From contig JAFGND010000034.1 of NCBI GenBank assembly GCA_016927185.1, forward strand, positions 62,001 to 97,426: 35,426 nucleotides of DNA. The letters run 5' to 3'. Below the pieces are notes generated by a model. It did not search any database. It was not told the origin of the DNA and saw only the letters and a program-made list of their open reading frames with translations. Source of the stretch: Candidatus Coatesbacteria bacterium (GTDB lineage: Bacteria > JAFGND01). A program made the translations under genes and the position numbers. This document shows, piece by piece, positions 1-35,426 of this stretch (position 1 is its first letter; each line of letters opens with the position of its first letter).

Positions 1-104
1 TTATAGAAGATAAGCCATATCTCTTTCTTGTTATCAGAATTCCCTGCAAGCCAGTTTTCCCATTCATTTCTATCTGAAACATGAATGCAATCCAGGATTC
101 TCAT
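1..104 (-). CDS. YdeI/OmpD-associated (bacteriocin-protection) family protein, N-terminal part only (runs off window start)
   Basis: Not in the ORF track. Minus strand from ATG at 104 reads MRILDCIHVSDRNEWENWLAGNSDNKKEIWLIFY, matching the 'eWr.WL..Nh....eiWli.yKK' start of this family. A purine-rich SD-like AAGGAAGGA lies upstream. Confidence 0.7.
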   Translation of the reverse strand, partial: MRILDCIHVSDRNEWENWLAGNSDNKKEIWLIFY

Positions 105-242
105 TCCATATCCTTCCTTACATAATCATGAATAACAATAATATGATAGTCCTTCTGAAATTTGATAAAAATGTCAATGAGATTAGTTGCATGTTTGAAA
201 CAAAATCTTGACATTATTCATACAAAGTCAGGCAAAAGTAAT

Positions 243-989
243 GTGGAAATTAAGAATCCTCTCATTGACAAAGTGGCTACATCATATTTATATGTAATAA
301 CAATCACAACACTGATAATAATAGTAACGAATTTATCGGATTTACTTATTCTTCTTGGTCTTCATATCATAATCCTCTTGATTCTTAGATCCTTCAAGTT
401 AAGGAAGAATTTTCTTGTATTCATAGTCACTATTGCCTTGTTCCAGATGGTTTTCCAGAGAAGTGGAGATATAATACTTCTGGGTTTCATTACCAGGCAA
501 GGGCTTTATTATTCTATTGCAACTTCAGTGAGACTGTTTGTAATAATGTCCACATCTGACATCATACTGGATATTTCAAGAAATGATTTGATAAACTTGC
601 TTAGATTCATGAGAATTCCAGCAGAGATTGTTCTCATGTATACACTAACTCTGCTATTTGTTGATAATCTGAGGCAGAGAAGCAGGGAAATCCTTGTGGC
701 AATTCAGCTGAGAGGGCTCGATATACAGAAGCTTAATCTGATTATGAAATTCAGGCTATTAAAGAAACTGTTACTACCTCTCTTTATTGGAAGTCTGCTG
801 AAGGCAAAAAAAATTGCTGCTGCACTGGAAATAAGAGGATATGGTTCAACAAGAAATCCCACCAGTTTATACAAGATTAGATATAGATTTAAATATGCAC
901 TGTTGCAGCTTTTCATAATAGCTTCTGCAGCAGTTTTTTATTATATGTCATCGAAAGGATTTTATGAAAGTTTTCTGCTTGATTGGTAG
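243..989 (+). CDS. Energy-coupling factor transporter transmembrane T component (EcfT/CbiQ family)
   Basis: Hydrophobic N-terminal helices plus two X-R-G motifs (IQLRG, LEIRGY) typical of EcfT coupling helices. The start is uncertain: GTG 243 chosen, ORF open from 162. Confidence 0.8.
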   Translation: MEIKNPLIDKVATSYLYVITITTLIIIVTNLSDLLILLGLHIIILLILRSFKLRKNFLVFIVTIALFQMVFQRSGDIILLGFITRQGLYYSIATSVRLFVIMSTSDIILDISRNDLINLLRFMRIPAEIVLMYTLTLLFVDNLRQRSREILVAIQLRGLDIQKLNLIMKFRLLKKLLLPLFIGSLLKAKKIAAALEIRGYGSTRNPTSLYKIRYRFKYALLQLFIIASAAVFYYMSSKGFYESFLLDW

Positions 990-1713
990 CCATTCAAATT
1001 CAGGTAAAACTACAACAGCTTGTGAAATCATAAGGAATTTGAAAAAAAGAAACTATTCGGTTTCAGCATTGAAAGATATTCATATTGAAGGATTCAGCAT
1101 TGATTCTGAAGGTAAAGACACCTGGCTAATGTCTGAAGCTGGAGCAAATCCAGTAATTTCATTTTCTGAAAAGGAAACCGGAATTATCTACAGGAAAAGA
1201 CTTCCTATAGATTCAATCAAGCAGCATCTTTCGAGTGACTACCTGGTTATTGAAGGAGGCAAGTCTTTTTATTATCCAGCGATTGCTGTTTCTGATGGAG
1301 TTGATGATCTTGAAAAGATTGTTGACGAAAGAGTCTTCGCTATTTCTGGACCAGTTTCAAGAGATGTCAGCACATTCAAGAACATTCCAGTTTTCGATAT
1401 TTATAAAAGTATTGATGAATTTGTTGATTACATAATGGATATTGTTCCTCCTGCTCTGCCATTCTTTGATGATGATTGTTGCAGATTTTGCGGGATGACT
1501 TGCAGCGAAATGCTTGTAAAACTGCTTAGAAAAGAGAAGAATATTAATGAATGCATTGCTTATGCAAACAACAAGATCAAACTGAAGATTGGGGAAAAAA
1601 CCATAGATATGGTTCCTTTTGTTCAGGATACACTTGTTGATGTAATAAAGGGATTTTTGAGAAACCTCAAGGGTTATGATTCTCAAGCAAGTATAGAGAT
1701 AATTATCAAGTAG
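964..1713 (+). CDS. mobB: Molybdopterin-guanine dinucleotide biosynthesis protein B with C-terminal Fe-S cluster domain
   Basis: P-loop GSHSNSGKTT, then KDIH and GKDTW...AGA motifs, a CCRFCGMTC...C cluster and the terminal MVPFVQ segment. Confidence 0.85.
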   Translation: MKVFCLIGSHSNSGKTTTACEIIRNLKKRNYSVSALKDIHIEGFSIDSEGKDTWLMSEAGANPVISFSEKETGIIYRKRLPIDSIKQHLSSDYLVIEGGKSFYYPAIAVSDGVDDLEKIVDERVFAISGPVSRDVSTFKNIPVFDIYKSIDEFVDYIMDIVPPALPFFDDDCCRFCGMTCSEMLVKLLRKEKNINECIAYANNKIKLKIGEKTIDMVPFVQDTLVDVIKGFLRNLKGYDSQASIEIIIK

Positions 1714-1715
1714 TC

Positions 1716-2501
1716 ATGGAAGTATCAATAGGAACATCTGGATATGTATATGCTGACTGGAAGGAAGTTTTCTATCCAAGAGGCACAAAGGATTTTCTGA
1801 GCTATTACCAGCAATTCTTCAAGATAGTGGAGATAAATTCTACATATTATCAGGAGATTGATGCTTCTTTTTTCAAGAACATTGCCAGAAAAACAAGGAA
1901 TGATTTCTCTTTTGCAGTTAAAGCATACTCGACTTTGACTCACAAGAGAGATGATTTCAAGAGGGCAGCGAAGAAATTCAAAGAAGCTCTACTACCATTA
2001 TCTGAAACAGACAAACTAGTCTCTGTACTTATGCAGTTTCCATTCAGTTTCAGGAATGAGGAAAAAAACGTTTCATATATAAACAGAGTTCATGATGAAC
2101 TTCAGGGATTGCCAATAAATATTGAATTCAGGAATATAAGCTGGGAAAATGAAGATGTTTTCAACTGGCTTAAGGGAAAAAATCTCGGTTACTGCTGTGT
2201 CGATGTACCTGATATTGAAAACCTGCCCACAAGACGTTCGATTGTTACAAGTGATATTGCTTACATAAGGTTTCACTCACGAAATGCTGAGAAATGGTAT
2301 CTTGGAGCAAAAGAGAGATATGACTATCTTTATTCAGAAGAAGAACTTAATGAGTGGGTTCCAGGGATAGAAAACATGAAGCGGAATTCAAGAAAGACGA
2401 TTATTTTTTTCAATAACTGTCATGCAGGACAAGCAGTAAGAAACGCTCAGATGCTTCAGAGCATCCTTGGAGAGGAAGTCTTTATAGGTGAATTCATTTA
2501 A
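1716..2501 (+). CDS. DUF72 (YecE-like) domain protein
   Basis: GTSGYVYADW, VEINSTYY, QFPFSF, IEFRN, YIRFH, RYDYLYS and FFNN motifs. Confidence 0.9.
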   Translation: MEVSIGTSGYVYADWKEVFYPRGTKDFLSYYQQFFKIVEINSTYYQEIDASFFKNIARKTRNDFSFAVKAYSTLTHKRDDFKRAAKKFKEALLPLSETDKLVSVLMQFPFSFRNEEKNVSYINRVHDELQGLPINIEFRNISWENEDVFNWLKGKNLGYCCVDVPDIENLPTRRSIVTSDIAYIRFHSRNAEKWYLGAKERYDYLYSEEELNEWVPGIENMKRNSRKTIIFFNNCHAGQAVRNAQMLQSILGEEVFIGEFI

Positions 2502-3228
2502 CTTCATTCAAAGCCGGATTATCTATATTCAATAGAAGCAGATTTATGTTTCCTCCAAGAATAAGTTTGTCTCCACGAAGATCACCCCAGAAAAAAGAGT
2601 CAAATGCAGGAAAAAGCAGAAAAAATGCATTGGGAGTTTGATTTTTCAAGAAAGTATTTATAGAAGAAACCTCGACAAGGCTCTTTCTTTTCCCTGTATA
2701 TACTTCAGCAAATCTCTCCCCTATTTCCTCATATTCATACAGATAAAGGAATTTTCCATTCTTGATTTTAAGAAATAGCTCATTATCACCAGCTTTGTAA
2801 ACAGGAATACCCTTGATTTTTTTTATCTGCCTTGATCCCTCGAATGCCTTGGAATAAATTGCATCCCATTTCTTGCCTGTTTCTATAAGAATTCCTTTTT
2901 TCTTCAGTGATATTGAAGGTTTCTTTGATGTTCCATCATAGAATAATATTGTGAACGATTTTATTGCTTCGCCTACTTCCTCTGGATTTGAAAATCCTCC
3001 TCCCTGCATCAAGGTATTTAGAAGCAGGTCTGCATGAGGTATAAAACCTTTAATTCTGGGGATTACTTTGGTAGCATTCTTCCCTGACAATATCAATACA
3101 CAAGGCACTTCAGCATCAATAAGGGCAAGCAAATTATTGAAATCATCTGCACTTACAAACGAATCAGTTGAGATGACTGCAATCATTATTGTTAGAAGGA
3201 AATGGAAAAACTTGACTTTATATTGCAT
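2494..3228 (-). CDS. Hypothetical exported protein
   Basis: Long ORF. ATG 3228 gives a signal-peptide-like start (MQYKVKFFHFLLTIMIAVISTDSFVSA) and avoids overlap with divergent plsY. No family recognised. Confidence 0.6.
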   Translation of the reverse strand: MQYKVKFFHFLLTIMIAVISTDSFVSADDFNNLLALIDAEVPCVLILSGKNATKVIPRIKGFIPHADLLLNTLMQGGGFSNPEEVGEAIKSFTILFYDGTSKKPSISLKKKGILIETGKKWDAIYSKAFEGSRQIKKIKGIPVYKAGDNELFLKIKNGKFLYLYEYEEIGERFAEVYTGKRKSLVEVSSINTFLKNQTPNAFFLLFPAFDSFFWGDLRGDKLILGGNINLLLLNIDNPALNEVK

Positions 3229-3267
3229 ATAACACAACTCAACCTTAATATAAACTTTGTCAAGCAA

Positions 3268-3870
3268 ATGGATTATATATTAGTACTATTAGGTTATCTT
3301 ATAGGTTCAGTACCAACAGGCTGGATTATTGCAAAGTACGTTTACCAGATAGATATCAAGAAAGAGGGAAGCGGAAATATTGGAGCTACAAATCTAACAA
3401 GGGTTATTGGTAAAAGAGCTGGTACATATACCTTGCTTGGTGATGGTTTAAAAGCCTTGATATTCATGCTTATTCTGAGATACCTTATTTACAAAGACTG
3501 GATGACTGATGAAAATGAAGCGATCTGGCTTTTTATCTGTGGTTTAGCTGTATTAGTGGGGAATTGCTTCAGCGTCTTCATGAAGTTTAATGGTGGAAAG
3601 GGAGGAACAACAACATATGGAGTATTTCTCGCTCTGGCTCCTCTTCCAGCAATAACTTCAATAATGATTTATGCAGTAGCATTGATCTTCCTGAGAGTAT
3701 CGGCAATAGGAACATTGTCATCAACAATATTATTATGGGTATGGATTTATTCGTATTATCTGCCTTCATTTCAGAAGGAATATCTCATCTACCTTTCTTT
3801 ATGTTTTGCTTTAGTTGTATGGATAAGACATATTCCGAATATAAGAAAAATGATAAAAGAGAGGTTATAA
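3268..3870 (+). CDS. plsY: Glycerol-3-phosphate acyltransferase PlsY
   Basis: GYLIGSVP, GSGNIGATN, DGLKA, FNGGKG and RHIPNI motifs. The start is at ATG 3268 (MDYILV). Confidence 0.93.
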   Translation: MDYILVLLGYLIGSVPTGWIIAKYVYQIDIKKEGSGNIGATNLTRVIGKRAGTYTLLGDGLKALIFMLILRYLIYKDWMTDENEAIWLFICGLAVLVGNCFSVFMKFNGGKGGTTTYGVFLALAPLPAITSIMIYAVALIFLRVSAIGTLSSTILLWVWIYSYYLPSFQKEYLIYLSLCFALVVWIRHIPNIRKMIKERL

Positions 3871-3871
3871 C

Positions 3872-4873
3872 TTGAAGGATTATAAATCAGCAGGTGTTGA
3901 TATTGATGAAGCTGTTTCAGCTATATCATTATCAAGGAAATATATAGAAAGTACATATAACAAGGCTGTTCTGTCAAGAACAGGAGCATATGGAGGATTA
4001 TTCTCCCTGCATGACTTCCGAGAGAAAGATTTCATTTTGGTTTCTTCAATAGATGGAGTTGGAACAAAAACAGAAGTAGCAAAACTTGCAGGAAGATATG
4101 AGGGTATTGGAAAAGATATTGTTTTTCACTGCACCAATGATATTCTTGTTCAAGGGGCAAAACCGCTTTTTTTCCTTGATTATTTCGCTTCAAGCAAATT
4201 GGGAAAAAAACAACTTGCTGATATTATAAAAGGAGCTTCAGAAGCTTGCAGGGAAGTGGGATGTGCGTTAATAGGAGGAGAAACAGCGGAGATGCCGGAT
4301 GTTTACAATCCTGGTTCTTTTGACGTTGTGGGATGCATAATCGGGATTGTAAGCAAGAAGCATCTTCTTCCCTCTCGAAATATAAGGGAGAATGATGTTC
4401 TTATTGGATTCAAGAGTAATGGACTGCATACAAATGGTTATTCACTCGCAAGGAAGCTCATGCTAAAAAACAAAACAATTGATTATGAATGGAAGGAACT
4501 TGGAGGTCTGTCAACAGCTGATGCTCTTCTCATACCCCATAGATGCTATTTCCGAGAATTATTCGAATATGTGGAAAAGAAAAAGATAAAAGCTCTTGTT
4601 CATATAACAGGAGGAGGTTTCTATGATAATATTCCAAGGATTCTTCCTGAAGGTATTGGTGTAGAGATTGATATCAAATCATGGGAAACCCCACCCTTGT
4701 TTAAACTTCTCAAGAAACTTGGGAAACTTACCAGTAGAGAAGCATACAGAATATTCAACATGGGAATAGGCATGATAGCTATTGTTTCATCATCTGATTA
4801 TGAAAAAATGTTCAAGGGCAAGGATTGGCTTAAGATAGGAAAATGTGTAATTGGAAAAGGAGTAAGGCTGTAA
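3872..4873 (+). CDS. purM: Phosphoribosylformylglycinamidine cyclo-ligase (AIR synthetase)
   Basis: YKSAGVDI, DGVGTK, PLFFLDY, GGETAEMP, SNGLHTNGYSL, HITGGG and FNMGIG motifs. TTG start. Confidence 0.97.
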   Translation: MKDYKSAGVDIDEAVSAISLSRKYIESTYNKAVLSRTGAYGGLFSLHDFREKDFILVSSIDGVGTKTEVAKLAGRYEGIGKDIVFHCTNDILVQGAKPLFFLDYFASSKLGKKQLADIIKGASEACREVGCALIGGETAEMPDVYNPGSFDVVGCIIGIVSKKHLLPSRNIRENDVLIGFKSNGLHTNGYSLARKLMLKNKTIDYEWKELGGLSTADALLIPHRCYFRELFEYVEKKKIKALVHITGGGFYDNIPRILPEGIGVEIDIKSWETPPLFKLLKKLGKLTSREAYRIFNMGIGMIAIVSSSDYEKMFKGKDWLKIGKCVIGKGVRL

Positions 4874-6007
4874 ATGAATAGCTGGATAGAGATAGACAAG
4901 GCAAGCCTTTTGCAGAATTTAGATTATTTCAGGCAATCCATCAAGAAGGATGTAAAGATAGCAAGTGTCATAAAAGCAAATGCTTATGGGCATGGAATAG
5001 AGGAAGTAGCTTCAATTATTGCTGACAGAACTGATTTCTTTGCTGTCCATTCCATTGAGGAAGCTCGCATAATCAGAAGATTCAAGAAACCGATATTGAT
5101 AATGGGATATGTCCAGCTCAAGGATATTGAAGAAGCAATTGAAAGCGATTATCATTTTGCAGTTTATAATATTGAAACGATTATGAAGATATCAGAATTT
5201 TCAATAAAATTAAACAAGGATGTACTAGTGCATCTGAAGATAGAAACTGGAACTAACAGGCTTGGCTTCACCGAAACAGAGCTGAGAAATGCAATAGGCA
5301 TAATATCCAGAAATGAAAAGATCAAAGTTTGTGGTGCATACACTCATTTTGCAAATATTGAAGACACGACAAATCATTATTATGCAGAGCTTCAACTTTC
5401 AAGATTCAATGAAAGACTCAATACTATAGAAACTACTATGAACAGGAAAGTAGATTATCCACATACAGCCTGCAGTGCAGCATCCCTGCTTTTTGAAGAA
5501 GCACAATTCAAAATGATAAGACTCGGAATTGCACTATATGGTTTATGGCCCAGCAAGGAAACATTACTTTCCTTCATGCTCAAGAAACATGACGATAGTC
5601 CTGCAGTTCTTAAGCCAGTACTGAGCTGGAAAACAAGAGTTGCTCAATTAAAATGGGTAGAAGAAGGCGATTATATAGGCTATGGCTGTTCTTACAGAAC
5701 CACTAGCAAGACAAGACTTGCTATCTTGCCAATTGGCTATTCAGACGGTCTGGATAGAAGTTTGTCTAATAATGGATATGTCTTGATAAATGGTAAAAGA
5801 GCACACATCAGAGGAAGAATATGCATGAACCTGACAATAGTCGATGTTACTCATATTGAGGAAGTGAAACTTGAAAATGAAGTAGTTATAATCGGTAAGT
5901 CAGGTTATGAGCAGATAACAGCTGAGTATCATGCATCATGGGCAAACACCATTAACTATGAAATCATTGCAAGATTAGGAGGACACATAAAAAGGATAAT
6001 TATTTGA
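4874..6007 (+). CDS. alr: Alanine racemase
   Basis: VIKANAYGHG PLP-lysine motif, HLKIETGTNRLG, IGYG, IGYSDG, GRICM and TINYE. Confidence 0.96.
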   Translation: MNSWIEIDKASLLQNLDYFRQSIKKDVKIASVIKANAYGHGIEEVASIIADRTDFFAVHSIEEARIIRRFKKPILIMGYVQLKDIEEAIESDYHFAVYNIETIMKISEFSIKLNKDVLVHLKIETGTNRLGFTETELRNAIGIISRNEKIKVCGAYTHFANIEDTTNHYYAELQLSRFNERLNTIETTMNRKVDYPHTACSAASLLFEEAQFKMIRLGIALYGLWPSKETLLSFMLKKHDDSPAVLKPVLSWKTRVAQLKWVEEGDYIGYGCSYRTTSKTRLAILPIGYSDGLDRSLSNNGYVLINGKRAHIRGRICMNLTIVDVTHIEEVKLENEVVIIGKSGYEQITAEYHASWANTINYEIIARLGGHIKRIII

Positions 6008-6077
6008 TAAACGATTTATTTACAAGGAGTTATATAAAAATAGTAATAAATAACTTTAAAATATGTTTAAAAATACC

Positions 6078-6106
6078 TTGACAAAAAACAATCTAAATCT
6101 ATTAAT
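6078..6106 (+). promoter_or_regulatory. Putative sigma70 promoter for the LysM gene
   Basis: Perfect TTGACA at 6078-6083, TATTAAT at 6100-6106, an AT-rich upstream region, and a strong SD (GAGGAGG) before ATG 6157. Confidence 0.5.
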
Positions 6107-6156
6107 AGCCGTAATGTTAGAGAAGGGGTATAGCCTTTATAGAGGAGGGCATAAAA

Positions 6157-7188
6157 ATGCGTAAGTTATTGTTTGGATTGATAGTATTGGCAATAGCAGG
6201 AGCATTAGGGGCGATCACTTATCCATTCTATGAAAACCTGGATATTTATCAGGTGAAATCTGGAGATACTTTATGGGATATTTCTGGCTGGTATCTTGGT
6301 AATCACTGGGCATGGCCAGCAATTTATGAAGCAAATTCTCCATATCTTGCTGACCCAGTTTACAGGAATGGCTTGATAATTGTCTGGATATATCCAGGAG
6401 ACCATCTGATAATGCCTGGAGGACCACTTGCAAGACCATATCATGTTACTCTTTTTACTCCAGACAAAAAAGCCTATGGAAGTTTCATAGACTGGCCTAA
6501 AAACTATGAGAAATATGGAGAAATAGTAAGAGAAGACTACTACGAACACGAAAACGTAGATCACGAACAAGCAATGCTTTCTCAATGGGATCCATTTGTG
6601 ATTGACAGAGGTGCAAATGCTAATGTAAAAGTGGGAGACAAATTCTGGATTTTTGGAGTAGATAAGATAGTAAATCATCCTGTACAGAAGAAAACACAAG
6701 TAGGTTCCCTGATTCGTTTCAAGGGTCTGGGAGAAATTCAAGAAGTATACGAAAGAGTATCAAAAGGAAGAATTGTCAGGGCATTTGAACCTATATATGT
6801 TCATGATAGAGTAATGCCATGGGAGCCAACTCTTGTTCCAGCATTCAAGGGCTATGAAAAACCAGCATCCTATAATGAAGGTTATGTAGTCCAGATAAGA
6901 GATAGTGAGTTAGATATAACATATGATATAGTATATATTGACAAGGGAACAAGAAATGGTGTTGGAGATGGCGATGTTTTCGAAGTCTACAGACCAGAGA
7001 AAACAAGGGATAACAGGTTCGAACAGAAAGTTGTCATTCCTGTTACTGTTATAGCAAAACTCCTTGTGATAAATGCAAGAGCAACTACATCAACCTGTTA
7101 TGTTTTTGGTGCCAAAACAAGGAATGTCCTGGTCGGAGATCATGTCAGACATGCACTCAAGGCCATAACTTTTTATCCACAAAAATAA
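6157..7188 (+). CDS. LysM peptidoglycan-binding exported protein (TsaP-like architecture)
   Basis: Signal peptide and a LysM domain (YQVKSGDTLWDIS...W.W..I...N...IYPGD). Two repeated beta-rich modules follow (VIDRGANANVKVGDKFWIF and YIDKGTRNGVGDGDVFEVY). Confidence 0.75.
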   Translation: MRKLLFGLIVLAIAGALGAITYPFYENLDIYQVKSGDTLWDISGWYLGNHWAWPAIYEANSPYLADPVYRNGLIIVWIYPGDHLIMPGGPLARPYHVTLFTPDKKAYGSFIDWPKNYEKYGEIVREDYYEHENVDHEQAMLSQWDPFVIDRGANANVKVGDKFWIFGVDKIVNHPVQKKTQVGSLIRFKGLGEIQEVYERVSKGRIVRAFEPIYVHDRVMPWEPTLVPAFKGYEKPASYNEGYVVQIRDSELDITYDIVYIDKGTRNGVGDGDVFEVYRPEKTRDNRFEQKVVIPVTVIAKLLVINARATTSTCYVFGAKTRNVLVGDHVRHALKAITFYPQK

Positions 7189-7208
7189 TTCTCTTTCTGT
7201 TTGTTACG

Positions 7209-7235
7209 AAGGGGCTTTAATGGAGAAGCCCCTTT
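7209..7235 (+). terminator. Hairpin / probable intrinsic terminator after LysM gene
   Basis: AAGGGGCTT (7209-7217) pairs with AAGCCCCTT (7226-7234). The U-tail is short. Confidence 0.6.
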
Positions 7236-7242
7236 GAAATTT

Positions 7243-9114
7243 ATGCATACTTATCTAAGACTTCTCTCTTATCTCAAGCCTTACTGGAAAAAGGTAATCC
7301 TTATTTTTTTGCTTACCCTTGGTTTGGCAGCAACAAGTGGAGCTTCTCTTGGAATGATTTATCCTCTCTTCCAGGGAATACTCACAATGAAGAAAAACTC
7401 AGAAGAAACAGTAAGCATGAGCCAATTCATAGAAGCAAGCAAGAAAAGTATTTCAGAAACAAATATTCTTAAAAAGAATGAAGCAAGAAATTTCTGTGCT
7501 GATTTAAAAAAGATGTTCAGGAAACTTCCTTCAGATTCTGCAATACTAATTATCTGCTTTATTACCTTAGTACTTCTTGTAATAAAAAATGCTTTCACTT
7601 TTCTGCAAAGTTATTCCATGGTAAATCTGGAACAGAATCTAGCAAGGGATCTTAGAAACAAGATTTTTTCTCATTATCAGTATCTTCCTCTCCAGTATTT
7701 TGCCACAAACAAGGCAGGGGAAGTAATTTCTAAAGTAACAAATGATGTTAATGTCGTACTTGCAGCTGTTTCAGGAGGATTTGGATCAATAATACGTGAA
7801 GGTTTATTGCTGATAATATATATTGCAATTGTACTTACCTCAAGCATTGAACTTGCTTTGCTGTCATTCATTTCCCTTCCAGTTGCTTCTATAGCAATAT
7901 ATTTGATAGGAAAGAAGTTAAGAAAAAAGAGTGAGAGAAAGCAGAAGGCAGTTGCTGAGGTTCAATCAGCACTCTATGAGAACTACATCGGAATAAGAAT
8001 TGTAAAAGCATTTGCCATGGAGAAATTCGAAAGAGAAAGATTCCGCGAAAAGACCACAAATGAATTCAATTCCAATATTTCAATGGTCAAGAATAATGCA
8101 CTTACAGGTCCTGTTACTGAAATACTTGGAACAATAGTAGCTTTATGTGTGATATTCTATGGCGCATATCTTATAAATACCACGCATACATTGAGTGTCG
8201 GTAAATTCTTCCTTTTTCTCGCAGCACTGCTTTCCATGATGCAACCCTTGAAAAGGCTTGGGGAAGTTAATAATCAGATACAACAGGGCATTGCAGCCGG
8301 AGAAAGATTCTTTACCATTCTTGACATGCGAATAGAGGATCCTCCAGCAGATGATCCACTACCAATACCACAAAAGATATCCTGGATATCATTCAATGAA
8401 ATCAGTTTCAGTTACAATAAAGATATTCCAGTTCTTGAAGGAGTATCTTTCAATGTGAAAGCTGGACAGATGCTTGCCATAGCAGGACCTTCTGGTGCTG
8501 GCAAATCAACTCTTGTAGACCTTTTACCACGATTTTATTATCCAGACAAGGGAGCAATTTTGATAAATGATGTTCCCATAAACAGGCTTAACCTTCAGGA
8601 ACTCAGAAAGCTTATTGGAATAGTAACACAAGAAACAATTCTGTTTCATGACACTATCTACAACAATCTTACATATGGTTCTTCTGAAATAGGCATGGAA
8701 AAAGTGATCCTCTCATCAAAAGCAGCTAATGCTTACGATTTCATAATGAACCTTCCTAAAGGATTTGATACTATAATTGGAGAAAGAGGTCTATTGCTTT
8801 CAGGTGGACAGAAACAAAGGCTAGCTATAGCAAGAGCCTTGCTAAAGGATCCTCCAATATTAATACTTGATGAAGCAACTTCAGCTCTTGATAGTGAAAG
8901 TGAGATGCTGGTTCAGGAAGCGATAGAAAGGCTTATTGAAAACAGGACTACCTTCGTCATAGCACACAGATTAAGTACTATTCTACATGCTAACTTAATA
9001 ATAGTCCTTGATAAGGGTAAGATAATACAAAGAGGCACTCATGAATATCTTATATCACAAGAAGGTTTATATAAAGACCTTTATGAAATACAATTCAGGG
9101 GAAAAAAACCTTGA
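7243..9114 (+). CDS. MsbA-like ABC exporter (fused TMD + NBD)
   Basis: Transmembrane domain followed by Walker A GPSGAGKS, Q-loop VTQE, LSGGQKQR, Walker B ILILDEATS and the IAHRL switch. The start is placed at ATG 7243 (MHTYLRLLSY), downstream of the hairpin. Confidence 0.9.
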   Translation: MHTYLRLLSYLKPYWKKVILIFLLTLGLAATSGASLGMIYPLFQGILTMKKNSEETVSMSQFIEASKKSISETNILKKNEARNFCADLKKMFRKLPSDSAILIICFITLVLLVIKNAFTFLQSYSMVNLEQNLARDLRNKIFSHYQYLPLQYFATNKAGEVISKVTNDVNVVLAAVSGGFGSIIREGLLLIIYIAIVLTSSIELALLSFISLPVASIAIYLIGKKLRKKSERKQKAVAEVQSALYENYIGIRIVKAFAMEKFERERFREKTTNEFNSNISMVKNNALTGPVTEILGTIVALCVIFYGAYLINTTHTLSVGKFFLFLAALLSMMQPLKRLGEVNNQIQQGIAAGERFFTILDMRIEDPPADDPLPIPQKISWISFNEISFSYNKDIPVLEGVSFNVKAGQMLAIAGPSGAGKSTLVDLLPRFYYPDKGAILINDVPINRLNLQELRKLIGIVTQETILFHDTIYNNLTYGSSEIGMEKVILSSKAANAYDFIMNLPKGFDTIIGERGLLLSGGQKQRLAIARALLKDPPILILDEATSALDSESEMLVQEAIERLIENRTTFVIAHRLSTILHANLIIVLDKGKIIQRGTHEYLISQEGLYKDLYEIQFRGKKP

Positions 9115-9157
9115 CAAAATCTCTGTACATAAACAGTTGCCAAGCATTACTAAAATT

Positions 9158-9240
9158 GCCGAGGTGGCGGAAAGGCAGACGCAGCGGACTTAAAATCCGT
9201 TGGGAGCAATCCCGTGCCGGTTCGACTCCGGCTCTCGGTA
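9158..9240 (+). tRNA. tRNA-Leu, anticodon UAA; CCA not encoded
   Basis: Acceptor stem GCCGAGG/TCTCGGT plus discriminator A. Anticodon arm GCGGA-CTTAAAA-TCCGT, long variable arm GGGA-GCAA-TCCC, T-arm GCCGG-TTCGACT-CCGGC. Confidence 0.95.
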
Positions 9241-9313
9241 AGAGATTAAAATATGAAGGTTTTTTTGCTTTCAGAATTATTAGCTAGAAATATGTACATC
9301 ACAAAAAAACTCA

Positions 9314-10264
9314 ATGACTGAAACGATCAGGGAATTCATTCATATTGAAGGGATAACTCCTGTCATTTTGACAGGTGCAAACAGCAACAATCTGATTATT
9401 CTATCCAAATACTCTAAATGCAGTATTAATCTAAGAGGGAACCAGATAGTTGCTGAAGGAAAACCACAAGACATTGAAAGGCTTAAAATATCACTGAGAA
9501 AACTTCTCTCCCTTGCGAGAGGAGGATCTACAATTGGTGAGCAGGAGATACTTGAATCTCTTGCTTATCAGGAAGATGAATTAGGTGATAGTGATTTTTT
9601 AAATATGTCTGGGAAGATAATAAATCCGAGAACTGGAGGTCAAAAGAATTATATAGAATCTATGCTTAATAATGATCTCACAGTTGCAATTGGACCTGCA
9701 GGTACTGGAAAAACATTCCTGGGAGTTGCAATGGCTGTCAAATGTCTGAAAGAGAAGTTTGTTGAGAAAATTGTTCTTGCAAGACCAGCTGTAGAAGCTG
9801 GAGAAAGGCTAGGATTCCTCCCTGGAGATCTCAAGGAAAAGGTAAATCCTTATCTTCAACCGATGTATGATGCCCTGGGCGATATTTACAGTATGGAAAA
9901 ATTATCCAGGCTGATTGAAAATGGTTCAATCGAAGTCATTCCTCTTGCTTTTATGAGAGGAAGAACCTTCAACAGGGCATTTGTAATTCTAGATGAAGCC
10001 CAGAATACAACATCAGGTCAGATGAAAATGTTTCTCACTCGCCTCGGTTTTTATTCAAAAGCTGTCATAACTGGTGATATTACTCAGATAGATCTTCCAA
10101 ACGGTACTGTTTCAGGATTAGTAGAAATAAGAGAAATTCTTTCAAATATTCCAAGAATTGCTTTCTGTTATCTTGAAAAGAGAGATATAATAAGACATCC
10201 CCTTGTTCAGGAAATTGTTCAAGCTTATGAAAGATACGAATCTCGAAAGATTGAAAAGCAGTAG
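9314..10264 (+). CDS. phoH: PhoH family ATPase
   Basis: GPAGTGKT, RPAVEAGERLGFLPGD, FMRGRT, ILDEAQN, MFLTRLG and GDITQIDL motifs. Confidence 0.95.
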   Translation: MTETIREFIHIEGITPVILTGANSNNLIILSKYSKCSINLRGNQIVAEGKPQDIERLKISLRKLLSLARGGSTIGEQEILESLAYQEDELGDSDFLNMSGKIINPRTGGQKNYIESMLNNDLTVAIGPAGTGKTFLGVAMAVKCLKEKFVEKIVLARPAVEAGERLGFLPGDLKEKVNPYLQPMYDALGDIYSMEKLSRLIENGSIEVIPLAFMRGRTFNRAFVILDEAQNTTSGQMKMFLTRLGFYSKAVITGDITQIDLPNGTVSGLVEIREILSNIPRIAFCYLEKRDIIRHPLVQEIVQAYERYESRKIEKQ

Positions 10265-10265
10265 A

Positions 10266-12365
10266 ATGAATTTCATAAAACGGTTTCTGATTTTCCTGTT
10301 CCTTCTTGCTGTCATACTACTCTATATCCCCGGTACTTATAAAAAGAAGCTTCCTGATTATAAACTTGATGACATTCCACAAACTAGCCTCATTTCAGAA
10401 ATAGAATTCGCTGTAACCAAAACAGATGAAGAAATCAGGAAGGAAAAAGAAAACAAGAAGAATGAAATCCCTCCATATTACAGATTTGATAAAACAGCAA
10501 TAGAAAATGCACTTTCAAACCTGAATAATCTTGTAGATAAAATAGACAGTTTTACAAAAAAAAGAAATCAGAAAGTATTCGCTGATTCACTAAATGAAAT
10601 AAAATCCAACTTTAAGGAAGCTGATTTCAAACTTATAAACAGAGATAATCTGGAGAATATAAAAAAGCAAGTTAAATCAATACTCGAAGAAAACTATATT
10701 ATTGATAGCGAGAAGGATATTGAAGGATATCAGGAGATATTTGTATCAAGAAAAGGTGATTTTTGGGAAAAGATAATGGCTAACAACCTTCTTTTCTTGA
10801 ATAATCTGGAAATTGGTGTCAGATCGATGCAATTAAATGAAGAATTCAAGGGTTTATTGCCATCAATAACTGCATATGTAACAAAGCATCCCACTCTCAA
10901 GGCAGATTCCCAGAAAAGAAATAATGTCATTGAGGAGAACCTTTCAAAGATAGGAAGCATAAAATATTACGTCAGGAAAAATGAAATAATCCTTGAGGCA
11001 AACAAGGTTATAAAGAATAATGATTTCCAGAAATACACTGCCTACAGAAATATCAGAAGTGGCAGTGAATCGAAATTCTCCCTAAGAAGCAGAGCTATTA
11101 AATTCTGCAGCTATGCCTTGCTAATTATGTCATTAATACTGCTTTCTTCATATGTCCTTAAGATTGTATCCTTGGAGGAGTATAAAAACAACAGATTTGT
11201 TCTTCTTCTAGCAGTTCTCCTTGCATTGACTGTTTTCATTACAGGACTTGTAAGGCATAAATATCCTGTTATTGGAGTCTATTTCATTCCTGTTTCGCTT
11301 TTCACTATGGTAGTTTCAATGCTCAAGAATAACAGGATAGCAGTAGTTCTTGGCTTTGTTTCATCTATAATAGTTGGATTGATTACCGAAAATAATATAA
11401 ACTGGGTGATCATTTCTTTTGCCAATTCTATGGCTGGTATCTATTCAGTTAAATATCTTAAAAACAGACTCTCGGTTTACAAATCAATCATAATAATTTT
11501 TATAGTCTGTTCAGTTATAAGTTCTGCGATAGTATTGATAGATGATCCAGTAATAACAGAGAAAATATTCTCTATTAAAAAATATAATCTAATCACTGAT
11601 GGATTGCTGATTATTGGTGGGCATGCTTTATTGAGCTGTCTTTTAACAATAGGATTTCTTCCCTTGCTTGAGAGTCTGTTTGGATTGACAACAGAAATAA
11701 CATTATATGAATATTTAGATTTAAACAGACATTTGCTCAAACAGATGTCAATCCAGGCAAAAGGGACATTCAATCATTCACTTATTGTTGCTGATTTAGC
11801 TGAATCTGCTGCAGTACAGATAGGAGCAAATCCTGTACTGGTAAGAGCTGGTGCATACTATCATGATATAGGCAAGACAAAAGAACCCATTTACTTCATT
11901 GAGAATCAGCATGAAAACAATCCACATGATCTTCTTCCCCCGCAAAAAAGTGCTAGAATCATAATAGGTCATATAGCAAACGGATTAGATATTGCTGATG
12001 ATTACAATATTCCAAAAGCAATAAAAGATATAATAATACAGCATCATGGAACAACTTTGACAAATAGCTTTTATCAGAAAGCATTGAAAATGCAAACTAA
12101 TGTTGTCAATGTTGAGGATTTTAGATATGCAGGTCCGAGACCTCAAACAAAAGAGGCTGCTCTTGTATTCCTGGCAGATCAAATAGAAACTGCAATAAGA
12201 AACACTGAACAGCAAAATATGGTTAAGATAGAGAAGATTGTAACCAGCATCATTAATACAAATATTGAGAATATGGAGCTGAATGAAAGCGGATTGACAC
12301 TCCTTGATATAGATATAATTGAAAAAGCTTTTATAAAATGCCTTTCAGAAATATATGCTTTATGA
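10266..12365 (+). CDS. 7TM receptor-like HD (HDIG) phosphohydrolase, PgpH/YqfF-like
   Basis: N-terminal TM segment, a large extracytoplasmic domain, 7 TM segments, then GTFNHS...YYHDIGK...HHGT...FRYAGPRPQTKE...AD. It sits in the conserved phoH-HD-ybeY order. Confidence 0.9.
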   Translation: MNFIKRFLIFLFLLAVILLYIPGTYKKKLPDYKLDDIPQTSLISEIEFAVTKTDEEIRKEKENKKNEIPPYYRFDKTAIENALSNLNNLVDKIDSFTKKRNQKVFADSLNEIKSNFKEADFKLINRDNLENIKKQVKSILEENYIIDSEKDIEGYQEIFVSRKGDFWEKIMANNLLFLNNLEIGVRSMQLNEEFKGLLPSITAYVTKHPTLKADSQKRNNVIEENLSKIGSIKYYVRKNEIILEANKVIKNNDFQKYTAYRNIRSGSESKFSLRSRAIKFCSYALLIMSLILLSSYVLKIVSLEEYKNNRFVLLLAVLLALTVFITGLVRHKYPVIGVYFIPVSLFTMVVSMLKNNRIAVVLGFVSSIIVGLITENNINWVIISFANSMAGIYSVKYLKNRLSVYKSIIIIFIVCSVISSAIVLIDDPVITEKIFSIKKYNLITDGLLIIGGHALLSCLLTIGFLPLLESLFGLTTEITLYEYLDLNRHLLKQMSIQAKGTFNHSLIVADLAESAAVQIGANPVLVRAGAYYHDIGKTKEPIYFIENQHENNPHDLLPPQKSARIIIGHIANGLDIADDYNIPKAIKDIIIQHHGTTLTNSFYQKALKMQTNVVNVEDFRYAGPRPQTKEAALVFLADQIETAIRNTEQQNMVKIEKIVTSIINTNIENMELNESGLTLLDIDIIEKAFIKCLSEIYAL

Positions 12366-12823
12366 AAGTATCAGTAATATATCTAAATCAGGAGAAATCA
12401 TTGGAATCATTATGGATTGGGAAAGTGATAAATGAAATAGTAGTCTCTGAAAAGAATATGATAGATTTAGAGGATTCTTCAATCAACATAGTCTTTGCAA
12501 GCGAAGAACAGATGAAAAGTTTGAACCTTGAATACAGGAGAAAGAATTTTTCCACTGATGTTCTTGCATTCAAGTATGAGGATAATGATTTCAATGATGA
12601 AGAAAAAATATCAGGAGAGATTGTAATCGCAGAAGAGTATATAAGGAGGCAGGCAAAAGAGGAGGGTGTTCCATATAATGAAGAACTGGCGAGAATGATT
12701 ATACATGGATTTCTGCATATTCTGGGTTATGACCACAAAAACAAGAAAGATCTTAAGAATATGACAGAAAAGACAGAAAACTACCTCTCCTTAACAAGAG
12801 GCTACTGGGAGGATATGAAATAA
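12362..12823 (+). CDS. ybeY: rRNA maturation endoribonuclease YbeY
   Basis: LNLEYR..TDVLAF, GEIVI and the zinc motif HGFLHILGYDH. ATGA overlap with the upstream stop. Confidence 0.95.
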   Translation: MKVSVIYLNQEKSLESLWIGKVINEIVVSEKNMIDLEDSSINIVFASEEQMKSLNLEYRRKNFSTDVLAFKYEDNDFNDEEKISGEIVIAEEYIRRQAKEEGVPYNEELARMIIHGFLHILGYDHKNKKDLKNMTEKTENYLSLTRGYWEDMK

Positions 12824-14358
12824 GTACTTTCATTTATCTGGAAGAAGCAGATATAAATGATGCCAGACTCGTCTTCAAGTGGCATAATGACAAGAAAACA
12901 AGAGAAATGTCATTTCATAAAAAACAGGTTTCATGGGAAGAATTTTTCAAGAAATATACCGAAAACGCATCTAAATCGAAAATTAAACCATTGATTGCTT
13001 ATCATAAAGGCAAGAGAATAGCTTTCATTTCCTTTAACGAAACTCCATATGAAGATGAAATAGAAATAAACATAAACATGGCTCCCGAAGCAAGGGGAAA
13101 AGGATTAGCTTCTGAGGTAATAAACAGGAGTTGCAGAATTCCCTTTCAGAAAGATATTAATATTATCCATGCATATATCAAATGTAATAATATTCAATCT
13201 ATAAAGTCATTCGAGAAAGCTGGATTTTATTTCTCAGAAAAAACATCAAAGATAAAGGAAATTAATAGCAAAGATTCAATAGAGATTTTCAGGTTTTCAA
13301 AACAAAAAACAGAACATAAAGATGATACTGAAAAGGTATTCATAATAGCAGAAGCTGGCTCAAATACAATCATGGGTAATACCAGGTTGAGTATGGAAAT
13401 GTCTAAAGCACTGATTGATGTCGCTGTAAATGCAAAAGCCGATGCAGTCAAGTTCCAGCTTTTCAATTCAAAATCCCTTTATGTAGAAGAAGCAGGAAAA
13501 GCAGGATATCTTTCAAAGAGAATAAAGAAAGAATCAATAAATGAGATAATAAGAAGCATTGAACTCCCGACAGAGATCATCAAGGACATATCAGAATACT
13601 GTTCTGAAAAGAATATAGAATTGATGATCACTCCATTTTCTGTTGATGAAGCAGTCATTGTCAATAAATATGTAAAAAGACATAAACTTGCTTCTGCAGA
13701 AATTACGCATATCAGGCTTATTGAATATATGGCAAACACAAAGAAACCTGTTATCATTTCAACTGGTGGAGCATCTATTGAGGAAATTGAGTGGACAGTC
13801 AATCATTTTTACAGAAACAGTGGAAAGGATATCGCAATAATGCATTGCTTGCTTGACTATCCTGCAAAACCTGATTCACTCAATCTCAATATAATAAAAG
13901 GGCTGAAGGAGCATTTCTGTCTGAAAGTAGGTCTATCTGATCATAGCTTATCTTTTGAAAGTGTTCCTGTTGCAGCGGTATCACTGGGAGCAAGGATTAT
14001 TGAGAAGCATTTTACCTTAAGCAGGAAACTGCCCGGTCCAGATAACTTCTATTCACTTGAACCTGAAGAACTCAAGAAAATGGTATGCCTGATAAGGGAA
14101 ACTGAGCAGATTCTTGGCAAATCCATAAAGACAGTACAGAAAAATGAGTTCAAACTTAGGGAATTTGCCCAGAGATCCATACAGGCAATTACTAATATCA
14201 GGAAAGGAGAATTATTTAAAGAGGGAGTCAATATAGGCATTTTACGTAGCGGCAACAAGACGAAAGGTATTCATCCAAAATTCATTGCTGACCTGGAAGG
14301 GAAAGAAGCCAGAAGGAATATCAGGGCAGGAGAAGGAATTATGGAGGAAGATAAATGA
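12820..14358 (+). CDS. Fusion of PseH-like GNAT N-acetyltransferase and NeuB/SpsE-type nonulosonic acid synthase (with C-terminal SAF domain)
   Basis: GNAT part has ARGKGLA and N..SIKSFEKAGF. NeuB part has IIAEAGSN, AVKFQ, ISTG, GLSDH, IEKHFTL and GPD. The GNAT-like sequence extends upstream of the first ATG (12907) to about 12820 (see findings). Confidence 0.85.
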   Translation: MSTFIYLEEADINDARLVFKWHNDKKTREMSFHKKQVSWEEFFKKYTENASKSKIKPLIAYHKGKRIAFISFNETPYEDEIEININMAPEARGKGLASEVINRSCRIPFQKDINIIHAYIKCNNIQSIKSFEKAGFYFSEKTSKIKEINSKDSIEIFRFSKQKTEHKDDTEKVFIIAEAGSNTIMGNTRLSMEMSKALIDVAVNAKADAVKFQLFNSKSLYVEEAGKAGYLSKRIKKESINEIIRSIELPTEIIKDISEYCSEKNIELMITPFSVDEAVIVNKYVKRHKLASAEITHIRLIEYMANTKKPVIISTGGASIEEIEWTVNHFYRNSGKDIAIMHCLLDYPAKPDSLNLNIIKGLKEHFCLKVGLSDHSLSFESVPVAAVSLGARIIEKHFTLSRKLPGPDNFYSLEPEELKKMVCLIRETEQILGKSIKTVQKNEFKLREFAQRSIQAITNIRKGELFKEGVNIGILRSGNKTKGIHPKFIADLEGKEARRNIRAGEGIMEEDK

Positions 14359-15065
14359 TGATTCTTGCTGTCTTGCTTGCAAGAATGAAATCAGAGAGAC
14401 TTCCAGGAAAAATAATGAAAACCTTGCTTGGAAAACCGGCTATTTATCATATAATGAAAAGAATAGAAAGATCAAGATTAATACAAAAAACAATTATCGC
14501 AATGCCGGATACCGAAAAGAATATTGAAAATGGTGCATATGTAAACTTCTGCAGGGATTTTCACATTGAACTTGGTTCTGAGTTGAATGTACTGGATAGA
14601 TATTACAGTGCTGTGACTAATTTCTTGAAGGACGAGATTCCCGAAGAATTGAAATTGGTTAGATTGACTGCTGATTGTCCATTGATTGATCCTGGAATAA
14701 TAGATGACACAATAAAAGCATTTCTTGAAAAAGATACTCTTGATTACATGATTTCAGATAATATTAGTAATCCAAAAGGTTTTGATATCGAAGTATTCAC
14801 TTTTACTGCATTACAAAAGGCATGGAACAGTGCATCAGCTCCAGATGATATTGAACATGTTACCCCATATATAAGAAACACTGGCAGATTCAAATGCGAT
14901 GTCTTCAGGTTTAAAAGCGGACTTCCCAGAGATGTTAATTTTAGCATGGATACTCAAAAAGACTATGAATTAATAAAAGAAATATACGAATATTATGGAA
15001 ATAATAATTTTTCAATTGACGATATAAGGCTCTGGTACAATAAAGTTAAGAGAAATAATGACTGA
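14355..15065 (+). CDS. SpsF/PseF-like acylneuraminate cytidylyltransferase family protein
   Basis: ARMKSERLPGK, GSELNVLDRY, RLTADCPLIDP, PKGFDIEVF and EHVTPYI motifs. Confidence 0.85.
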   Translation: MMILAVLLARMKSERLPGKIMKTLLGKPAIYHIMKRIERSRLIQKTIIAMPDTEKNIENGAYVNFCRDFHIELGSELNVLDRYYSAVTNFLKDEIPEELKLVRLTADCPLIDPGIIDDTIKAFLEKDTLDYMISDNISNPKGFDIEVFTFTALQKAWNSASAPDDIEHVTPYIRNTGRFKCDVFRFKSGLPRDVNFSMDTQKDYELIKEIYEYYGNNNFSIDDIRLWYNKVKRNND

Positions 15066-16320
15066 AGCGTTAATATCATTTTTATATTTATTTCAATATA
15101 TTGCGTTTTTATTATTACTGAGTGCTTCCGCTTTTTTCTCAAGCACTGAAACAGGCTTCTTCTCACTCAGTGAATTAGACAAATCTGCTCTTGAAGAAAA
15201 AAATCCTCTATTAAAGAAATACTTCGTTGATTTATCAAGAAGAGCTGAGCAATTCTTGATATCAATACTCATGGGAAACACATTCGTGAATGTTCTTTTG
15301 TCATCTATAGTAACAATAATAACTGTAAATGCTATAGGTGACAAGACTGGTCAGGAAGAAGCAACTGCAATAGCAATTCCAATAATCACTTTCATCCTAT
15401 TGATATTCGGAGAAATCACTCCAAAGACTTATGCTTTTGCAAAATCAAAAGATTATCTGCCTAGAGTTTTGAAAATTGCTTATTTTTATTTCAGGGCAAC
15501 AGAACCCATAAGTTGGATTCTGGTTTTTATCTCAACAAAACTCACTGGGAAAGCTGAAAGCAGGAAAAAAGGATTGCTGACGCTGGAGGAGCTTAAGCTA
15601 ATGGTGGATCAAGGACAGGAAATAGATGCAGAAGAAAAGGAGATGATTCACAGCATATTCAAGTTCGGCGAAACCTCAATAAAGGAAGTAATGACTCCAA
15701 GACATGATATAATAGCCATGTCCATAAAATCAACAATAAGAGATTGCTGGGAAATCTACAGGACACACCAGTATTCAAGGATACCGGTTTTTCAGAATAA
15801 TTTTGATGATATTGTAGGGATTTTCTATTCAAGGGATATCTTCAAGTTTCTTGATGAGCCTGATAGAACATTAGAGCAAACCAATCTTAGAAATGTCAGT
15901 TTCATTCCTGAAGTAAAGAATATTGAAGATCAACTTCTCGATTTTCAGAAAAGCAGACAGCATATTGCAGTAGTTGTAGACGAATACGGAGGAACTTCAG
16001 GAATAGTGACTTTAGAGGATATCCTGGAAGAAATTGTTGGAGAAATAACCGATGAAAAAGATGAAGTAGAACAGAATATAATCAAGATAGATAACAGAAC
16101 ATACCTGATAAGAGCTAAAACCTCCATTGAAGATGTTTCAGAAATCATTACTGAGGAATTACCGGAAAGAAATTATGAGACTATTGGAGGTTTTGTCTAT
16201 AGCAAACTTGGAAGGGTTCCAAAAGCTGGTGATGTGATCGCCTGGAACAATTATAGATTCAGCATTGAGAAAATACAGAAAAGAAGAATACTCTGGATAA
16301 GGTTATGCATAAAGGATTAA
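15058..16320 (+). CDS. HlyC/CorC (CNNM-CBS-CorC) family transporter
   Basis: SAFFSSTETGFFSL, GNTFVN, FGEITPK, VMTPR, YSRIPV, VVDEYGGTSGIVTLEDILEEIVGEI and YETIGG motifs. Confidence 0.93.
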   Translation: MTEALISFLYLFQYIAFLLLLSASAFFSSTETGFFSLSELDKSALEEKNPLLKKYFVDLSRRAEQFLISILMGNTFVNVLLSSIVTIITVNAIGDKTGQEEATAIAIPIITFILLIFGEITPKTYAFAKSKDYLPRVLKIAYFYFRATEPISWILVFISTKLTGKAESRKKGLLTLEELKLMVDQGQEIDAEEKEMIHSIFKFGETSIKEVMTPRHDIIAMSIKSTIRDCWEIYRTHQYSRIPVFQNNFDDIVGIFYSRDIFKFLDEPDRTLEQTNLRNVSFIPEVKNIEDQLLDFQKSRQHIAVVVDEYGGTSGIVTLEDILEEIVGEITDEKDEVEQNIIKIDNRTYLIRAKTSIEDVSEIITEELPERNYETIGGFVYSKLGRVPKAGDVIAWNNYRFSIEKIQKRRILWIRLCIKD

Positions 16321-17645
16321 TGAAAATTGCACTTTTGATACTTGCATTATCAAGCCTGCTTCATGCAGCAAATGATAATGCCATTTTCGAGATAAACATT
16401 TGGCTTACGCTTATTGCACTGTCAATAATTGGAGCTGGTATTTTTGCAGGTGCTGAAACAGCTTTTACAGTTATTAACAGGTTCAAGATAAAACTGGATG
16501 CTGATCATGGTGACAAGGTAGCAGAACGTATAAAAATACTGCTTCACAAGCCAGACAGATTCATTGCTACGACATTAGTGGCAACCAATCTTTGTGTAGT
16601 AGCTGCATCATCTCTTGTTTCTTCGCTAGTTTTAAAACTGGTGAAAGGAGTTCCATATGAAACAGTTTATCTGTCCATAGCTCCTGTCTTGACAACAATA
16701 ATCTTGATGATTGCTGGAGAGATAATTCCAAAGATTATTGCTATAAATTATGCAGATGTTCTTTCCAAGTATCTGTATATTCCGATATGGACCTGTAATT
16801 ATCTATTGCATCCAGCTGTCTGGCTTACAAGCACTATTTCAAGAGGAATACTTGCTTTGTTCAAGATCAAGTCAAAGGATCCTTTCACAATGGATATTTC
16901 AAGACAGGATATAAGCAGAGCGATTTCCAGAGGTGAGGAAGCTGGATTGCTTGATAATCATGAAAGAAAGATGCTAGCTAGCGTATTGACTTTTTCAAGC
17001 AAGACAGCAAGGGATCTTATGGTTCCGAGACTGGAAACCATAGCAGCGCCTGTTAATGCAACTTACAAAGAGCTTATTTCAATAAGCCAGCAATATGGAA
17101 TCTCAAGAATAATCATATATGAAAACGAGATTGAAAATACGATTGGTTTTGTTCATATATTAGACTTATTGCTTGTAAAAGAAGAGGGGCAAACAGCAAG
17201 AAACTTCCTGAGAGACTTGCCTTATTTTCCAGAAACAAAATTCTGCGACAAATTACTTAAGGACTTGAAGGCATCAAGAGTAGGTATTGCAGGAATAATA
17301 GATGAATTCGGGACTTTTCAGGGGATAGTTACATTGGAGGATCTGCTTGAAGCCTTGTTTGGTGATATAAAGGATGAATTCGATATTGAAGAAGATGAAG
17401 ATGTAAAGCTTCTGAAAGATGGTACTTACGCAGTTTATCCTGGAATCACAATTGAAGAACTCAGGGAAAAATTACAAATAAATATTCCACCTTCAGGAAA
17501 TTATGAAACTCTTTCTGGTTATCTGTTGTATAATTTCAAGAGAATTCCAAGGAAGAATGAAGTTCATGACAAGTTTGGATATGAATTCAAGATAACCGAA
17601 GCTTCTTCAAGAAAAATTGAGTTAATAAACATAAAGAAAAAATAA
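16320..17645 (+). CDS. Second HlyC/CorC (CNNM-CBS-CorC) family transporter
   Basis: FAGAETAF, GEIIPK, LMVPR, IDEFG...GIVTLEDLLEALFGDIKDE and YETLSG motifs. TAATG overlap with the upstream gene. Confidence 0.9.
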   Translation: MKIALLILALSSLLHAANDNAIFEINIWLTLIALSIIGAGIFAGAETAFTVINRFKIKLDADHGDKVAERIKILLHKPDRFIATTLVATNLCVVAASSLVSSLVLKLVKGVPYETVYLSIAPVLTTIILMIAGEIIPKIIAINYADVLSKYLYIPIWTCNYLLHPAVWLTSTISRGILALFKIKSKDPFTMDISRQDISRAISRGEEAGLLDNHERKMLASVLTFSSKTARDLMVPRLETIAAPVNATYKELISISQQYGISRIIIYENEIENTIGFVHILDLLLVKEEGQTARNFLRDLPYFPETKFCDKLLKDLKASRVGIAGIIDEFGTFQGIVTLEDLLEALFGDIKDEFDIEEDEDVKLLKDGTYAVYPGITIEELREKLQINIPPSGNYETLSGYLLYNFKRIPRKNEVHDKFGYEFKITEASSRKIELINIKKK

Positions 17646-17761
17646 GCGGTCAGTTACCCCTGTATCATAAAAATTGAACATATCAATAATATCAATCTAT
17701 TTACTTGACATAACTAGTTTGATTTAAATAGAAAGCAATGGAATAAACATGGAGGTTATGA

Positions 17762-18553
17762 ATGCGTAATATTTTTGTTTTTGCATTAATCATTCTTGGT
17801 TTTGGCTTGTTATCTGCAGATGCCATAGATTTAGGTCCTCATGGAGGAATGTCTTTTGGTTACAAGAATCCGACAAATCCGGACGAGAAACTTGAATTGG
17901 CACCATCAGTAGGTTTTCATTTCAATATAAGGGCAGCAAAGGTACTTGATTTTGGGGGATATTTTACATATACTCACCTGGGAAAATATCCATTTACCAT
18001 GAAGGATTTCATTGAGAGATATATGGGAACAGATATGGAAAACTATTTTAATGATTTTTTCAAGGATCAATCAAATGCATCCCAGTTTAATCAATATATG
18101 GGTAAATATGGTTTTTCATATGAGCAGTTTCAACAGCAAGGATTTGATGGATTCAAGAAGTACATGGAAGACAGAATGGCTGAAATGGGTAATGATACAT
18201 TAATGATGGTCAATTATCATGAAATAGGTATTGGTATTGATGTAAGGAAGAGATTTCCACTTCCAGGTGGAGTAGTACAACCTTTCATTGGTGCAGGAGG
18301 CAATGTCCATTTTCAGACATCAGATGATCAGATGCTGTCAGTTCTTGCCCAGACGCAGACAGGAACAAGCTCTTCATTCTCAGCTTTCAAATTGAACACT
18401 GTCCCTGGAATGCATGTATTTGGTGGTATAATAATCAAGCCGCCTGCTGTTCCTCTTGGTTTCAATGTCGAATACAGACAGAATTTCCAATTCAAGAGAG
18501 ATACTACAAATGCATATGGTAATTTGACAGGGGGATTATCTTTAACTTTCTAG
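17762..18553 (+). CDS. Outer-membrane beta-barrel protein with a large helical insertion
   Basis: Signal peptide, alternating amphipathic strands (GFHFNIR, PFIGAGGNVHF, GFNVEYRQ) and a C-terminal beta-signal GLSLTF. Strong SD GGAGG at 17751. Confidence 0.7.
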   Translation: MRNIFVFALIILGFGLLSADAIDLGPHGGMSFGYKNPTNPDEKLELAPSVGFHFNIRAAKVLDFGGYFTYTHLGKYPFTMKDFIERYMGTDMENYFNDFFKDQSNASQFNQYMGKYGFSYEQFQQQGFDGFKKYMEDRMAEMGNDTLMMVNYHEIGIGIDVRKRFPLPGGVVQPFIGAGGNVHFQTSDDQMLSVLAQTQTGTSSSFSAFKLNTVPGMHVFGGIIIKPPAVPLGFNVEYRQNFQFKRDTTNAYGNLTGGLSLTF

Positions 18554-18569
18554 ATAACAGAAAGAAATT

Positions 18570-20861
18570 ATGAAAAATGAAGAGATGGGTAGACGAAAAA
18601 ATCTACCCTTTCTTTCGAAACCATCATTATTGATGGAAATTCTTTCTGTCTGTCTGCTATTCATGTCTGCAGTAGGATACAAGATCTATTTACAGAGCAC
18701 AAATCCCAGACTGAGAAATAATGGTGTTAACTTGTTTTTTTCAGAATCTGCAATTCAGTATTATTATGCAAAGCAAATTTCTGAAGGGAAAAAACTAGAT
18801 GAGATAGATAAGAAAGCTCAATTTCCAGAAGGTTTCCCTGTTGCTGAATCACTGACTCTGGGGATTGAGTACATTACAGGTTTATCATATAGACTGATGG
18901 GTTTAGGATATTTACCATTCCATAGATTCCTCCTTTTCATGATTTGCATATATAGCAGTTTATCTGTTTTTGTGTTCTTCTATTGCTGCAAAACTGTCTA
19001 TTCATCATATCCACTATCCATGCTTTTAACGATATTCTATATTGTATTTCCACCAGTTTATCAGAGAACTATTGGTAATTTCCTGAAGGAGGATCTTGCA
19101 ATCCCGTTCTTGTTTCTCTGGTTTCTTGGACAGCTTCTATCAAGCAGAAATCTGAGATTATCCTTGATTTTTTCAATAATCGGTCTAAGCGGAGCTCTTC
19201 TTTTCTGGCATGTAAGTCCTTTTTTCATATACATTGCACTAACAGTATATCTTGTTAAATATGTAATTGAAGAAAACAAGGATATTGTTTTCAAGATGTC
19301 TATATTGCATTTCATTATCATAATTTTCATATCAATTATTTCCAAGCCTAACATGAAGGCAGAGCTTTATTTGTCACCTGTTGTATTCGCATTCGGATTG
19401 ATTCCCCTGACTTTGATACTTAACAGGAAAATAATAAGGAAAAATAGCAGGTTCTTTTATATTTCTTCTGCATTCCTGATATTGCTTATCTCTTTTGTTT
19501 TATCCAAAATGACAAGAAGCAATCCAGAAACCTACAGCCATGTCATAGAGTTCCTCCTGGCAAAAATCCGTCATTTGGGAAGTAAACCATCTGATCCATC
19601 CTTGCTTAGCTTTAATGCCAGATTGTTATGGTTAACTCCTTTCATTGCACCATCATTAAAGAACCTGATTGTCTTCTGGACAATACCTGTTGCATCCTTT
19701 TTTCTTGGATTAAGATATCTACTTAAAAACTACGATTATAATATAAAAATCTGGCTGTTTATACCTGCACTGATATGCTTTGCTGGATTCATTACTATTT
19801 CAAGACTTGCTCCTTTGTCTGCCTTCCTCCTTGTTTTGATTATAGGGAATCTCATTTTAGCATATCCTGCATACAGGAAGATAATCCTTTCAGTCTTGTT
19901 GATTGTTTTCTCATTCAATCTGTTTGCTTTTTTCAAACTCAATCTTGAAAAACCAGCTGAACATGGTTTATATATGCAGAATGATGATATTACAGATGTA
20001 ATAAATTTCTTCAAGGAAAATACTGAAGAAAATGAGGCAATACTCGGAAGATTCTCGACATCAGCTTCTTTTCTTGCTTATGCAGATAAATCAATAGTTC
20101 TTCAGCCAAAATTTGAAAACAGGATTATCAAATCAAAGGTAATGGAATATTACAAAGCATTTTTCGAACCTGAAGAAGTGATGTTCAGTCTTTGCAGCAA
20201 AAACGGGATAAAATATATAGTTTATGAAGCAAATATGTTGCTTTCAAGTGATGAAAACTCTTTCAGGTATCTTTGTAATGGACTAAATATTCCAAGAAAT
20301 TCGCTTATCAGATATTTTCATTTTAATCCTTCAGGATTGAGACACTTCAGATTGATTTATGAAAATTTCTTCTTCAGGATTTTCGAATGCGGGGATAAAT
20401 TTAATTTCAAGGAATTCAATCTATGCAATATCATATATTCAAAAGAAATTTGGGGTATCAATGATTTCAATGATGAACTTGATAATGAATATATTAACAC
20501 TCAGATAAATAAATACATGAAAGCAGTGAAAATGAATAATGAAGCCATGAAAAGCATTGGGAAAAAAGAATACGGAATTGCTGAAAGGCAGTTAGAAGAA
20601 GCTAATCACCTGTTCCAGTATCTTGATAAAACCCAAGGAAATCTGGCTATGCTATATTATAAATCAGGAAGAAAAGAAAAGGCAGTCAAGATTCTGGAAA
20701 AACTTGCAGAACAATATCCTGCCAATTATCAAGCATTATTGTTTTTAGAACAGATTTACAGGGATATAAACAGTCAGGATAAAGTCAAAATAATAGAGGA
20801 AAAAAGAAAAAAAATTCGTTCTTTACTTTTTTTCAGGAAAAACAGAATTGTCTTTAATTAA
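18570..20861 (+). CDS. GT-C fold membrane glycosyltransferase resembling DPY19 C-mannosyltransferases, with C-terminal TPR repeats
   Basis: About 13 hydrophobic segments, a soluble C-terminal domain and a TPR-like tail, with a motif series colinear with DPY19 (see findings). No STT3 WWDYG motif. The true start may be ATG 18633, after the hairpin. Confidence 0.75.
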   Translation: MKNEEMGRRKNLPFLSKPSLLMEILSVCLLFMSAVGYKIYLQSTNPRLRNNGVNLFFSESAIQYYYAKQISEGKKLDEIDKKAQFPEGFPVAESLTLGIEYITGLSYRLMGLGYLPFHRFLLFMICIYSSLSVFVFFYCCKTVYSSYPLSMLLTIFYIVFPPVYQRTIGNFLKEDLAIPFLFLWFLGQLLSSRNLRLSLIFSIIGLSGALLFWHVSPFFIYIALTVYLVKYVIEENKDIVFKMSILHFIIIIFISIISKPNMKAELYLSPVVFAFGLIPLTLILNRKIIRKNSRFFYISSAFLILLISFVLSKMTRSNPETYSHVIEFLLAKIRHLGSKPSDPSLLSFNARLLWLTPFIAPSLKNLIVFWTIPVASFFLGLRYLLKNYDYNIKIWLFIPALICFAGFITISRLAPLSAFLLVLIIGNLILAYPAYRKIILSVLLIVFSFNLFAFFKLNLEKPAEHGLYMQNDDITDVINFFKENTEENEAILGRFSTSASFLAYADKSIVLQPKFENRIIKSKVMEYYKAFFEPEEVMFSLCSKNGIKYIVYEANMLLSSDENSFRYLCNGLNIPRNSLIRYFHFNPSGLRHFRLIYENFFFRIFECGDKFNFKEFNLCNIIYSKEIWGINDFNDELDNEYINTQINKYMKAVKMNNEAMKSIGKKEYGIAERQLEEANHLFQYLDKTQGNLAMLYYKSGRKEKAVKILEKLAEQYPANYQALLFLEQIYRDINSQDKVKIIEEKRKKIRSLLFFRKNRIVFN
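18587..18615 (+). terminator. Probable intrinsic terminator after the beta-barrel gene
   Basis: GGGTAGA (18587-18593), an 8-nt loop, TCTACCC (18602-18608), then TTTCTTT. Confidence 0.55.
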
Positions 20862-20882
20862 AATAAAAGGAATGATTGTTAA

Positions 20883-21977
20883 ATGACAGTATTATTGAAT
20901 GCCACAATGATAGGTAACAAAAGTGGCACTGGAAGATATTGCATGGGTGTGATAAATGGGTTTTCGACTATTAGTGGCAGAAACAAGGATGTCTATGAGG
21001 AATTAATCTTTTTCATTCCTGATGGTTTTACCGTAAAGAATCTCAAATGCAGGGAAATAAATGTAAGCGACAGCCATATAAGCAGAATAATGTGGGAACA
21101 AACAACACTTCAGCTTAACAGTTCGTCTTCAACGATAATACATGGATTATCATTCACTTTGCCAATTTTTTACAGCGGAAAAGGCGTATTAACAGTTCAT
21201 GATATGGCTTATAAACGCTATCCAGAAACATTGTTAAAGAGAAAAAGAATGTATTACAATTTTGTAATAGACAGATCAATAAGATCTGCTGATATTATTA
21301 TAGCTATTACTGAGTTTACTGCAGCTGAGATCAGCCACTTTTTTCCTGATGTAAGGAGCAAGATAAAAGTAATATATCCTGGAGGAGGTTTCCTGCCAAA
21401 TGTAACCAAGGAAGAATCTGAAGAAACTAAAATACTTTATAAATTGAATAATCCTTATTATTTGACTGTAGGTACTCTAGAGCCAAGAAAAAATCTGGAA
21501 TTCATGCTTTCTTCATATAGAAGCTACTTGAAAGAAGGTGGGGAAATAGATCTTGTTATTGTTGGAAGAAGAGGATGGCTTGATTCCAATATATTTGAAC
21601 CTTACCAGGATATCATAAATCAGAACAAGTTGCATTTGCTTGGTTACCTTTCTGACAAGGAGCTTGCTTCCTTATATGCTGAATCTCAGGCTCTGGTTTT
21701 CCCATCAAAGTATGAAGGTTTTGGTTTGCCTCTGCTTGAATGCTGGCAAATGGGAACTGCTGCAATAATCCCCAATGCTCACGCTCTTGCTGAGATAGGA
21801 AGAAAGGCTGCCTTGTATTTTGAACCTGGTAATGAAGAATCTCTCGCAGAATGCCTTACACAACTTGAAGACCCAGTTGATTTGAATATCTATGAAGAGA
21901 GGGGCAAGGAAAGGGCAAAAGATTTTTCCTGGGAGAAATGTGCAGCTGAACTCTGGGAAACATACAAATCCTTATAA
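20883..21977 (+). CDS. GT4 family glycosyltransferase (MtfB/WbdB-like subgroup)
   Basis: GTGRY, TVHDMA, VGTLEPRKN, the EX7E motif FPSKYEGFGLPLLE, and FSWEKCA. Confidence 0.92.
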   Translation: MTVLLNATMIGNKSGTGRYCMGVINGFSTISGRNKDVYEELIFFIPDGFTVKNLKCREINVSDSHISRIMWEQTTLQLNSSSSTIIHGLSFTLPIFYSGKGVLTVHDMAYKRYPETLLKRKRMYYNFVIDRSIRSADIIIAITEFTAAEISHFFPDVRSKIKVIYPGGGFLPNVTKEESEETKILYKLNNPYYLTVGTLEPRKNLEFMLSSYRSYLKEGGEIDLVIVGRRGWLDSNIFEPYQDIINQNKLHLLGYLSDKELASLYAESQALVFPSKYEGFGLPLLECWQMGTAAIIPNAHALAEIGRKAALYFEPGNEESLAECLTQLEDPVDLNIYEERGKERAKDFSWEKCAAELWETYKSL

Positions 21978-21981
21978 AATC

Positions 21982-22413
21982 ATGTATAAAAAATCACTAC
22001 TTCTTCTTCTATCAATAAACCTTATTGCCTGCAAATGCATATTACCGGATCCTGTTATCACTAGATATGGTGTAAAGAATGATTTGAAAATGTTCCCCCA
22101 GGATAATCCAAGAATGACTTTACGTTCAATAATAAAGGCAATAGAACTTAAGAGATTTGACTATCTTCTTGCTCACTTGATATATCCTGACCTTATCAAG
22201 ATTGAATTAGGTTCAGATTCTTTTGAAAATCTTGTTTTGCATACAAGAGAGAATTTTACAAGTGGCAAGAAAAACGCAGACAAACTCAGGGAATTTCTAA
22301 AGGACGGAATACTTGTTTATTTTGGCAGACAGGCAGCAGTTATAAGATTGCAGGATGGGAGTCAAATTCAGTTCATGGAAGAGGATGACTTATGGTACAT
22401 GAACAGGCACTGA
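21982..22413 (+). CDS. Putative lipoprotein, unknown function
   Basis: ATG 21982 gives MYKKSLLLLLSINLIA-C (lipobox-like) and removes the overlap with the GT4 gene. Confidence 0.65.
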   Translation: MYKKSLLLLLSINLIACKCILPDPVITRYGVKNDLKMFPQDNPRMTLRSIIKAIELKRFDYLLAHLIYPDLIKIELGSDSFENLVLHTRENFTSGKKNADKLREFLKDGILVYFGRQAAVIRLQDGSQIQFMEEDDLWYMNRH

Positions 22414-22414
22414 G

Positions 22415-23599
22415 ATGATTTACTCTGTCATCTTTTTCGTTATATTGCTTTTGGGAACTATTCATGCAGATATAGTGCTTCTTGATGATCAGTTTGATAG
22501 CAATGAAAATGCCTGGCAAATAGATAACAAATATTCCATGATAAATGATGGAAATCTCATTATAAAGAGTGACTTGAATAGCGAAAAGCATATATATTGT
22601 GAAAGACTTGAATTACCCCGGGATGGAATATCCATAGAAAGCAGTTTTACTAAAATAGCTGGTGATGATTCTACTGTTTACGGGATTATTATTGCTGGAA
22701 AGGACAATAAAGAATTAATTATATTATTCAATGGTAACTGCCAGGTAAAGGCATATTTGAAAACCAGTAATAACCTCAATCTTTTGTTTAAGAAAGATGA
22801 ATCTCTTTTTATTCATCCAGGGAATTCCTCGAATATATTAAAAACAATCTTGAAAAGAGGAGCTCTTGAGATTTACATGAACTCGTTCTTTATAAGCAAG
22901 ATTGATAATATTGAAATATCTCCCCATAAAACCGGGATTTACGCAAGCAACAATATCGAATTGAAGATTAACAATGTAAGAATATGCTCGGAAAAAGAAG
23001 GTTTCCTGATGAGGATTTCAAAAAAACCCTTGCTTATAGAGGATTTTACAGATAACAGGAATAAATGGGACACTTACAAGACTGAGAGAGAGGAAGAAAA
23101 AATCGAAAACGGGTTTTATAAAATCAAATTCAAGCATGATCTTCAAAGAGCTATAAATCCTCAATGCAACTCATTTCAAATGCCTGTCTTGAAACCGATT
23201 TCAATAGAAGCAAATTGCAGACTGATAAGCGGCTCTAATCTGTCAGGTTATGGAATTACTTTCGCAGCCAGGGATGTAGAGAATACTTATTTATTTGAAA
23301 TCAATGGTTCTTCAGATTACCTGATAGCAAAAACAGAAAAAGGTATGTTGAGAATTTTAGTTCCATGGACAAAGAATACGGCAATAAAACCTGACAAAGA
23401 TGAAAACAAGATAACCATAATAATAAACAACAATAAGATACTTTTTTATGTGAATGATAAATTCTTGCATTTACTTGAGGGGTTTTCTCCGCGAGGTGGT
23501 AAAATAGGTTTCAGGGTGAATGGATTTATGGAAATGCATATAGATAAAGTTGTTGTAAGCACTCTTGAATACAGGAATGAAGATATTGATGAAAAATAA
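22415..23599 (+). CDS. Exported protein with two tandem concanavalin-A/DUF1080-like beta-sandwich domains
   Basis: Signal peptide (…GTIHA) and an internal duplication: LLDDQFDSNENAW/LLIEDFTDNRNKW, YGIII/YGITF, LEIYMNSFFI/ILFYVNDKFL. Confidence 0.65.
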   Translation: MIYSVIFFVILLLGTIHADIVLLDDQFDSNENAWQIDNKYSMINDGNLIIKSDLNSEKHIYCERLELPRDGISIESSFTKIAGDDSTVYGIIIAGKDNKELIILFNGNCQVKAYLKTSNNLNLLFKKDESLFIHPGNSSNILKTILKRGALEIYMNSFFISKIDNIEISPHKTGIYASNNIELKINNVRICSEKEGFLMRISKKPLLIEDFTDNRNKWDTYKTEREEEKIENGFYKIKFKHDLQRAINPQCNSFQMPVLKPISIEANCRLISGSNLSGYGITFAARDVENTYLFEINGSSDYLIAKTEKGMLRILVPWTKNTAIKPDKDENKITIIINNNKILFYVNDKFLHLLEGFSPRGGKIGFRVNGFMEMHIDKVVVSTLEYRNEDIDEK

Positions 23600-25166
23600 G
23601 GAAGCTTTTTCACAGAAGATGAATGCATTTCTTTTCTGGTGTCTTGTTTTCATTTTTGTTTTCAGGTGCATATTCCCTGAAAACCTTTTTCCACAGTACT
23701 TTAATAGCAAGCCATCAGAATTCAGCTTCTTGCATCCCTTGTTTTTAGGGGTACATCACTTTGTCGGAATGGTTTTCACTATTATCTTGTTTCTTCTTTT
23801 CATGATTAACTGGTTTGTAACAAGGAAGAAAATTGCAGAACTTCCTCTGGGAAATCTAATTGCAGCTGGACTTGTCTGGTTAATGCTTACTGCTATTGGG
23901 GATATAATTCTTTCATTATCATTTAAACGTTTTGCTTTTTACTTGCTTAATATTGCATTCATGATTTATATCTTGTATTCATATTTCGCAAGAAAAGACA
24001 GAAAGAAACTCAAGTTCTTTTTCATAATCGGAACTATACTGGTAATATCAGTAGTATATTTTACAATAGTATCAGGCCACAATCTTAACAGGGAAATATG
24101 CTTTCAGCAAATATATTATCTAATCATGACTGCAGTGCTTCTTTTCTTTTTAACTCAGCAAATAATCAATAGCCAAAAGAGAATCTCTCTATTCCTTAAG
24201 ATAATTTTGTTCACAGGTGCATTTGTTGCATTACTCGGAATTCTGGAACTGATTTTCAAAAGAAATATTCTATATGAAAAATGGTTCCTCATATATCATG
24301 AGATATATATAAGAAGATCCTCATTGATAGTAATGGATGCAAATTTAAAACCTACAGGATTTTATGGAAGGGTATTCTCTACAATCGGTCATCCAGCCTA
24401 TCTTTCACAATTCCTCATATTCCCCATGTTTATTGGCTTCTATTATCTTCTTAAGGAAGGAGAATGGAAAAAGAAAATTTCATATGCCATTTCAGTGATC
24501 CTTATTCTGTTCTGCATGGGAATAACCCTTACAAGAGCATCATGGCTGGGTAGTCTGGCAGGAATTGCAGGTATAATATTAACTAGCAGATTTTTTATAA
24601 AAAATATAAGGAAGATATATATTTTTGCAGGTTTGATATTATTGTCATGCATAGTATTGCTTTCCATCCCTGTCATAAGAAAACGGGTTTATTCAAGATT
24701 GTTTGTACAGATAGGTACTACCTCAAGAGCTTTTGGACATAGATTTCAGAAATTTGAAAGCGTGAAATCCATAATAAGGCAAAAACCATTTATGGGTTTA
24801 GGATTCGGAATGTATTATTTCAAATATAAGGACTATTTAAGGCAGGATCAGTATTATAAGGATCCTACTCTTGACATAGTTGATAATCAATATCTTGAAT
24901 TGCTGTGCGAAATTGGATTATCAGGAGGAATAATCCTTTTCCTGTGGATTTTATATAATCTGAGTATAATATGGAACTATTCCAGATACAAGAAGGATCT
25001 TCTTCTATCATGTCTTTTCTGGGGATTAGTATCATTTGGTATTTCAGTTGCCATGTTAGGTAGTTTTATAACATGGTCATCATTATTGGCAACCTTCACT
25101 ATATATCTTGGGCTTGCATGGAAGAGGATTTATTACATAGAGAGAAATATCAGTCTAGAAGATTGA
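23589..25166 (+). CDS. O-antigen ligase / Wzy_C family membrane protein
   Basis: Polytopic membrane protein with RVFSTIGHPAYL, TLTRASWLG, P.MGLGFG and NQYLELLCEIG motifs. Confidence 0.8.
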   Translation: MKNKEAFSQKMNAFLFWCLVFIFVFRCIFPENLFPQYFNSKPSEFSFLHPLFLGVHHFVGMVFTIILFLLFMINWFVTRKKIAELPLGNLIAAGLVWLMLTAIGDIILSLSFKRFAFYLLNIAFMIYILYSYFARKDRKKLKFFFIIGTILVISVVYFTIVSGHNLNREICFQQIYYLIMTAVLLFFLTQQIINSQKRISLFLKIILFTGAFVALLGILELIFKRNILYEKWFLIYHEIYIRRSSLIVMDANLKPTGFYGRVFSTIGHPAYLSQFLIFPMFIGFYYLLKEGEWKKKISYAISVILILFCMGITLTRASWLGSLAGIAGIILTSRFFIKNIRKIYIFAGLILLSCIVLLSIPVIRKRVYSRLFVQIGTTSRAFGHRFQKFESVKSIIRQKPFMGLGFGMYYFKYKDYLRQDQYYKDPTLDIVDNQYLELLCEIGLSGGIILFLWILYNLSIIWNYSRYKKDLLLSCLFWGLVSFGISVAMLGSFITWSSLLATFTIYLGLAWKRIYYIERNISLED

Positions 25167-25596
25167 TAGTCTTAAATCCTTCCAGTTTAGCAAGTTTTAT
25201 TAGAGTTGTATTGGAACTTAAAAAATAATCAAGTCCAAGTTTCAAGAGAGGTTTGGCTGATGCCACATGGATTGCTTCCCTTGCTGAAATATCCATTTTT
25301 GTGCCATAAGTTTCAAGCAGATTCATTGCTATTGTGAATATATGATAATCATATTTTATTATATGAAAATTACTCATATCCTCATGGAATAGTTGTAGCT
25401 GCTTTTTTGCCACTGATTCAGTTAATGCATTCCTTCTGATGAGTGAGTAAATCGCTGAGATGAACTCCAGTCTTGCCAATGCTGAAATTGTCAAGGAATC
25501 AGTAGGTTTTATCAAATCATCAAGTTTTGAGGAACCCTGTTCATTATGATATAATTTTATCAATGCAGTTGTTTCAAGAAAAATTCGCCCCATCAT
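25150..25596 (-). CDS. VapC-like PIN domain protein with atypical acidic residues
   Basis: IFLETTALIKLY..E.GS, ISALARLEFISA, EAIHVASA, FLSSN..L...AKLEGF: the overall VapC pattern. Confidence 0.8.
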   Translation of the reverse strand: MMGRIFLETTALIKLYHNEQGSSKLDDLIKPTDSLTISALARLEFISAIYSLIRRNALTESVAKKQLQLFHEDMSNFHIIKYDYHIFTIAMNLLETYGTKMDISAREAIHVASAKPLLKLGLDYFLSSNTTLIKLAKLEGFKTINLLD

Positions 25597-25601
25597 GTCT
25601 C

Positions 25602-25811
25602 CTATTTTAACAATCCTTCATCAGCAATAGATTCAGATACATTACTCAATAATTTCCTGGACTGCACAAAAGAAAATCTCTTTATCTGGGAATCAGACTG
25701 TTCTGGTATTTCATCAAGAAACGTTACAATTACCTTCATTGGTTCACTGAATGCAACCTTCTCTTGTAACACAATCTCACCCTTTTGATAAATACCACGG
25801 ACAGAAAGCAT
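25602..25811 (-). CDS. Putative antitoxin (AF2212/DUF104-like) paired with PIN gene
   Basis: MLSVRGIYQKGEIVLQE..KVIVTFL beta-rich N-terminus. SD AAGGAGGG precedes ATG 25811, and the gene ends 5 nt upstream of the PIN gene. Confidence 0.7.
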   Translation of the reverse strand: MLSVRGIYQKGEIVLQEKVAFSEPMKVIVTFLDEIPEQSDSQIKRFSFVQSRKLLSNVSESIADEGLLK

Positions 25812-25912
25812 ATTCCCTCCTTTAGATACATTACGGAAATACTTGTCACTATCCAATAGTATAAATTGTCAACTTAAAAAAGAAGTGCAAAAGACAGTTG
25901 TTTTGATTGTCA

Positions 25913-25944
25913 TTCAGAATGCTTATTGATAAAGCTATTCTGAA
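25913..25944. promoter_or_regulatory. Inverted repeat between divergent antitoxin and mnmE genes (possible operator)
   Basis: TTCAGAAT-GCTT...AAGC-T-ATTCTGAA. Confidence 0.35.
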
Positions 25945-25996
25945 ATAACAGTATCTTTTTCTTGCCTAAAGCTTTGTCGAAAAAAAGAATGGTTAC

Positions 25997-27361
25997 ATGA
26001 ATAGTAATCTGGTTAATATAAATGACTCAATATGTGCAATAGCAACGACACTAGGTTATTCTGCTATTTCAATCATAAGATTATGCGGCAATGAGACATT
26101 TGATTTATTGAAATTATTCTTCTGTCCTTCTTTTCCAAAGAGGCTTGAGAAAACTAAAGGTTTCAGTATTCATAGTGGTTTAATAGTGGATGCAAATATA
26201 GTAATAGATGATGTAATAGTTGCTGTATACAGAAAACCTCATTCATATACTGGTGAGGATATGGCAGAAATTTTTTGCCATGGAGGATTGACTGTTCCAG
26301 CTCAGATACTTCATATATGCACAAAGCATGGTTTCAGAATGGCTTCTGAAGGTGAATTCACAAGAAGAGCTTTCATTAATGGAAAAATGAATTTGATGCA
26401 GGTTGAAGCAATCTCTGATATTCTTACTTCTACTAATAGTAATGTTTCTAAAACCGCAGTAAACAATCTCTCCAAGGATAAGCATAAAAAACTTCAGGAT
26501 ATCTTCGCAGACATAAATGAAGTTGTCATTCAGGGAGAAGTTAATCTTGATTTCTCTGAAGATGAACAGATTGAAATGAAAGAACTTGATATAGTGGCAT
26601 ACATAGAATATCTTGACTTAATAGTAAAGCATTCAGAAGATTATATTCCTGTAAAAAACGGGTTAAATATCTTGATTGCTGGACCTCCTAATTCAGGCAA
26701 GTCAAGCCTCTTCAATACAATTCTCAACCAGGACAGGTCAATAGTTTCTCATGTTCCCGGTACAACAAGAGATTATATATCTGAAAAAATCATCTTGCAT
26801 GAAAAGGAAATTACCATAGTTGATACTGCTGGTTATGATCTGACAGGAGATGAAATAACAAGAGAAGGCATGAAAAAGGCAGAAGAGCTTCTTTCAAATG
26901 CAAATGCAATAATTTATCTCATAGCTCCATGTGATCTTCAAGATATATCCTGTCATGAGAAGAAAGTCGCTGAATGGAAGCATGTTTTCAAAGTACCAGT
27001 ATTTGCAGTTTTGAATAAAACAGATCTTCTTGAAAAAAGTGTAACTAATAATGATTTATTGAAGATCTCAGTTAAAGAAGGAACAGGGATCAAGGATCTA
27101 CTTACTGAAATAGATAAATGGATGTCCGATACCTTTCCAGAGGATTATACAATACCTCTTGCATTGAATCAAAGGCAATTAAATCTTTTCAAAAAAATCA
27201 GAACTTCATTAATAGAGGCGAAAAACACCAGAAATATCAGCATAGAGTTATATATAGAAAACCTGAGGCATGCATTGTCTTTTTTTGAAGAACTATTTGG
27301 GATAAAAGTCCTGCAGGAAATACTTGATGAGATTTTCAGCAGATTTTGCATAGGAAAATGA
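25997..27361 (+). CDS. mnmE: tRNA modification GTPase MnmE (TrmE)
   Basis: AIAT..G, SYTGED..E..CHGG, GEFTRRAF.NGK, GPPNSGKSS, GTTRD, DTAG, NKTD and the C-terminal FCIGK. Confidence 0.95.
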   Translation: MNSNLVNINDSICAIATTLGYSAISIIRLCGNETFDLLKLFFCPSFPKRLEKTKGFSIHSGLIVDANIVIDDVIVAVYRKPHSYTGEDMAEIFCHGGLTVPAQILHICTKHGFRMASEGEFTRRAFINGKMNLMQVEAISDILTSTNSNVSKTAVNNLSKDKHKKLQDIFADINEVVIQGEVNLDFSEDEQIEMKELDIVAYIEYLDLIVKHSEDYIPVKNGLNILIAGPPNSGKSSLFNTILNQDRSIVSHVPGTTRDYISEKIILHEKEITIVDTAGYDLTGDEITREGMKKAEELLSNANAIIYLIAPCDLQDISCHEKKVAEWKHVFKVPVFAVLNKTDLLEKSVTNNDLLKISVKEGTGIKDLLTEIDKWMSDTFPEDYTIPLALNQRQLNLFKKIRTSLIEAKNTRNISIELYIENLRHALSFFEELFGIKVLQEILDEIFSRFCIGK

Positions 27362-28083
27362 AGAAGTTCTATATACCCTTGTTTCTTGTTTATTCTTTTA
27401 CTATAGGTATTCTGAATTTGCTTGTTTTCCTTATTTCCCGTCATTCAGATGCAAGTCACATTAATTTCATATGGATATCTGCTTTTTTAATATCTGTTTT
27501 CCTTGTTCTTAACTTTCTTGTAATACTTATTGCATCAAGAAAAAAAATACCTTATATTACAAACTCAAGAATACTCCTTGGAATAATGAGATTTTTCTGG
27601 ATAATTATTATTGGAGCTGGAAAACTTATCAAGGATGGCGAGATATATTTATGGCAAGGATATATCGAATTCAATAATGCTTTCTTTAGAATTAATCTAA
27701 TGAAAGCAAGGGATCAGAAAGTCCTTCTTCTCCTTCCTCATTGTTTACAGTTATATACATGCGGCATAAGAATAACAGGTAATATTGACAGGTGCAAGGG
27801 TTGCGGCAAATGCGTAATTACAGACATAAAGAGAATAATCATGGAAAAAGGATTGTCAAGTTTTGTAGCAACAGGAGGGACTCTTGCAAGGAAAATAGTT
27901 GCTGAAGTGAAACCTGATATAATTATTGCTTCAGCTTGTGAGAGGGATTTGGGATGGGGAATTTATGATACATTCCCTATGCCAGTTTATGGAATACTCA
28001 ATGAACGTCCTGAAGGTCCATGCAAGAATACGAAACTTGATATTGCAAAACTGGAAGAAATATTAAATGAATTATCACCCTGA
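27358..28083 (+). CDS. DUF116 family membrane-anchored Cys-rich protein
   Basis: LLLPHCLQ, CKGCGKC, ATGGTLARK, ACERDL and GPCKNT motifs. ATGA overlap with mnmE. Confidence 0.85.
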   Translation: MKKFYIPLFLVYSFTIGILNLLVFLISRHSDASHINFIWISAFLISVFLVLNFLVILIASRKKIPYITNSRILLGIMRFFWIIIIGAGKLIKDGEIYLWQGYIEFNNAFFRINLMKARDQKVLLLLPHCLQLYTCGIRITGNIDRCKGCGKCVITDIKRIIMEKGLSSFVATGGTLARKIVAEVKPDIIIASACERDLGWGIYDTFPMPVYGILNERPEGPCKNTKLDIAKLEEILNELSP

Positions 28084-28663
28084 AATAAAATTCTATAAGT
28101 GCCTTAATGACTATCCTTCAAGGTTTCCCCTTGAGGCAAGAAAAGGATATGCCTTGATTGGAAGATCCAATGTTGGAAAATCCTCGCTTATAAACTCACT
28201 CGCTAATTCAACAATCGCAAGAGTATCAAACACGCCAGGAAAGACAATAACCATCAATTATTACATTGTAGATGGAAACTGGTATATTATTGATTTACCA
28301 GGTTATGGATATGCAAAGCGTTCGCATGAAATAAGAACAAGATGGGATGAGATAATGAGCAGGTTCTGGAAAAACAACAAGACTGATATAAAAGGACTGA
28401 TATTGATAGATGCAAGGCATATTCCAAACAAGCTGGATCTTGATACCTTGATGTGGTTGAATGACAATCAGATTTCATATATAGTTGTGGCAAACAAAAC
28501 AGACAAGCTAAATTCATCTGAAAATCAGCGTCTTAATGCGAGAATACGAGATTCTTATGGTATTGAAGAGAATCTTTTATTCAAGACCTCTATGCTGAAG
28601 AAAACAGGCATTAATGAATTACTTGATTATATGATGAAATCCATTGCCAAAACAGAAGTGTAA
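28067..28663 (+). CDS. engB: Ribosome biogenesis GTP-binding protein EngB/YihA/YsxC
   Basis: GRSNVGKSSLIN, SNTPGKT, DLPGYGYA, DARH and NKTDK motifs. Confidence 0.95.
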   Translation: MNYHPEIKFYKCLNDYPSRFPLEARKGYALIGRSNVGKSSLINSLANSTIARVSNTPGKTITINYYIVDGNWYIIDLPGYGYAKRSHEIRTRWDEIMSRFWKNNKTDIKGLILIDARHIPNKLDLDTLMWLNDNQISYIVVANKTDKLNSSENQRLNARIRDSYGIEENLLFKTSMLKKTGINELLDYMMKSIAKTEV

Positions 28664-28873
28664 TCTTTTTTATCGATTCCATATATAATTGAAAATTAAT
28701 GACTTATTAAATCAAATTCCAGGGAAGTGAAAATATTCAAATAAACAAATAAAAAAAACTTGCCATAAATATGCGTTTAAAAAATTAGGCAAACTAACTT
28801 GAAAATTTGAAAACAATCAAATTATAAGTCAGTACGGTTGTTAGTTGATTACAAATATTTAGGAGGAAAAGTA

Positions 28874-30121
28874 ATGGCTGAATTGAATCCTTTCAAAATC
28901 GCTCAGCAGCAGCTGAAAATAGCTGCAGACAAACTTGGTTTATCACAGGAAATGTATGATTTCTTGAGCATTCCAATGCGTGAACTTCATGTAAGTATTC
29001 CAGTAAAAATGGATAATGGCAAGACAAAGGTATTCCAGGGCTTCCGTGTTCAATACAATGATGCACTAGGTCCAAACAAAGGTGGAATTCGCTGGCATCC
29101 TGAAGAAACAATTGATACTGTAAGAGCTCTTTCTGCATGGATGACATGGAAATGCGCAGTAGTAAATATTCCCCTGGGCGGAGGAAAAGGTGGAATAATC
29201 TGCAATCCCAAGGAATTAAGTGAAGGTGAAAAAGAACGTCTGGCACGTGGTTATATTCGTGCAATTAACTATTTCATAGGACCTGAAAAGGACATTCCTG
29301 CTCCTGATGTTTACACTACTCCACAAATAATGTCATGGATGATGGATGAATTTTCAAAACTTCGCGGTTATTATTCACCAGGTGTCATCACTGGAAAACC
29401 AATCATTAATGGTGGTTCACAAGGACGTGGAGATGCAACTGCACGTGGTGGAGTTTACACTGTTCGTGAAGCAGCAAAAATACTTAACATCGATCTCAAG
29501 GGTTGTACAGTTGCTGTTCAGGGCTATGGAAATGCAGGATATTTCGCTGCAAAGATAATGACTGAAGAAATGGGAGCCAAAGTAGTAGCAGTAACGGATT
29601 CAAAAGGTGGTATTTATTGTGAAGACGGACTGGATCCTGAAGCAGTAAAAAAATTCAAGGCAGAAACTAGCAGTGTCATAAATTTCCCTGGCAGCAAACC
29701 GATTTCAAACGAAGAGATTCTTGAGCTGAAATGCGATGTATTATTCCCATCAGCTCTTGAAAATGTACTTACTGATAAAAATGCAGGAAATGTAAAAGCA
29801 AAGATCAGCTGCGAATTGGCAAATGGACCTACCACTCCAGAAGCTGATGAAATTCTATATAAGAATGGTGTTTTTGTAATACCAGATTTCCTTGCAAATG
29901 CCGGTGGAGTAACAGTTTCATATTTTGAATGGGTTCAGAATATTCATGGCAATGTATGGACAGCAGAAGAAGTCCGTCCAAAACTTGACAACAAGATGAC
30001 ACTTGCATTCCATGATGTTTACAATATGAGCAAGAAACACGGAGTTCACATGAGAACAGCAGCTTATCTGGTTGCAGTACAACGTGTTGCTGATGCAGTC
30101 AAGATTCGCGGCTGGATATAA
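28874..30121 (+). CDS. gdhA: Glu/Leu/Phe/Val dehydrogenase, most likely glutamate dehydrogenase
   Basis: [43 protein letters not shown] and [12 protein letters not shown] motifs. SD AGGAGG at 28861 supports ATG 28874. Confidence 0.93.
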
Positions 30122-30150
30122 TACCTGTTTAGATTTATTTTATTGACATT

Positions 30151-30176
30151 GTAGCCCCCTTCTTGCAGGGGGTTAC
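30151..30176 (+). terminator. Hairpin / probable terminator after gdhA
   Basis: GTAGCCCCCT (30151-30160) pairs with AGGGGGTTAC (30167-30176), followed by TTATAT. Confidence 0.55.
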
Positions 30177-30183
30177 TTATATC

Positions 30184-30963
30184 ATGAAGCATATAATCAT
30201 ATTACTTTTAGTTTTCTGTATTTTCTCATGCAGCAAGGGGACAAAGGAAAAACAAGACAAGCAACTGCCTAAGGATCCTCCAAATGAGGAAATAGAAAAA
30301 ATAAAGGATCTTGTAAGGAAGCATAATCTTCTTAATGCTGAGGCAAATGTCATCTATCTGAAGAGATTATATCCTGAATCAGGTGAAATAGACTTTCTTT
30401 ATGGAATAATCCATTTTAATCAGGAGAACTATGACAAGGCATTGGAAATGCTATTGAGTGCTGAGAACAAGGGATATTCCAATCTGGTCTTGAATCTCAT
30501 TCTTGCAAATACATATGAACTTAAGGGTGATGTTGCAAGAGCTAAGTACAGATACAAGTTGATAATTAAGGAACAGAAAGAAAAAGGGCAGGATTGTAAA
30601 TCAATAGAAATCAGGGTTAGCATACTGACCAATCTCCAGACTATCAAGAATGAAGAATATGAACCAATTTATTATATAAGAAAAGGTGTCAGATCCTGTG
30701 AAAAAGAGGAATATAAAGTTGCACTCAATGAATTCCTGTTGGGACTGGGAAGATTTTATTATTTGCAGGAACAGGGTAAATCAACATGGGCTGCCAATCA
30801 AAGTGAACTGGAATGGATGAGAACTGCAGTTGATAATCTATACCAGAACGATCAAATTGAATATGCGAAATGGAATGATTTCCTTGATTACTGCTTCACG
30901 GAACGATTTTCAGGATTATTCGAATATCTTGAAGCTTTGTATCTTCTTAACGTGACTCTATAA
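30184..30963 (+). CDS. TPR-containing putative lipoprotein
   Basis: MKHIIILLLVFCIFS-C lipobox-like start and TPR-like helices (YGIIHFNQENYDKAL, LANTYELKGDVARA). Confidence 0.65.
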   Translation: MKHIIILLLVFCIFSCSKGTKEKQDKQLPKDPPNEEIEKIKDLVRKHNLLNAEANVIYLKRLYPESGEIDFLYGIIHFNQENYDKALEMLLSAENKGYSNLVLNLILANTYELKGDVARAKYRYKLIIKEQKEKGQDCKSIEIRVSILTNLQTIKNEEYEPIYYIRKGVRSCEKEEYKVALNEFLLGLGRFYYLQEQGKSTWAANQSELEWMRTAVDNLYQNDQIEYAKWNDFLDYCFTERFSGLFEYLEALYLLNVTL

Positions 30964-32328
30964 AATTATCCTCTGCTCTCCGCTATAAATAGTGAATCTC
31001 TTCCCGCGAGCAAAAGAAACAAGTGTTAGATTTGTCTCTCTTGCCATCTGAACAGCCAGATACGTTGATGCTGATCTTGATACAAGTATGCTTATTCCAT
31101 GCCTCAGGGCTTTCTGTACCATTTCAAAACTTATTCTTCCCGAGACATACAGGACATATCTGGAAGGATCATCTTTTTTCAGTATTGCCTTACCTACAAC
31201 TTTGTCTACTGCATTGTGTCTTCCTATATCAAAGGAATAATACCTTATCTCATTATCCAGAGCAAGTGCTGCGCTATGTACTCCTCCTGTCATCAAATAA
31301 ACAGAGGATGATTTCTGGAACGAGTCCATAACACTGGAAAGCACATTTGATTTCACTTTCATGTCATTATCTATTTTCAAATTTTGCAGCTTTTCAGCAT
31401 TTATAATGATACTGCTTTTGAAACTGCCACAACCAGAGGTTAACACACGTTTCATGCTTTCATTTTCAATGATTTTATCTGTTTCAATTATCGCCTTGAT
31501 CCCCTTCTCGCTATTTATGACTGAGACAGCAACCTCTCTTTTGTCAATGTATCCTTCCGAAATTGCGTATCCTGTTGCGAGCTCATTCATATCTGCTGGA
31601 CTGCACATTAGAACTGCTCTTGATATCCCGTTTATGTATATTTCAAAAGGAACTTCATCAACAATATCTTCTGTGATACTTGAAGGATTGTCATTATATT
31701 TAAGTGCTGTAATTGTCTTTACTGGATTATCTGAATAGTATTTCTTTATGTTCATCAAATCTTCGGCAGTATTTATATTGAAAAAGAAATCCCTGAACTC
31801 AACTGGTCTTTCAATTATCTTCCATTTGTTTTCAGGAAGTGAAGCAAACATTTCTCTGCAAGAGACCCTGTTTGAAAAAGAAAAAGCATTTTCAAGAAAG
31901 GGTAAAATACCTGGAGAAAATATACCGGGAAGCGGTTCTATATAATTTCCCATTTTGTAGTGCAATATCCAGATATCTTTATTATAAATGTTTATAAGTC
32001 CCTCAAGTAAAGCTCCTCCTATAAAAGGAGTATCACATGCAATAACCAATGCGCTTTCGTTATATTGCTGCAAAAAAGAATGTATACCACCCAGTGGACC
32101 ATAATTTTCATATAAATCCTTTATGACAGAGACTTCCTCAGAAACTTTAATATTGCTATTCTTATCTGACACAACTAAGACTGGATTCAGGGAGAATTTC
32201 TTGATGTTTTCTATTGCTATTTCTACTAATCGTCTGCCATCAAGTAATATCTCCCTCTTGTCAAGAGACATCCTTGATGATAATCCTCCTGCGAGAATCA
32301 ATCCGTATTTAAGTGAATTATCTCCCAT
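30958..32328 (-). CDS. mobA-fdhD: Fusion of molybdenum cofactor guanylyltransferase MobA and formate dehydrogenase sulfurtransferase FdhD
   Basis: N-half has LAGGLSSRM..DK, GPLGGI, ACDTP and FFNINT..D. C-half has TSGCG, TGGVHSAAL, DIGRHNAVDK, SGRISFEMV and FARGKRF. Confidence 0.9.
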   Translation of the reverse strand: MGDNSLKYGLILAGGLSSRMSLDKREILLDGRRLVEIAIENIKKFSLNPVLVVSDKNSNIKVSEEVSVIKDLYENYGPLGGIHSFLQQYNESALVIACDTPFIGGALLEGLINIYNKDIWILHYKMGNYIEPLPGIFSPGILPFLENAFSFSNRVSCREMFASLPENKWKIIERPVEFRDFFFNINTAEDLMNIKKYYSDNPVKTITALKYNDNPSSITEDIVDEVPFEIYINGISRAVLMCSPADMNELATGYAISEGYIDKREVAVSVINSEKGIKAIIETDKIIENESMKRVLTSGCGSFKSSIIINAEKLQNLKIDNDMKVKSNVLSSVMDSFQKSSSVYLMTGGVHSAALALDNEIRYYSFDIGRHNAVDKVVGKAILKKDDPSRYVLYVSGRISFEMVQKALRHGISILVSRSASTYLAVQMARETNLTLVSFARGKRFTIYSGEQRIIL

Positions 32329-32357
32329 ATCAGGGATACAGTATTTTAACTGAATCC

Positions 32358-35066
32358 CTAATCAATAACCTTCTCCAGCTTAACTGCGCAGACTTTGTAT
32401 TCAGGTATTCTTGCAATTGGATCCGAGGCGTCATTAGTAAGTAAATTTGCTGCAGCTTCTCTGAAATGGAAAGGAATAAAAACTCTTCCTTCATCTACCA
32501 TATCAGTTATCTTCACTTTTATATCAATTTTCCCTCTCCTGCTAGAAACCTTGACTTTTTCCCCTTCTAACAAATGCATTGTTTGTGCATCGAAAGGTGA
32601 TATCTCTACATATCCTTCTGGAGCAATAGTATCAAGAACTTTGGATCTTCTTGATAGTGTTCCAGTATGGTAATGATATAGAATTCTCCCGGTGATAAGA
32701 ATGAGTGGATATTCGTCATCAGGTAATTCTGCAGGTGGTAGCCATTCTAGTGCATGGAAAAGCCCAAGCCCGCGTGTGAATTTTCCTTTATGAAGAACTT
32801 GTGTTCCCGGATGATCCTCAGATGGACATGGCCATGGCAGACCGCCTTCTTTCTCGAATCTTGCATAATTCATTCCTGCATAAGATGGAGTGACTTTCCT
32901 TATTTCTTCGAAAATGTCTGAAGCTGAGGAATATGACCATTCATACCCGAACTTGTTAGCCAATTCAATGAATATCTGCCAGTCTTCCTTACCCGCAACA
33001 GGTTCTATAGCTTTTCTCACTCTCTGGACACGTCTTCCTGTATTGGTGAATGTCCCATTTTTCTCTGCAAATGAAACTCCTGGTAAAATCACATGGGCAA
33101 TTTCTGCAGTGTCAGTCATGAACATATCCTGAACAACTAGCAGATCAAGCTTGGAAAGTGCTTCTCTTACATGGTTGAGATTTGGATCAGACATCATGGG
33201 ATTTTCAGAGAATACATACAATGCCTTGAGATTTCCTTTATGAGCTTCTTCCATCATTGTAGTGATAGTTAATCCAACTTTTCTGCTAAGTTCTCCTCCC
33301 CATGCAGTTTCGAATTTCTTTGCAATATCCTCATTTGTCACTGCCTGGTAAGCTGGATAGACATTAGGCAGACAACCCATATCACATGCACCCTGGACAT
33401 TACTCTGACCTCTCAAGGGATTAACTCCTCCTGATTCAATTCCCATATGCCCAGTCAGCATCTGGAGATTTGCGCATGATTTTACATTATCAACTCCTGT
33501 AATATGCTGGGTTATTCCCATAGAATAGAAGAGCATGCCTTTCCTTGCTTTTGCAAACATTCTTGCTGCATTTATCAAGTCTTCCTTCGGGATTCCTGAT
33601 ATTTCCTCTACCCTCTCTGGGGTATATTTAAGAATTACTTCCTTGAAACTGTCAAAATTCTCTGTCCGGCTTTCAACAAATTCCTTATCATAAAGGTTTT
33701 CATTTATGATTACATTCATCATGCCATTCATCCAGGCAACATCCGTACCTGATTTTTGTCTCAACCAGTAAGTCGCAAATTTAGTCAGTTCTATTTTTCT
33801 GGGATCAATAACAATAAGCTTTGCTCCATTATACCTTACAGCGTGCTTTATCATGTTTCCAATTACTGGATGATTTTCAGTAGTGTTTGTTCCTGTTATA
33901 AGAATAACTTCAGCATCAAGAAGTTCCTTGGCACTGTTTGTCATTGCACCAGAACCGAAAGCTGCAGCCAGACCGGCTACGGTAGAGCTGTGTCAGAGAC
34001 GGGCACAATGATCCACATTGTTTGTGCCGATTATCCTCCTGAATAACTTCTGGAACAAATAATTCTCCTCATTTGTGCATTTAGCTGAAGACAAGCCTGC
34101 TATGCTGTCAGGTCCATGCTTTTCCTTTATTGAAAGCAGTTTTTCAGTAATATAATCATAAGCTTCATCCCACGTCGCTTTCTCAAGTTTCCCATTAACT
34201 CTTATATAAGGAGAGGTGAGTCTTTCAGGTGAGTGAATATAATCATTCCCGAATCTTCCCTTCACGCACAGGGAGCCGTTATTATCGTTAACTTCATCCT
34301 TAACTCCAGTTGCCTTTATTATCTTGTTATCTCTTACATGCAGATACATCTGACAACCGACACCACAATATGAGCAAGTTGTCTTTGTCTTTGTGAACTC
34401 GAAGATACGACCTTTTCCAAATGAAGGTTTCTCTGTTATTGCACCTACTGGACAAGCCTGAACGCATTCACCACAAGAAACGCATTCGGTATCTTTTTGC
34501 AGCTGATTAAGACCGGCAATTATTCTTGTCTCAAATCCTCTTTCCGAGAAATCATAAACGTCCCTGATAGTAATTTCCTTGCATGCCCTTACACATCTTC
34601 CGCATAATATGCATAGATTTGGATTTCGAATAAGTACCTCACTTGTATCATCCAGAGGTTCTTTGTCAGTCTTGATTGGAAAACGTATATTATCTACCTT
34701 GTATTCATAAGCAAGATTTTGAAGCTCGCAATTACCATTCTGTTCACAAACCATGCAGTCATGAGGATGTTCTGAAAGGAGAAGTTCAAGTGTCATTTTC
34801 CTGCTCTTCCTGAGCATTTCTGTATCGGTCTTGATTTTCATTCCCTCCATGATAGGAGTTGCACATGAAATGACAGGTAATCTTGCACGTTCAACTTCTA
34901 CAATACAAATCCTGCATGCACCAGCAGGAGTAAGTCCATCAAGATGGCATAAAGTAGGAATATAAACCCCGTATCTCTTTGCAACAGTTAGTATTGTTTC
35001 ATTAGGTTTGCCAATTGCCTGAATTCCATCAATTTCAATGTGCACTTCATTATTATTTGAACTCAT
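32358..35066 (-). CDS. fdhF: Selenocysteine-containing formate dehydrogenase alpha subunit (902 aa; N-terminal 2Fe-2S/4Fe-4S modules + Mo/W-bisPGD domain)
   Basis: The two track ORFs are in frame and joined by TGA at 33995-33993, reading [28 protein letters not shown]. Other motifs: CSYCGVGC, LRGQSNVQGACDMG and PEYKVCAV. SD AGGAGG lies upstream of ATG 35066. Confidence 0.95.
33964..33980 (-). promoter_or_regulatory. Bacterial SECIS element
   Basis: mRNA UGA-CACAGCUCUACC-GUAGCC-GGUCU-GGCUGC. The hairpin begins 12 nt after the UGA, with a GGU-containing apical loop as in fdhF-type SECIS elements. Confidence 0.8.
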
Positions 35067-35177
35067 TCCTACCTCCTATAAAATTTGATTTACCTGCTAT
35101 TATCAATGAAATTGCTGTCAAGATTTTTCATGCCTGAAGCCTTACCAGCCTTTCTATCTTTATTTCCTTTTTTCTAT

Positions 35178-35235
35178 TCCAGGGATTGATAGTATTCAAA
35201 TGCATTGCATTTCTTATTCTATTTGTATCCCTGGA
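35178..35235. other. Long imperfect inverted repeat in the FNT-fdh intergenic region
   Basis: Outer stem TCCAGGGAT/ATCCCTGGA, middle ATAG/CTAT, inner AAATGC-ATT-GCATTT. Confidence 0.5.
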
Positions 35236-35356
35236 TATCTTTTCTGTCTTCAAACAACAAAATAATTACTGTCTAATCAGTTTTAAAATCATGCTTTCCT
35301 GTAATCTCAGATTAGCTTTCATTTATTATCAGTTTATAAAGACAACTAATCGAGGG

Positions 35357-35426
35357 TTATTTATCTTCCTTTACAAAAGTATACCAGTATATACCCCCAA
35401 CAAACAAGCTGCCACCGATAAAATTA
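35357..35426 (-). CDS. Formate/nitrite transporter (FocA/FdhC family), C-terminal end only
   Basis: Not in the ORF track. Minus strand reads NFIGGSLFVGGIYWYTFVKEDK*, matching the terminal '(G)NxIGGxxFVgxxYw' helix of FNT channels. It lies directly upstream of the FDH gene. Confidence 0.75.
   Translation of the reverse strand, partial: NFIGGSLFVGGIYWYTFVKEDK

Follow-up and report, generated by a model that had tools for sequence, protein, structure and literature searches.

A complete gene for a TPR-tailed membrane protein

The window analyzed here, a stretch of 35,426 nucleotides from a Candidatus Coatesbacteria contig, carries on its forward strand an intact, uninterrupted open reading frame that begins with ATG and encodes a protein of 763 aa. 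An AlphaFold2 model of this protein (mean pLDDT 89.9, pTM 0.91), together with a hydropathy and charge count, predicts a basic cytoplasmic N-terminus and 13 membrane helices, after which the C-terminal 305 aa (aa 459-763) form a soluble part. This agrees with the polytopic membrane protein with a soluble C-terminal domain described in a first-pass annotation of the same DNA. The gene and the parts of its product are the following:

18570..20861 (stop codon included), + strand: complete gene for a DPY19-family GT-C glycosyltransferase with a TPR tail (Pfam PF10034, AF2 model)
18570..19943, + strand: membrane core, aa 1-458, with 13 TM helices and the long periplasmic loops EL1 (aa 44-116) and EL5 (aa 318-362) (AF2, hydropathy/charge, VIA-align)
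19944..20429, + strand: periplasmic alpha/beta 'dome', aa 459-620 (strands and helices of the AF2 model; superposes up to the C-terminus of C. elegans DPY-19, chain residue 684)
20484..20855, + strand: C-terminal TPR-like helical repeats, aa about 639-762, predicted to be periplasmic (sub-cut-off Pfam TPR matches, structural matches)

Within the dome, E516, E535, R566-Y567, F585, P587, F593 and R603 are conserved in the family of bacterial relatives described below. The tail was matched by several Pfam TPR families at E 4.6e-5 to 1e-3, all below their own cut-offs, and aligned in VIA-align to TPR-protein structures with Z 15-16 and rmsd 1.4-2.6 over about 105 residues. A C-terminal extension of at least 100 aa is found in 119 of 151 family members, 18 of the 151 having almost none, and the family profile identifies it as TPR. 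Such repeats serve generally as interaction modules.

Profile searches place the protein in the DPY19 family

In a Pfam search, the 763-aa protein matched Dpy19 (PF10034) at 39.8 bits, compared to a gathering cut-off of 27.2 (E 2.2e-10), a likeness that chance would by no means produce, and aa 1-617 alone scored 42.5 bits. Dpy19 was the sole Pfam family named for the membrane part, and no match to STT3 (PF02516) was obtained up to E 10, so that the profile check proposed in the first-pass annotation came out on the side of Dpy19. Similarly, PF10034 was matched by 21 of 23 family members, and PF02516 was absent from the 14 families to which these 23 members matched at E<=0.01. When the PDB was searched with the family profile, C. 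elegans DPY-19 (CeDPY19) ranked first with 104.6 bits (E 4.5e-29) and STT3A followed 40 bits below (E 4.1e-17); up to E 10, seven distinct sequences were matched, with no PMT, ArnT, PglB or AglB among them.

The 104.6-bit HMM alignment spans profile positions 102-545 and CeDPY19 chain residues 163-625, whereas the N-terminal part aligned to CeDPY19 below threshold (-1.6 bits) and to STT3A significantly (40.4 bits). These boundaries bear on the roughly ten sequence blocks that had been listed as shared with human DPY19L1. All of the window-side strings are present in the translation, and from R166 onward the correspondence stands, with RTIGNFLKEDLAIPF, LLFWHVSPF, SHVIEFLLAK, ISRL and DVINFFKENT ... 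IVLQPKFEN falling on equivalent stretches of CeDPY19. The three N-terminal blocks align to CeDPY19 only in the sub-threshold stretch, their significant alignment being the one to STT3A, and the N-terminus superposes structurally on CeDPY19.

Using VIA-align, we determined that the AF2 model superposes on CeDPY19 (7zlh_A) with Z 31.4 and rmsd 3.0 over 576 of 654 residues, model residues 15-608 covering chain residues 23-684 and including the whole N-terminus. The superposition suggested earlier is thus borne out, but STT3A ties with it (Z 31.3, rmsd 3.6, 553 residues); other GT-Cs scored Z 26 (AglB), 24 (PglB), 19 (PMT) and 16 (ArnT). A Foldseek search placed an STT3A chain at the top of its list by E-value (8.3e-16), and the neighbors of the protein by language-model features include STT3 clusters. 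By its modeled structure alone, the protein cannot be assigned to DPY-19 rather than to STT3A. These structural likenesses, along with the first external loop discussed below, would fit a divergent STT3/PglB/AglB oligosaccharyltransferase, which would attach to asparagine a glycan preassembled on a polyprenyl-pyrophosphate carrier; against it stand the absence of PF02516 and the 40-bit advantage of DPY-19 in profile score. On the profile evidence, the 763-aa protein is a genuine DPY19-family (PF10034) GT-C enzyme, not an STT3/PglB and probably not a PMT or ArnT.

The bacterial family to which it belongs comprises 657 clusters at E<=1e-10 and occurs in 32 of 401 sampled genomes. The nearest neighbors of the 763-aa protein by language-model features and predicted structure (TM 0.87-0.88) are unstudied bacterial PF10034 clusters, mostly from Planctomycetota, Verrucomicrobiota and Lentisphaerota, which share its core and, for the most part, its C-terminal extension; the closest relative in the sequence collection searched is only 44% identical. 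Bacterial members are already tagged Dpy19/PF10034 in databases, under automatic names such as 'hypothetical protein' or 'Q-cell neuroblast polarisation domain-containing protein', and our literature searches found no report on them.

Catalytic and donor-side residues are retained

To describe conservation, we counted residues in an alignment of 70 family members and scanned motif patterns in 152 members. The positions that correspond to catalytic and donor-side residues of DPY-19 are:

18744..18746, + strand: Glu59 codon (GAA) in EL1, proposed catalytic acid/base, equivalent by alignment to CeDPY19 Glu71 and STT3A Asp49
18807..18833, + strand: EL1 motif D80-KKAQF-P86-E87-G88 (D80 69/70, P86 70/70, E87 63/70, G88 68/70)
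19065..19094, + strand: EL2 motif R166-TIGNF-L172-K173-E174-D175 (alignments to CeDPY19 and STT3A)
19206..19211, + strand: W213-H214 at the periplasmic end of TM5/TM6, W213 equivalent to CeDPY19 Trp262 (W213 70/70, H214 66/70)
19803..19805, + strand: Arg412 codon in EL6, equivalent to CeDPY19 Arg471 and STT3A Arg405, both ligands of the phosphate leaving group (R 69/70, K 1/70)

According to the topology count, these residues and those of the dome are all predicted to lie in periplasmic loops. Position 59 is acidic in every aligned member (E 63, D 7), and the earlier statement that the first-loop glutamate is kept is therefore confirmed; it aligns with STT3A Asp49 inside the 40.4-bit stretch, and with CeDPY19 Glu71 only in a sub-threshold one. 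The remainder of EL1 also resembles STT3. Its family consensus D-x-x-A-Q-Y-P-E-G is nearer to the STT3 sequence D-D-R-A-W-Y-P-L-G than to DPY-19, and the wider pattern E-S-A-x-Q-Y-x-Y-A ... D-x-x-A-Q-[YF]-P-E-G likewise aligns better to STT3A.

The second loop is of the other kind. Rx6LRE has been reported as the DPY19 motif and Rx6DNE as that of STT3 (PMC6801728, in excerpt), and the EL2 motif of the 763-aa protein resembles the former, although one residue shorter and with Lys in place of Arg. Its counterparts are R211...L218-R219-E220 in CeDPY19 and R160...D167-N-E169 in STT3A, R166 being conserved in 60/70 and E174 in 62/70 members. The pattern Rx5-6[LIVMF][RK]E was found in 67 of 152 members and Rx5-6DxE/D in a single one. 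No DxD/DNE metal-binding motif was found in EL2, where STT3A D167-N-E169 aligns to L172-K173-E174 and the first Asp is replaced by Leu172. The absence of WWDYG noted in the first-pass annotation was likewise confirmed: WWD occurs in 0 of 152 members, the 763-aa protein included, and its stretch aligned to the STT3A motif reads F-S-T-S-A, whereas an STT3-type control (P0154) has WWDYG. Taken together with the profile results given above, these replacements make the oligosaccharyltransferase reading very improbable, even with its matching EL1.

The equivalents of both donor phosphate ligands, W213 and R412, lie inside the 104.6-bit alignment to CeDPY19. In the excerpted text of PMC10154233, Trp262 of CeDPY19 hydrogen-bonds the donor phosphate and the exchanges R471A/Q abolish DPY-19 activity; the roles of the DPY-19 residues as acid/base and in the hold on the phosphate of dolichyl-phosphate-mannose are likewise taken from excerpts (PMC10154233, PMC6801728). 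As judged from the alignments, nothing of the DPY19 donor and catalytic machinery has been lost from the family, and its first loop has remained STT3-like. The retention of the EL1 carboxylate in 70/70 members, along with that of W213 and R412, is what selection for catalysis would be expected to produce, and it is extremely doubtful that the protein is a catalytically silent scaffold or chaperone which binds only polyprenyl-phosphate sugars or exported proteins. Metal independence is to be read as an extrapolation, because the basic residue of L-[RK]-E is present in only 41/70 members.

The acceptor side is only partly DPY-19-like

DPY19 enzymes of animals attach mannose to tryptophan. On the acceptor side, two elements of the bacterial protein are relevant:

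19584..19631, + strand: EL5 motif K339-P-S-D-P-S-L-L-S-F-N-A-R-L-L-W354 (P340 69/70, P343 66/70, W354 70/70)
20103..20117, + strand: dome loop Q512-P513-K514-F515-E516, equivalent to CeDPY19 H575-P576-H577-Y578-E579 (HMM alignment)

In DPY-19, the H-P-H-Y-E loop touches the acceptor Trp(0) through the carbonyl of Pro576 and stacking of Tyr578, with Tyr395 and Phe401 completing the groove, and the pocket for Trp(+3) or Cys(+3) is made of Arg211, Lys473 and Leu474 or Tyr (PMC10154233, in excerpt). The corresponding dome loop of the bacterial family is recognizable as Q-P-K-F-E, with an aromatic residue at position 515 in 68/70 members, an acidic one at position 516 in 70/70, and the pattern [HQN][SPC]x[FYW][ED] in 137 of 152. 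The EL5 motif is a bacterial-family signature lacking a clear DPY-19 counterpart, and Tyr395 and Phe401 have no secure equivalents, the alignment that pairs them with Ser344 and Ala350 being poorly supported in this loop. As for the Trp(+3) pocket, the equivalent of Arg211 is kept, whereas the positions of Lys473 and Leu474 are occupied by Ala414 and Pro415 and are variable in the family; Lys is outside the six commonest residues of the former column, and V, I or P are found in the latter.

These observations raise the question of whether the protein truly C-glycosylates (C-mannosylates) tryptophan in its bacterial host, acting on exported proteins with a sequon of its own and by the mechanism of DPY-19, i.e. 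electrophilic substitution at indole C2 with Glu59 as acid/base. In its favor, every donor-side and catalytic residue of DPY-19 is retained, the metal-binding Asp is lost as in DPY-19, the Trp(0) loop is recognizable, and the conserved aromatics of EL5 (position 348, aromatic in 56/70; W354, 70/70; F358, 59/70) could complete an indole groove. The altered Lys473/Leu474 positions and the insecure Tyr395 and Phe401 count against it. If there is a sequon, it differs from WxxW/C, because the Trp(+3) pocket is not kept. WxxW pairs are not enriched in the genome (158, vs 147 W-x-W and 172 W-x3-W), and no protein of the genome has three or more WxxW motifs. The WxxW/C sequons modified by DPY19 enzymes lie in thrombospondin type-1 repeats (TSP_1, PF00090) or in domains of cytokine receptors. 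A search for TSP_1 detected none in any of the 401 genomes, the 32 carriers among them, but control genomes also gave none and the sensitivity of this search is unproven. Literature searches found no report of tryptophan C-glycosylation in bacteria. We consider this activity an unlikely outcome, and the same holds for the wider proposal that bacteria C-glycosylate tryptophan, with the TPR-tailed family adding a C-linked hexose at a non-WxxW sequon and representing the prokaryotic stock of eukaryotic DPY19.

Overall, of the bacterial C-glycosyltransferase idea put forward in the first-pass annotation, membership in the DPY19 family stands, but the step from there to tryptophan C-glycosylation did not gain support from the Trp(+3) pocket, the TSR search or the WxxW counts. 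A relative acting on a different acceptor, which had been offered as the alternative, fits better.

Gene neighborhood and possible donor supply

The gene lies in a co-directional string with a GT4, a Wzy_C protein and a NeuB/cytidylyltransferase pair. The following neighbors were considered:

17762..18553, + strand: exported protein of 263 aa, 16 bp upstream, ending ...LSLTF, possibly an outer-membrane beta-barrel (no Pfam match; not a conserved neighbor)
20883..21977, + strand: GT4 glycosyltransferase, 21 bp downstream (Pfam Glycos_transf_1 3e-22; not conserved in 20 other loci)
23565..25166, + strand: Wzy_C (O-antigen ligase/polymerase-like) membrane protein of the same string (Pfam Wzy_C 2.7e-18; not conserved)

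The upstream 263-aa protein is without tryptophan and therefore cannot be a tryptophan acceptor. Across 21 family loci, the neighborhood is not conserved. The only neighbors that recur belong to a single sub-clade, namely housekeeping genes (polA or a 5'-3' exonuclease in 7 loci, rho in 5, coaE in 5) and a secretin-containing cluster (5 loci). GT4, Wzy_C and NeuB near the gene are compatible with a protein acceptor, but equally with a glycan or a lipid. The genome has 24 GT2 genes, two of which are full-length matches to polyprenyl-phosphate sugar synthases of the ArnC/PgfS/AglJ type, below the equivalog cut-offs.

Instead of a protein, the acceptor could be a glycan or glycolipid of the envelope, such as the LPS core, the O-antigen, a capsule or some other polymer, to which a single sugar would be added in the periplasm. 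ArnT, the Gtr GT-Cs and the Emb/Aft enzymes of mycobacteria act in this way. The string with GT4, Wzy_C and the NeuB pair is consistent with such an acceptor, as are a GT9 heptosyltransferase neighbor in one other locus (L033) and the partial retention of the DPY-19 acceptor side. A 'dome' core is also described as common to arabinosyltransferases in the excerpt of PMC10154233. However, none of GT4, Wzy_C and NeuB recurs beside the gene in the 20 other loci, the nearest relatives by sequence and fold (DPY-19 and STT3) act on unfolded polypeptides, and TPR tails are usual in protein-directed GT-Cs such as TMTC. On balance, an envelope-glycan acceptor appears rather improbable.

A candidate periplasmic glycosyltransferase and its significance

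The reading that we prefer, with a probability of roughly 0.55 and on the basis of sequence equivalence and the AF2 model, is that the protein is a periplasmic glycosyltransferase which depends on a polyprenyl-phosphate-hexose but not on a metal, and which probably modifies exported proteins. In such a mechanism, a single hexose, for which mannose is the obvious guess, would be taken from a polyprenyl-monophosphate-hexose and moved without a metal ion, and the donor could come from ArnC/PgfS-type GT2 enzymes encoded elsewhere in the genome. By equivalence to C. elegans DPY-19, Glu59 would serve as the acid/base, and Trp213 and Arg412 would hold the donor phosphate. The acceptor would be periplasmic. 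Its likeliest form is an exported protein with an extended segment that EL5, the Q-P-K-F-E dome loop and the TPR tail would hold between them. A protein acceptor is suggested by analogy, the extension of most members having its parallel in the TMTC protein O-mannosyltransferases with their lumenal TPRs (PMC7801869, in excerpt); the generic nature of TPR repeats and the 18 of 151 members that nearly lack the extension count against it.

In the excerpted literature, C-mannosylation is treated as confined to metazoa and alveolates (PMC6801728), and DPY19 and STT3 are described as descending from a shared ancestor (PMC10154233). At present, the value of these results lies in a well-defined, unstudied family with a candidate activity. 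As such, the family is a concrete candidate for a new bacterial periplasmic glycosylation system and a prokaryotic outgroup for the shift from attack by an amide nitrogen to an aromatic-carbon acceptor. Should the acceptor be tryptophan, this would be the first C-glycosylated bacterial proteome, and the mosaic of an STT3-like EL1 with a DPY19-like EL2 and dome loop would mark the transition from N- to C-glycosylating enzymes; should it be another, the family would point to the DPY19 scaffold residues on which the chemistry of the acceptor depends.

Comparison with known systems

The closest characterized enzymes are C. elegans DPY-19 and human DPY19L1-L4 (PF10034, GT98; PDB 7ZLG/7ZLH/7ZLI/7ZLJ), which belong to the same Pfam family and include the best PDB profile match. 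At about 15% identity, the bacterial protein and DPY-19 share the 13-helix fold with a C-terminal dome, the EL1 Glu, the EL2 R...L-[RK]-E, the Trp262 and Arg471 equivalents and an H-P-H-Y-E-like loop, and both are without DxD and WWDYG. The bacterial protein differs in its STT3-like EL1 (D-x-x-A-Q-Y-P-E-G), in an EL5 signature of its own (K-P-x-D-P-x-L-L...W), in not retaining Lys473/Leu474 and in the extra TPR tail. As its host is a bacterium, its site of action would be the periplasm and its carrier a bacterial polyprenol, and not the dolichol of DPY-19.

With STT3/AglB/PglB (PF02516, GT66), it shares the 13-helix architecture with a dome at a tied structural score, and the EL1 carboxylate, the D..A.YP.G stretch, the EL2 Arg with its second acid and the EL6 Arg all align; the PF02516 match, the metal-binding Asp of EL2 (here Leu) and WWDYG are what sets STT3 apart, together with the lower profile score.

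The TPR tail finds its parallel in TMTC1-4 (GT105) and bacterial PMT_2/TMTC-like GT-Cs, in which a GT-C membrane domain is likewise followed by extracytoplasmic TPRs (PMC7801869, in excerpt), and these enzymes and the bacterial protein presumably all use polyprenyl-phosphate-sugar donors. PMT, TMTC and ArnT enzymes (GT39, GT105 and GT83) are built on a core of 11-12 helices with a DE/DD motif in EL1. TMTC, however, belongs to another GT-C branch with 11 helices, a DD motif and no dome (the Z of about 19 for PMT-type structures was obtained over the first 460 residues of the model), and the resemblance lies in how the domains are combined, not in a common family.

The DPY19-like gene product: topology and structural model

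The DPY19-like gene and the codon of its putative catalytic residue lie as follows:

18570-20861, + strand: DPY19-like gene, 763 aa, unbroken open reading frame with ATG start
18744-18746, + strand: GAA codon of Glu59, read from the sequence

Using an alignment of 70 relatives as input, we obtained a confident AlphaFold2 model (mean pLDDT 89.9, pTM 0.91). Together with hydropathy and the distribution of charged residues, the helices of the model predict 13 membrane helices after a cytoplasmic, basic N-terminus, two long periplasmic external loops (aa 44-116, EL1; aa 318-362, EL5) and a periplasmic C-terminal part of 305 aa, made up in the model of an alpha/beta domain (aa 459-620, the dome) and, after it, TPR-like helical repeats (aa about 639-762). 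No WWD motif was found in the protein or in 152 relatives; an STT3-type protein, an incidental control, carried WWDYG. Reading frame, model and motif search agree with the first-pass annotation, which had described a polytopic protein with a soluble C-terminal domain and no WWDYG, and the Glu codon that it had placed in the first external loop is indeed that of Glu59.

Family assignment by sequence and fold

The DPY19 resemblance proposed on first reading is real. On the membrane and dome part, PF10034 (Dpy19) is the sole Pfam family matched (E 2.2e-10, 39.8 bits against a cut-off of 27.2), and it is passed by 21 of 23 relatives, with STT3 not among the Pfam families that these 23 match. NCBIfam gave weak TPR matches and otherwise nothing. 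Since a PDB search with the single sequence likewise returned only weak TPR matches, a profile was needed, and we built it from 23 relatives without long tails. The top match of this profile was C. elegans DPY-19 (7zlg_A; E 4.5e-29, 104.6 bits, profile 102-545 on chain 163-625), followed by mammalian STT3A (4.1e-17) and then yeast STT3 and STT3B; PMT, ArnT, PglB and AglB were absent from the seven distinct sequences matched up to E 10.

In structural comparisons the two best matches were close to each other, with an STT3A chain (E 8.3e-16, TM 0.66) and DPY-19 (1.2e-15, TM 0.73) as the top pair in Foldseek and the following scores in VIA-align:

VIA-align comparison of the AlphaFold2 model with GT-C enzymes
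C. elegans DPY-19: Z 31.4, rmsd 3.0, 576 aligned residues
STT3A: Z 31.3, rmsd 3.6, 553 aligned residues
AglB: Z about 26
PglB: Z about 24
PMT: Z about 19
ArnT: Z about 16

As whole folds, DPY-19 and STT3A superpose on the model equally well. Because both stand together at the top, fold alone indicates an 'STT3/DPY19 clade', and it is sequence comparison, rather than fold, that assigns the protein to DPY19.

Size and spread of the bacterial family

With HMMER we searched 1.84 billion representatives exhaustively; 789 family clusters reached E<=1e-3, 657 reached <=1e-10 and 245 reached <=1e-30. The whole core is covered in 151 of 154 family proteins; a C-terminal extension of at least 100 aa is present in 119 of 151 members, one of less than 40 aa in 18, and the tails yield a consensus that hits designed TPR proteins with E 1e-187. 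When 401 bacterial genomes, each related to the source genome at the 'same domain' level only, were scanned with a profile, the family turned up at 39 places in 32 genomes (28 of 348 genera); the source genome holds a single copy. The word-indexed homologue search returned three relatives with the protein as query and five with the profile, none of them a eukaryotic DPY19.

The family is already visible in Pfam-annotated databases. In the ESM Atlas the closest clusters consist of bacterial proteins, carry the PF10034 tag and come mostly from Planctomycetota, Verrucomicrobiota and Lentisphaerota; one was auto-named 'Q-cell neuroblast polarisation domain-containing protein', and among 17 listed members of 10 clusters a single one is named at its source, as 'tetratricopeptide (TPR) repeat protein'. 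Our literature searches turned up no paper on DPY19 homologues from bacteria, and a 2026 review (PMC12990085) mentions bacteria solely because they degrade C-Man-Trp and because a lectin comes from them.

Gene neighbourhood and donor supply

The DPY19-like gene lies within a tight co-directional string that includes:

17762-18553, + strand: exported tryptophan-free protein, 263 aa, no Pfam match, 16 bp upstream of the DPY19-like gene
20883-21977, + strand: GT4 gene, downstream of the DPY19-like gene
23565-25166, + strand: Wzy_C protein gene

Two genes of no assigned family stand between the GT4 and Wzy_C genes. An exported protein of 394 aa without Pfam match, encoded in this interval (22415-23599, +), seems by eye to have two similar halves. 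The 263-aa protein has a signal-peptide-like start and ends in ...LSLTF, and may be an outer-membrane beta-barrel; as it contains no tryptophan, we rejected it as a tryptophan acceptor.

Upstream of the string are a GNAT-NeuB fusion, a cytidylyltransferase and two CNNM/CorC genes. The former two (12907-15065, +; a GNAT acetyltransferase fused to NeuB and a SAF domain, then CTP_transf_3) look like a pair for nonulosonic-acid (sialic, legionaminic or pseudaminic-like) synthesis. The two CNNM/CBS/CorC_HlyC genes (15058-17645, +) stand in tandem behind phoH, the gene of a 7TM-HD protein and ybeY; apart from the doubled corC this is the common phoH-ybeY-corC arrangement. At the window's far end, a formate-dehydrogenase-type molybdopterin oxidoreductase (32358-35066, -) appears as two ORFs separated by an in-frame TGA (33993-33995) inside the motif H-C-A-R-L-TGA-H-S-S-T; this TGA is very likely a selenocysteine codon and not a break. 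An FdhD/MobA-like fusion gene (30958-32328, -) adjoins it.

A promoter and terminator scan of 12000-26200 gave counts at the shuffled expectation (61 against 61.2 and 7 against 6.6), and we therefore make no statement on operon limits. For synteny, regions of up to 20 kb at 20 of the 39 places were taken together with the window, and all their ORFs were clustered by all-against-all BLAST; across these 21 loci the family is accompanied by no acceptor or donor gene. Of the genes in the window string, only a cytidylyltransferase-like gene and an ABC transporter recur, each at 3 of 21 loci. The recurrent neighbours are polA or a 5'-3' exonuclease (7 loci), rho (5), coaE (5) and a secretin-containing cluster (5); together with RF1 they represent housekeeping synteny of one sub-clade. 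Five loci of this sub-clade, from other genomes (L029, L034, L040, L041, L042), show a fixed housekeeping string of RF1, rho, coaE, the DPY19-like gene, polA or the 5'-3' exonuclease, and secretin. With no window-string gene conserved and the recurrent neighbours being housekeeping genes, context does not identify the acceptor. A glycan or lipid acceptor, for which the GT4 and Wzy_C neighbours could speak and against which it counts that these neighbours do not recur, is in our view improbable.

The source genome encodes 24 GT2 genes, six of which have two C-terminal hydrophobic segments; two of these six (C38:5774-6754 and C1:39798-40760) give full-length matches to ArnC/PgfS/AglJ-type polyprenyl-phosphate sugar synthases, below the equivalog cut-offs. 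A supply of polyprenyl-phosphate-sugar donor from these genes is plausible.

Search for signatures of tryptophan acceptors

Thrombospondin type-1 repeats (TSR, PF00090) occurred in 0 of 401 genomes, a weak negative, as no control genome was positive either. In the source genome WxxW pairs (158) show no excess over W-x-W (147) and W-x3-W (172), and every protein has fewer than three WxxW motifs. W-x6-W pairs number 220 in a crude ORF set of this genome, above any spacing from 0 to 5 (135-172), a surplus that may come from a repeated domain family. The TSR and WxxW results count against a sequon and a class of acceptors like those of DPY19; they are no argument against tryptophan as acceptor atom.

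Residue map and proposed mechanism

HMM alignments were combined with column counts in 70 relatives, and residue roles were taken from PMC10154233 and PMC6801728:

Residues of the window protein, counterparts in C. elegans DPY-19 (Ce) or STT3A, and conservation
Glu59: STT3A Asp49 (significant stretch), Ce Glu71 (sub-threshold stretch); acidic in 70/70
R166-TIGNF-L172-K173-E174: Ce R211...L218-R219-E220; R166 in 60/70, E174 in 62/70
Trp213: Ce Trp262; 70/70
Arg412: Ce Arg471; 69/70
Q512-P-K-F-E516: Ce H575-P-H-Y-E579; position 515 aromatic in 68/70, position 516 acidic in 70/70

The analysis establishes family, fold and topology, and shows that the residues with which DPY-19 performs catalysis and binds phosphate are conserved at the periplasmic face; a non-catalytic protein is the least probable reading of all. 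We propose that a polyprenyl-monophosphate-hexose would be bound in the groove between TM6 and TM11, its phosphate held by W213, R412 and R166, and that Glu59 would aid both leaving-group departure and proton abstraction in a metal-free reaction. The acceptor, placed under the dome loop Q-P-K-F-E, would receive a single sugar with inversion. In DPY-19 the corresponding H-P-H-Y-E loop serves the acceptor tryptophan through the Pro576 carbonyl and stacking by Tyr578 (PMC10154233). Tryptophan C-glycosylation, with which the aromatic position 515 is compatible and to which the WxxW counts lend no weight, is improbable, to the same degree as a glycan or lipid acceptor. We favour a protein acceptor, whichever residue is modified, at a probability of about 0.55.

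Comparison with DPY-19, STT3 and TMTC

According to PMC6801728, 'Rx6LRE' in EL2 is the hallmark of DPY19 and 'Rx6DNE' that of STT3. The window protein has the DPY19 hallmark, shortened by one residue, and the metal-binding Asp167 of STT3 falls opposite its Leu172. EL1, by contrast, reads D-x-x-A-Q-[YF]-P-E-G and aligns with D-D-R-A-W-Y-P-L-G of STT3, not with DPY-19. An OST-like enzyme, towards which EL1 points and from which Leu172 points away, is very improbable. On the acceptor side, Lys473 and Leu474, which shape the pocket for the sequon tryptophan Trp(+3) in DPY-19 (PMC10154233), are replaced by Ala414 and Pro415, variable in the family; Tyr395 and Phe401 of EL5 lack secure counterparts, and a family-specific K-P-x-D-P-x-L-L...W354 signature stands in their place.

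Because the DPY-19 residue matches stand beside three differing features, the protein is, as judged from its sequence, a mosaic: it resembles DPY19 in the dome loop and on the donor and catalytic side, resembles STT3 in EL1, and has an acceptor side that is partly its own. The TPR tail can be likened to that of TMTC (PMC7801869), and because of this analogy it suggests an exported protein as acceptor of the window enzyme. Overall, what is new in this enzyme of a known kind is that it has a TPR tail, resembles STT3 in EL1 and differs on the acceptor side.
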